Assembly: GCA_023400235.1 (NCBI GenBank)
Contig: JAEXFI010000041.1
Location: 102,798-134,797 of the forward strand
Length of the DNA stretch: 32,000 nt
Direction: 5' to 3'
From: Bacillota bacterium
GTDB taxonomy: Bacteria > Bacillota > Clostridia > Acetivibrionales > DSM-1351
Shown: positions 1 to 32,000 of the stretch, piece after piece
How the letters are laid out: the number at the start of each line of letters is the position of its first letter
Position numbering within the stretch: the stretch's first letter is position 1
Notes under the pieces: model-generated
Database searches by the model: none
Seen by the model: the letters and a program-made list of their open reading frames with translations, nothing else
What the model was told of the DNA's origin: nothing
Made by a program: the position numbers and the translations under genes

Positions 1-820
1 GGGCTCCCGAAAGCTCGTCATCGAAGATCAGCAGTTGAACATCCCTCGCCTGGCAAAGCAAAGACAGCTCTTCAATCTTACCCTTCCCCACATAAAAGGC
101 GGAGTCCTGGGACTGCTTGCGCTGCAGTACCTTGTCAAGCACTATTGCTCCGGCAGTTCCGGCAAGCTCAGCAAGCTCGTCAAGGGAGTCCTCCGCATCT
201 CTCAGAGATACATTCTCCAATCTGCTGTGTCCTGTTTCCAGGCCTACAAGAATAGCCTTTTCCGCAGCTTCCTCATTTTCATATAAATCCTCTTTGGCTG
301 AGGCATCCAGCTCTTCAATAATCCTGTACAGGTAATTCAGCTTGGACTCGCCCAGCACAAAAGGCCCATACAGCTGAACCTCACCGTCTACCGAAAGGCA
401 GCCGGCGTAAATATCTGCTGGCTGTCCCTCCTGTATGCCTATGGCCAGCATGGCATCAAGTCTGAGTTTTTGAAGCGTGCTTATGTCAACCTCAGAAAGC
501 ATTCCATGTCCCCCGGGATGCGTATGGATACATCTGATGGCAGACAGCCTTGCCTTACCTCTTCTGCCGTCCAGCTGAGGCAAGGAAACCGTTCCGCTGT
601 CCCCAATACTTATGTCTACCACTGTGCCCCGCCTGTTTATAAGGACTGAAATTTCCCTGTTTATTTCATAAGATATCGCCGCTATGGTTTGAGCTAATTC
701 AACCGGCAGCAGTTCCCGTGAACCGTACTTTTTGTCGTAGAGCTCCTCAAGCTCATTGAGCAGCCTTTCTTTTATTGATTGTGTATTTCCGTTTATCTTA
801 ATAATATCACCTTCCTTCAA
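1..820 (-). CDS. hflX: GTPase HflX, N-terminal part (gene runs off the window start)
   Basis: Absent from the ORF track because it is truncated by the window edge. My translation of the minus strand from 820 to 1 is open for 273 codons: (M)KEGDIIKINGNTQSIKERLLNELEELYDKKYGSRELLPVEL...AILVGLE...LDELAELAGTAGAIVLDKVLQRKQSQDSAFYVGKGKIEELSLLCQARDVQLLIFDDELSGA, which is the HflX N-terminal domain pattern. Start tentatively TTG at 820-818 (AGGGA 7 nt upstream), overlapping the dut stop. There is no in-frame ATG nearby. Confidence 0.7.
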   Translation of the reverse strand, partial: MKEGDIIKINGNTQSIKERLLNELEELYDKKYGSRELLPVELAQTIAAISYEINREISVLINRRGTVVDISIGDSGTVSLPQLDGRRGKARLSAIRCIHTHPGGHGMLSEVDISTLQKLRLDAMLAIGIQEGQPADIYAGCLSVDGEVQLYGPFVLGESKLNYLYRIIEELDASAKEDLYENEEAAEKAILVGLETGHSRLENVSLRDAEDSLDELAELAGTAGAIVLDKVLQRKQSQDSAFYVGKGKIEELSLLCQARDVQLLIFDDELSGA

Positions 821-1317
821 CCGGTTATCCCTGTGGAGCCAAAGCCCCCGCCCCTGTTGCTGCCCATTTCCCCTACTGCTTCCACCCTGGTAAGCACCAT
901 TCTTGGAACCTGCTGCAAGACGATCTGGGCAAGCCTGTCACCTTTTCTGATAATATATGTTCCATTCCTGTTGCCCTTTTCCTCCAGAGTAAAAGGTGCA
1001 CCGTCCTTTTCGCACAAATCCGCCTGAGAGTTATTATTTACAATTATTCCTAATTCATCCCTGTAGCCGCTGTCTATGGTGCCAGGTGAATTGGGTATCC
1101 GGATTGGAGTCTTCAGGGACAGCCCGCTTCTTGGCCTTACCTGTATCTCATAGCCCTCCGGTATTGCCAGTTTTAGCCCGGTGGGTACAACCACCGTCTC
1201 ACCGGGGGCAATAACCGCTTCTTCCGCAGCGTAGACGTCCATCCCCGCATCTCCGGGATTGGCATATCTGGGAAGTACGGCGTCCTTCCTGCACACCTCA
1301 ACAAAAATCTCTATCAT
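817..1317 (-). CDS. dut: dUTP diphosphatase (trimeric dUTPase) with an internal insertion
   Basis: ORF 817..1344 contains the dUTPase motifs AGMDV, RPRSGL, GTIDSGYRDE and C-terminal RGGGFGSTG. Start trimmed to ATG 1317 (MIEIFVEV), which has GGAGG 5 nt upstream. The ATG at 1344 has its SD only 2 nt away. Confidence 0.85.
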   Translation of the reverse strand: MIEIFVEVCRKDAVLPRYANPGDAGMDVYAAEEAVIAPGETVVVPTGLKLAIPEGYEIQVRPRSGLSLKTPIRIPNSPGTIDSGYRDELGIIVNNNSQADLCEKDGAPFTLEEKGNRNGTYIIRKGDRLAQIVLQQVPRMVLTRVEAVGEMGSNRGGGFGSTGITG

Positions 1318-1423
1318 ATTAGCCTCCATCCTATAAATGGACATAACCTCCGGTTTTCTTAAAACAGCTGCTGCTTCTTACAGTTACTTTTTGCAGCTAC
1401 TTTTGCAGCTTTCTTGTCCTCTT

Positions 1424-4045
1424 CTAGACACCTCTTTGCAGGTGTCCCCTGGTTATGCCCTTTTCCCTTATACTCTCAACTACTGCCTTTTCACTGCCTG
1501 ATAAGTTTTTTCCGCCTACGGTCAGACTTCTATACAAATTGACGGTATTACATATTTCCTCACTGCTCTCATCAACGAAACTCAATCTCATATACTCCAG
1601 GCCTGTTTTTCGGACATCAGCCATCAGCTCCGGAGCAAACAGGATTTGAGAATTGAATATGGTGCTCCTGCAATCAACACAGTCACACACCACCGGAAAT
1701 GCTGCATCCTTCCTATCCTTTATGTGGAACACCCCGCTTTTGCACACGCCCTTGCACTGATCAGGCGCTGCTCCGGCAACGCTTCCTCCAACTGGACAGT
1801 ACTCGCTGGTCATTACAGGTATCCTTCCATATACACCCAGCTCAGCCTCAAACTCAGGCGGATAATCCATGCTCTCCAACTGTCCCAGATTCAGCTCATA
1901 GGATAATGCGGCCCCGGTAAAGCCCTGGCTTTTGAGATAATATAGTGCAGAGCCGTTCAGCAGGTTAAGGGAATAGTCACCTGCAAGCTTTGTATTATCG
2001 CCCAGCAGCCTCCTCAGCCTTACGGCCGTTCCCATATTTCCCACCAGAAAGCCACTGACCATGCTGCTTACCTTCTCAATATTCCTGTCAATGCTTTCAG
2101 ACTGTCTGCCTTTTGTAATTGCGGAAATATATGCGAATATTTCTTTTTCAGGGCAGCTGTTTTTTATTTTTACAGCGTTATCCTGATTCAACAGCACGTT
2201 CAACGGAATGTACAACCTGTGAGCATTGATATTCCCAAAATCCAGGTCTTTGTTAAAGCCGTAGATCATTACCGAAAGCTTAATTTCTCTCTCATTCCGC
2301 AGATTATTCGGTTTTTTTGACATTCCGCCGCAATTGGCTGACAGGGATTCGCAGTTTCTGTTCCAGCCTGTCAATACCGCAGCTGAACTTTTTGGGCTAT
2401 CCTGACTATTTCCAGGAGCTTTCTGTATATTTCCCGGGAAATATGCAGGATTCTGCTGCAAGGGCTTCTGCCTTCTGAAGGCAGCCGTGCGCTTTTCTTC
2501 CAGCAGCTCCGCCGCCTTTCTTCTTATATTGTTCAGCTCGCTTATGGGCACGACTATATTGCTGTCCATATCCATATCCAACTGGGTTATTTTAAAGGGT
2601 GTAGCACCTGTTTTTGTAAGCTGTTCTGAAACCCGTTCCTGAGAAAGCGGCTTATTTAAAGCCTTTTCCGGGAAAAGCTCTCCCTGGGCCCTGACAGTAT
2701 TTCCTTCAGAATCCTCCAGAGTCAGCACCGGCAATTGGCCGGCCTTCATCTCAAAGCGGGCTTTTACCCCTGTCTTTCGTGTGGGTCTGGTATAAGTTTC
2801 AGCAGCCCGGTCAAGCATTTCCCGGTCTGAGGTTTTGTAAACCCTGCTGCCTCTTTGGATATTTCCCCTGATTACCGAAACCCATACAGTGTCTCCGGGA
2901 TTGGCGCGCTTGACCTGCTTTCCGCCATCCAGAACTATTTTTGTTATGATTCCTCCTGGGCTTTCCTCAAAGGCCTTTCCTGACCAGATCTCTATACCGT
3001 CACCATTTCCCAATGTGTTTTCCAGCTTTATTTTGACCGAGTCCGATTTTCTATCTCCTGCAAGTACTGTTCCCAAAAAGGTTCCCCAGTTCTTAGGTTT
3101 TTCAAAGGCCATCATTTCTGGCCCTGTCTTACCCATGAGATACCCCTTTGAAAAGCCTCCCCTGTTAAAGCTCTGGAGGAGCTGCTGCCTGTCCTCACCG
3201 GTTACCTGCCACGGGACGGAAGCAGAGTTGCCGCTACCCGTCCTTTGCTGTTCCAGCAGGTTCAGATACTTCCTGTAAATGCCCGTCACAGCTGCAACAT
3301 ATTCCGGACTTTTCATCCTGCCTTCTATTTTAAAGGAATTAACACCTGCCTCAAGCAACTCTCTCAGATGGTCAATATAGCATATATCCCTGGGACTCAG
3401 CAAATAACCGTTCTTTATATTCTTTCCGTCCCTGGCCGCTGAATAGTACATCCTGCAGGGTTGTGCGCACCTGCCCCGGTTTCCGCTCCTTCCGCCTATA
3501 AGGCTGCTCATGAGGCATTGCCCGGAATAGCTTATGCATAAGGCACCATGAATGAAAACTTCTGTATCAAGTCCGGTATTATTGCATATTTCACCTATTT
3601 CGTGAATGGACAGCTCTCTGGCCAGCACCGCTCTTTCAAAACCCATTCTTTCAAGTGCCCTTACTCCGTCAGTATCGTAGGTGGTCATCTGAGTGCTGGC
3701 ATGAATAGGAATATCAGGAATAAGACTTTTCAGGCATGCAGCCAACCCCAAATCCTGTAGTATGAACGCATCCACTCCCATTTCATATGACCTTGCCGCA
3801 TACTCTACCGCCTGCTGCATTTCATCTTCCAGAATCAGAGTATTCAGGGTGAGAAATACCTTCACCCCTCTTACATGTGCATAATCCAAAGCCTTGCGCA
3901 GGTCTTCCTCCTCAAAGTTTCCGGCAAACTGTCTGGCATTGAAAAGCTTTCCGCCCATATACACAGCATCTGCACCATTTTCCACTGCTGCCAGGAACGC
4001 ATCATAATTTCCCGCCGGTGCTAAAAGCTCTACTTTTTTTGTCAT
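1424..4045 (-). CDS. U32 family peptidase-like protein, long (873 aa) two-module form
   Basis: N-terminus MTKKVELLAPAGNYDAFLAAVENGADAVY and the U32 signature EVFIHGALCISYSGQCLMSSLIGGRSGNRGRCAQPCR. The C-terminal half has a second Cys-rich module. Overlaps the upstream gene by ATGA (4042-4045). Confidence 0.85.
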   Translation of the reverse strand: MTKKVELLAPAGNYDAFLAAVENGADAVYMGGKLFNARQFAGNFEEEDLRKALDYAHVRGVKVFLTLNTLILEDEMQQAVEYAARSYEMGVDAFILQDLGLAACLKSLIPDIPIHASTQMTTYDTDGVRALERMGFERAVLARELSIHEIGEICNNTGLDTEVFIHGALCISYSGQCLMSSLIGGRSGNRGRCAQPCRMYYSAARDGKNIKNGYLLSPRDICYIDHLRELLEAGVNSFKIEGRMKSPEYVAAVTGIYRKYLNLLEQQRTGSGNSASVPWQVTGEDRQQLLQSFNRGGFSKGYLMGKTGPEMMAFEKPKNWGTFLGTVLAGDRKSDSVKIKLENTLGNGDGIEIWSGKAFEESPGGIITKIVLDGGKQVKRANPGDTVWVSVIRGNIQRGSRVYKTSDREMLDRAAETYTRPTRKTGVKARFEMKAGQLPVLTLEDSEGNTVRAQGELFPEKALNKPLSQERVSEQLTKTGATPFKITQLDMDMDSNIVVPISELNNIRRKAAELLEEKRTAAFRRQKPLQQNPAYFPGNIQKAPGNSQDSPKSSAAVLTGWNRNCESLSANCGGMSKKPNNLRNEREIKLSVMIYGFNKDLDFGNINAHRLYIPLNVLLNQDNAVKIKNSCPEKEIFAYISAITKGRQSESIDRNIEKVSSMVSGFLVGNMGTAVRLRRLLGDNTKLAGDYSLNLLNGSALYYLKSQGFTGAALSYELNLGQLESMDYPPEFEAELGVYGRIPVMTSEYCPVGGSVAGAAPDQCKGVCKSGVFHIKDRKDAAFPVVCDCVDCRSTIFNSQILFAPELMADVRKTGLEYMRLSFVDESSEEICNTVNLYRSLTVGGKNLSGSEKAVVESIREKGITRGHLQRGV

Positions 4046-4926
4046 TGCAATTTATTTCCCCTTCTGAATAACTCAAGAATAAATGGCATTATGTCTACCA
4101 GTGAATGCACTGTCATTTCAACCCGGTCCGCCCAGGCTCCTTTAACAATTACCGGAACCTTGCCCATGGTATGTGTACGCACTGAAAGGTCCTCCAAATT
4201 GCCATGGTCGCTGGTTATAATAAGCACATCCTTCTCAAATTCCATCCTGCATAGGAGCTCGCCAAGAAATCTGTCCAGCTTTTCCACCACCTCAACTGCC
4301 TTGTCCATTTCAAATTTATGTCCTGCAATATCTGTAATAAAATGCTCATATAATGTAAAATCATAGCTGCGGCTCAAAGCATAGAGATTTTTTGCCGCAG
4401 CTTCAGGTGTTATAAGGTTTACTTCATATCCTGATTCCTTTAGTCTTTCACCTGTTATGTCGTGATATACCCCGTTATTGTCCATAAATTCTCTTACTGT
4501 TCTGAATCTTATGCCCTGAGCCATTCCCATGACAGAGGTCACAGAAGGTCTGTTCCTTCTGTCCTTTTCGTCCAGCATATTGTTCAGGTATTCGTCTCTG
4601 TAAACATTTGCACTGGTGACAGAGAGCCCCATTTTATTCAGCTCCCCGAAAAGGTTGTTCTTTTGAATAAGCCTTTTCAGCGTTATGGTGGGCTGCCCGC
4701 TCATATGCCTGTTTAGCACTGCCGGGGCATTGACGCCCGTAAAAATAGCAGTCTGTCCGGTTGCGCTCTGGGGCAGGCCAGGGACCCCCAGGGAGGCATC
4801 CGCCAAAAACCTTGCTTCTGCCATCAGCCTTGCCAGAACCTGTGTCCTGGCAGCAAATATGGGATTTGTATCCGGGTTTTGATTCCCAACCCCTATTCCG
4901 TCTATAAAAATAAATATAACCTTCAT
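4042..4926 (-). CDS. Alkaline-phosphatase-superfamily metalloenzyme (cofactor-independent phosphoglycerate mutase / phosphopentomutase-like)
   Basis: MKVIFIFIDGIGVG metal-binding N-terminus and ITSDHGNLED motif. Start trimmed from 5007 to ATG 4926 (GAAGG 4 nt upstream). Translationally coupled to the U32 gene. Confidence 0.6.
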   Translation of the reverse strand: MKVIFIFIDGIGVGNQNPDTNPIFAARTQVLARLMAEARFLADASLGVPGLPQSATGQTAIFTGVNAPAVLNRHMSGQPTITLKRLIQKNNLFGELNKMGLSVTSANVYRDEYLNNMLDEKDRRNRPSVTSVMGMAQGIRFRTVREFMDNNGVYHDITGERLKESGYEVNLITPEAAAKNLYALSRSYDFTLYEHFITDIAGHKFEMDKAVEVVEKLDRFLGELLCRMEFEKDVLIITSDHGNLEDLSVRTHTMGKVPVIVKGAWADRVEMTVHSLVDIMPFILELFRRGNKLQ

Positions 4927-5023
4927 AATACCTTCAATTCTTTCCTGTCCGGAATTTAACAGTTGCCGCAGCAAACCATTTCTTATTATATAATATATAA
5001 AATCCACAATTTTTGAAAGCTTT

Positions 5024-5061
5024 TAAAAAAAACAAAAAGCCGGAGGAAATGTTCCTCTGGC
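5024..5061 (-). terminator. Rho-independent terminator downstream of zapA
   Basis: Minus-strand RNA GCCAGAGGA-ACAUU-UCCUCCGGC (9-bp stem with one A-C mismatch) followed by UUUUUGUUUUUUUU. Confidence 0.5.
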
Positions 5062-5080
5062 TGTGTCAGCTATAAAAGAT

Positions 5081-5518
5081 TTACATGTCGTACCCGCTCA
5101 AGGTCTTCTGGACTACCGGTCTGCTCCCCTTGTCAATGGAGTTTCTGACTTCTCCCAGTTCGGCTTCCCTTTTTGCCAAATCCAATTGGAGCTTGGTGTT
5201 TTTTGACATCAAACCGCCGTTTTCTTCCTTCAACTGGAGGTTTTCTTTTCTCAGCCTCTCCAGCTCTTCATTGATAGCTTCCTTTTCTTTTCTTAAAGCT
5301 GCTTCCTCTTCACGAGTTTTAAAAAAATCATCTGCTACATTTATAGCGGTAAGCACAGATGCAAAAGAAGTACTCAGCCTGTTGTTCCGCATAAGTATCT
5401 CATTCATTTTTCTATCGATATACAAACCGACTTTCTGGATATATTCGTCGGATTCTATTCCAACAAGCGTATAATCTTTACCGGCTATACGAATAACAAC
5501 CTTATTTTTTGAGGTCAA
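5081..5518 (-). CDS. zapA: Cell division protein ZapA
   Basis: N-terminal VVIRIAGKDYTLVGIESDEYIQKVGLYIDRKMNEI pattern plus a C-terminal coiled coil. TTG start at 5518 with AAGGAG upstream. Confidence 0.8.
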   Translation of the reverse strand: MTSKNKVVIRIAGKDYTLVGIESDEYIQKVGLYIDRKMNEILMRNNRLSTSFASVLTAINVADDFFKTREEEAALRKEKEAINEELERLRKENLQLKEENGGLMSKNTKLQLDLAKREAELGEVRNSIDKGSRPVVQKTLSGYDM

Positions 5519-5580
5519 GGTAAATCAGCTCCTTTAATCCCGCTGGAAAGGCCTGAAAACAGCCTTCCTTAATTACCTTT

Positions 5581-5610
5581 ATTATACTATATTATTCTAT
5601 TATTCGGCAA
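5581..5610 (-). promoter_or_regulatory. Candidate sigma-A promoter for zapA
   Basis: Minus strand TTGCCG-N18-TATAAT (plus-strand cggcaa 5605-5610, attata 5581-5586). Confidence 0.4.
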
Positions 5611-5614
5611 ACAT

Positions 5615-6025
5615 TTATTTTTGCTGCTCTTTTACAAACGCTGCAAAAGCCTTGTCCATACTTCCTATATGCTTTATGAGCCAATCCAGGAACAGCTTGT
5701 TAACTGTCGACACAAAAAGCACTCCCGCACCCTTTTCTTCAAATTCCTGTTTTAATTTTTCAAAATTCTTCAAAAAGTTCTCGTGGGTATTTTTATGGTT
5801 TAGTCTTTCAGGATAGTTATATTTAATATGTAGCTGCTGCTCATCTGCAAAATGGACTTTTGTGTAGTCTTCCAGGAACTCCAAGGTGTTTCCAACTTCT
5901 TCCTTTCCCTTTCCCTGACCACAGGCAGAAAAAAGTTTATCAACCGCGTCAAACAACTGTTTATGCTGATCGTCAATTTCCTTTATACCGATTGCATAAC
6001 TGTCCCTCCACTGTATAGCCGCCAT
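5615..6025 (-). CDS. Bacteriohemerythrin-like protein
   Basis: MAAIQWRDSYAIGIKEIDDQHKQLF plus spaced His residues (HFADEQ, HKNTHENF, WLIKHIGSMD), typical of the hemerythrin four-helix fold. Start trimmed to ATG 6025 (GGAGG 8 nt upstream). Confidence 0.8.
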   Translation of the reverse strand: MAAIQWRDSYAIGIKEIDDQHKQLFDAVDKLFSACGQGKGKEEVGNTLEFLEDYTKVHFADEQQLHIKYNYPERLNHKNTHENFLKNFEKLKQEFEEKGAGVLFVSTVNKLFLDWLIKHIGSMDKAFAAFVKEQQK

Positions 6026-6111
6026 TATATCGCCCTCCCAATACATAACATAATATAATATAATTCACTTATATTATATACCCTGGTGCATTGTACTGAA
6101 ACGACAATAAT

Positions 6112-7482
6112 TTACTTTAATTTTATTAATTTACCTGTTCTGGGATCTATAAGTATAATCCAATAGCCAAATGCGCCATATTTCGGCTTGTAGCCCTCAA
6201 GCTGTGCCCAGCTTCCCATGTTGCCAAACGGGTTTTCATCTATGCTGTACACTCCGGGAACTCCACACACAAACCTTTCTCTTCCGGAGTATTTATCGTA
6301 CCTTATACCGAATATGATATATCTGTATTTGTAATGTGCCAGCATTACCTTTGGGTTGAACAGAAGGTAGGTTTTCACGTTGTTTCTGAAAAGTATATTG
6401 TTCAGATATCCGGGGCTGTTGATCTTCCACCACTTAAACCTTTTGCTTCTGGCATTGAACGGGCTGCATACCTCAAAGCTCCTGTTCAGCTCCTCCTTAA
6501 GCATGTCTATATCCAGCTCATTTCTTGCAGCATCCCCTTCTGCAGTTATGGAGGATATTTCTCTGAAATTCCTTTCCGCATTGCTTATGATATCATTGTC
6601 AGCAGGCAAACCGTCTCTTTCTTCGTACATGCTTGAAAGCGTTGTATCAAATTTGCTGGTTATAAACTCATGACTGGTGTCCTCAAGCCCTTTACCGTCA
6701 GTGCCGGCATCTCCCGTATCCAAATCAGGCACTTTCTCCGACCGCAAACGGCCCTCCTCCTGATTACCCGTATTTGTATTTGTCTCATGAGCCGGGTTCT
6801 CAATTTGCTCCGGCTCCTTAAGGCTGTCCTGCCTTGAATCAGACAGGTTCCATAAATCAGTCCCGTCAAACTCCGTTGCCTCTTCTGCAAGTTCCTCCTC
6901 AAAGATCCTGTTAACCTGTATTTTCTCCAGGGCAGTATCTTCCAAACCCACCTCTGTTTCGGGAGCTTGCAGGTCAACCTTGCCGGACGCCTCCTCTGCT
7001 TCTGCCACAGCAGCTTCACTCCCGGGAAACTCCTGCCGAACTTCCCCGTCTGATTTCCTCATATATGCTTCAAACTCCTGCAGCCACTGTACCTGTCCGT
7101 TTCTGTATGCAACCAGCGGGCAAACAATTGAATTGAACTGATCATGTATTTCGGCTATCAGGGCAAACACATTTATATCCTCAAGCTTAAGCCCATTGCT
7201 GCCAATGGCGCCACTGTCAGCGTCCAGTCTGATATCCGCCCTTCCCCCACGGGTTTCGATTTCAGCTATGACGGTATGGTTCAACTTTTCACCCTTGGCA
7301 CTGATTCCGTAAATACGGTAATTAATACCCTGTCTGTCAGACATGTTGCTTAATGATATTTGCAGCTTTGCAGCCCGGCCGTTTATCTCAACCTTTATAT
7401 ATCCTGTTGGTCTGCCCAGATTATTTTCCATGTTCTGAAATATATAAAACAGTCTCTGATAATTATCACCCATGGCAAACAT
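6112..7482 (-). CDS. Hypothetical protein: N-terminal domain, ~180-aa acidic low-complexity linker, conserved-looking C-terminal domain
   Basis: Long ORF (456 aa) with AAGGAG upstream. Start could be ATG 7482 or 7473. I recognise no family. Confidence 0.7.
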   Translation of the reverse strand: MFAMGDNYQRLFYIFQNMENNLGRPTGYIKVEINGRAAKLQISLSNMSDRQGINYRIYGISAKGEKLNHTVIAEIETRGGRADIRLDADSGAIGSNGLKLEDINVFALIAEIHDQFNSIVCPLVAYRNGQVQWLQEFEAYMRKSDGEVRQEFPGSEAAVAEAEEASGKVDLQAPETEVGLEDTALEKIQVNRIFEEELAEEATEFDGTDLWNLSDSRQDSLKEPEQIENPAHETNTNTGNQEEGRLRSEKVPDLDTGDAGTDGKGLEDTSHEFITSKFDTTLSSMYEERDGLPADNDIISNAERNFREISSITAEGDAARNELDIDMLKEELNRSFEVCSPFNARSKRFKWWKINSPGYLNNILFRNNVKTYLLFNPKVMLAHYKYRYIIFGIRYDKYSGRERFVCGVPGVYSIDENPFGNMGSWAQLEGYKPKYGAFGYWIILIDPRTGKLIKLK

Positions 7483-7570
7483 TCTCCTTCTGTTTATTTG
7501 TCACAGGCATGGTAAATGCCCTAACATTAAAATATATGTAGGGCAATTGAAATTAAGACTATTTAAATCC

Positions 7571-8611
7571 TCAGAAATATACCGAGGTTATCTGATACCC
7601 ATTGCTGCTGTTCAGGTCAATGTACTCATTTTCCAGCCGTACAACAGGCCTTGTTATGCTGTGGCTGGGTATATATACAACCTCTCCGGTTTCCCGGCTG
7701 TTCAGTACTGCCTTGGCCCCCACATAGCAGGGGATTATCCGTTCAATAAAGGTAGTCGCCACATCCCTGTCAAATTGCCCCATCCCGTCGGTTATAAACA
7801 TTTCAAAAGCCTCAAAGGGCGTATGCTTTTTGCCATATACCCTTTCGGAGGTCATGGCGTCATATACATCTGCAACAGCTAAAATCTTAGCACCCAGCTG
7901 GATACTTTCTCCTGAATATCCCATGGGATATCCCGAACCGTCTTCTCTCTCGTGATGCATCAATACGGCTTGCTTTACACTGTCATGAAGTTCTGTGGCA
8001 CCCTCAAGCATGTTGAAACCATACATGCTGTGCTTTTTTATTTTTTCAAACTCCTCCGGCAGCAGCCTGCCTTTTTTATTCAGTATTTCCTTTGGTATCC
8101 GAAGCTTTCCGATATCGTGCAGAAGACCTGCCTTGATTATATTTTCCATTTCAGAGGAGGAGAAATTCATCCATTTTCCTGCCAAGGAGGAATAATATGC
8201 AACATTCAGGCTATGACAGTAGGTATATTCATCAAATTTTCTGATGGCAGACAGGCAGCCGATAATATACCTGTTTTCTCTTACCTCTTGCCCAATCCAT
8301 GCCGCAAGACGGTCAAGCCTTGTATTGTCAAGCCTGCTGCTGGAGATGACTTCTCTTATGAGTTCCTTGGCTTCAAGCACCTTATCCCTGTATTGTTTTT
8401 CAAAGCCTTTAAGCGCTTTTCTCACCTCGCTCAGTGCCTCTGGTTTAAATACTCTCAAGCGCTGTATCCCGTATTCATGAAGCCGGTCTATAATGTACCT
8501 GTTCAGCGTGGTATAAGCAGCTACAATCAGCGCCCCATGGCTGTTATATATATCTTCTGCCAAAACATGGCCCTCTCCGGTATGAATCAAATCAATTGAT
8601 ATTATGCTCAT
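7571..8611 (-). CDS. HD-GYP domain protein (putative c-di-GMP phosphodiesterase)
   Basis: HDIGKLRIP ... HHEREDGSGYPMG motifs. Confidence 0.85.
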   Translation of the reverse strand: MSIISIDLIHTGEGHVLAEDIYNSHGALIVAAYTTLNRYIIDRLHEYGIQRLRVFKPEALSEVRKALKGFEKQYRDKVLEAKELIREVISSSRLDNTRLDRLAAWIGQEVRENRYIIGCLSAIRKFDEYTYCHSLNVAYYSSLAGKWMNFSSSEMENIIKAGLLHDIGKLRIPKEILNKKGRLLPEEFEKIKKHSMYGFNMLEGATELHDSVKQAVLMHHEREDGSGYPMGYSGESIQLGAKILAVADVYDAMTSERVYGKKHTPFEAFEMFITDGMGQFDRDVATTFIERIIPCYVGAKAVLNSRETGEVVYIPSHSITRPVVRLENEYIDLNSSNGYQITSVYF

Positions 8612-8695
8612 GTCCTGTCCCTTTCAACATCAAATTATCTGCAAAATTCCTGTTTGTCAGGATATATGTGCAATTGCCGGATACCTCCGCAGCAG

Positions 8696-9508
8696 CTATT
8701 TCTTGTATACTGCCGGCATGACACACCTGTACCCCGACTCCTCCCTGCTAATAGATTCGGAGTGCCCTATAAAAAGAAAACCACCCTCCTCAGTGCTTTC
8801 ATAAAACTTATTTATCAATTTGCGCTTTGTTTCAGCGTCAAAATATATCATTACATTCCTGCAAAAAATAACATGAAATTTTCTTCGGAACGGAAATTGC
8901 TCCGTCATAAGATTAAATCTCCGAAAGATGACTTCCTTGCTGATTCTGTCACATATCTTGTAGTTTTCATCAGGTTGAGCTGTGAAATACCTTTTTTTCC
9001 ACTTCTCCGGCACTGCGGATAAGTCTTCTTTTGAATACCTTCCCTCCACCGCTTTGTTTAAAGCTTTAGTTGATATATCCGTGGCCAGTATCCTTGTATC
9101 CCACTCCAGCTTTGAAGGGCCAAAATGATCATCCAGCAGCATAGCAAGGGTGTAAGGCTCCTGGCCTGTCGAACACCCCGCGCTCCAGATGCCCATATCC
9201 TTTTTTTTGGTGCATACCCGTTCAAGATAAGGCAGTACATTATTTCTGAAATAATCAAAGTGCTGGTTTTCTCTCATAAAATATGTATGATTCGTGGTCA
9301 GCCTGTCAATCATGGCTACAGCAGCCTGTCCGGTCTTATCGGAGATTATGTGGTTCATATAATCAGTAAAGCTGGCATAGTTGTTATCGGAGAGATAATT
9401 TACCAACCTTCCGGCTACCAGTGATTTTTTTTGGGTCAGATTCACACCATAGTTATCCTTAACATAGTTTACCAGATCAGTAAACTCCTTTTGCGTAATT
9501 TGCCTCAT
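8696..9508 (-). CDS. cheR: Chemotaxis protein methyltransferase CheR
   Basis: CheR N-terminal helical domain and a SAM-binding region (IWSAGCSTGQEPY, FCRNVMIYFD). Confidence 0.9.
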   Translation of the reverse strand: MRQITQKEFTDLVNYVKDNYGVNLTQKKSLVAGRLVNYLSDNNYASFTDYMNHIISDKTGQAAVAMIDRLTTNHTYFMRENQHFDYFRNNVLPYLERVCTKKKDMGIWSAGCSTGQEPYTLAMLLDDHFGPSKLEWDTRILATDISTKALNKAVEGRYSKEDLSAVPEKWKKRYFTAQPDENYKICDRISKEVIFRRFNLMTEQFPFRRKFHVIFCRNVMIYFDAETKRKLINKFYESTEEGGFLFIGHSESISREESGYRCVMPAVYKK

Positions 9509-9587
9509 ATTTTACCTCTCAAGCCGGGTGGCACGTGAATAAAGTGCCGAAGAGTACGGAACTCCTCGACACCTTATCATTAAGCCT

Positions 9588-11423
9588 CTAGTATTTTCCG
9601 TAGTCCTTGTCATCCAGTGATATTTTCAGCTTTGAGGCTGCGGCCTCCTCATGGACACCTGAAAACTCCTTGTTTTTTCTCTTATCAATCATTCCCTCAA
9701 TTATTTTGAGCATTTCAGGTGTAAGAGTCTCATTAGAGGTATAGGACGTCTTAACCTTTTTCAATCTGAATCTTGATACTGATTCCTTAAGCATATCTGC
9801 CTGTCCTGATAATTCCTCACTGGCTGCGGCACATTCCTCGGCAGTTGCAGAATTGGTCTGTACAACCTGGGCAACCTGTTCAATGGCCGTATTGATCTGG
9901 GATATACCTGTGGCCTGCTCATTTGATGCCGCTGCAATATCTCCAACCAGAGCTGCCGCCTTGGACACTCCACCCACTATCTCATCCAGGGCTGCTGCCG
10001 TATCGTTTGCAATTCTTGTACCGACCTCAACCTTCTTGATGGAGCCCTCTATCATCTCAGTGGTCTCCTTAGCCGCATTGGCACTTCTTGCAGCAAGATT
10101 TCTTACCTCCTCAGCCACCACTGCAAAGCCTTTTCCGTGCTGCCCCGCCCTTGCAGCTTCTACTGCAGCATTTAAGGCAAGTATGTTTGTCTGGAAGGCG
10201 ATTTCGTCAATTACCTTTATTATTTTGGATATATTTGAGGAGGATTCATTAATCTCCGCCATAGCCTTAACCATTTCCTGCATTTGTGAATTTCCTTTAG
10301 CGGCATTCTCTTTTGCCGATATGGCAAGCTCATTGGCCAGACTTGCATTCTGGGCATTCTGTCTGGTTTGAGCGGCAACCTGTGTCATTGAAGATGTTAT
10401 TTCCTCGACTGAGCTTGCCTGCTCAGTTGAGCCCTGAGACAGCATCTGGCTGGATGAGGACACCTGTCTTGCTCCAAGTGCCACCTGTTCGGATGCAAGG
10501 TTTATATTTCCCAATACTTCATTATTTGTTTCAATCATTTCACTGAGTTTTTTACCCAGCAGGTCCTTATCCGACCTGACCTTGACGTCAATGGTCAGAT
10601 CTCCCGACGCCATTCTCTCAACAATGACAGCCTGTCCCCTGATATTTTCCACCATTTTGGAGAAAGAGAGCATAAGTGTGCCTATTTCATCTTTAGATTC
10701 AGCTTGGACATTTACTTCCACATCTCCGATTGCGAGCCTGTCTGCTGCCTCAACCAGCTTTTTGACAGGATTGCTTATAATCCTGGATATGAACAGGCCA
10801 AGTCCCACAGCCAGAACCATTCCCACTGCAATAAATGCAATCATCATGACAGTGGCCGTCTGGGCTGCGCTGTCGTTGCTCTTTGACTTATTGCTGGCGT
10901 CGTCCACCTTTAGCTTGAACAGATTGTCAAAGTGAGCCTGTATGTTTTTATTCAGCTCATCCCCTTTTGTTTTCGTAAGCTGATGGGCTTCAGCGCTCTT
11001 GTTGGACAATGCCAGGTCTGTAACCTGTTTGGTGTAAGGCAGGAAGTCTTCATCCACTGTTTTGACCAGCGCATTGTATTCCGAGCTGACCTGGCTGCTG
11101 ATAATGTTTTTGCCGAAGTTGTCCAGTGCAGCTTGCATTTCCTCCAGGAAATCATTGATTTTTGTCATATTTTCATTCATGGATTGAGCATCTGTATTGA
11201 TTATAATGTTTAGCATGTTCAGCCTTGCTCTTTGATATTTCTCATTTGCCGTAGCCAGATCGGTAATCGGAACAGTATTTATTTCATACAATTCCGTGTC
11301 GGCATCATTAATGTTAGCAATATTTATAATGCCTACCACTCCCACAATACCCGCTATCAATGCAACAACAATGAACCCCGCAATCAGCTTTGCTGCGATT
11401 TTCATATTTTTAAACCAACTCAT
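9588..11423 (-). CDS. Methyl-accepting chemotaxis protein (N-terminal TM, periplasmic sensor, HAMP, signalling domain)
   Basis: Highly conserved hairpin region [43 protein letters not shown]. Confidence 0.9.
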
Positions 11424-11510
11424 AAAAAGCCCCCTGTCCAGATAATTTTTCTGAAAATTTTTCTGCTATGCCGTTAATTTTAGTATCTTTAGTTAATGAA
11501 TTGCAGCGGA

Positions 11511-12014
11511 TCAGGCCTGTGCAAGGCTGCTCAGCATTTCCGTCTCATCTGTGCTGAAAATTTTGCCGCAGTCCAAAAGCAGCTTTACTTCACTTCCTAT
11601 TTTGCCTATTCCTTTGACATATTTGTTGTTAAAGCCGGTTTTTGCATCCGGCGGCAGCATAATGTTCTCATCGTCTATGGATACCACCTCGCATACCGTG
11701 TCAACGATCATACCAATGGAGGTGTCATTTATGTCTATGACAATAATACACGTCCTGTCGGTATATTGCAGCGGTTCCTTTCTGAACCTTAGTCTCACAT
11801 CCATTACAGGTATTATTTTCCCCCTCAGGTTGATAATTCCTTTAAGATAATCCGGCAGTTCCGGCACCTGTGTTATGGGCTGTATTCCAATAATTTCGGT
11901 AACATATTTGATTTCTATGCCGTAATCTTCTCCTCCCAGTGTAAATGTCAAAAATCTTCCCTTTTGCGTATCCTCGTTTTGAATCTCAAAGTTATCCTCC
12001 AATACCGAAGCCAT
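11511..12014 (-). CDS. cheW: Chemotaxis coupling protein CheW
   Basis: FLTFTLGGEDYGIEIKYVTEIIG ... INLRGKIIPVMDVR, typical CheW fold. Confidence 0.9.
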   Translation of the reverse strand: MASVLEDNFEIQNEDTQKGRFLTFTLGGEDYGIEIKYVTEIIGIQPITQVPELPDYLKGIINLRGKIIPVMDVRLRFRKEPLQYTDRTCIIVIDINDTSIGMIVDTVCEVVSIDDENIMLPPDAKTGFNNKYVKGIGKIGSEVKLLLDCGKIFSTDETEMLSSLAQA

Positions 12015-12026
12015 GGCGCTCTCCTT

Positions 12027-14054
12027 TCATCGTTTATTATTTATTAGGCTTGCTATATCAATTATCAGGCTTATACTGCCGTCACCCAATAACGTACATC
12101 CAGAAATACCCTGCACCTTTTTCAAATATTGAGGCAGTGCCTTTACAACCACCTGTTGCTCTCCTATGAGCTTGTCAACAAAAATGCATACACCTTCGTT
12201 TTCACTTTCAACCAGGATCAAAATCCCCTCCTCCAGTCTGTCTGTTCCCGGGAGGATATTAAAATGTCTATGTAACCTTATGATGGGGCGGCACTGCCCC
12301 CGGATCATGATCATCTCATTATTTTCCGGATCTTTTATGACATCAGCTTGTGTGATATTGAGAGATTCCCGTATGGACGCTATAGGAATAGTATAGGTGG
12401 CATTGCCCACTCTAACCGTCATGCCGTCCATAATTGCCAGTGTCAGGGGGATTTTCATGGAGATGGTTGTACCTCCCCCCGGCTTGCTGTCAATCAGCAC
12501 TCCGCCGTTAACCTTGTCCATATCCTTGAGCACCACATCCATTCCAACTCCGCGCCCTGAAAATTCTGTAACTTCCTCTTTAGTGGAAAATCCAGGCAAT
12601 AGAATGATGGAATATATCTCCCTGTCTGACATTTCACTGACTGGCCGCTGTAAAAGCTTGCACTCTGCGGCTTTCTGAATTATCCTTTCTTTGTCCAGCC
12701 CTCTTCCGTCATCCTTCAGAATAATCCAGACATCTCCTCCTGAATGCTTTGCTTCCAGCGTTATCCTGCCTGCCTCCTCCTTGCCCTTTAACACTCGTTC
12801 CTCAGCCGATTCAATTCCATGATCTATGGCATTTCGAATCAAATGAATCAAAGGGTCGGAAATATGCTCAATTATATTTTTATCTACCTCGGTTTCTTCC
12901 CCGATTATTTCAAAGTTGATTCCCTTGTCCAGCTTCCTGGACATATCCCTGACAATTCTGTTCATTTTTTGGAAGGTCATGGACAGGGGCACCATCCTCA
13001 TGGACATGACAATGTCCTGAAGCTCTCCCGTTATTTTTTTCAAATGCCGGGCGGCCTTCCGGAAACCTTCCAGTTCAAGGCCTTTGAGCTCAGGATTTTG
13101 AGTGACCATTGACTCTGATATGACCAGCTCTCCCACTACGTCCATCAATTTATTCATTTTTTGAATATTTACACTTATGAAATTTTGCTTTGAAAGGTTT
13201 GACATTTTACTGTCTGAGAAGTTATTCTCCTCACCGCTCTGAAGTTTACAGGATTCCCGGGGTTCACAGCCATCTGCGCCGGCAGCTGCAGCATTGTCCG
13301 CTTCCGTAAGAGTCTCACTCCTGCCTTCTTCTGATGCAGCCCCAGTCCTGCTTTCAATAGTCAGCTCCTTAAGGAACATGGTCTCTTCCAGAAGCTGCCT
13401 CACTTCACTTTCAGGCTGAGTACTGTCAAACATCACAGTCAGGCCACTTTCCTGAATTTTTTTGTTACAGCTTTCAGTATCTGAAATGTCCTCCGGAATA
13501 TGGCAGATATTCATTGCCACGTGCGCAAGTGCATGAATAACCGAAAATGCTCTGAGATTCTCCATCTGGCAATCTTCCTCAAAGATTATTTTCGCCATGT
13601 AGGAATAATTCTTAGCCACTGTCTCTTCAGTCCTGAAACCACCCAGCTTCAACTGATTTAAAAATTCTGCAAGTGTCCGGGTGATACTTGTGGGGTCTCC
13701 ATCGGCCCCCGACTTGTTCTTTATCTTGTTTACCTCACTGCATACAAAATCTATGACCTTCAGCATCAGGTCCGTCAGTTGCAGGTAGTCAGCCTTGTCA
13801 GGTTTCTTCTCCCTGAGATAATAGAATACATCTTCAACAGAATGCGCCAAGGTGGATATATTGTTAAAGCTCATCATTGCCGAAGAGCCCTTTAAGGTGT
13901 GCATAATCCTGAAAATTTCGTTTATGTTGCTCTCAAGCCCGTTTTTCTTTTCACTGTATAAAATTATTTGTTCAAGTTCCTCAATGAGTTGAACAGTTTC
14001 AAAAACAAACATGTCCTGCATTGGTTCAGTATTGATGAAGTCCAAGTTAGCCAC
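12027..14054 (-). CDS. cheA: Chemotaxis histidine kinase CheA
   Basis: Hpt box MHTLKGSSAMM, HATPase motifs HLIRNAIDHGIE, DDGRGLD and GRGVGMDVV, and a C-terminal CheW-like domain. Confidence 0.9.
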   Translation of the reverse strand: MANLDFINTEPMQDMFVFETVQLIEELEQIILYSEKKNGLESNINEIFRIMHTLKGSSAMMSFNNISTLAHSVEDVFYYLREKKPDKADYLQLTDLMLKVIDFVCSEVNKIKNKSGADGDPTSITRTLAEFLNQLKLGGFRTEETVAKNYSYMAKIIFEEDCQMENLRAFSVIHALAHVAMNICHIPEDISDTESCNKKIQESGLTVMFDSTQPESEVRQLLEETMFLKELTIESRTGAASEEGRSETLTEADNAAAAGADGCEPRESCKLQSGEENNFSDSKMSNLSKQNFISVNIQKMNKLMDVVGELVISESMVTQNPELKGLELEGFRKAARHLKKITGELQDIVMSMRMVPLSMTFQKMNRIVRDMSRKLDKGINFEIIGEETEVDKNIIEHISDPLIHLIRNAIDHGIESAEERVLKGKEEAGRITLEAKHSGGDVWIILKDDGRGLDKERIIQKAAECKLLQRPVSEMSDREIYSIILLPGFSTKEEVTEFSGRGVGMDVVLKDMDKVNGGVLIDSKPGGGTTISMKIPLTLAIMDGMTVRVGNATYTIPIASIRESLNITQADVIKDPENNEMIMIRGQCRPIIRLHRHFNILPGTDRLEEGILILVESENEGVCIFVDKLIGEQQVVVKALPQYLKKVQGISGCTLLGDGSISLIIDIASLINNKR

Positions 14055-14093
14055 CTCGTATTTTTGTTAGTCAGCAATTTTCGACATTTTTCT

Positions 14094-14477
14094 CTATGCC
14101 TGTCCACCGGCTTCACTTTTATATTTTCCAAGTGCCTTGATTATGCTCTCTTCCTTGAAAGGCTTTACAATAAATCCTGAGGCTCCCACCATTATTGCCT
14201 CCCTTATGTGGCTTTCCTGACCCAGAGCAGATATCATGACTATCTTGCTGCCGGGGTTGATTTCCTTTATTGCCTTGACAGCCTCGATACCGTCTACTTC
14301 CGGCATGGTAATATCCATTGTCACAAGGTCCGGTGTCAGTTCTTTGTATTTCTGTATGGCTATCCTTCCATTTTCGGCCTCTCCTACTACTGTGAAGCCG
14401 TTTTTCTCCAGTATTAATTTCAAAGCCTGTCTCATAAAAATTGCATCATCTACAACCAGAACTTTAGACATAAGCAT
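14094..14477 (-). CDS. cheY: Chemotaxis response regulator CheY (single REC domain)
   Basis: VLVVDDAIFMR ... DLVTMDITMPEVDG ... ALGQ ... FIVKPF. AAGGA 6 nt upstream of ATG 14477. Confidence 0.9.
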   Translation of the reverse strand: MLMSKVLVVDDAIFMRQALKLILEKNGFTVVGEAENGRIAIQKYKELTPDLVTMDITMPEVDGIEAVKAIKEINPGSKIVMISALGQESHIREAIMVGASGFIVKPFKEESIIKALGKYKSEAGGQA

Positions 14478-14535
14478 GCACCATCCTTATAGTAAAAATA
14501 AAGTATCTAGAATATATTTACATAATCCAATTATT

Positions 14536-14567
14536 TAATGTAACAATATTATTATTATGTTACATTA
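14536..14567. repeat. Left recombinase core-type site: 10-bp arm / 12-bp AT spacer / inverted 10-bp arm
   Basis: TAATGTAACA-ATATTATTATTA-TGTTACATTA. The arms are a perfect 10-bp inverted repeat. The reverse complement matches the right site 29/32 by my count. Confidence 0.7.
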
Positions 14568-14669
14568 TTTTTTTCTCATAAGTGCACAATATAACTGCCA
14601 TGTGGCCATATGTATTTTTCAAAACCTTAAAAAAATTTAAATTATAAATGTATTAAAACCTTAAATATA

Positions 14670-14678
14670 TGCTATAAT
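14670..14678 (+). promoter_or_regulatory. Extended -10 promoter (TGcTATAAT) for the recombinase gene
   Basis: TGCTATAAT at 14670-14678, about 80 nt upstream of ATG 14759, which is preceded by GGAGG at 14746-14750. No good -35, as is common for extended -10 promoters. Confidence 0.45.
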
Positions 14679-14758
14679 AGTTTCATTAATTTCAATTACA
14701 TTAATTTACAATTATTGATAAAATTTTACAAAGAATTGCAAACTCGGAGGAAGTTACC

Positions 14759-15319
14759 ATGACAGTTGAACCCATACGAAATAAGACAAAAATTAAGCAG
14801 ATTTATTATTTTTTAAATGGTAAAGACCCCAAATACGGACTGCTATTTAAATTTGGATTGAACACGGGTTTGAGAATAAGCGATATTCTGTCGGTAAGAG
14901 TGAAAGATATTCTGAATGAAAAAGGTGAGTATCGTGATTATCTGACCTTAAAGGAAATGAAAACCGGGAAAGAGAAAAAAATCAAATTAAACGATTCCCT
15001 TCGTAAAAACATCAATTCTTATATAAAAATTTCCAAATTAAAGTATGATGCATACTTGTTTTCCAGTCAAAAAGGCGGATATATAGGCAGAGTACAAGCT
15101 TATAGGGTTTTAAAGGAAGCGGCGGTCTTCTGTAATGTGGAAAATTTCGGAACCCATAGTCTGAGAAAAACCTGGGGCTATTGGACTTATAACATGTCAA
15201 AATATAATGTTGGTTTGATAATGGATACCTTCAATCATAGTTCTCAAAGTATTACCCTCAGGTATATAGGTATTAACCAGGACCAGAAGGATGAGCTGTA
15301 TTCCTTGGTCCAGTTTTAA
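14759..15319 (+). CDS. Minimal tyrosine site-specific recombinase (catalytic domain only, 186 aa)
   Basis: Catalytic residues appear in order: R (NTGLRISD), K (KTGKEKKIKL), HxxR (THSLRKTWG), H (FNHSS) and Y (ITLRYIG). Only about 25 aa precede the catalytic domain. Confidence 0.85.
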   Translation: MTVEPIRNKTKIKQIYYFLNGKDPKYGLLFKFGLNTGLRISDILSVRVKDILNEKGEYRDYLTLKEMKTGKEKKIKLNDSLRKNINSYIKISKLKYDAYLFSSQKGGYIGRVQAYRVLKEAAVFCNVENFGTHSLRKTWGYWTYNMSKYNVGLIMDTFNHSSQSITLRYIGINQDQKDELYSLVQF

Positions 15320-15393
15320 CCTTTTTTGGATTAGCGCTTAAATATAGGTATAGAATTTGGTAAAATTATGTTGTATAATGACAAATAAGATGT

Positions 15394-15425
15394 TAATGTA
15401 ACATAATAATAAAATTGATACGTTA
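15394..15425. repeat. Right recombinase core-type site (inverted relative to the left site)
   Basis: TAATGTAACA-TAATAATAAAAT-TGATACGTTA. The second arm matches TGTTACATTA 8/10. The spacer matches the reverse complement of the left spacer at 11/12. Confidence 0.65.
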
Positions 15426-15436
15426 ATATTTTCCTC

Positions 15437-15494
15437 AAAAAAATAAAAGTGCCAATTATGCTTCATACATGCATAACTGTCACTTTTTTTATTT
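15437..15494. terminator. Bidirectional rho-independent terminator (rsmA on minus; recombinase and outward promoter on plus)
   Basis: 13-bp stem GTGCCAATTATGC / GCATAACTGTCAC (one mismatch, one wobble) with a 9-nt loop. Flanked by an A-run (15437-15448) and a T-run (15484-15490). Confidence 0.65.
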
Positions 15495-15500
15495 TGCGTT

Positions 15501-16358
15501 TTACATTGACAACAGGTTTGACAGCTCTCCAAACTGTTGTACCGAAAGTACTTCCCCTCTTATATTTTCCTTAAGCCCCATACTTTCGAGAATTTTTTTC
15601 AACTGCTCCTTATCCCTCTGAAGAAAGCCTGCATTTGAGAGTCCGTTTACAAGAGTCTTCCTCCGCTGTCCAAAGGATGCCTTTACAAGCCTGAAATACA
15701 GATTTTTGTCCTTTACCTGTACGGAGGGCTCTTCTAGTATATCCAGCCGTATTATTGTGGAATGTACTTCTGGCTGAGGAATAAAGCAATGTGGCGGAAC
15801 ATCAAATATTATGTCAGGGCTGGAATAAAACTGAACCGCCACGGACAACGCTCCGTAATCCTTTGTACCCGGTCCTGCAACCATCCTTTGAGCAACCTCC
15901 CTTTGCACCATGAAAACCATTCCCTGTACACCCTTTACTTCCTCCAGGAATCTCATAATTATGGGAGTAGTAATATAATACGGAAGATTTGCAACTACCT
16001 TCACAGCCTTTGTGCCGAACTTCTGTCCATACTCTGCTATAATAGCACCAATATCCGCTTTCATAACGTCGTTGTTTATTAGCTCTATATTTGAATACTC
16101 GCTCAAATTGTCGCGAAGAGCAGGTATGAGATGCTTATCTATCTCTATGGCTGCAACTCCTCTAGCTCTATTTGCCAGTTCTTTTGTCATACTGCCTATA
16201 CCCGGCCCAATCTCCAAAACCAGAGTATCCTTGTCAAGGCCTGCTGCGTCTACTATTTTCCTTACTACGCTATCGTCATTTAAAAAGTTCTGACCAAGAG
16301 ACTTGGTCAACCTGAGGTTATGCTTTTTTATTACATCCAGTGTATTGTTTCTGCTCAT
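15501..16358 (-). CDS. rsmA: 16S rRNA (adenine1518/1519-N6)-dimethyltransferase RsmA/KsgA
   Basis: LGQNFLNDDSVVRKIV, LEIGPGIGSMT and ANLPYYITTPI motifs. Start trimmed from GTG 16385 to ATG 16358 (MSRNNTLDV), because the extra MRSGGMEII residues derive from the repeat element. Confidence 0.9.
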   Translation of the reverse strand: MSRNNTLDVIKKHNLRLTKSLGQNFLNDDSVVRKIVDAAGLDKDTLVLEIGPGIGSMTKELANRARGVAAIEIDKHLIPALRDNLSEYSNIELINNDVMKADIGAIIAEYGQKFGTKAVKVVANLPYYITTPIIMRFLEEVKGVQGMVFMVQREVAQRMVAGPGTKDYGALSVAVQFYSSPDIIFDVPPHCFIPQPEVHSTIIRLDILEEPSVQVKDKNLYFRLVKASFGQRRKTLVNGLSNAGFLQRDKEQLKKILESMGLKENIRGEVLSVQQFGELSNLLSM

Positions 16359-16464
16359 TATTATTTCCATGCCCCCACTTCGCACAAAACTCCATGAAAG
16401 TCACGGCATGGAATCGGTGCCACATTTTTATCTGCTTCAAAATTTCTTTCAGCCTTTATCCTTC
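16359..16464 (-). repeat. Leader repeat, copy 1 (abuts the rsmA start codon)
   Basis: About 100 nt, near-identical to 21472-21577 and 31745-31848. Gene-sense core AGAAAUUUUGAAGCAGAUAAAAAUGUGGCACCGAUUCCAUGCCGUGACUUUCAUGGAGUUUUGUGCGAAGUGGGGGCAUGGAAAUAAUA immediately followed by AUG. Confidence 0.9.
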
Positions 16465-16520
16465 AAATAATTGATATTAATATTATTATATCTCATATAC
16501 ATGTTATTTGAAGGCCATTT

Positions 16521-17144
16521 TTATATTTTTCTGTATAATCGGTCAAAGGGATGAAATAATTCCAAAGTAAAATCAATTGCTTTAAATACAACGATGTATG
16601 CTATCAAGGAATAAATGGTATTTTCCCACCCAAATATAAAACCGGCTGCAACGACAATAACCAGATTCAGCAATATAAAATACTTGCTTGGGGAATAGTC
16701 TTTATTTATAAACCTTCCAGCTATCCTCCTGTGCTCTATGCCATCCAGGAAGCCTCCGTATTTAAGAATCAATCCCGACCCTACTCCAAGCAATATACCT
16801 CCCAGAATGGTAGACTGCAGTATGTCATAAGTTTCCCAGTTATCCGAATTTATAGCGGAAATCCAATAAATAAGTGATGTCAATGCAAATATTATGGTTA
16901 TTAGCTTCTGCTTTCCCCTGCGAAAATACTCAATGAGTATAAACGGGAAATTCAAAATAAAGATAATTGCACCCAAAGGTATCTCACTGATATAGCTCAA
17001 TACCACAGAAACCCCTATCAGCCCTCCACCGATGAGATTATGCGCTTTAAAGAATACCTCAAGACCTACGGCGGTCATAATTGACCCCACAAGAACAAAA
17101 ATGTATTTAATAATAACATAAGGAAGCATTCTTTTAAATTCCAT
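16521..17144 (-). CDS. YitT/YczE-like integral membrane protein (membrane domain only)
   Basis: Polytopic hydrophobic protein with G-rich helices (GLEVFFKAHNLIGGGLIG; GGILLGVGSGLILKYGG). Start trimmed to ATG 17144 (GGAGG 7 nt upstream). Confidence 0.6.
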   Translation of the reverse strand: MEFKRMLPYVIIKYIFVLVGSIMTAVGLEVFFKAHNLIGGGLIGVSVVLSYISEIPLGAIIFILNFPFILIEYFRRGKQKLITIIFALTSLIYWISAINSDNWETYDILQSTILGGILLGVGSGLILKYGGFLDGIEHRRIAGRFINKDYSPSKYFILLNLVIVVAAGFIFGWENTIYSLIAYIVVFKAIDFTLELFHPFDRLYRKI

Positions 17145-17177
17145 AGATCCACCTCCATTCAGCATCAAATATCATCC

Positions 17178-18392
17178 TCAAGGATTTAATTTTCGTTTCC
17201 TTCCCACCGTCTTACCATATATATAATTGCAGAAATTATATATCCGCTTTGATTCCTTTGTAAGCAATGGCGCAACTATAGCCAGAATCAGTACATAAAT
17301 TACCACAAAAGATTGCAGTACCGGCATAAGGCCGCCAGCCTTTCCCATATTGGCCATGATTATTGAAAATTCACCTCTTGCGGAGAGCGTAAAGCCCACA
17401 TTGGCTGAAGCGTGACTGGATATTTTAGATAAACGACCTGAGAACATTCCAGCCGCAATATTTCCGATAATGGTGAGAATTGCTGCTATGACAGCCATTA
17501 ACACTCCTCCTCCAAGGGATAGAGGATCAATGGTAAGACCGAAATTGAAAAAGAATATTGCCCCGAAGAAATCCCTGAAGGGCAGAATATTGTGCTCAAT
17601 CTTTTTTGCATGTGTAGATTCGGCCATGACCAATCCCACAAGCAGGGCTCCTATGGCCTCCGCAACATGGAGAGTTTCAGAAAAGCCGGCTACCACAAAC
17701 AACACGCCTATGACCACCAGCAGGAACAGCTCTGCCGAAGGTATGTCAAGTAATTTATCAATCGCTTTTATAACCCTCTTGCCTACTATAAGTATTGCCA
17801 GTATAAAGAACAGCGCGGTAAGCGATGTTGCAAGCACCCCCCATATAGACTTTGAACCGCTTAGCAGCAGTCCTGATAATATTGAGATGTGTATTGCAAT
17901 AAACAGATCATCAAACATTATCATGCCCATTATTACTTCCGTCTCAGGGTTTGCTGTGCGCTTGAGATCAATAAGCACCTTTGCTACTATTGCAGTGGAA
18001 GAACTTGTCATAATACCGCACACTACCAAGATCTCCTTAAAAGGCAAGCCCATCATCCATCCAAGCAGCAACCCGGAGGAGAAATTGATGAGAACATAAA
18101 AGGAACCTCCTATAAATACCGTCTTTCCAGACTTTATAAGTCGTGTTACAGAGAACTCAAGTCCTAAATAAAACAACAGAAACAATACGCCCAACCGACC
18201 CATAAAATTAATAAAGGTGGAGCTTTCAATAAATCTTAAATCTATAATTCCAAAACGTGGGGCGTGCGGCCCAACAGCCATCCCTATCAATATATAAAAA
18301 GGGATGACTGAAAAATTGAGCTTGTTAGATAAAAACCCCACTATGGCAATTAATGTAATCGCCACACCGATTTCAAAAACTAATATATCCAT
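17178..18392 (-). CDS. CPA2-family cation:proton antiporter (KhtU/Kef-like)
   Basis: Multi-TM protein, about 400 aa after start trimming, with a Na_H_exchanger-like pattern. Start trimmed to ATG 18392 (AGGAGG 5 nt upstream). Directly follows a KhtT-like regulatory subunit gene. Confidence 0.8.
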   Translation of the reverse strand: MDILVFEIGVAITLIAIVGFLSNKLNFSVIPFYILIGMAVGPHAPRFGIIDLRFIESSTFINFMGRLGVLFLLFYLGLEFSVTRLIKSGKTVFIGGSFYVLINFSSGLLLGWMMGLPFKEILVVCGIMTSSSTAIVAKVLIDLKRTANPETEVIMGMIMFDDLFIAIHISILSGLLLSGSKSIWGVLATSLTALFFILAILIVGKRVIKAIDKLLDIPSAELFLLVVIGVLFVVAGFSETLHVAEAIGALLVGLVMAESTHAKKIEHNILPFRDFFGAIFFFNFGLTIDPLSLGGGVLMAVIAAILTIIGNIAAGMFSGRLSKISSHASANVGFTLSARGEFSIIMANMGKAGGLMPVLQSFVVIYVLILAIVAPLLTKESKRIYNFCNYIYGKTVGRKRKLNP

Positions 18393-18417
18393 TCTACCTC
18401 CTAATTTTGTTACATTT

Positions 18418-18912
18418 TCATATCTGTCCTCCAAACAGGTAGTTTTTGAGCATCTTCAGATGTTTTCTCTCACCGATGACAACAATAGTTGATTCCGGCA
18501 AAAACTTATAATCCACCCCTGGATTTATATGCTTGCCGTGACCTTTCTCAACAGCAGCGATTATAGATGCCCCCGTCTTTTTACGTACCTGCATTTCCCC
18601 AATAGATCTGCCTACACAGTAGGACCCGGACTCTATCTTATACCATTCAATTATCAGATCATCCAAAGCAACATCAACCGTTTCCAGCGCCTTTGGCTTA
18701 TACGCAAGCCCCCCGATAATTGCGGCTACATATCTTGCTTCATTATCATCCAAGGTTATCATTGACACACTGTCCTCAGGCTGGTCGTGATAAAAGTGAT
18801 ACAATTCTCTTCGTCCATCATCATGTACTACAATGACCAGCTTATTGCCTTCGCGAACCTCTACCTCGAACTTTCTTCCGATATTCGGTAAATCAGATTC
18901 TCTAATAGTCAT
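18418..18912 (-). CDS. Antiporter regulatory subunit with C-terminal RCK_C/TrkA-C domain (KhtT-like)
   Basis: 164 aa. N-terminal LPNIGRKFEV...VVHDDGRRELY module plus SGSYCVGRSIGEMQVRKKTGASIIAAV...TIVVIG, typical of TrkA-C. GGAGG upstream of ATG 18912. Confidence 0.7.
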   Translation of the reverse strand: MTIRESDLPNIGRKFEVEVREGNKLVIVVHDDGRRELYHFYHDQPEDSVSMITLDDNEARYVAAIIGGLAYKPKALETVDVALDDLIIEWYKIESGSYCVGRSIGEMQVRKKTGASIIAAVEKGHGKHINPGVDYKFLPESTIVVIGERKHLKMLKNYLFGGQI

Positions 18913-19260
18913 AATTTAAATACCTCCGTTTTGAGTATAGACAATAGAAGTATACTGCGGTCAAAAATCATTATATATATCCTAACATCTCATTCTGACC
19001 GCTATTCTATTCATTTTTGGTTTTATGCCGTCTTTTGACAAACATATGTTCACCCCCTTCCAGATATGGCACTATTACATGTCTTTTCTGTACGCGTGTG
19101 GACACAGACAAAATATGATGTACTTTTGACTTTAATTAATAACAGATATTATGATCTGATAAAAGAAAATTACTAGAATTCTAGAAGTATCTTAAGCTTA
19201 TTTTAACCGATTTAAGGCAAAATTTCAACAATTAATTTTGTTTTTTCAATGCTAATGTTT

Positions 19261-19310
19261 AAATCTCGCTTTATCTCGTTATATCTCTGTTTATCTCTCA
19301 TTATCGCAAA
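19261..19310. repeat. Five direct repeats phased at exactly 10 bp (WWATCTC-N3)
   Basis: aaatctcgct / ttatctcgtt / atatctctgt / ttatctctca / ttatcgcaaa. Gene-sense (minus) motif GAGATWW. Confidence 0.7.
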
Positions 19311-19351
19311 TGTGATTTTCTCAAAATAGACTACTCGGGAAATAAACCTTC

Positions 19352-19386
19352 AAGAAAATAGGCTGATCCGAATAATCGAATCAGCC
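19352..19386 (-). terminator. Rho-independent terminator downstream of the yabE-like gene
   Basis: Minus RNA GGCUGAUUCG-AUUAUU-CGGAUCAGCC (10 bp including one G-U) followed by UAUUUUCUU. Confidence 0.6.
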
Positions 19387-19449
19387 CTAACAGTCCCTTT
19401 AATACTTATTTTCGCTTACGTACATTAAATTAATAACCGTATAAAATAA

Positions 19450-20562
19450 TCAATTAAGTACGTAAACCTTTACTTTCTTGACTCCCCAGGCGCTAACAGC
19501 ACTGCTGGTCTCAAGATACACATCTATCTTGTTTCCCTTTATTGCTCCTCCCACATCAGCCGCAACTGCATATCCATAGTCAGCCGCAACCCCGGGAAGC
19601 TCAACATAAACTCTGGTTCCCAGTGGGATAACGCGCGGGTCTACTGCTATAATACCTTTTCTTACTCTTGCACCGGTGGCAGTAATACCAAACCCGGGAT
19701 CTCCCGGATGCTTTCCGGTGTCTTCAAAAGAAGCCGTATATGAGGTGGCCCTCATATTTATAACCTTGGAATACCTTAATGTCTCGCCTCTGGATGTCTT
19801 GTAGTTTAAAACCGTACCTACTTCAACAATTTTGTCCAACGGATTTGTTGCAACAATATCCTTGACCAATTGTTTAGCAATCTGTTTTCCATTCTCATAA
19901 ACTACCGTATATGTTTTTTGTCGAATGCCTTCTTTTCCTTCTCTGACTGTATTTTTTAATCCTTTGTCCAATCTGTTGTTGTCTTTAGTAATTGTCTTAT
20001 ATGGTATGGTTATGGCTTCGGTGACTGTCTTTTCATCTACACGGATTATCGAAATGTTCATATCTGGTACAATTTTGTCTCCCATTTGAGACCCGACGAG
20101 CTTGTCATCCCCATCGACGCCTATGGCGTTGTCGCTTAGTACCTCTTTGACAGTATCCTTATACGTTTTAATTTCCAGCTCTTTCCCATCCACATTGATT
20201 ATTACAGGTACCGCTCTCTTTATATTTATCCGGTTCTCCTGTATTCTTGCAAGCTTCGAGTCAAACGGCACACTGATATAATCTTCAACTGCCACGGTTA
20301 CGCCTGTCTGCTCCAGTACTTCTCTTACTGTTGCTTTCATTGTCTCTACTGCAATTTCACGTCCATTGTCGTTGATTACCACGTGTCTTTTCAACCCATT
20401 AAAAACAAAGACACCTGCAGTAACGGATATAACAACGGCAATACATATAATTGCAATATCCAATGTTCTGATTTTGAATAAATTCCCGTGTTCCTTCCTT
20501 CCGAAATTACGGAAATTCATTTGTGAAAAATACCTTTTAATATTCTTCGCAATCGGTATCAT
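19450..20562 (-). CDS. yabE: YabE-like cell-wall protein (TM anchor, DUF348 repeats, G5, C-terminal 3D domain)
   Basis: C-terminal 3D-domain pattern ATSYTA...GITATGARVRKGIIAVDPRVIPLGTRVYVE...AADVGGAIKGNKIDVY, preceded by a G5-like region. Start trimmed to ATG 20562 (AGGAGG upstream). Confidence 0.8.
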   Translation of the reverse strand: MIPIAKNIKRYFSQMNFRNFGRKEHGNLFKIRTLDIAIICIAVVISVTAGVFVFNGLKRHVVINDNGREIAVETMKATVREVLEQTGVTVAVEDYISVPFDSKLARIQENRINIKRAVPVIINVDGKELEIKTYKDTVKEVLSDNAIGVDGDDKLVGSQMGDKIVPDMNISIIRVDEKTVTEAITIPYKTITKDNNRLDKGLKNTVREGKEGIRQKTYTVVYENGKQIAKQLVKDIVATNPLDKIVEVGTVLNYKTSRGETLRYSKVINMRATSYTASFEDTGKHPGDPGFGITATGARVRKGIIAVDPRVIPLGTRVYVELPGVAADYGYAVAADVGGAIKGNKIDVYLETSSAVSAWGVKKVKVYVLN

Positions 20563-20605
20563 AAATACTAACCTCCTGTTAGAAATATTCAAAGGGACTG
20601 TGACT

Positions 20606-20634
20606 ATTTTATTCTAAGCGGTTTATTTTGTCAA
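20606..20634 (-). promoter_or_regulatory. Candidate sigma-A promoter for the yabE-like gene
   Basis: Minus strand TTGACA-N17-TAAAAT (plus tgtcaa 20629-20634, atttta 20606-20611). Confidence 0.5.
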
Positions 20635-20757
20635 ATGTATTGCCTAGAAAATGGTTAGTTTTTTCCAATTCAATCCCTCATTAGCAATTATTAACTGGAT
20701 TTTAGTATATTATTCTTTACCTGTATTTATTACACAATAAAAGCTTGAAACCCTTAC

Positions 20758-21471
20758 TCAGGGCTTATCCGACAACTGGGTAATACGCCATTCGCCCGCT
20801 GCTGCATCAAACTGCATGGTCAAATATTTAATATTTTCTCCCTGCTTATATAGCACTTTTGGAACCTCCTCCATGCCTGCATTGGGGGATTCCGGCTTAT
20901 CCACCTGGAAAACTGCTTCAAACTGGATTTTTGCAAGATGTTCTGCATCGGTCATATCGGTGTATATTTTGAAAGCTTTTAGATCAATTGATTTTATTTC
21001 ATTTTGATAATTTGATTTAAAGATGTTGGGGCTGCTTAATATTTCATCATTTGACAGTATGCTTATATAGGTCTGAGCAGTTTTAAAGTTTTTTGAATTT
21101 ACCGCATCTGCCCATTTCTTGACGATTGCCTGGAAGGGTTCCACATTCAGATTTTTTTTCAGCATCAGTATGATATCTCTTTTATCGGACAGCTCCTGCT
21201 TGATTTGCTGATTTTCCGAGGTGAGCAGATAATTGGTGTTCTTAATGCGAGAATTTTCCTCTGTGAGAGAAGCCAGCTTTTCAGCAAGCTCCTTGTTTTG
21301 CTTATCAAGGGTATTAATCTTCTCCCCCAGAGTGTCAATACTCAGGTTTTTTGAATTGCTCAGATCCTGAAAATTTTCAAGCTGTTTTTCTCTGTCCCAC
21401 AGCAGATAATTGAATGAAATAAGTATTGATATCAGAAATACAAACACAACAATAATAATAAACTTTTTCAT
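20758..21471 (-). CDS. Hypothetical membrane-anchored coiled-coil protein
   Basis: MKKFIIIVVFVFLISILISF signal-anchor, then a heptad-rich segment (about residues 30-110) and a C-terminal globular domain. Start trimmed from GTG 21498 to ATG 21471, because the upstream residues come from the repeat. Confidence 0.75.
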   Translation of the reverse strand: MKKFIIIVVFVFLISILISFNYLLWDREKQLENFQDLSNSKNLSIDTLGEKINTLDKQNKELAEKLASLTEENSRIKNTNYLLTSENQQIKQELSDKRDIILMLKKNLNVEPFQAIVKKWADAVNSKNFKTAQTYISILSNDEILSSPNIFKSNYQNEIKSIDLKAFKIYTDMTDAEHLAKIQFEAVFQVDKPESPNAGMEEVPKVLYKQGENIKYLTMQFDAAAGEWRITQLSDKP

Positions 21472-21577
21472 AATTATTTCCATGCCTCCACTTCGCACAT
21501 AACTCCATGAAAGTCATAGCATGGAATCGGTGCCACACTTTTATCTGCTTCAAAATTTCTTTCAACCTTACTCTCCT
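21472..21577 (-). repeat. Leader repeat, copy 2 (abuts the start codon of the coiled-coil membrane protein; begins 24 nt after the tatD stop)
   Basis: Same element as 16359-16464, with about 7 substitutions by eye, including GGGGG to GGAGG in the SD. Confidence 0.9.
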
Positions 21578-21601
21578 TGAGAACCAATTAAGACTTATTG
21601 T

Positions 21602-22369
21602 TTATTTCAATCCGAATACAGTTTTTGCATTCTTCAGTGTTGTCTCGGCAACCTCCGACTCACTTATCCCCTTGATTTCAGCAATTTTCCGGATAACATG
21701 AACCAAGTAGCCCGAATTGTTCCTTTTTCCCCTGTAAGGCTCAGGTGAAAGATAGGGGCAGTCAGTTTCAACCAGAAGCTTTTCAAGCGGCACAGCTTCC
21801 ACGACCTCAACAGTTTTCCTGGCATTTTTAAAAGTGACAGGTCCCCCAATGGCAATATACAGATTCAACTTGAGCATATCCATCGCCATCTGGGCACTTC
21901 CGGAAAAGCAATGAAATATTCCGCCCACCTGCCGGACCTCAGTCTTTTTTAATATATTCACAGTATCTTCATGGGCATCCCTGTCATGAATAATTATAGG
22001 CAGCTTCAGCTCTCCGGCCAGCTCTATCTGCCTCTGGAACCAATACCTCTGGATATCCCTGGGAGAATTGTCATAATAATAATCCAGCCCGATTTCGCCT
22101 ATTGCCACAACCTTCTGATGCTGGGACAAAAGCCTGATTTTGCTTATAATATCCTCATTCATTTTTTCAGCATCGTGAGGATGTATACCCAACGCAGCAT
22201 AGACAAAGGGGTATTTCTCCGCCAGCTCTATGGTTTTGTCCAGAGATTCGGGACTGGCGCTGGCATTTAAAATATATGCTATTCCATCCTGATGAAGCTG
22301 CTTCAACAAGGCGTCTCTGTCCTCGTCGAAGCGTTCATCATCATAATGTGCATGTGTATCAAAGATCAA
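21602..22369 (-). CDS. tatD: TatD-family metal-dependent DNase/hydrolase (YabD)
   Basis: (M)IFDTHAHYDD, GEIGLDYYY, IIHDRDAHEDT and VETDCPYL motifs. TTG start with GGGGG 7 nt upstream. Confidence 0.9.
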   Translation of the reverse strand: MIFDTHAHYDDERFDEDRDALLKQLHQDGIAYILNASASPESLDKTIELAEKYPFVYAALGIHPHDAEKMNEDIISKIRLLSQHQKVVAIGEIGLDYYYDNSPRDIQRYWFQRQIELAGELKLPIIIHDRDAHEDTVNILKKTEVRQVGGIFHCFSGSAQMAMDMLKLNLYIAIGGPVTFKNARKTVEVVEAVPLEKLLVETDCPYLSPEPYRGKRNNSGYLVHVIRKIAEIKGISESEVAETTLKNAKTVFGLK

Positions 22370-22380
22370 TTTAAAGCCCC

Positions 22381-24438
<2,058 letters not shown>

Positions 24439-24478
24439 TTACAATATATAATTTATATTAATTAATTGTTACCTAACA

Positions 24479-24487
24479 TGGTATAAT
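24479..24487 (+). promoter_or_regulatory. Extended -10 promoter (TGgTATAAT) for the ytpB-like gene
   Basis: TGGTATAAT at 24479-24487, followed 4 nt later by a perfect 9-bp hairpin/palindrome (24491-24513). Confidence 0.4.
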
Positions 24488-24597
24488 TTTATAGTAGTAT
24501 TCATTACTACTATACATATTTGTTTTCGATTTTTCAAGGAGAATATTGAGGCAAACCGGAGACATTGGCAGAAAAGGACTGAAAGGGCCTCTTACCC

Positions 24598-25656
24598 ATG
24601 GTGAGTTTACTAAGAAGCTTAAGTTATTCTATAAAATACAATAAAATCATATATCCTTCCATAGACAAGAAATTCAAGGAATACAGGACATATACAAAGC
24701 GGATACGCAAGCTGTCGGTGAAAGCCACCGCCCGGGAAGCTCTGGATAAAAGCAGGTTTGATGCCGCTGTTTCATCCATATGCCTTTTGTATGACAAGGT
24801 CAATATGGAGCTGGCAGCGGAGGTATTGTTTTCCTTTGATGCCATCGTCCAATACCTGAATTCTATCTGTCTCAGGTCCTACACAGGTACCGAGCCCTTT
24901 CTGAAGCTCATATTTTCCTCCTTAAGGGATGCTTTGAACCTGCGTACCGATGCCTATGAAAACTACTTTACATTTTTTCCTTCCAAGGACGATGACGGCT
25001 ATCTGACAATACTGGTGGAAAAATGCCGACAAAAAGTACTCCTGCTGCCGTCCTATAATGTAATCCGGGACCATTTGGCTGCTTTTATTTCACTGTTCAT
25101 AGATTTGCAGGTTACGAAGTTTTCATCGGATGATAATGCCAAAGAGGTAAATCTCATAAATTGGAGTACTGCCCATGGACAAAAGTATTCGGAGCTTTCC
25201 TGCTGGGAATACTGCATGGCTGTGGACTCCACCCTGAGCATCCGGCTGCTGCTGGCCATGGCCACGGATCCGGAACTTTCCGAGCAAAAGGCAGAAAACC
25301 TCAACAGTACTTTTTTTCCCTGGATTTGCTGCATACAGAAAATCCTTGAGGGCTATATCAGCTATAATGATGATTTATTCTCAGGAAACATAAATTATGA
25401 TTTTTATTATGAAAATCTTAAAGAGTATGAAAACAGGATAATTTTCTTTACGAACAGGGCCTTAAAATTCAAGACCGGGCAATGGAGCCGTACCCGTACG
25501 GCGGTGAAATTACTGCTGGGTATTTATATTACTCATCCCAAGGCCAGCGAGGGCATGAACAGCATTACAAGCAAGGCACTTTTAAAAGCCGGAGGCAGGG
25601 GAATGTTTTTTTACACCTGGGCCCTCAAGCTGCTGCGCTCAAAAATATACCTCTAG
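24598..25656 (+). CDS. DUF2600 / YtpB-like protein (tetraprenyl-beta-curcumene synthase family), divergent
   Basis: Size (352 aa), helical composition and the segment ILEGYISYNDDLFSGNINYDFYY resemble the family region LLDxxIDQxEDxxxGxLNFxxYY. This assignment is from memory of the family, not a search. An in-frame TGA 15 nt upstream fixes the start at ATG 24598 or GTG 24601. The SD is weak. Confidence 0.5.
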   Translation: MVSLLRSLSYSIKYNKIIYPSIDKKFKEYRTYTKRIRKLSVKATAREALDKSRFDAAVSSICLLYDKVNMELAAEVLFSFDAIVQYLNSICLRSYTGTEPFLKLIFSSLRDALNLRTDAYENYFTFFPSKDDDGYLTILVEKCRQKVLLLPSYNVIRDHLAAFISLFIDLQVTKFSSDDNAKEVNLINWSTAHGQKYSELSCWEYCMAVDSTLSIRLLLAMATDPELSEQKAENLNSTFFPWICCIQKILEGYISYNDDLFSGNINYDFYYENLKEYENRIIFFTNRALKFKTGQWSRTRTAVKLLLGIYITHPKASEGMNSITSKALLKAGGRGMFFYTWALKLLRSKIYL

Positions 25657-25684
25657 CAGTGTATTTTAATTTTGCAGGCCACGA

Positions 25685-26215
25685 TTACCCGAAAATGAAC
25701 CTGCATGCCCAGAGTGACGCAATAACGCTTATTATGTCGGCCATTATTGCCGCTAACAGGGTATACCTGATATTTTTCACACCCACAGAGCCATAGTAGA
25801 CCGCAAGTGTATAGAAGATGGTTTCTGTGGACCCCATCATTGTGGCAGCCACACGGCCTTCATAGGTATCTGGACCGAAGGCCTTTATAATATCGGTTAC
25901 AAATGCAAAGGAAGCACTTCCGGAAATAGGTCTCAAAAGCGCAAGCGGCGCTACTTCCGGCGGCATTCCCAGCAAATCGATCACCGGACGCAGCAGGAAG
26001 GTGAGAATTTCAAGAGCCCCGGAGGCTTTGAAAACTCCAACCGCCACCAGCAGACCTACCAGGGACGGCATTATTTTGATTACGGTATCTATGCCCTCCT
26101 TAGCCCCATCTATGAACAGTTCAAAGGACTTTAGCTTTTTTAAAGCTGCCGCACACAATATTACTATAAATATTGCAGGGATTGCATAATCAGAGATGTG
26201 TCTTATTACTCCCAT
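25685..26215 (-). CDS. spmB: Spore maturation protein B (nucleoside-recognition-domain membrane protein)
   Basis: AIPAIFIVILCAAALKKLKSFELFIDGAKEGIDTVIKIMPSLVGLLVAVGVFKASGA pattern. Immediately downstream of spmA. Confidence 0.8.
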   Translation of the reverse strand: MGVIRHISDYAIPAIFIVILCAAALKKLKSFELFIDGAKEGIDTVIKIMPSLVGLLVAVGVFKASGALEILTFLLRPVIDLLGMPPEVAPLALLRPISGSASFAFVTDIIKAFGPDTYEGRVAATMMGSTETIFYTLAVYYGSVGVKNIRYTLLAAIMADIISVIASLWACRFIFG

Positions 26216-26224
26216 AGCCCACCT

Positions 26225-26824
26225 TTACCGAGATTGACTTTTTTCCTCATTCCATACCCTGGACAGAAGTTTTGCCGCTATTACCCCCATTATGGTGGCA
26301 CACACCGATGCCATCCATATGCATACAATTATTTCAGCCGGCTTTTTAGAGCCCTCTGCAGTACGCAGAGCAATTATACTGGCAGGTACCAGTTGTATTG
26401 CCGCAGTATTCATAACCAGAAACATACACATGGAGTCCGTGGCGGTTTTCTTGTCTTTGTTCAAGGACTGGAGCTGGCTCATGGCTTTTATTCCCAGAGG
26501 GGTGGCAGCATTCCCCAGCCCAAGAAAATTTGCCACCAGATTCATTACGATGGCCCCAAGTGCAGGATGATTTTTAGGGATATCCGGGTACAAAAATGTC
26601 ATAACAGGCCGGACCAACCTGCCTATTCCCGCCACCAATCCGCTTTTTTCCGCCACCTTCATCAGGCCTGTCCAGAGACACATCACTCCCAGAAGACCTA
26701 TGCACACGGTTACTGCGGACTGGGCTGAATCCATGGCAGCCTTTGTGACCTCATCTATCCTTCCATTAATTATCCCCACTGCAAAGCCTACAAGCAGTAA
26801 GCCCATCCATATATAATTAAGCAT
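26225..26824 (-). CDS. spmA: Spore maturation protein A
   Basis: MLNYIWMGLLLVGFAVGIINGRIDEVTKAAMDSAQSAVTVCIGLLGVMCLWTGLMKVAEKSGL pattern. Start trimmed to ATG 26824 (GGGAG 5 nt upstream). Confidence 0.8.
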   Translation of the reverse strand: MLNYIWMGLLLVGFAVGIINGRIDEVTKAAMDSAQSAVTVCIGLLGVMCLWTGLMKVAEKSGLVAGIGRLVRPVMTFLYPDIPKNHPALGAIVMNLVANFLGLGNAATPLGIKAMSQLQSLNKDKKTATDSMCMFLVMNTAAIQLVPASIIALRTAEGSKKPAEIIVCIWMASVCATIMGVIAAKLLSRVWNEEKSQSR

Positions 26825-27143
26825 TTTGTCTCCCATCTACACGCACAGCGCGTACGCAAATAGTAATGAAAGGCACGCAGTGGCTTTCGTTGCGTGAAAT
26901 CCACGTTGATTTGCCACATGTATCTTTCACACTAACCGCTCCGTCATTTATACACTGTCTGCAGGTTTCCCTTATTATATATGTGGACAGAGTAAGATTT
27001 ATGTTTTCTCATTTAAATTATGCTGCATTTAATGTGTTTTTGAAGTTTGTTGACCGTAACCTGACACGATTGCAATGCTAGTTCCAGCAATTAGCTTATT
27101 AATCAATAAAAGTCAGGCAGCTACTGCTTCACGGCAGTTTTTA

Positions 27144-27184
27144 TGTCGAAATTAAATTGCATATTTTGTCGAATAATTGTCGAA
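27144..27184 (+). promoter_or_regulatory. Cluster of three perfect Spo0A boxes (TGTCGAA), direct orientation
   Basis: TGTCGAA at 27144-27150, 27167-27173 and 27178-27184, upstream of abrB. Confidence 0.6.
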
Positions 27185-27373
27185 TATTCTCATGTCTTGC
27201 CGTTGAATTCCCAGTATTATTTTTGAAGCTTTGTAATTTTATCTTATGAAAAAAATATTCATAAAATATTTACATTTGCTTTTTAGCAGGCACCATTCTT
27301 TGAAAGGCCTATACCGCCTATATTCCTTATTTTTGCATATTTAAAATTTTTTAATTTTTTTGTAAAATGAGCG

Positions 27374-27402
27374 TTGACGTTTATTGGAATTTATGGTATT
27401 AT
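27374..27402 (+). promoter_or_regulatory. abrB sigma-A promoter
   Basis: TTGACG (27374-27379), 17-nt spacer, then TGgTATTAT (extended -10, hexamer 27397-27402). An overlapping TATAAT lies at 27400-27405. Confidence 0.55.
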
Positions 27403-27412
27403 AATAACGAAG

Positions 27413-27422
27413 TTTGTCGAAA
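27413..27422 (+). promoter_or_regulatory. Spo0A box with extended consensus (TTTGTCGAAA) just downstream of the abrB -10
   Basis: Exact TTTGTCGAAA at 27413-27422. This position is analogous to the 0A boxes downstream of the B. subtilis abrB promoters. Confidence 0.6.
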
Positions 27423-27453
27423 TATGAAGTGTATAATTTAGGAGGTTATTTTT

Positions 27454-27693
27454 ATGAAATCTACAGGTATTGTAAGAAAAGTTGACGAATTGGGAAGAGT
27501 TGTTCTCCCTATCGAATTGCGCAGAACTTTTGATATTGCTGAAAAGGATGCATTGGAAATCTATGTTGATGAATCTACTATTATATTAAAGAAGTATGAG
27601 CCAGCATGTATCTTCTGCGGAAATGCCAAGGATGTACAGGTATACAAGGGAAAGAACATATGTCCTGAATGTATGAAAGAATTAAAGAAGTAA
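27454..27693 (+). CDS. abrB: Transition-state regulator AbrB (SpoVT/AbrB swapped-hairpin N-domain)
   Basis: MKSTGIVRKVDELGRVVLPIELRRTFDI, the canonical AbrB N-terminus. AGGAGG 8 nt upstream. Confidence 0.9.
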   Translation: MKSTGIVRKVDELGRVVLPIELRRTFDIAEKDALEIYVDESTIILKKYEPACIFCGNAKDVQVYKGKNICPECMKELKK

Positions 27694-27708
27694 TTTTTTA
27701 AGCACTAT

Positions 27709-27734
27709 AAAAAGAGCCAAGGCTCTTTTTTTTT
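27709..27734. terminator. Bidirectional terminator between the convergent abrB and rsmI
   Basis: AAAAAGAGC-CAAG-GCTCTTTTT followed by further T residues. The A-run on the other side serves the minus strand. Confidence 0.7.
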
Positions 27735-27783
27735 GCCCAAAATTGATTATGCCTGGTTATTCTTTAGCACAAATGCTGAGAGT

Positions 27784-28617
27784 TTATTTTTTCATAACCG
27801 AATTATAAACATCTCTTTTGTTCATTCCCCTGTCTTCCGCCACCTTCTTTATTGCCTCCTTTTTTGAAAGGCCCTCACCTGTATACCTTTCCACATGCTC
27901 CTCAATACTTATGTCAGCAAATTTATCCATCTCCTGTTCCAGTAGCACCTTTTGATCCTGGCCTTCAACGACCACAACAAACTCACCCTTGGGAGCTTCC
28001 GACTGATACCTTTCGGCTGCCTGGGACAGATTGCATCTTATTACCTCTTCATACCGTTTGGTAAGTTCCCTGGCAAGGGCTATCCGCCTATCTCCCCAGG
28101 CATTGTACATATCCTTGAGGGTATAGGGAAGCTTATGGGGAGCCTCATAAAATATTATTGTCCTGGTTTCGTCTTTAAGCTGTCTTAGCCTCTCCTGCCG
28201 GATTCTCTTGTTCATGGGAAGAAAGCCTTCAAATACAAACCTTCCCGTTGGCAGCCCTGATATGACCATTCCCGTGACTGCCGCCACAGGTCCGGGTATC
28301 ATTGTCACCTTTACCTCATTTTCTATGCAAAGCCTTACCAAATCCTCACCGGGATCGGATATTCCAGGGGTACCGGCATCCGATACCAATGCAATGTCTT
28401 TTCCCTGCAGCAGTTGCTCAATCAGATAATTGCCCTTTACTATCTTATTGTGCTCATAATAGCTTACCAGTGGTTTTTTTATTTCAAAGTGGTTCAGCAG
28501 TTTTATTGTCTGCCTGGTGTCCTCCGCAGCTATGAGCTCCACTTCCTTCAAGGTGTTGATTGCTCTTATGGTTATGTCCTGAAGATTTCCGATTGGTGTG
28601 GCAACCAGATACAGCAT
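27784..28617 (-). CDS. rsmI: 16S rRNA (cytidine1402-2'-O)-methyltransferase RsmI (YabC)
   Basis: MLYLVATPIGNLQDITIRAINTLKEVELIAAEDTR and SDAGTPGISDPG motifs. The ORF-track start at 28635 is a TTG, so I prefer ATG 28617. Confidence 0.9.
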   Translation of the reverse strand: MLYLVATPIGNLQDITIRAINTLKEVELIAAEDTRQTIKLLNHFEIKKPLVSYYEHNKIVKGNYLIEQLLQGKDIALVSDAGTPGISDPGEDLVRLCIENEVKVTMIPGPVAAVTGMVISGLPTGRFVFEGFLPMNKRIRQERLRQLKDETRTIIFYEAPHKLPYTLKDMYNAWGDRRIALARELTKRYEEVIRCNLSQAAERYQSEAPKGEFVVVVEGQDQKVLLEQEMDKFADISIEEHVERYTGEGLSKKEAIKKVAEDRGMNKRDVYNSVMKK

Positions 28618-28659
28618 TCCTTTTTCCCCGTCCAAGTTTCTCTTCCTTCCTGGCTTTTC

Positions 28660-29394
28660 TTACCTGCCATAAATTCTATTTATCTCCTGGGAATATGTCC
28701 CGTCGGCATTATATACATACAGGGGCTCCATCACCTTAAGTTCGGGCTTTCCGCCTCGGCTCCCCTTTATCAGTATCATTGTGGGTTTCTTGAAGGGCTT
28801 GGGATGAACCATCCTCAAATACTTGGGCTCAATGCCGAAGCTCCTCATACACCATACTATGTCAGCCAGTCTTTCAGGCCTGTGTACCATTGCCAGCTGT
28901 CCTCCGGGAGCAAGCAGAGCTCCCGCCGCCTCTACAACATCCTCCAGCGTACACAGTATCTCATGTCTTGATATAGCCTTGCTGTCACGAGGATTTACAA
29001 GTCCGCAGCCTTTGTTTGTATAGGGTGGATTTGATACCACTACATCGAAGCTGGACTTTCCAAAATACCTGCTATATTCCTTTACATCTCCGCATATTAT
29101 TTCAACCCTGTTTTCAAGGCCGTTGAGGCTCACACTTCTTGAAGCCATTTCTGCTACAGTCTCCTGTATTTCCAACCCCACAACAGCCGACGCCTGTGTT
29201 TTGCCTGCCAGCAAAATTGGTATTATGCCTGTGCCCGTCCCTATGTCCAGAACTCTGTGCCTCTTTTTAACATCTGCAAAATCAGACAGTAACACTGCAT
29301 CCACTCCAAAGCAAAAGGCCTTTGGGTCTTGTATGAGCTTTAGCCCGTTGAGCTGCAAATCATCTACTCTTTCATTGTCTTTTATCTCTACCAT
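28660..29394 (-). CDS. trmN6: tRNA1(Val) (adenine37-N6)-methyltransferase-like SAM methyltransferase (YabB/YfiC family)
   Basis: VLDIGTGTGIIPILLA (motif I) and VVSNPPY (NPPY catalytic motif). Synteny next to rsmI. Confidence 0.8.
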   Translation of the reverse strand: MVEIKDNERVDDLQLNGLKLIQDPKAFCFGVDAVLLSDFADVKKRHRVLDIGTGTGIIPILLAGKTQASAVVGLEIQETVAEMASRSVSLNGLENRVEIICGDVKEYSRYFGKSSFDVVVSNPPYTNKGCGLVNPRDSKAISRHEILCTLEDVVEAAGALLAPGGQLAMVHRPERLADIVWCMRSFGIEPKYLRMVHPKPFKKPTMILIKGSRGGKPELKVMEPLYVYNADGTYSQEINRIYGR

Positions 29395-29487
29395 GAAAAC
29401 TGCTTCCTTAGTAAAAAATTATTTCCTGTTATATCAATAGGTATAACCTGTAAATATTGCTTTCTCTAACCTTGGTACAATATGCTG

Positions 29488-29528
29488 AAAAAAAGGTCAG
29501 ATAAAGGCATTATGGCCTTTATCTGACC
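29488..29528 (-). terminator. Rho-independent terminator downstream of the ferredoxin gene
   Basis: Perfect 14-bp stem GGTCAGATAAAGGC / GCCTTTATCTGACC (29495-29528) with a 6-nt loop. The minus-strand transcript continues into UUUUUUU (29488-29494). Confidence 0.8.
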
Positions 29529-29543
29529 TTCATTACACAAAAA

Positions 29544-29714
29544 CTATTGCTGTTGAGGAGCATCAACAGGACATACGTTAGCACAAGCGCCGCACTCAAT
29601 GCAAGCATCAGCGTCTATTACATATACGCTATCACCAGCAGCTATACAGGATACTGGGCATTCTGATTCACATGCTCCACAGCTGATGCATGATTCATTA
29701 ATTAAATATGCCAT
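29544..29714 (-). CDS. 2x[4Fe-4S] clostridial-type ferredoxin (56 aa; below the ORF-track size cutoff)
   Basis: My translation: MAYLINESCISCGACESECPVSCIAAGDSVYVIDADACIECGACANVCPVDAPQQQ, with two CxxCxxCxxxCP motifs. AGGAGG 9 nt upstream of ATG 29714. Confidence 0.9.
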   Translation of the reverse strand: MAYLINESCISCGACESECPVSCIAAGDSVYVIDADACIECGACANVCPVDAPQQQ

Positions 29715-29775
29715 TTTAAAAACACCTCCTAGTATTTAAGAAAAAACAAGTCTTTGAAACATGTTTTTCGCTCTT

Positions 29776-29804
29776 ATTTTACCACCATTTATTGCAAATG
29801 ACAA
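29776..29804 (-). promoter_or_regulatory. Candidate sigma-A promoter for the ferredoxin gene
   Basis: Minus strand TTGTCA-N17-TAAAAT with TG at the extended -10 position (TGgTAAAAT). Confidence 0.5.
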
Positions 29805-29864
29805 ACTAAATTCAATATTTTTTTATTTGTCAAGGCCTTTATCAAGACCTAGACTAAAAAACCT

Positions 29865-30740
29865 TTAATCCTCCAACTGCTTTAACGCTTCCAGGTCAAT
29901 ATCCATGTCATCGTGCGCAGCCGCATTCCTTATGAGCTTGACTTCGCCTTCTTTGAAATTGTACACTCTCAGCTCGGTCTCCTTGCCGATATCCAGCTTT
30001 ATCTTAAGTATTTCCTTAAGAAGATTTACTTCCACTACAGTTCCCTGTCCCTCAGGGGTCTCAACAATTGCACCTGTTTTAGGAACTCTGTCCAACAAAT
30101 CCTCATAGGCTTCCTGCTCATATTTCAGACAGCACATAAGCCGTCCGCAGGTTCCTGATATCTTTGTGGGATTCAGTGAAAGAGACTGTTCCTTTGCCAT
30201 TTTTATTGAAACGGGCTGGAATTCACCCAAAAAAGAATTGCAGCAGAGGACTCTCCCGCAGATTCCAATCCCGCCCATCATTTTGGACTCATCCCGGACA
30301 CCTATCTGCCTAAGCTCTATTCTTGTCTTAAATACTGCCGCCAAATCCTTTACAAGCTCTCTGAAATCCACTCTGCCATCGGCAGTAAAATAGAAGAGCA
30401 CCTTGTTGTTGTCAAAGGTATATTCTACATCAATAAGCTTCATGTCCAGCTTATGGTCGCCTATCTTTTGCAGGCATATGCTGTAAGCATCCTTTTCCTT
30501 CCTGTCATTGTCCGCAGCATGGGCAATATCTTCGTCGGTTGCAAGGCGTATGACCTTCTTGAGAGGAGCTACTATTTCCGACTCTTCAACCTCCCTGTTA
30601 GGCACAACCACAAGTCCGAATTCTATTCCCCTGGCAGTCTCTACTATTACATTTTTGTTCAAATCTATAACCAGCTCTCCGGGATCGAAATAATAAATCT
30701 TCCCGGCTGTTTTAAACCTGACTCCAACAACTTTTACCAT
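29865..30740 (-). CDS. ricT: PSP1-domain protein RicT (YaaT)
   Basis: MVKVVGVRFKTAGKIYYFDPG... and the Cys-rich CGRVLCC...GTCGRLMCCLKYE typical of YaaT/PSP1. Start trimmed from TTG 30761 to ATG 30740 (AAGGA 8 nt upstream). Confidence 0.9.
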   Translation of the reverse strand: MVKVVGVRFKTAGKIYYFDPGELVIDLNKNVIVETARGIEFGLVVVPNREVEESEIVAPLKKVIRLATDEDIAHAADNDRKEKDAYSICLQKIGDHKLDMKLIDVEYTFDNNKVLFYFTADGRVDFRELVKDLAAVFKTRIELRQIGVRDESKMMGGIGICGRVLCCNSFLGEFQPVSIKMAKEQSLSLNPTKISGTCGRLMCCLKYEQEAYEDLLDRVPKTGAIVETPEGQGTVVEVNLLKEILKIKLDIGKETELRVYNFKEGEVKLIRNAAAHDDMDIDLEALKQLED

Positions 30741-30766
30741 TAATAAATTCCTTTCTATCAATACAC

Positions 30767-31744
30767 CTAAGAATTCTTATAGACATAAGAGTCTTTTATT
30801 TTCATCAGCATTACTTCTATTGCCAACTGAAAGTTTGCATTGTATTCAAGTCCCCTTTTGGCACTCCAAACTGCAGCAACGCACTTCAAAAGACAAGAAA
30901 GCTTCAAATTTGCGTTCTCAATTATCATATCTTTTTTATCGGAATTAATCAATATGTTATAATTCAAGGTCTGATTATATATGATTATATCCCTGAAAAA
31001 CAGAAGCATTATTTTTAATATAAATTCTATCTTGTCTGAATTCTTTTCAAATAATTCATATGTTTTAAAAACATCGCCCTTATCCGAAACAAGCAGTTGG
31101 TTTACAGAGTGCATTATTTCATTTCTGGTATCAAGGTAATCAGGCGATTGGCCCAGCTCAAGGGCCGTGCCCACTACACCGTCGGCATAGGATATGATAA
31201 AATCCCATTCAGGCCTTCTACCTCCGTATTTTTCCGTGAGGATACAGAGTATTTCTTCATCCGACAGCTTGTCAAACAAAATCCTCCGGCATCTTGACCT
31301 GACTGTTTGCGTCACCGAGGCCGAAGACTGCACCGTCAGTATGAAAACCACATACCGGGGAGGTTCCTCCAGGGATTTGAGCAAAGCATTTTGAGCTTGT
31401 ACCGTCATGCTGTCCGCATCATTGATAACTATAACTTTATATCTTGAATAAAGGGGTTTTATAACCAACCCCTTTAAAATACTTCTTATTTCATCAACTG
31501 CTATACTCTTATCCTTTAAATAAATTTCCTGAAAATCAGGATTGGAACCTTCTGCAAACAAGCGACAGGATTGACACTGGCAGCAATGCCCCAAACCTTT
31601 TTCGCACAAGAGCATTGAGGCAAATGTCAAAGCCGTTTCTCTCTTGCCTATGCCATCAGGCCCTTCAAATATATAGGCATGGCTCACACTATTTGTTTCC
31701 ATTGTTTTTTGCAAGCCTTCCAGTATTTTTTTATGCCCTAACAT
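30767..31744 (-). CDS. holB: DNA polymerase III subunit delta-prime
   Basis: SHAYIFEGPDGIGK Walker-A-like motif, zinc module CEKGLGHCCQCQSCRLF, and the LLKSLEEPP and SRC (sensor) motifs. Start trimmed from GTG 31771 to ATG 31744. Confidence 0.9.
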   Translation of the reverse strand: MLGHKKILEGLQKTMETNSVSHAYIFEGPDGIGKRETALTFASMLLCEKGLGHCCQCQSCRLFAEGSNPDFQEIYLKDKSIAVDEIRSILKGLVIKPLYSRYKVIVINDADSMTVQAQNALLKSLEEPPRYVVFILTVQSSASVTQTVRSRCRRILFDKLSDEEILCILTEKYGGRRPEWDFIISYADGVVGTALELGQSPDYLDTRNEIMHSVNQLLVSDKGDVFKTYELFEKNSDKIEFILKIMLLFFRDIIIYNQTLNYNILINSDKKDMIIENANLKLSCLLKCVAAVWSAKRGLEYNANFQLAIEVMLMKIKDSYVYKNS

Positions 31745-31848
31745 AATTATTTCCATGCCCCCACTTCGCACAAAACTCCATGAAAGTCACGGCATGGAAT
31801 CGGTGCCACATTTTTATCTGTATCAAAATTTCTATTAACCTTCTCTCC
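31745..31848 (-). repeat. Leader repeat, copy 3 (abuts the holB start codon)
   Basis: Identical to copy 1 across the about 75-nt core. It differs only in the 5' (upstream) third and at one base next to the ATG. Confidence 0.9.
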
Positions 31849-31936
31849 ATCCTGCTGGCGCCCGCTCCAACCACTAATGATAAAAAGCTTGTTTCCAGCC
31901 ATTAAAGCTCCCGGCACAGACGGCTTGCCCAAAAAA

Positions 31937-32000
31937 CTAGAGCAGCAAATCTAAAATCAAGCCCCTTATATCATCAAGTTTTTTCAGTATACTGAGATTA
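31937..32000 (-). CDS. 3' end of an unidentified upstream gene (21 codons visible)
   Basis: Minus-strand frame reads NLSILKKLDDIRGLILDLLL then stop (TAG at 31939-31937). Too short to identify. Confidence 0.3.
   Translation of the reverse strand, partial: NLSILKKLDDIRGLILDLLL

Follow-up and report, generated by a model that had tools for sequence, protein, structure and literature searches.

In E. coli fimS, the small tyrosine recombinases FimB and FimE (about 190-200 aa) invert a short promoter segment between inverted repeats and set the expression of the adjacent operon, a layout resembling the cassette described here. The Salmonella Hin/H segment is similar in carrying the recombinase gene inside the inverted segment, together with a promoter that faces outward and serves the adjacent genes in just one of the two orientations. 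The RecV-dependent switches of Clostridioides difficile, a clostridial species (cwpV, flgB, pdcB/pdcC, cmrRST), are tyrosine-recombinase inversions that control motility and c-di-GMP phosphodiesterase genes (PMC5903667, PMC9286219). The 844-bp fimbrial switch of Providencia stuartii encloses a recombinase ORF (PMC5903667), and thus the topology of an embedded recombinase has a precedent.

Inversion read signatures were detected for an MCP gene in Anaerotignum propionicum and an HD-type phosphodiesterase in Desulfitobacterium dehalogenans (Sekulovic et al. 2018, PLoS Genet, PMC5903667), and additionally for chemotaxis genes of C. thermocellum DSM 1313 (two loci) and a c-di-GMP gene of Halobacteroides halobius (PMC5903667). 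These loci share their target classes and partly their genera with the cassettes reported here and were known there by locus tag only; the embedded recombinase, the site architecture and the family were not described for them (PMC5903667). The locus tags of interest are Clo1313_0405 and Clo1313_2959 (CP002416.1), CPRO_12170 and Halha_0997. A full-text literature search found no description of the cassette beyond the 2018 survey. The original prediction, made from the sequence alone, had held that no switch was described at a che operon, which is not quite right, given the inversion signatures published in 2018 beside chemotaxis and c-di-GMP genes (PMC5903667), in a survey that did not describe the cassette itself.

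We analyzed a window (the whole stretch of DNA, 32,000 nt) from Bacillota bacterium (DSM-1351), GCA_023400235.1, contig JAEXFI010000041.1, positions 102,798-134,797 of the forward strand, and compared its cassette with related loci, which are labelled Lnnn (e.g., L073). In Clostridia, flip-switches next to motility and signalling genes form a large family that has hardly been described, and the window cassette is one of its members. The cassette variant with the embedded recombinase is new, while inversions near such genes in Clostridia were already known from the 2018 read-mapping survey. The element is probably an autonomous invertible promoter cassette, i.e., a phase-variation switch with a built-in recombinase.

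Anatomy of the cassette

A single gene encoding a 186-aa tyrosine recombinase is bracketed by two inverted sites (Table 1), as predicted, forming a cassette of ~0.9 kb with an invertible segment of ~0.86 kb, between about 14549 and 15412; the family elements measure about 860-1000 bp. The sequence at 14536-14567 and 15394-15425 reads exactly as originally given, and a recount reproduced the 19-bp perfect inverted repeat and the 29/32 inverted match between the sites, with 23/32 instead of 22/32 in the direct orientation. The proposed 10-12-10 architecture had to be revised: set beside 121 related site pairs, the functional unit proves to be 28 bp long, 11-6-11, with the consensus ATGyAACAwwwT, four variable bases and AwwwTGTTrCAT. 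The two centres, TTATTA on the left and TAATAA on the right, are reverse complements, and the sites are therefore inverted relative to each other.

Table 1. Coordinates of the cassette, its sites and the adjacent genes in the window
Feature	Position	Strand	Description
Presumed regulated operon	7571-14477	-	5' end 60 nt from the 28-bp left site
HD_5/HD-GYP gene	7571-8611	-	
cheR	8696-9508	-	
mcp	9588-11423	-	
cheW	11511-12014	-	
cheA	12027-14054	-	
cheY	14094-14477	-	ATG at 14477
Left recombination site, 28 bp	14538-14565	.	ATGTAACAATA-TTATTA-TTATGTTACAT; outer arm 14538-14548, asymmetric centre 14549-14554, inner arm 14555-14565
Arm-like half-sites around the putative recombinase promoter	14648-14701	+	ATGTATTA 14648-14655, GTTTCAT 14680-14686, AATTACAT 14694-14701
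Putative extended -10 of the recombinase's own promoter	14670-14678	+	TGCTATAAT; inside the cassette
Tyrosine recombinase gene, 186 aa	14759-15319	+	Catalytic domain only, without N-terminal core-binding domain
Outward promoter-like element, P_out	15351-15379	+	TAGAAT-17 nt-TATAAT; points out through the right site, ending 16 nt short
Right recombination site, 28 bp	15396-15423	.	ATGTAACATAA-TAATAA-AATTGATACGT; centre 15407-15412
Bidirectional intrinsic terminator (predicted)	15444-15497	.	Between the right site and ksgA; hairpin with A-run and T-run flanks
ksgA/rsmA, 16S rRNA dimethyladenosine transferase	15501-16385	-	PF00398, E = 2.6e-67; convergent on the cassette

The site pair is real and non-random. 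An inverted-repeat search of the window returned a 33-nt inverted pair, 91% complementary, at the two sites; the arm-N12-arm pattern with up to 3 mismatches matched at the two sites only in the 32 kb (0 expected, 100 shuffles), and the 28-bp site model detected the same pair as the only two strong sites of the window. The left site scores 14/14 on this model. The outer arm of the right site carries two mismatches, TGATACGT vs. the consensus TGTTACAT, and L018 and L019 (96-99% identical relatives) retain this same degenerate arm.

PF00589 is the sole Pfam match of the recombinase (residues 11-173, E = 2.7e-20, 73.3 bits vs. a cut-off of 27.1). R39, H133, R136, H160 and Y169 do not vary among 20 homologues; the same holds for several lysines in the interval 68-76, including K68 and K71. 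In the alignment to XerH the invariant residues fall on the catalytic motifs. The enzyme is a tyrosine recombinase whose catalytic residues are intact. Its 2871 homologues are nearly all 186 aa long. Its 90% cluster includes one partial member from A. thermocellus. The protein falls far below the cut-offs of the FimB/FimE-type invertase models (NF007371, 28.5 vs. 222 bits; NF007370, 21.4 vs. 221) and of the Xer family models (XerA, 51 vs. 220; XerD, 38 vs. 330; XerC, 30 vs. 335), and with PF00589 as its only Pfam match it has no resolvase-type domain of the serine invertases (Hin, Gin, Cin).

Related loci and their neighbours

An inverted site pair surrounds the recombinase gene in 143 of the 159 related loci (144 with the window), i.e., in 73/79 genome loci and 70/80 metagenome loci, and so the idea that the recombinase rides inside the segment is borne out; the left-site architecture was found upstream of the recombinase gene in the 143 loci. 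These intact loci yielded the 121 distinct site pairs. The arms are conserved across the family and the 6-nt centre is variable, with 54 distinct centres. The two centres of a pair are perfect inverted matches in 117/121 distinct pairs, compared with 2.2% of between-locus comparisons; perfect direct matches occur in 0/121, and no centre is palindromic. Inverted asymmetric centres argue for inversion, not excision or transposition, in agreement with the original prediction and with four related loci flipped with breakpoints at the sites (see below). Partner sites appear to need identical centres.

Some genomes have 2-4 copies of the cassette (L030, L059, L080 and L093 in one MAG), and the copies within one genome carry different centres. 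The differing centres of lox511 or lox2272 vs. loxP keep these sites from cross-reacting. Differing centres would prevent cross-reaction between cassettes in the same way, and a centre private to each locus would thus allow several mutually orthogonal switches to coexist in one genome.

The predicted left-hand run cheY-cheA-cheW-mcp-cheR-HD-GYP was recovered on the minus strand by Pfam matches (CheY, CheA, CheW, MCP, CheR, HD_5), and the spacing of 58 nt between the 32-bp left site and the cheY ATG was confirmed. The right-hand neighbour, ksgA/rsmA, is a bystander. The cheY-cheA genes are divergent from the cassette also in L019-L029 and in many more distant loci. Across the family, the left neighbour is divergent in ~60/73 loci, and the gene diverging from the left site is related to chemotaxis, motility or c-di-GMP in about 52/58 loci (HD-GYP, CheY, CheA/CheW, MCP, FapA, EAL/GGDEF); the right neighbours are heterogeneous, unrelated housekeeping genes.

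The occurrence of the cassette at many different loci, in several copies in some genomes, and the recombinases 90% identical across the genera Acetivibrio, Thermoclostridium and Calorimonas could also suggest a small mobile element, IS-like or integrative, with the inverted repeats as its ends and an incidental che adjacency. We consider this extremely improbable, since the repeats have an internal site architecture with an inverted asymmetric centre, the same-genome copies differ in their centres, the neighbours are non-random, and no identical copies at unrelated loci were seen. Among Ruminiclostridium species the syntenic order cheY / cassette / ksgA has persisted, with the flanks diverging in parallel. 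At 93% recombinase identity, CheY is 87%, KsgA 84% and CheA 72% identical, i.e., the recombinase is more conserved than its neighbours. Cassettes 96% and 93-94% identical are present in Ruminiclostridium hungatei DSM 14427 and R. cellobioparum, respectively.

Orientation of the cassette

Both orientations occur in nature within the family, with breakpoints at the sites. In four related loci (L065, L073, L109 and L170) the cassette is flipped relative to the flanks common to their relatives. Both flanks are swapped in L073 vs. L084, L069, L074 and L144 (85.6% over 174 nt), abutting the site, and in L170 vs. L169, abutting the site on one side; in L065 (vs. L053, L064 and L135, 78% over about 600 nt) and in L109 the match covers the target-side flank only. 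The HD-GYP gene of L096 lies on the right, on the + strand, which makes this locus a candidate flipped case by gene position. L070 was considered as a che-linked flipped case, with cheY-cheA downstream on the + strand, and was left unused as ambiguous, a TetR gene intervening.

Assembly breaks coincide exactly with the sites in several relatives, some of them isolate genomes. A 902-bp stand-alone contig (L097) was found in a Clostridium aceticum isolate assembly, the contigs of two loci run site to site and that of a third ends at the outer edge of the left site (L098, L099 and L068, respectively; Caloranaerobacter azorensis), and in [C.] ultunense DSM 10521 (L033) each of the two sites directly adjoins a scaffold gap. 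The L182 contig ends in both centres, with a perfect terminal repeat of just 7 nt. The 1036-bp site-to-site contig L183, with a 30-nt perfect terminal repeat, was rejected as evidence of heterogeneity because the repeat alone would break a graph with k = 31, which we take to be the k of the Logan assembly. Among contigs with 99.5% identity, the variants TGCTCA and TGCCCA trade places as left and right centre, which is a footprint of exchange.

For the window species and its 93-99% relatives, no flipped orientation was found in the 17 places listed, the recombinase being divergent from cheY in all of them; the three closest proteins (exact, 99% and 93%) are carried on 42 contigs, and as places with the same neighbours are shown once, a minority orientation could be hidden. 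The species is present, e.g., in SRR13366695, SRR13366700 and SRR13358397 and in the runs behind ERZ27269100 and ERZ28600213. The 862-bp contig L017 (ERZ27268809), with 18-nt terminal inverted ends, comes from a 93%-identical relative and is the sole close evidence for switching near the window's species. The window itself was found in one orientation, in which P_out points away from cheY. Given this single orientation among the close contigs, we infer switching at the window locus rather than see it. The original suggestion that the cassette gates a chemosensory operon has support at the family level, from the divergent left neighbours and the outward promoter-like element inside the right site.

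The two mismatches of the right outer arm could weaken or lock the switch. Together with the one orientation in all listed contigs of the species and its near relatives, they would fit a relic, i.e., a family that inverts and a window copy that persists as a fixed intergenic insert with an expressed or silent recombinase gene. Such a relic seems improbable to us: the recombinase is intact and 96-99% conserved, above the conservation of its neighbours, the 6-nt centres are still perfectly matched, relatives with one mismatch in the outer arm show the contig-break signature (L017), and imperfect outer or inner arms are frequent across the family.

Promoter-like elements and the proposed switch

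The putative promoter of the recombinase gene is conserved, 'atgcTATAAT' being kept at the same position in L018-L025 and L031-L034. It is surrounded by arm-like half-sites (Table 1), and many relatives have ATGTAACA in the spacer that separates -35 from -10, with ATTACAT immediately before the ribosome-binding site. With low confidence, these half-sites are suggested as a candidate autoregulatory operator.

Most of the 73 genome loci compared have a promoter-like element that is homologous to P_out in position and points the same way. Its form varies between groups, TTGACA-17-TATAAAAT at the HD-GYP-linked loci, the sigma-H-like AGGAwww-11-GTCGAATAA in many che-linked loci and GTAGAA-N17-TATAAT in the Ruminiclostridium group. 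A generic promoter scan of 14400-15560 returned 10 promoter-like matches vs. 7.2 expected, with 15351-15379 absent from the list, and was thus uninformative; cross-locus conservation was used in its place, and it is by its conserved position that P_out is a putative promoter.

The generic scan of 14400-15560 listed no terminators. The hairpin beyond the right site folds at -16.6 kcal/mol (z = -5.05; 0/200 shuffles fold as well), the stretch from the recombinase stop codon to the right site has no significant structure (z = -0.15), and an Rfam scan of 13000-17000 gave no match. The window has no terminator between the recombinase gene and the right site; the terminator lies only beyond that site. 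A small ORF starting from the right-site ATG, or on the opposite strand of the right flank, was rejected, as the frames are broken in L069, L073, L037 and L060. The right flank nucleotides of these four loci are conserved despite the broken frames.

In the mechanism that we propose, the promoter inside the cassette would drive the recombinase, which would bind the symmetric arms of both 28-bp sites; strand exchange across the identical, oppositely oriented 6-nt centres (TTATTA, TAATAA) would then flip the segment. In the window orientation, P_out and any recombinase read-through would run into the predicted terminator before ksgA (che-OFF or basal), and after the flip P_out would lie about 100 nt upstream of cheY and drive cheY-cheA-cheW-mcp-cheR-HD-GYP (che-ON). 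With this model, a cheY transcript would begin about 7 nt past 15379 in the flipped state only, and the present state would yield a short RNA of about 110 nt whose end is at 15497. In line with it, we infer continued switching of the window copy, promoter activity of the outward element and the flipped orientation as the ON state.

About 90% of the assemblies, from many species, are in the orientation taken as OFF, which would not be expected without a strong bias in switching or some expression in that orientation as well. This excess would be easier to understand with an opposite or dual polarity, in which the assembled orientation expresses the che operon via a leftward promoter, either within the 190 nt that precede the recombinase gene or in overlap with the left site, and inversion silences the operon or swaps to a differently regulated promoter (e.g., a stationary-phase sigma-H-type one), i.e., a promoter exchange and not an ON/OFF switch. 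The outward promoter class follows the target, with a sigma-A consensus at HD-GYP genes and sigma-H-like elements at che operons, suggesting condition-specific rather than all-or-none control. We regard this polarity as rather unlikely, because the cross-locus comparison turned up no leftward promoter conserved at the left inner end, the promoter-like element that is conserved faces the other way throughout, and in several loci only 27-60 nt of flank separate the left site from the target. In L069 a c-di-GMP-I riboswitch starts 27 nt from the left site, leaving no room for a promoter in the flank; a flank promoter TTGAAT-17-GATAAA by the left site in HD-GYP loci is doubtful, as it would overlap the start of this riboswitch. 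The outward-promoter switch with the flipped orientation as ON is the reading that we prefer.

Discussion

The anatomy of the cassette, its family-wide conservation, the covariation of the centres, the occurrence of both orientations among relatives and the association with chemotaxis, motility and c-di-GMP genes are established by the comparison of the related loci. We lean slightly towards the broader view that autonomous plug-in modules for phase variation form a large and essentially uncharacterised family in Clostridia. Each module would combine a minimal tyrosine recombinase of 186 aa with a promoter of its own that may be autoregulated, an outward promoter of the sigma-A or sigma-H type and two 28-bp sites with family-wide arms and a locus-private 4-6-nt centre. 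Several mutually orthogonal switches per genome would then each independently toggle a chemotaxis operon, an MCP, FapA or a c-di-GMP enzyme gene.

If this is true, chemotaxis, motility and c-di-GMP heterogeneity would be hard-wired by DNA inversion in many environmental and gut Clostridia, including the cellulolytic Ruminiclostridium and Acetivibrio, Desulfitobacterium, Sedimentibacter and Clostridium sensu stricto. It would also account for the assembly breaks at these loci and for the stand-alone 0.9-kb 'integrase' contigs. The default size window of common inverton finders is smaller than an element of about 860-1000 bp, which may explain why the family has been overlooked. A natural set of very small recombinases with shared arms and differing centres is of interest for orthogonal genetic memory devices.

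The cassette resembles XerCD/dif in its site, as dif (28 bp) has two inverted arms around a 6-nt centre. The window enzyme differs from Xer in having one subunit type, a much smaller size and no N-terminal core-binding domain, and the function of the cassette would be inversion, compared with dimer resolution for XerCD/dif. In fimS, FimB and FimE are encoded outside the 314-bp element and the target is fimbriae, whereas the window recombinase, which is outside the FimB/FimE family, lies inside the ~0.86-kb element, next to a chemosensory operon. Hin, a serine recombinase, depends on Fis and an enhancer, in contrast to the tyrosine recombinase of the window with its dif/lox-like core sites. The RecV switches, likened here by reaction and target genes, depend on one unlinked recombinase serving several short switches of about 150-300 bp, while in the window family each switch has its own embedded recombinase and a private centre; a dedicated switch per target gene would thus stand against the one-recombinase, many-switches design of C. 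difficile.

Results

Cassette anatomy in the window

The two inverted sites were present in the window exactly as the original prediction described, and they formed its top inverted pair in an inverted-repeat search (33 nt, 91% complementary, 826 nt apart). The search for further copies of TAATGTAACA-N12-TGTTACATTA, allowing up to 3 mismatches, detected only 2 places in the 32-kb window and 0 in 100 shuffles. As had been claimed, the sites enclose one ORF, whose 186-aa product matches Pfam PF00589 over nearly its full length, and the chemotaxis gene run lies to the left of the cassette. The right site has 2 mismatches in its outer arm. RNA folding detected no structure in the stretch from the recombinase stop codon to the right site (z = -0.15) and a strong bidirectional terminator beyond that site (-16.6 kcal/mol, z = -5.05).

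Features of the window cassette and of related loci (L-handles denote cassette loci or contigs from other genomes and metagenomes)
Feature	Locus	Coordinates	Strand	Remark
cheY, cheA, cheW, MCP gene, cheR, HD_5 (HD-GYP type) gene	window			left of cassette, divergent from recombinase gene
ORF, 456 aa	window	6112-7482	-	directly downstream of HD-GYP gene, same strand; no Pfam match at E <= 1e-5
Left centre	window	14549-14554		TTATTA
Region of arm-like half-sites	window	14648-14701		brackets recombinase promoter
Putative recombinase promoter	window	14670-14678		TGCTATAAT, inside cassette
Recombinase ORF	window	14759-15319	+
Outward promoter-like element	window	15351-15379		TAGAAT-17-TATAAT, Ruminiclostridium-group class
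Right centre	window	15407-15412		TAATAA
ksgA	window			right of cassette, convergent
c-di-GMP-I riboswitch	L069	2727-2806	-	Rfam RF01051, 41.8 bits
Region with conserved ~45-nt stretch	L069	3690-3880		TTCATGGTTTARTTTACCAAAAAAATTTCCTTTGTTTCCCAT
Spo0E-like small ORF	L073	about 3350-3520	+	…ISQRLDVLIVEYM…, by-eye identification
Group II intron domain match	L073	5361-5436	-	RF00029, 45.3 bits
Left site	L143/L146/L147	about 2229-2257		one extra A in L147
Right site	L143/L146/L147	about 3168-3195

Recombinase family and site architecture

The recombinase belongs to the tyrosine recombinase superfamily, lies outside the FimB/FimE, Xer and integron integrase families by NCBIfam cut-offs, and has XerH as its nearest solved relative (E = 1.6e-4). 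The database holds 2871 homologues, nearly all of 186 aa, with 73-99% identity and spread over many clostridial genera. One 90%-identity cluster, that of protein P0121, spans Acetivibrio, Thermoclostridium stercorarium and Calorimonas, a degree of conservation that is unusual between genera and may reflect horizontal spread or strong constraint. Among the loci fetched from species-representative genomes (79) and metagenomes (80), the gene was bracketed by the same inverted kind of sites in 73 and 70, respectively; the left site typically precedes the ATG by 130-200 nt, and the right site follows the stop codon at a distance of 50-200 nt.

A position-frequency table built from 121 non-redundant site pairs gave a 28-bp family site, A-T-G-y-A-A-C-A-w-w-w-T, four variable bases, A-w-w-w-T-G-T-T-r-C-A-T, with the 11-6-11 layout of dif. 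The arms are common to the whole family and the centre varies, with 54 different left centres. Within a locus the left 6-nt centre is the reverse complement of the right one in 117/121 pairs, while centres match in 2.2% of comparisons between loci; none of the 121 pairs had identical centres in direct orientation, and none had palindromic centres. This covariation is expected from a homology requirement in the overlap region, with inversion as the fixed outcome, and together with the flipped relatives described below it bears out the predicted inversion over excision. By sequence comparison, the sites appear to behave as tyrosine-recombinase core sites set for inversion. Where a genome has paralogous cassettes, their centres differ (in one MAG, for example, TAGCAA, TAGTTA, TGTCTA and TGCTCA), which would prevent recombination between the cassettes of one genome.

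Putative target genes

In about 60 of 73 loci the left-site neighbour diverges from the cassette: it lies on the opposite strand and its 5' end faces the site. Pfam assignments, in which families may overlap within one protein, were made for 58 of these genes: HD_5 (HD-GYP) at 14 loci, Response_reg (CheY) at 13, MCPsignal at 8, the CheW domain at 8 (6 of them CheA), FapA at 5 and EAL at 4. By approximate sum, about 52 of the 58 are chemotaxis, motility or c-di-GMP signalling genes, which supports the proposed gating of a chemosensory operon at family level. On the right side the adjacent genes are unrelated to one another and include those for KsgA, RecR, an exonuclease, Pirin and ABC ATPases.

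At L069 the riboswitch separates the left site from the HD-GYP gene and starts only 27 nt from the site, so the promoter of this gene must sit at or past the site; the HD-GYP target would then have double control, by DNA inversion and by c-di-GMP. At some loci the Spo0E-like ORF, also seen in the left flank of L084, separates the site from the HD-GYP gene. The group II intron match near the flipped Anaerotaenia torta cassette (L073) is probably unrelated.

Promoter-like elements

In most loci examined, a promoter-like element that faces outward and is co-oriented with the recombinase gene is present just inside the right site. Three classes were detected: TTGACA-17-TATAAAAT, a consensus sigma-A element, in the HD-GYP group; RnAGGAwww-11-GTCGAATAA, which fits the Bacillus sigma-H consensus, at many che- and MCP-linked loci; and GTAGAA-N17-TATAAT in the Ruminiclostridium group. 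Flipped loci, L073 among them, have the element directly upstream of the target operon. Conservation suggests that these elements are promoters, the generic promoter scan being uninformative.

The arm-like half-sites are found in the same region in most loci, ATGTAACA between the -35 and -10 elements and ATTACAT just before the ribosome-binding site; speculatively, they might serve autoregulation (autorepression) or form a third binding site. HD-GYP-linked cassettes from different families have the ~45-nt stretch directly beyond the right site (L074, L084 and L060 in their right flanks, L073 in its left one), followed by a conserved terminator hairpin. The stretch had no conserved ORF on either strand. 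It could serve the recombinase as an accessory site, or encode a short RNA that the outward promoter would produce in the common orientation.

Evidence for inversion

With the recombinase gene of every locus placed on the + strand, the flanks of four loci align, in reverse complement, with the flank on the other side in relatives, the alignment reaching the site. Both flanks are swapped in L073 (vs L084, L069, L074, L144, L060 and L086) and L170 (vs L169, L069 and L084); the match is limited to the target-side flank in L065 (vs L053, L064 and L135, 78% over about 600 nt) and L109 (vs five other loci). At L096 the HD-GYP gene is on the right of the cassette, judged by gene position alone. These comparisons indicate that inversion has happened in the family.

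Several contigs break at the sites. Contig L017 (862 bp), which comes from a relative 93% identical to the window cassette, has an 18-nt perfect inverted repeat as its two ends, and a stand-alone 902-bp contig of a Clostridium aceticum isolate assembly (L097) holds the cassette alone. Two Logan contigs from Caloranaerobacter azorensis reads (L098, L099) extend from one site to the other, and the same strain's NCBI contig (L068) stops precisely at the left site's outer edge. Scaffold gaps abut both sites in [Clostridium] ultunense DSM 10521 (L033), and contig L182 terminates within both centres, where the perfect repeat is only 7 nt. Repeats this short are insufficient alone to break contigs; both orientations mixed in the sequenced DNA are sufficient. 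Many homologues are known solely from contigs of 860-1240 bp, about cassette size, which suggests that such switches widely fragment assemblies; because contigs in the collection have a median length of about 1 kb in any case, only contigs with inspected ends were counted.

Between L143 and L146 on one side and L147 on the other (99.5% identical contigs), the centre variants TGCTCA and TGCCCA are exchanged between the left and right sites. This swap fits a past exchange inside the centre, and recombination across mismatched centres may have left it as a footprint.

The flipped orientation was not found in the window's species and near relatives, all contigs listed having a single orientation. 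About 90% of all assemblies share the window's orientation, so either switching is biased towards it or this orientation is not simply OFF.

Discussion

Our results confirm the observation behind the original prediction, support its interpretation and generalise it to a family. In the proposed mechanism, the recombinase, expressed from a promoter of its own within the cassette, would flip the segment. In the present orientation the outward promoter would fire into the terminator ahead of ksgA; in the opposite one it would read via the 28-bp site and a 60 nt leader into cheY.

No published description of the cassette, its sites or its distribution was found in the literature searched. Read-level inversion signatures adjoining chemotaxis and c-di-GMP genes in several Clostridia were termed undescribed (Sekulovic et al. 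2018, PMC5903667). The C. thermocellum loci among them may be this cassette, since the 90% cluster of the recombinase includes a partial sequence from Acetivibrio thermocellus. The cassette resembles fimS in logic, pairing a tyrosine invertase with an invertible promoter, and Hin in topology, with the enzyme gene within the segment; a Providencia stuartii fimbrial switch also encloses a recombinase (Sekulovic et al. 2018, PMC5903667).

Follow-up and report, generated by a model that had tools for sequence, protein, structure and literature searches.

The locus analysed here raises a simple question: why do three genes for unrelated proteins, all in one stretch of clostridial DNA of 32,000 nucleotides (called the window, by which the whole stretch is meant), appear in a list of open reading frames with the same N-terminus, MRSGGMEIIM? 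An initial annotation ascribed the shared residues to a conserved repeat of about 100 nt in front of the genes, and took this repeat for a structured translational leader. The first part of that proposal has been borne out by our analysis; the second has not.

The Repeat Family in the Window

A repeat search of the window finds one family of 102-nt direct repeats, at 16355-16456, 21468-21569 and 31741-31842, in which copies 2 and 3 are each 93% identical to copy 1. Three copies of ~100 nt at this level of identity cannot have originated by chance. All three are on the minus strand and have, as had been stated, the same orientation relative to the gene that follows. Copy 1 lies directly 5' of rsmA (RrnaAD; 15501-16358, minus strand), copy 2 directly 5' of a gene for a 237-aa membrane protein, here called gene x (20758-21471, minus strand), and copy 3 directly 5' of holB (DNA_pol3_delta2 and DNApol3-delta_C; 30767-31744, minus strand). 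The rsmA and holB genes are supported by Pfam; gene x belongs to no Pfam family, its product has a hydrophobic N-terminus, and it is located downstream of tatD. The genes upstream of the copies are those for YitT and TatD and a DUF327 gene, the last according to the gene calls of relatives. The list of open reading frames contains GTG-started versions of 294, 246 and 334 aa, which are 9 codons longer than the three genes, and it is because these versions run 9 codons into the repeat that they share an N-terminus.

When the copies are aligned in gene sense they are conserved from AAGGTTGAAAG to GGAAATAAT(A/T)ATG, the 3' limit being also written GGCATGGAAATAAT(A/T)ATG, and the flanks are unrelated. 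With nhmmer, the 10 kb flanking the window on each side yielded no further copies.

Distribution

The scan of one genome per species was performed with the exact 18-mer GTGGCACCGATTCCATGC, and the copy numbers obtained are lower bounds. Eight matches came from Ruminiclostridium hungatei DSM 14427, spread over 5 contigs, and one contig was matched in the metagenome-assembled genome "Bacillota bacterium OH_CBrB_49". This contig shares gene order and 96% identity with the window, and its source is referred to below as the sister strain. Six other loci share only the 18-mer with the family and were discarded as chance matches. Contig MZGX01000002 of R. hungatei is syntenic with the window at 87.4% nucleotide identity over 20.9 kb, and from this synteny and identity we conclude that the window comes from a sister species of R. 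hungatei. The HolB protein of the window is 100% identical to proteins of several ENA metagenome assemblies. The hosts of the repeat are a small set of cellulose-degrading clostridia.

R. hungatei carries at least 8 copies, at loci other than the window sites, and more are present in metagenomic relatives. Seven of the 8 R. hungatei copies directly precede real genes, the targets being hisH, hisF, a Tex-like gene (tex), iorB (the beta subunit gene after a 617-aa iorA-like ORF) and genes for secreted or membrane proteins. Searches with the peptide encoded by the element gave 2 proteins among 5.8e9 and 3 among 1.84e9 representatives (P0121 again being one of them); P0121 and P0122 led to further copies at loci L027 and L028, and two other peptide matches point to at least one further site (P0244). 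A two-anchor pattern scan of metagenomes gave 4 matches, all by chance and without extended similarity, and nothing was found in a scan of viral contigs or in BLAST searches of plasmids and phages. This makes the family a rare one in the data examined, with a low copy number and a distribution limited to a narrow Ruminiclostridium lineage. A literature search gave no description of such a repeat in Ruminiclostridium.

Filled and Empty Sites

All three window sites are found empty, with an intact canonical ribosome binding site (RBS), in close relatives. The rsmA site is empty in R. hungatei (L035, GAAGGAGAAATAATGAGC) and at loci L015-L019, and filled in the sister strain (GAAGGAGAAAGGTTGAAAG...GGCATGGAAATAATAATGAGC). 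For gene x, where synteny is lost in more distant relatives, the empty site is supplied by R. hungatei (CAAGGAGAGTAATTATGAAAAAG), to be compared with CAAGGAGAGTAAGGTTGAAAG...GGCATGGAAATAATTATGAAAAAG in the window. The holB site is empty in L029 (HolB 88%; GGATGGAGAGTAATATGTTAGGG, against GGATGGAGAGAAGGTTAATAG...GGCATGGAAATAATTATGTTAGGG in the window). This site comes from a more distant relative, and two substitutions are needed to fit it to the AA model of the junctions given below.

Each window site has a net gain of 94 nt, and 2-3 nt at the junctions are ambiguous. The inserted DNA occupies 16362..16455 in copy 1 (AA, 2 nt ambiguous), 21475..21568 in copy 2 (TAA ambiguous) and 31748..31841 in copy 3, in each case on the minus strand and between the native Shine-Dalgarno sequence (SD) and the ATG of the gene. 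BLAST alignments of R. hungatei with the window break exactly at 16362/16455 and 21476/21560. The termini read [AA]GGTTGAAAG...GGCATGGAAAT[AA], which would fit either an element of 94 nt inserted without target duplication or one of 92 nt with a 2-bp AA repeat or recombination core. Most R. hungatei copies measure 95 nt, against 94 nt in the window genome. Terminal inverted repeats (TIRs) are absent, the sole inverted repeat inside the element being its internal hairpin; a 7-nt TIR candidate, ATTATTT/AAATAAT, was rejected as it involves copy-specific flank.

The initial annotation let the repeat end exactly at each ATG. It does adjoin the gene start, but the comparison with empty sites shows that the inserted DNA stops 2-4 nt short of it, and it follows from this comparison that the ATG, the last bases of the spacer and the SD are part of the host gene rather than of the repeat. 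For rsmA the native SD is GAAGGA (16459..16464, minus strand; GAAGGAG in the sister strain and relatives); it is conserved in the empty sites and is now ~100 nt from the ATG. That of gene x, AAGGAG (21573..21578, minus strand), is unchanged in the empty site of R. hungatei, and that of holB, GGAG within GGATGGAGAG (31845..31848, minus strand), is unchanged in L029. The rsmA start codon (16356..16358, minus strand) is likewise native, the same ATG being used in element-free relatives. A promoter-like sequence, TTCAAA-16-TATAAT (16485..16512, minus strand), upstream of the rsmA SD is kept in the empty relatives, which places copy 1 within the 5' UTR; no promoter-like site was found inside the element.

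Neither diverged nor partial copies were detected with nhmmer at the loci of the relatives L015-L019, L029, L030 and L035. The element is precisely bounded, and it has been inserted recently, independently and in one orientation into RBS spacers of two sister species. The suggestion that an oriented element had been mobilised in front of housekeeping genes is in this way supported by the empty sites of the relatives and by the R. hungatei copies elsewhere.

Target Specificity

The target logo was built from 13 sites with 3 filled/empty pairs, and ~20 kb was read around each site. Deleting the element in silico restores, at every gene-associated site, GGAG or GGAGG followed by 5-9 nt and the ATG. 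Between element and ATG the register is fixed as AA-NN-ATG, except for one copy in which it is 1 nt shorter; the gap between SD and element varies, at 0-4 nt. The hairpin end is followed by AA or TAA in 13/13 sites, and at 10 of the 12 independent sites the element is SD-adjacent and separates the native SD from the ATG. In the same DNA an SD-like motif lies at most 10 nt upstream of only 3.3% of all TAANNATG sites (P = 1e-13), or of 6% of those outside long ORFs (P = 4e-11). When the occupied sites are returned to the pool of available sites (~25%) the value becomes roughly 1e-4 to 1e-5, by our own estimate.

One exception is L028/L027, where 23 nt separate the element from a downstream gene for a small membrane protein which has its own SD. 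AA-AT-ATG is still present there, and L028 retains AA-NN-ATG behind the element even though the gene does not start at this ATG; L027 is the one tandem case, with a duplication that takes in the element and part of the gene. The other exception, L012, is antisense between two genes, has a mutated hairpin and no ATG, and has GAAGG 4 nt upstream. The placement and orientation of the copies are non-random; the random pattern of a plain MITE or REP, the counter-reading that had been named at the outset, was not seen among the copies found.

Anatomy of the Element and the Mini-ORF

From 5' to 3' the order is: native SD, AAGG, TTG, an A-rich stretch of 27 nt, an internal ATG, the core, a loop, a run of G, the 3' arm of the hairpin, and AU-AA-NN-AUG. 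The TTG is CTG in window copy 1 and TTA in window copy 3 and in L012, and the internal ATG is GTG in copy 2. The most conserved part is the core, AUGUGGCACCGAUUCCAUGCC (16404..16425, minus strand, in copy 1), with ~3 substitutions in 15 copies. The loop after it is variable and the G-run takes the forms GGGGG, GGAGG, GGGAGG and up to 7 G, followed by the 3' arm GGCAUGGAA. A GGRGG/GGGAGG motif is kept in all copies, 13 nt before the gene AUG.

In L001, L006, L011 (both copies), L014 and copy 1 of L020 the TTG is located 4-8 nt after the native SD and opens an ORF of 30 codons, which in all of these ends with a TAA 1-2 nt before the ATG of the gene. In L007 the ORF starts at the internal ATG and runs to the same stop, P0244 likewise ends with ...AWK and a stop, and even the decayed, non-genic copy in L012 has kept frame and stop, with TTA for TTG and no ATG after it. 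A stop abutting the gene start is found in 7 copies of the R. hungatei type and in L020 copy 1, but not in the three window copies. In these, as in L013, the G-run is shorter by 1 nt. Their frame passes the ATG at +1 and meets a stop inside the gene, 5 nt in for L013, 11 nt in for copy 3 and more than 40 nt in for copies 1 and 2. In copy 1 the mini-ORF frame extends over 16318..16452 (minus strand), from CTG at 16450-16452 over the internal ATG at 16423-16425 and past the rsmA ATG in +1 to TAA at 16318-16320; the sister strain has one more nucleotide in this copy and is back in the TAA-stop class.

A short upstream ORF starting at the internal ATG had been offered as a second way to read the repeat. 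The frame exists as described and is better supported than the switch once the start is moved to the TTG 27 nt further upstream, directly behind the native SD, and the R. hungatei copies are taken into account; it is degenerate in the window copies. Indels of 1 nt shift the frame in L007, L013, the window copies, L027 and L028, and the substitutions are distributed 11/11/18 over codon positions 1/2/3, which is not significant. With frequent indels and no clear bias in codon position the peptide itself is not conserved. The codon-level selection to be expected of a leader-peptide or uORF attenuator is not seen in the 11/11/18 distribution, in the frame-shifting indels or in the losses of start codons. 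In the sister strain, moreover, a deletion of 36 nt fuses the tatD stop codon to copy 2 and removes the native SD of gene x together with the element's TTG (5' part of the copy); gene x is intact.

RNA Structure and Constraint

The two pairings that had been pointed out are both present in the sequence: a 9-bp helix, called P1, between UUCCAUGCC (16405-16413) and GGCAUGGAA (16365-16373), spanning 16365..16413 on the minus strand in copy 1 and enclosing the G-run with GGRGG, and an alternative pairing of the upstream arm with CAUGGA(G). P1 is part of the minimum free energy (MFE) structure both as RNA and as DNA, with z-scores of only -2.0 and -1.9. Over 15 copies it can be paired in 98.5% of cells and the alternative helix in 98.1%; the inner helix of the MFE structure is broken in about half of the copies. 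The gene AUG is mostly unpaired in the predicted ensembles.

The proposed covariation check gave no two-sided pair change in P1, the inner helix or the alternative helix among the 15 copies, shuffle controls were not exceeded, and RNAalifold reported no compensatory pair. Since P1 and the alternative helix are essentially invariant, covariation has no power here and neither supports nor refutes them; invariant helices are equally expected of a DNA hairpin that is recognised by a recombinase. The element had been considered unlike any known RNA family, and in agreement with this Rfam gave no match in the 32-kb window at gathering thresholds, and at E up to 10 over 16300-16560 only two chance matches outside the element.

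Comparison of the window with the 96% identical sister strain gives a divergence of 11.7% for fourfold-degenerate sites, 2-5% for the element copies and 0-9% for nearby intergenic DNA. As the nearby intergenic DNA is equally conserved, no special constraint on the element can be claimed.

A Model for Insertion and Tolerance

The reading we prefer is that of a small non-autonomous mobile element which targets RBS spacers and is tolerated there because translation can pass through it; we would give this a probability of about 0.55. The filled and empty sites demonstrate the first step: the element enters the spacer in a single orientation, 0-4 nt downstream of a GGAG-type SD and in the AA-NN-ATG register. 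For the persistence of the insertions we infer from the layout of the element that translation may pass through it. The displaced native SD, 4-8 nt before the TTG, would open the 30-codon mini-ORF, which leads through the 9-bp hairpin and would in most R. hungatei copies stop at a UAA 2 nt before the gene AUG. Terminating ribosomes could then reinitiate on the gene (translational coupling), the hairpin being melted in transit. In the window copies this layout has drifted, the copies being 1 nt shorter and TTG having become CTG or TTA in two of them. Translation of these genes probably depends on a weaker coupling by overlap, on the internal GGRGG located 13 nt before the AUG, or on both. The core and the hairpin would, most simply, be the sequences required for mobilisation in trans by a putative recombinase or transposase. 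No transposase or autonomous partner was found in the loci read (~20 kb around each site).

The part of the model that concerns coupling is at variance with some of the observations. The mini-ORF is poorly maintained, the TTG has been lost in window copies 1 and 3, and copy 2 of the sister strain has lost both native SD and TTG and is still followed by an intact gene. The positions of the L028 and L012 copies also count against the model.

A more far-reaching version is offered tentatively, as an idea which we would not expect to hold as a whole. The element would be "RBS-homing": its machinery would recognise the sequence SD-spacer-ATG as such, from the fixed AA-NN-ATG register and the purine-rich SD that directly precedes it, and the element would carry a bicistronic adaptor, composed of the TTG mini-ORF, the hairpin and the stop at the gene start, which neutralises the cost of insertion.

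Alternative Explanations

The element could instead be a portable translation-initiation region similar to the Neisseria REP2 repeats, with GGRGG as its own SD and direct initiation inside the element, in which case neither the native SD nor the mini-ORF would matter. We consider this unlikely, although several observations can be accommodated. The GGRGG/GGGAGG motif is universal, the AUG is predicted to be accessible, gene x of the sister strain is left with the element after losing its native SD, and L028 keeps AA-NN-ATG next to the element at an ATG which is not a gene start. The spacing is the main difficulty: GGRGG is located 13 nt before the gene AUG and 1 nt before the in-frame AUG, and SD-AUG spacings of 13 nt and 1 nt are poor for Firmicutes. 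Part of the motif is also hidden in the P1 stem, the empty sites already have the ATG and the bases of the spacer, and the element offers no promoter-like site.

That the element is an exapted cis-regulatory RNA leader, i.e. a switch sequestering SD or AUG, a thermosensor or a leader binding a protein or ligand, with the UUCCAUG-CAUGGA and UUCCAUGCC-GGCAUGGAA helices excluding each other, appears quite unlikely to us. Both helices can indeed form in nearly all copies (98% of cells), conservation is much higher in the 20-nt core than elsewhere in the element, and orthologous copies diverge less (2-5%) than fourfold-degenerate sites. Against these stand the conservation of neighbouring intergenic DNA to the same degree, folding z-scores of only about -2, the want of compensatory changes beyond the shuffle controls and of any Rfam match, and target genes with no common function (rsmA, holB, hisH/F, tex, iorB, membrane proteins). 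The predicted inner helix is broken in about half of the copies, and the sister strain has lost the 5' part of copy 2. The nearest relatives, finally, have ordinary RBSs without the element at the same genes. The SD-sequestering switch with mutually exclusive helices, which was the main inference of the initial annotation, is for these reasons not upheld.

A module for mRNA processing or stability, in which the hairpin provides or blocks entry for an RNase (III, Y or J) and so would uncouple the next cistron of an operon or alter its stability, as for REP and Correia elements, would agree with the stable and invariant stem and with the position of several copies inside operons (iorA/iorB, the his operon, tatD/x). 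It would leave the fixed ATG register and the placement after the SD unexplained, and copy 1 is in a monocistronic 5' UTR behind its own promoter; we regard such a role as very unlikely. A dispersed DNA-binding site for one regulator seems highly improbable: the conserved core TGGCACCGATTCCA is a near-palindrome (TGGNANCGNTNCCA), loosely like a LacI/CcpA operator and by eye resembling the cre consensus, but at two or three of the defined positions it departs from cre, the target genes are a mixed set, and a recognition site for a transposase or recombinase predicts the same conservation. A sigma-54 promoter of the -24/-12 type (by eye TGGCAC is present and the GC element is 2 nt out of register) and bypassing of the T4 gene 60 type, intron-like or intein-like readings (there is no upstream coding frame to bypass from) were rejected.

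Relation to Known Systems

As a mobile element tolerated in RBS spacers, the repeat resembles most closely the MIRU repeats of mycobacteria, more than it does a riboswitch. Mycobacterial interspersed repetitive units (MIRUs; Supply et al. 1997, after the summaries in PMC12548453 and PMC3184786) are dispersed repeats of 40-100 bp, oriented with the genes and often intercistronic, which insert at start codons and have an internal ORF coupled to the gene (PMC12548453). To judge from these descriptions, both types of repeat have the orientation of the gene, have filled and empty sites in relatives, seem to be mobile and insert at start codons (PMC12548453, PMC3184786). In MIRUs, and in most R. hungatei copies of the element though not in the window copies, the internal ORF ends beside the downstream start, which would permit coupling and make the insertion tolerable. 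The differences are that MIRUs are said to couple by a -4 overlap and to have ends that overlap both neighbouring genes, whereas our element is located in the SD-ATG spacer, uses the native SD and stops 1-2 nt before the ATG; and that tandem VNTR arrays, tetranucleotide direct repeats and imperfect TIRs are features of MIRUs, whereas the element occurs as single copies with an AA repeat of at most 2 bp and no TIRs. Its copy number is low, unlike that of MIRU. The MIRU host is a GC-rich actinobacterium and ours an AT-rich Firmicute, and no relationship in sequence is to be expected.

The Neisseria REP2 and Borrelia IR repeats share with the element the lack of TIRs, the internal stem-loops and the fusion to starts of unrelated ORFs (PMC3184786). 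REP2, of 120-150 bp, is described there as carrying promoter, RBS and ATG itself (PMC3184786). Our element has none of these as its own: it lacks a promoter-like site, leaves the native SD upstream of itself and precedes an ATG that the empty sites already have. Because of its lineage, its placement between SD and ATG with re-use of the native SD, the absence of arrays, TIRs and tetranucleotide repeats, and the absence of an own promoter and ATG, we would count the element as a member of neither the MIRU nor the REP2 family.

The features of a classical MITE, TIRs and a DDE-type target duplication, are absent, with an AA repeat of 2 bp at most. A conserved short flanking target together with the absence of TIRs and target duplication is what the element has in common with the IS200/IS605 type. 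The likeness to elements derived from IS200/IS605 (PATEs, REP/RAYT) or to IS110 would comprise the lack of TIRs, the minimal duplication, the hairpin at an end, the AA/TAA flank, the strict orientation and the sequence-specific target. The ends of IS200/IS605 elements each carry one hairpin, and their targets are 4-5 nt. The element differs from them in having a single hairpin, at the gene-proximal end, and a longer and looser target, SD-spacer-ATG. Neither a Y1 transposase nor a DEDD recombinase was identified in the loci read; the mobilising enzyme, if found, could be a recombinase with an unusual RBS-like target.

Rickettsia palindromic elements are small mobile repeats which insert in frame inside coding sequences and become part of the translated protein (PMC10969869). 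Their survival, as would be that of our element, is dependent on compatibility with translation, but the element described here lies outside the reading frame of the gene. In synthetic bicistronic designs an SD is followed by a short leader ORF that ends at the gene start, and structure is removed by the transit of ribosomes (PMC12548453). The layout resembles that of the element, with the difference that the designs are engineered and have a second SD in the leader ORF at proper spacing, whereas the GGRGG of the element is 13 nt from the AUG.

The spacer between SD and start codon can evidently be hit repeatedly by a mobile element without killing the gene, even an essential one such as holB. 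If the coupling layout is functional, the copies constitute a natural experiment on reinitiation, on the SD-to-AUG separation that is tolerated and on ribosomal unwinding in Firmicutes. If homing to RBSs were true as well, it would represent a class of target specificity and a strategy of host compatibility undescribed for mobile elements of Firmicutes, and a natural counterpart of the synthetic bicistronic designs. The element marks very recent differences between strains and species in Ruminiclostridium. It also misleads gene callers into spurious shared N-termini and fusions, examples of which are the 307-aa RsmA P0001 and the proteins P0121 and P0122.

Core, G-run and reading frame

Conservation within the element is highest in the core TGGCACCGATTCCA, which in copy 1 lies at 16407-16420 on the minus strand. 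By eye the core is a near-palindrome, TGGNANCGNTNCCA, loosely resembling an operator of the LacI/CcpA type. A sigma-54-like TGGCAC lies within the core as well, but the GC element is 2 nt out of register; this too is an observation made by eye.

The G-run of the element (16374-16378 in copy 1; columns 82-88 of alignment A4, which holds 15 copies) is a homopolymeric or nearly homopolymeric tract which differs between copies and strains, being found as GGGGG, GGAGG, GGGAGG, GGGGGG and GGGGGGG. A change of a single nucleotide in this run switches the mini-ORF, the 30-codon frame of the element, among three states: a stop just before the ATG of the gene, a +1 overlap, and an in-frame fusion with the gene.

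Gene calls reading into or out of the element are found among public proteins (P0001, 307 aa; P0249, 334 aa; P0121, P0122, P0243 and P0244). Public RsmA and HolB proteins carry spurious N-terminal extensions, P0122 is an N-terminal fusion, and P0121 is a C-terminal read-through. Public "proteins" of 43-47 aa are the mini-ORF alone.

Clustering and rearrangement of copies

The three copies in the window lie within 16 kb (16362-31841) and there are none in the flanking 10 kb on either side. The his operon of R. hungatei has two copies 1.5 kb apart (L011:6204-7835), and only 8 matches were obtained from that genome. This clustering suggests local hopping of the element.

At copy 2, 36 nt are missing from the sister strain (96% identical) relative to window positions 21569-21604 (loci compared: L020:4836-4845, L031 and L004); the deletion is bounded by two TTGAAA repeats. 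Through it the 237-aa gene has lost its native SD and copy 2 its first ~10 nt, and the stop codon of tatD (TTGAAATAA) now directly adjoins copy 2, with the consequence that gene callers give the gene as 254 aa.

A tandem duplication is found at the end of a metagenomic contig (L027:1-690; ENA LEMO22 scaffold_164). The duplicated unit of 324 nt consists of the element and the 5'-terminal ~220 nt of a gene for a small membrane protein; the junction is exactly at the 5' end of the element (CTCAAAA|AGGTTGAAAG), and positions 1-40 hold a partial, diverged element. The duplication could have arisen by end-specific recombination or nicking, or else could be an assembly artefact at the contig end.

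Neighbouring features

An ORF of 186 aa of the Phage_integrase family (14759-15319, plus strand) adjoins rsmA in all relatives examined. It is flanked by two copies of a palindromic hairpin (14535-14575 and 15393-15433), each followed by a T-run (TAATGTAAC...GTTACATTA TTTTTT). The hairpins are probably bidirectional terminators; alternatively, a small recombinase between inverted, repeated hairpins might form an invertible switch, situated upstream of a chemotaxis operon.

The 3D/G5-domain gene (19450-20592) is 99.6% identical to that of the sister strain, with one difference in 167 fourfold sites; all genes neighbouring it are 95-97% identical and differ at 9-18% of such sites. Judged from these sequence comparisons, this suggests a recent recombination tract at the gene.

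Follow-up and report, generated by a model that had tools for sequence, protein, structure and literature searches.

Repeats that place a promoter and a ribosome-binding site (RBS) before unrelated genes have been known for two decades, while how they spread and where exactly they land is unexplained. Among them are the REP2/CREN repeats and the IR-A/IR-B repeats of Borrelia plasmids, interspersed repeats of about 100-150 bp that lack terminal inverted repeats (Delihas 2011, PMC3184786). They contain one or more internal stem-loops and carry a promoter-like sequence and an RBS directly upstream of unrelated open reading frames (ORFs) (PMC3184786). A second group, the putative mobile promoters of Matus-Garcia, Nijveen and van Passel, consists of near-identical upstream sequences before non-homologous genes, some of them with RNA motifs (commentary PMC3575422).

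The locus described here adds a case in which the insertion point can be given to the nucleotide, through paired filled and empty sites, one nested copy and an isolate that hosts the element, Ruminiclostridium hungatei DSM 14427. It lies in a 32,000-nt stretch of a Bacillota genome (the window), at positions 21475-21568 on the minus strand. This sequence is probably one copy of a non-autonomous insertion element of about 94 nt, and it may serve as a portable, structure-gated leader for translation initiation.

The repeat family and its host operon

A repeat search of the window reveals one family with three 102-nt copies, at 16355-16456, 21468-21569 and 31741-31842, which are 93% identical. 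All three lie on the minus strand, each contributing about 94 nt of element that ends 3 nt before the ATG of a gene: ksgA, a gene here called X, and holB. These genes are mutually unrelated, and in the alignment the identity of the copies spans the region from AAGGTTGAAAG to the ATG. Similarity among the copies is far above chance, and the element is seen again in independent assemblies and in an isolate genome.

Copy 1 (16362-16455, minus strand) precedes the ksgA/rsmA start codon at 16356-16358 and occupies a site that is empty in the related loci L009 and L010. Copy 3 (31748-31841, minus strand) precedes the holB start codon at 31742-31744 and lies downstream of a yaaR-like DUF327 gene. Copy 2, the subject of this analysis, runs from AGGTTGAAAG to CATGGAAATA over 94 nt, as defined by comparison of the filled site with empty sites in L009, L010, L012 and L013, and gives a covariance-model match of 120 bits. 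Its boundaries are ambiguous by +/-2 nt because A's flank both ends.

The upstream cistron of copy 2 is tatD (TatD_DNase; 21602-22369, minus strand), whose stop codon occupies 21602-21604. Downstream, gene X (20758-21471, minus strand) encodes a 237-aa membrane-anchored coiled-coil protein that belongs to no Pfam family. Its ATG (21469-21471, minus strand) is host sequence, 3 nt beyond the element end, and public assemblies call the gene from the same codon. Comparison with the empty sites also identifies the intervening ATT (21472-21474) as host spacer outside the repeat, and GGAGAG at 21571-21576 on the minus strand as the native Shine-Dalgarno (SD) sequence of X, now parted from its ATG by the insertion. 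With the boundaries corrected against the host SD and host spacer in this way, the element starts 33 nt after the tatD stop codon, where the original prediction had given 24 nt. The four substitutions which that prediction listed for copy 2 (AAAAAT to AAAAGT, CCGTG to CTATG, TTTTG to TTATG and GGGGG to GGAGG) are all present in the alignment. X itself had been taken for an insert between tatD and yabE; it is instead a conserved resident of the tatD-yabE-like interval across Ruminiclostridium.

The placement of copy 2 inside an operon holds. In element-free relatives, the tatD-X gap measures 37 nt and contains a normal SD; no terminator separates tatD from the element, and a scan finds no terminator-like site on the minus strand between metG and X. 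Every copy found lies 26-67 nt behind a co-oriented ORF. The element is presumably co-transcribed with the metG-tatD-X operon. A candidate intrinsic terminator within the element, CCGUGACUUUCAUGG with AGUUUUGUG, was flagged by the scan and set aside as weak and unproven, its stem reaching only -5.8 kcal/mol with four U's.

Filled and empty sites

The element is present at both tatD-X and ksgA in the window and in L011, which is 95.5% identical to it. In L009 and L010 (89% nucleotide identity) and in L012 and L013 (78%), the element is absent, the short spacers are intact and the flanks rejoin exactly. The empty tatD-X sites read GGAGAG-TAATT-ATG in the first pair and GGAGAG-GAATT-ATG in the second. 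Since relatives at both distances have empty sites, the repeat was inserted cleanly, parting the native SD from the ATG and moving the former about 100 nt away from the start codon. That the element is an inserted interspersed repeat is very likely. Because the insertion is absent from the same spot in close relatives and carries its own SD in a hairpin, we regard it as a small mobile element and not as an ancient conserved regulatory leader. The three window copies are alike through recent insertion of one repeat family, not through conservation of a leader.

We infer mobility from presence/absence and from multiple occupied sites only; neither a transposase nor a longer element with the same ends nor an excision junction was detected. 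Partial matches to either element end are absent from about 300 kb of analysed loci and from plasmids and phages. In the same 300 kb or so, the covariance model (R1) and nhmmer detect no extra, diverged or half copies. The elements of the window and of L011 have diverged at about the same rate as their flanks (about 4% vs 4.5%).

Distribution and position rule

In total, 12 distinct copies at 10 independent sites are found in R. hungatei DSM 14427 and several metagenomic genomes. The isolate carries four copies on four contigs, which are the sole matches among 185,579 species genomes scanned with one exact pattern; further copies occur in the metagenomic genomes L014, L015, L018 and L022. The genome and metagenome scans used one exact pattern each and so sampled only copies that carry it. 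Protein searches with peptides from the element's sense frames matched four small ORF clusters and led to new loci, and antisense-frame peptides gave no matches. A relaxed 20-base pattern returned only two chance matches in metagenomes, and the element was found neither in the viral contigs scanned nor, by blastn, in plasmids and phages. Within these searches, the family is restricted to the Ruminiclostridium hungatei group. The case also shows that assemblies are interrupted at such elements.

All 10 independent sites follow one position rule. The element lies in the sense orientation behind a co-oriented ORF or an SD-like purine run, and an ATG stands exactly 3 nt past its terminal GGAAATA. 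L014 contains a young copy nested behind the 3' end of an older one, again 3 nt before an ATG. The L015 site is RBS-like and has no real downstream gene, which argues for site recognition and not for selection on expression. Elsewhere the served genes include ksgA, holB, the coiled-coil membrane protein gene, iorB, and genes for a radical-SAM enzyme, a sulfite-reductase-like protein, a chorismate-utilising-like enzyme and a large secreted protein. On balance, insertion seems to be actively targeted to translation-start regions.

Hairpin and ribosome-binding site

The element brings its own SD, 13 nt ahead of the ATG and overlapping in part with a 9-bp helix, P1; it reads GGAGG in copy 2 (21485-21489, minus strand) and GGGGG in the other two window copies. 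A GGGGG, GGAGG or GGGAGG run stands at this distance in all gene-adjacent copies, and immediately 5' of this run the family varies most and has the most indels. The 5' arm of P1 (UUCCAUGCU; 21518-21526, minus strand) ends in the C-to-U change that gives a U-G pair. The 3' arm (GGCAUGGAA; 21478-21486, minus strand) overlaps both the element SD and a GGAA 7 nt before the ATG. The 56-nt hairpin closed by P1 folds with -23.8 kcal/mol (z = -4.74), and 0 of 200 shuffled sequences are as stable. This single hairpin occupies the 3' half of the element; the 5' 45 nt show no significant structure.

Across the 12 copies, P1 is 99.1% paired, with one compensatory UA-to-GC change, three changes to G-U and one break. 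The covariation comes from one diverged copy and is matched by 48 of 500 shuffles, and RNAalifold finds zero compensatory pairs in eight near-identical copies. An inner helix, ACUUU/GAAGU, is broken in 5-6 of the 12. The pairing of P1 and the stability of the 56-nt hairpin bear out the SD-sequestering 9-bp helix of the original prediction, and the copy 2 substitution does turn its last pair from C-G to U-G. The predicted 6-bp hairpin fares less well. It pairs the P1 5' arm with a middle CAUGGAG segment (21503-21509, minus strand; -7.9 kcal/mol), and G-U pairs can lengthen it to 9 bp; in L014a, the diverged copy, the segment is not conserved and the hairpin is broken, and no covariation accompanies it. 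As for the argument that the copy 2 substitutions spare the stems, the changes are real, yet they carry almost no evidential weight because the copies are recent insertions.

Opening the region from -18 to +12 is predicted to cost 11.5-14.3 kcal/mol in the three window copies vs 7.4-8.8 kcal/mol in the empty-site relatives. The extra cost is modest, and two R. hungatei copies, L003 and L005, fall below the empty sites at 5.6-6.3 kcal/mol because in them the 5' arm has the middle CAUGG segment as an alternative partner. That the hairpin gates translation is a tentative proposal, which we hold at slightly under an even chance.

Copy 2 entered the pre-existing metG-tatD-X transcription unit cleanly and in sense, 3 nt ahead of the X start codon. 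The element supplies a replacement SD (GGAGG or GGGGG) as part of the 3' arm of the stable 56-nt hairpin; in the proposed mechanism, translation of the downstream gene would come to depend on this SD and on hairpin opening. With the native SD out of reach, a gene-adjacent copy would then be kept by purifying selection. A bolder version, speculative and rather doubtful, would make the element a small mobile DNA of a new type, homing specifically to translation-initiation regions and installing a hairpin-gated, bicistronic-style RBS, with host dependence locking it in. Under homing, the joined element ends, GGAAATA followed by AGG-TTG-AAA, would look like an SD followed by a spacer and a start codon. 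The targets would share the same shape (SD-like purines ... A^NNN-ATG), and the element TTG would come to lie exactly at the former position of the host ATG.

Possible constraint on resident copies

At the iorA-iorB site, the copy common to R. hungatei and L018/L022 shows 4 differences over 95 positions. In the flanking genes, fourfold sites differ by 27-41% (P about 1e-8 to 1e-16), and all nucleotides of the flanks by 11.5-13.5% (P about 0.003-0.012). Set against fourfold sites, the low divergence of the element suggests constraint. Across 10 gene-adjacent copies, 66 of 95 columns are invariant, and L014a, a copy displaced from its ATG, is changed at 18 of these 66. Cross-species pairs of non-orthologous copies are nearly as alike (5-7 differences), and the low divergence of the iorB copy could also stem from gene conversion, or from the same variant having inserted in parallel at a preferred site.

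Alternative explanations

The original prediction saw in the repeat a conserved structured cis-regulatory RNA leader, akin to a riboswitch, thermometer or protein operator, which co-regulates its genes and whose copies are alike through selection on structure. The stable SD-sequestering hairpin, the preservation of P1 through one compensatory and three wobble changes, the strong conservation of the shared iorB copy and the many invariant columns all agree with it. The sites are nevertheless empty in close relatives; the leader is therefore not ancestral to the genes it serves, and as a sole explanation it is refuted. The served genes also lack a common theme, the inter-copy identity of 93-97% is unlike that of true regulon leaders, and the 6-bp and inner helices fail. 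Rfam yields no match at gathering thresholds anywhere in the window and none for the leader even at E<=10, where the only hit on the locus is csRNA on the opposite strand (E = 9.9); tRNA and tmRNA searches likewise found none. We consider such a leader very unlikely. Unlikely as well is a mobile promoter cassette like REP2/CREN or the putative mobile promoters, in which TTGAAA-17-AAAAAT starts operon-internal transcription and provides a 5' UTR with an RBS. This pattern scores 9/12 against consensus, in R. hungatei copies only, and the order of promoter-like region, stem-loop and RBS before an ATG fits the descriptions of REP2 and Borrelia IR-A/B (PMC3184786); upstream repeats common to unrelated genes are, moreover, already known (PMC3575422). 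However, the -35-like hexamer is the least conserved part, with CTGAAA, TTAATA, TTGAAG and TTTTAA variants in 5 of 12 copies, and the -10-like box reads AAAAGT in both copy 2 and its ortholog and can no longer be recognised in L014a. All three window copies fail a lenient consensus scan, the weak TTGAAA-17-AAAAGT of copy 2 (21537-21565, minus strand) falling below threshold, and all copies already stand behind co-oriented genes, with no terminator between. The weak hexamers and poorly conserved -35-like box agree with the earlier claim that copy 2 does not act as a promoter. A sigma-54 promoter (TGGCAC-N5-TTGC) was rejected as well: the GC lies 2 nt too far in TGGCACCGATTCCATGC, and the GG is TG in two R. 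hungatei copies.

The hairpin and conserved sequence could instead be DNA-level signals for the insertion machinery, serving single-strand hairpin recognition or as a recombination site, with incidental effects on mRNA and with likeness due to recent spread that includes parallel hits. We think this possible, if on the doubtful side. It accords with the lack of terminal inverted repeats, with a duplication of at most 2 nt (AA) and with the strictly one-way orientation; judged by GC skew in the window (-0.07 to -0.21), a signal confounded with gene orientation, the sense strand would be the leading-strand sequence and serve as template for the lagging strand. On direct reading, the joined 3' and 5' ends, GGAAATA followed by AGGTTGAAA, resemble targets of the form GGAGAGTA followed by ATTATGAAA; the small distances between cross-species non-orthologous copies (5-7 nt) and the tandem insertion in L014 fit too. 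Against this, no partner enzyme was found, the element has one hairpin where IS200/IS605-type elements have two subterminal ones, and the left-flank target amounts to only NAA. Both iorB copies, moreover, carry a distinctive variant, GAGTAGGGGGC, within homologous flanks, so that inheritance is favoured and with it constraint on the resident copy, and the ATG-displaced copy has decayed. Coupling similar to a bicistronic design is quite unlikely; here, the native SD would drive a leader ORF from the element TTG, and ribosomes would melt the hairpin and stop at or near the host ATG. This TTG (element nt 4-6; 21563-21565, minus strand), a possible leader-ORF start found in 8 of 12 copies, occupies the former position of the host ATG with respect to the native SD, with AGG-TTG replacing NNN-ATG and the geometry unchanged. 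The ORF is open through the hairpin in seven copies with a TTG or CTG there, and in five copies it stops at -5, -5, -2, +3 or +5 nt from the ATG, with a UAAUG overlap in L003. Yet the TTG is absent or the ORF truncated in the holB copy of the window (TTA), in L018/L022 (TTT-TAA), in L005 (4 codons) and in L011 (5' end deleted). L006 retains the TTG and its ortholog L018 has lost it; the TTG is therefore not under constraint. The ORF of copy 2 runs on for 92 nt into X, and indels shift the frame between copies. A coding role, as an N-terminal extension (MRSGGMEIIM) or as a conserved peptide, was discarded on similar grounds, since indels of 1-2 nt shift all frames between copies.

Significance

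The repeat enters between the SD and the start codon of housekeeping genes, holB and ksgA among them. Should the targeting prove true, it would represent a target choice previously undescribed for mobile DNA and a natural, wholesale replacement of the RBS, with bearing on the evolution of operon-internal translation. It would also offer a compact natural "insulated RBS" part. Homing, if true, would provide a mechanism for the proliferation of REP2-type "promoter-RBS" repeats. For annotation, the case is a warning that near-identical leaders within one genome can be insertions and not conserved riboregulators.

Comparison with known systems

Like MITEs and Correia elements, the element is small, non-coding, multi-copy and insertion-polymorphic (94 nt, 12 copies at 10 sites, empty in L009, L010, L012 and L013), and members of these groups can be co-transcribed and form hairpins that affect mRNA. 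Unlike them, it is strictly one-way and fixed in position relative to start codons. Comparison of its 5' end, AGGTTGAAAGAAATTT, with the reverse complement of its 3' end, TATTTCCATGCCCC, shows no terminal inverted repeats, P1 being internal only, and a MITE of the terminal-inverted-repeat kind was rejected on this direct reading. The filled and empty pairs allow a target duplication of 0-2 nt (AA); a 3-nt duplication is excluded because the left triplets TAA, AAA, GAA and CAA mismatch the constant right TAA.

IS200/IS605-derived PATEs and REP/REPIN sequences share with the element the lack of terminal inverted repeats and of a clear target duplication, the presence of hairpins and strand specificity. 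The left end of IS200 also sequesters an SD in a stem-loop. Membership in these groups was rejected, as the single hairpin lies in the 3' half and not subterminally at both ends. Left flanks end in GTAA, GAAA, AGAA, CTAA, ACAA, GGAA and CAAA, which have only AA in common and define no 4-5-nt target; no Y1 transposase or RAYT was found. REPs, in contrast to the element, typically lie downstream of genes. An integron attC site was likewise rejected on direct reading: there is no RYYYAAC/GTTRRRY pair, and the whole hairpin sits within the element, stopping 3 nt short of its end.

Mycobacterial interspersed repetitive units (MIRUs) are intercistronic, operon-oriented tandem minisatellites whose short ORFs overlap neighbouring stop and start codons. 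The element differs in that its copies are single (once double), its SD is held in a hairpin and its leader ORF is inconsistent. SD-sequestering leaders, such as RNA thermometers and translational operators, have the same SD in the 3' hairpin arm and an alternative pairing of the 5' arm. The element is, by contrast, a recent insertion at unrelated genes with no Rfam family, and its stem is long and GC-rich compared with those of thermometers. Putative mobile promoters resemble it in having copies within and between related genomes; they are heterogeneous and defined on the region from -150 to -50, whereas the element lies directly against the start codon, takes the place of the RBS and enters at a defined point.

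By analogy, the closest counterpart is the Neisseria REP2/CREN class. The element occurs in Clostridia, a different phylum, and the likeness is one of organisation. REP2 has two hairpins and includes the ATG initiation codon, whereas the element has one long hairpin and a poorly conserved promoter part, and its ATG and the preceding 3 nt are host sequence, as the empty sites reveal. We found no statement in the texts consulted that REP2 inserts precisely between a native SD and the ATG, as the element does. The shared features are the lack of terminal inverted repeats, an internal stem-loop, a carried RBS and unrelated downstream ORFs, and in both the element and REP2/CREN (PMC9031163) presence or absence varies between strains.

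Insertion of a 94-nt element upstream of unrelated genes

A repeat search of the whole window identifies three minus-strand copies of one repeat with 93% mutual identity, each of which, in gene sense, starts with AAGGTTGAAAG and ends at an ATG. These ATGs are the starts of unrelated genes: ksgA/rsmA (RrnaAD; copy 1, 16355-16456), X, which encodes a 237-aa membrane-anchored coiled-coil protein without a Pfam family (copy 2, 21468-21569), and holB, for DNA polymerase III delta' (copy 3, 31741-31842). Comparison of the copies recovers all four substitutions first noted in copy 2. The tatD stop lies at 21602-21604, and a terminator scan finds no terminator-like site on the minus strand from metG to X, in agreement with the original prediction that none separates tatD from copy 2; its placing of this copy inside an operon is judged right. 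Rfam returns no match in the whole window at gathering thresholds, and at E<=10 the sole match on the copy 2 locus is a meaningless opposite-strand csRNA (E = 9.9).

X homologues and their flanks were fetched from public assemblies with nucleotide identities to the window of 95.5% (L011), 89% (L009/L010) and 78% (L012/L013). At the tatD-X junction, L009/L010 and L012/L013 have a 37-nt gap, reading ...CTCAAAGGAGAGTAATTATGAAAAAG and ...CTCAAGGAGAGGAATTATGAAAAAG, respectively, while the window reads ...CTCAAGGAGAGTA, the element (AGGTTGAAAG...CATGGAAATA) and then ATTATGAAAAAG. The yitT-ksgA junction, not recovered from L012/L013, reads ...GAAGGAGAAATAATGAGC in L009/L010, and in the window ...GAAGGATAA, the element (AGGCTG...GGAAATA) and ATAATGAGC. 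Because the flanks of empty and filled sites rejoin exactly, the element measures 94 nt, with ends ambiguous by 1-2 nt owing to A's on both sides. Copy 2 proper therefore spans 21475-21568; the interval originally assigned to it, 21472-21577, also took in the native Shine-Dalgarno (SD) of X (GGAGAG, 21571-21576) and the host ATT-ATG. The empty sites show that the repeat is an insertion and not the conserved leader it had been taken for. It is a 94-nt interspersed element whose presence is polymorphic between close relatives. Its insertion points lie within operons, where it parts the native SD of unrelated and mostly housekeeping genes from their ATG and keeps the sense orientation.

Both sites are filled in L011. 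At its tatD-X junction (9953-10054), 45 nt are deleted between the terminal GGATTGAAATAA of tatD and the element's GGTTGAAAGAAA. With them go the native SD and the 5' end of the element, whose remaining part directly follows the tatD stop codon; at this locus the gene caller lengthens X by 17 codons. The native SD of ksgA (window 16459-16462) reads GGAT in the window and GGAG in both L011 (filled) and L009/L010 (empty), a single case that may represent decay of a displaced SD after insertion.

Distribution among genomes

When 185,579 species, each represented by one genome, were scanned for an exact pattern, only Ruminiclostridium hungatei DSM 14427 matched, with four copies on four contigs. 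A relaxed pattern finds nothing real in JGI metagenome contigs or viral contigs, and blastn against plasmids and phages gives no match. A protein-database search with gene-caller peptides from the element yields four clusters of small ORFs, which lead to additional loci. Genomes L018-L023 carry a copy between iorA and iorB, L014 has two copies head to tail (9956-10149) ahead of a B12-binding radical-SAM gene, and in L015 (10133-10232; also L016 and L017) a copy has sigA upstream and two tRNA genes downstream. Alignment A3 gathers the distinct copies, 12 in all from 10 independent sites; in the roughly 300 kb of fetched DNA, neither nhmmer nor a covariance model detects any more copies, including diverged ones and half elements. 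Independent assemblies end within the element (the start of L002 and the start of ENA scaffold_20, near window 16438), as expected of a multi-copy repeat that exceeds the assembler's k-mer.

Target site and insertion position

At every site the orientation is sense, a co-oriented ORF ends 26-67 nt upstream, and exactly three nucleotides separate the element's last base from the ATG. Each left flank ends a few nucleotides past an SD-like purine run (GGAGAGTA, GGAGAA, GGAGAGA, GAGGACTA, GAGAAGACA, GAGAGGAA, GGAGGTCAA, GAGGAA or GAGGATTA), so the spacing to the ATG is constant and that to the SD variable. Uniform intergenic insertion cannot yield 10/10 at a single offset and orientation. The L014 pair comprises an older copy, ~30% diverged, and a young one that immediately follows its 3' end (GGGCATA) and is again 3 nt before an ATG, so that the element's own 3' end acted as the "SD side" of the target. 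The L015 site is RBS-like, yet its ATG is followed at once by TAA and there is no gene, which argues for recognition of the site, not selection on expression of a downstream gene; in this copy the 9-bp stem contains a mismatch and both GGA motifs have been lost. We infer that insertion is actively directed to translation-start regions, and there is a substantial, if less than even, chance that such RBS-directed targeting is a mechanism not yet described.

The element has no terminal inverted repeats, any target duplication is AA at most, and the left flanks have only NAA in common, features that exclude a classical MITE and fit IS200/IS605-type targeting poorly. The joined element ends, GGAAATA/AGGTTGAAA, are laid out like the targets, GGAGAGTA/ATTATGAAA, and the element's TTG (nt 4-6) sits exactly where the host ATG formerly stood relative to the native SD; both may reflect the insertion mechanism. 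A lone 186-aa, catalytic-domain-only tyrosine recombinase (14759-15319, plus; PF00589 Phage_integrase, E = 2.7e-20) lies between ksgA and cheY/cheA on the strand opposite to its neighbours. Nothing was found to connect it with the repeat, and the other copies have no comparable gene nearby.

Signals and structure within the element

Promoter, terminator and leader-ORF roles were considered, and none of the three is established. In a lenient promoter scan, TTGAAA-17-AAAAAT is accepted in R. hungatei (9/12) and in 0/3 window copies; no part of the family is less conserved than the -35-like hexamer. A terminator-like CCGUGACUUUCAUGG plus AGUUUUGUG, a sense hairpin with U-run, is flagged in copies 1 and 3 (16392-16406 and 31778-31792, minus) and in the R. 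hungatei copy L006 (5901-5915, plus); the site is weak (-5.8 kcal/mol, four U's), and in copy 2 CCG>CUA and UUUU>UUAU weaken it by lowering GC content and shortening the U-run. The antisense strand has a second, also weak, terminator-like site, GGCAUGGAAUCGGUGCC ACAUUUUUAU.

Several copies have an ORF that starts at the TTG and stays open across the hairpin; relative to the host ATG, it stops at -5, -5, -2, +3 or +5 nt in five copies, a layout resembling a bicistronic design. The L015 ORF comprises 33 codons and stops at the TAA of ATG-TAA, and that of copy 2 runs 92 nt into X before it ends. Copy 3, L005, L011 and L018/L022 have lost either the TTG or the frame, though the ortholog L006 retains the ORF. 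Just 5' of the element SD, A3 columns 78-87 (in copy 2 about window 21487-21496) are hypervariable and prone to indels, showing G-runs of 5-6 and the variants AGU, AGAUG, AGAGG, AGACG and AGUA; here a 1-nt length difference decides whether the TTG frame continues beyond the host ATG or stops just ahead of it.

The 3' 56 nt are predicted to fold into a hairpin closed by the 9-bp helix UUCCAUGCC/GGCAUGGAA (P1), with an MFE of -23.8 kcal/mol and z = -4.74 (0/200 shuffles as stable); for the entire 107-nt leaders z is only -1.7 to -2.4. The 3' arm of P1 contains or adjoins two motifs, the element SD (GGGGG, GGAGG or GGGAGG) at 13 nt and a GGAA at 7 nt ahead of the ATG. In this predicted fold, the element thus brings a replacement SD inside a significantly stable hairpin. 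The estimated cost of freeing -18..+12 is 11.5-14.3 kcal/mol in the three window copies, 7.4-8.8 in empty-site relatives and 5.6-6.3 in two R. hungatei copies, where the 5' arm can re-pair with the middle CAUGG. SD sequestration is plausible and, by this measure, would not be dramatic.

Eight near-identical copies show zero compensatory pairs in P1, so the stem-sparing pattern of copy 2, offered earlier as structural evidence, carries no statistical weight. Across all 12 copies, including L014a, the diverged upstream copy of L014, P1 is 99.1% paired, and the SD-sequestering 9-bp helix of the original prediction is the structure to take seriously. Its changes comprise one UA>GC double change, three to G-U, of which two are independent C>U changes in a single pair, and one break; 48/500 shuffles match this covariation, and the only compensatory change is carried by L014a. 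The 6-bp hairpin also proposed (UCCAUG/CAUGGA) shows no covariation, with 3/6 pairs lost in L014a, and the inner helix ACUUU/GAAGU has its two outermost pairs broken in 5-6/12 copies.

Constraint and operon context

The iorA-iorB copies of L006 and L018/L022 have homologous flanks and share the distinctive variant GAGTAGGGGGC. They differ at 4/95 element positions, against 11.5-13.5% of all nucleotides and 27-41% of fourfold-degenerate sites in the flanking iorA and iorB (binomial P about 1e-8 to 1e-16 versus the fourfold rate, 0.003-0.012 versus all nucleotides); ranked among 100-nt windows, the element comes within the top 1-4%. In the 10 gene-adjacent copies 66/95 columns are invariant, and L014a, displaced from its ATG, is changed at 18 of those 66. 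Purifying selection on a resident gene-adjacent copy would give this pattern. The low divergence may instead reflect gene conversion, or a recent spread in which a favoured site was hit in parallel, since cross-species non-orthologous pairs differ by only 5-7 nt; between the window and L011, element copies diverge about as fast as their flanks, which counts against constraint. The element is probably co-transcribed with its host operon, and the downstream gene would rely on its SD and on hairpin opening, a dependence that would keep resident copies conserved.

X and the yabE-like DUF348-G5-3D gene are ~165 nt apart, and the interval contains a strong promoter-like TTGACA-17-TAAAAT (11/12; 20606-20634, minus). 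The yabE-like gene is thus probably transcribed from a promoter of its own, and X may be the last gene of the metG-tatD-X unit. Plus-strand GC skew is negative throughout (1-32000, -0.07 to -0.21), nearly all genes are on the minus strand, and the order tmk-darA-yaaR-holB-yaaT...metG-tatD...ksgA is that of the origin-proximal region of Bacillus-type chromosomes.

Relation to known repeats

By the features tested, the element does not belong to MITEs, PATE/REPINs, attC sites or any Rfam family, and it resembles "putative mobile promoters" (PMC3575422) more loosely than it does the Neisseria REP2/CREN repeat and Borrelia IR-A/IR-B, which are the closest described class. The latter are repeats of ~120-150 bp without terminal inverted repeats, with internal stem-loops, a promoter and an RBS, found directly before unrelated ORFs; how they proliferate is unexplained (PMC3184786), and their presence varies between strains (PMC3184786; PMC9031163). 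Unlike them, the present element has one hairpin and a poorly conserved promoter part, the adjacent ATG is the host's own, and the insertion point is known to the nucleotide.
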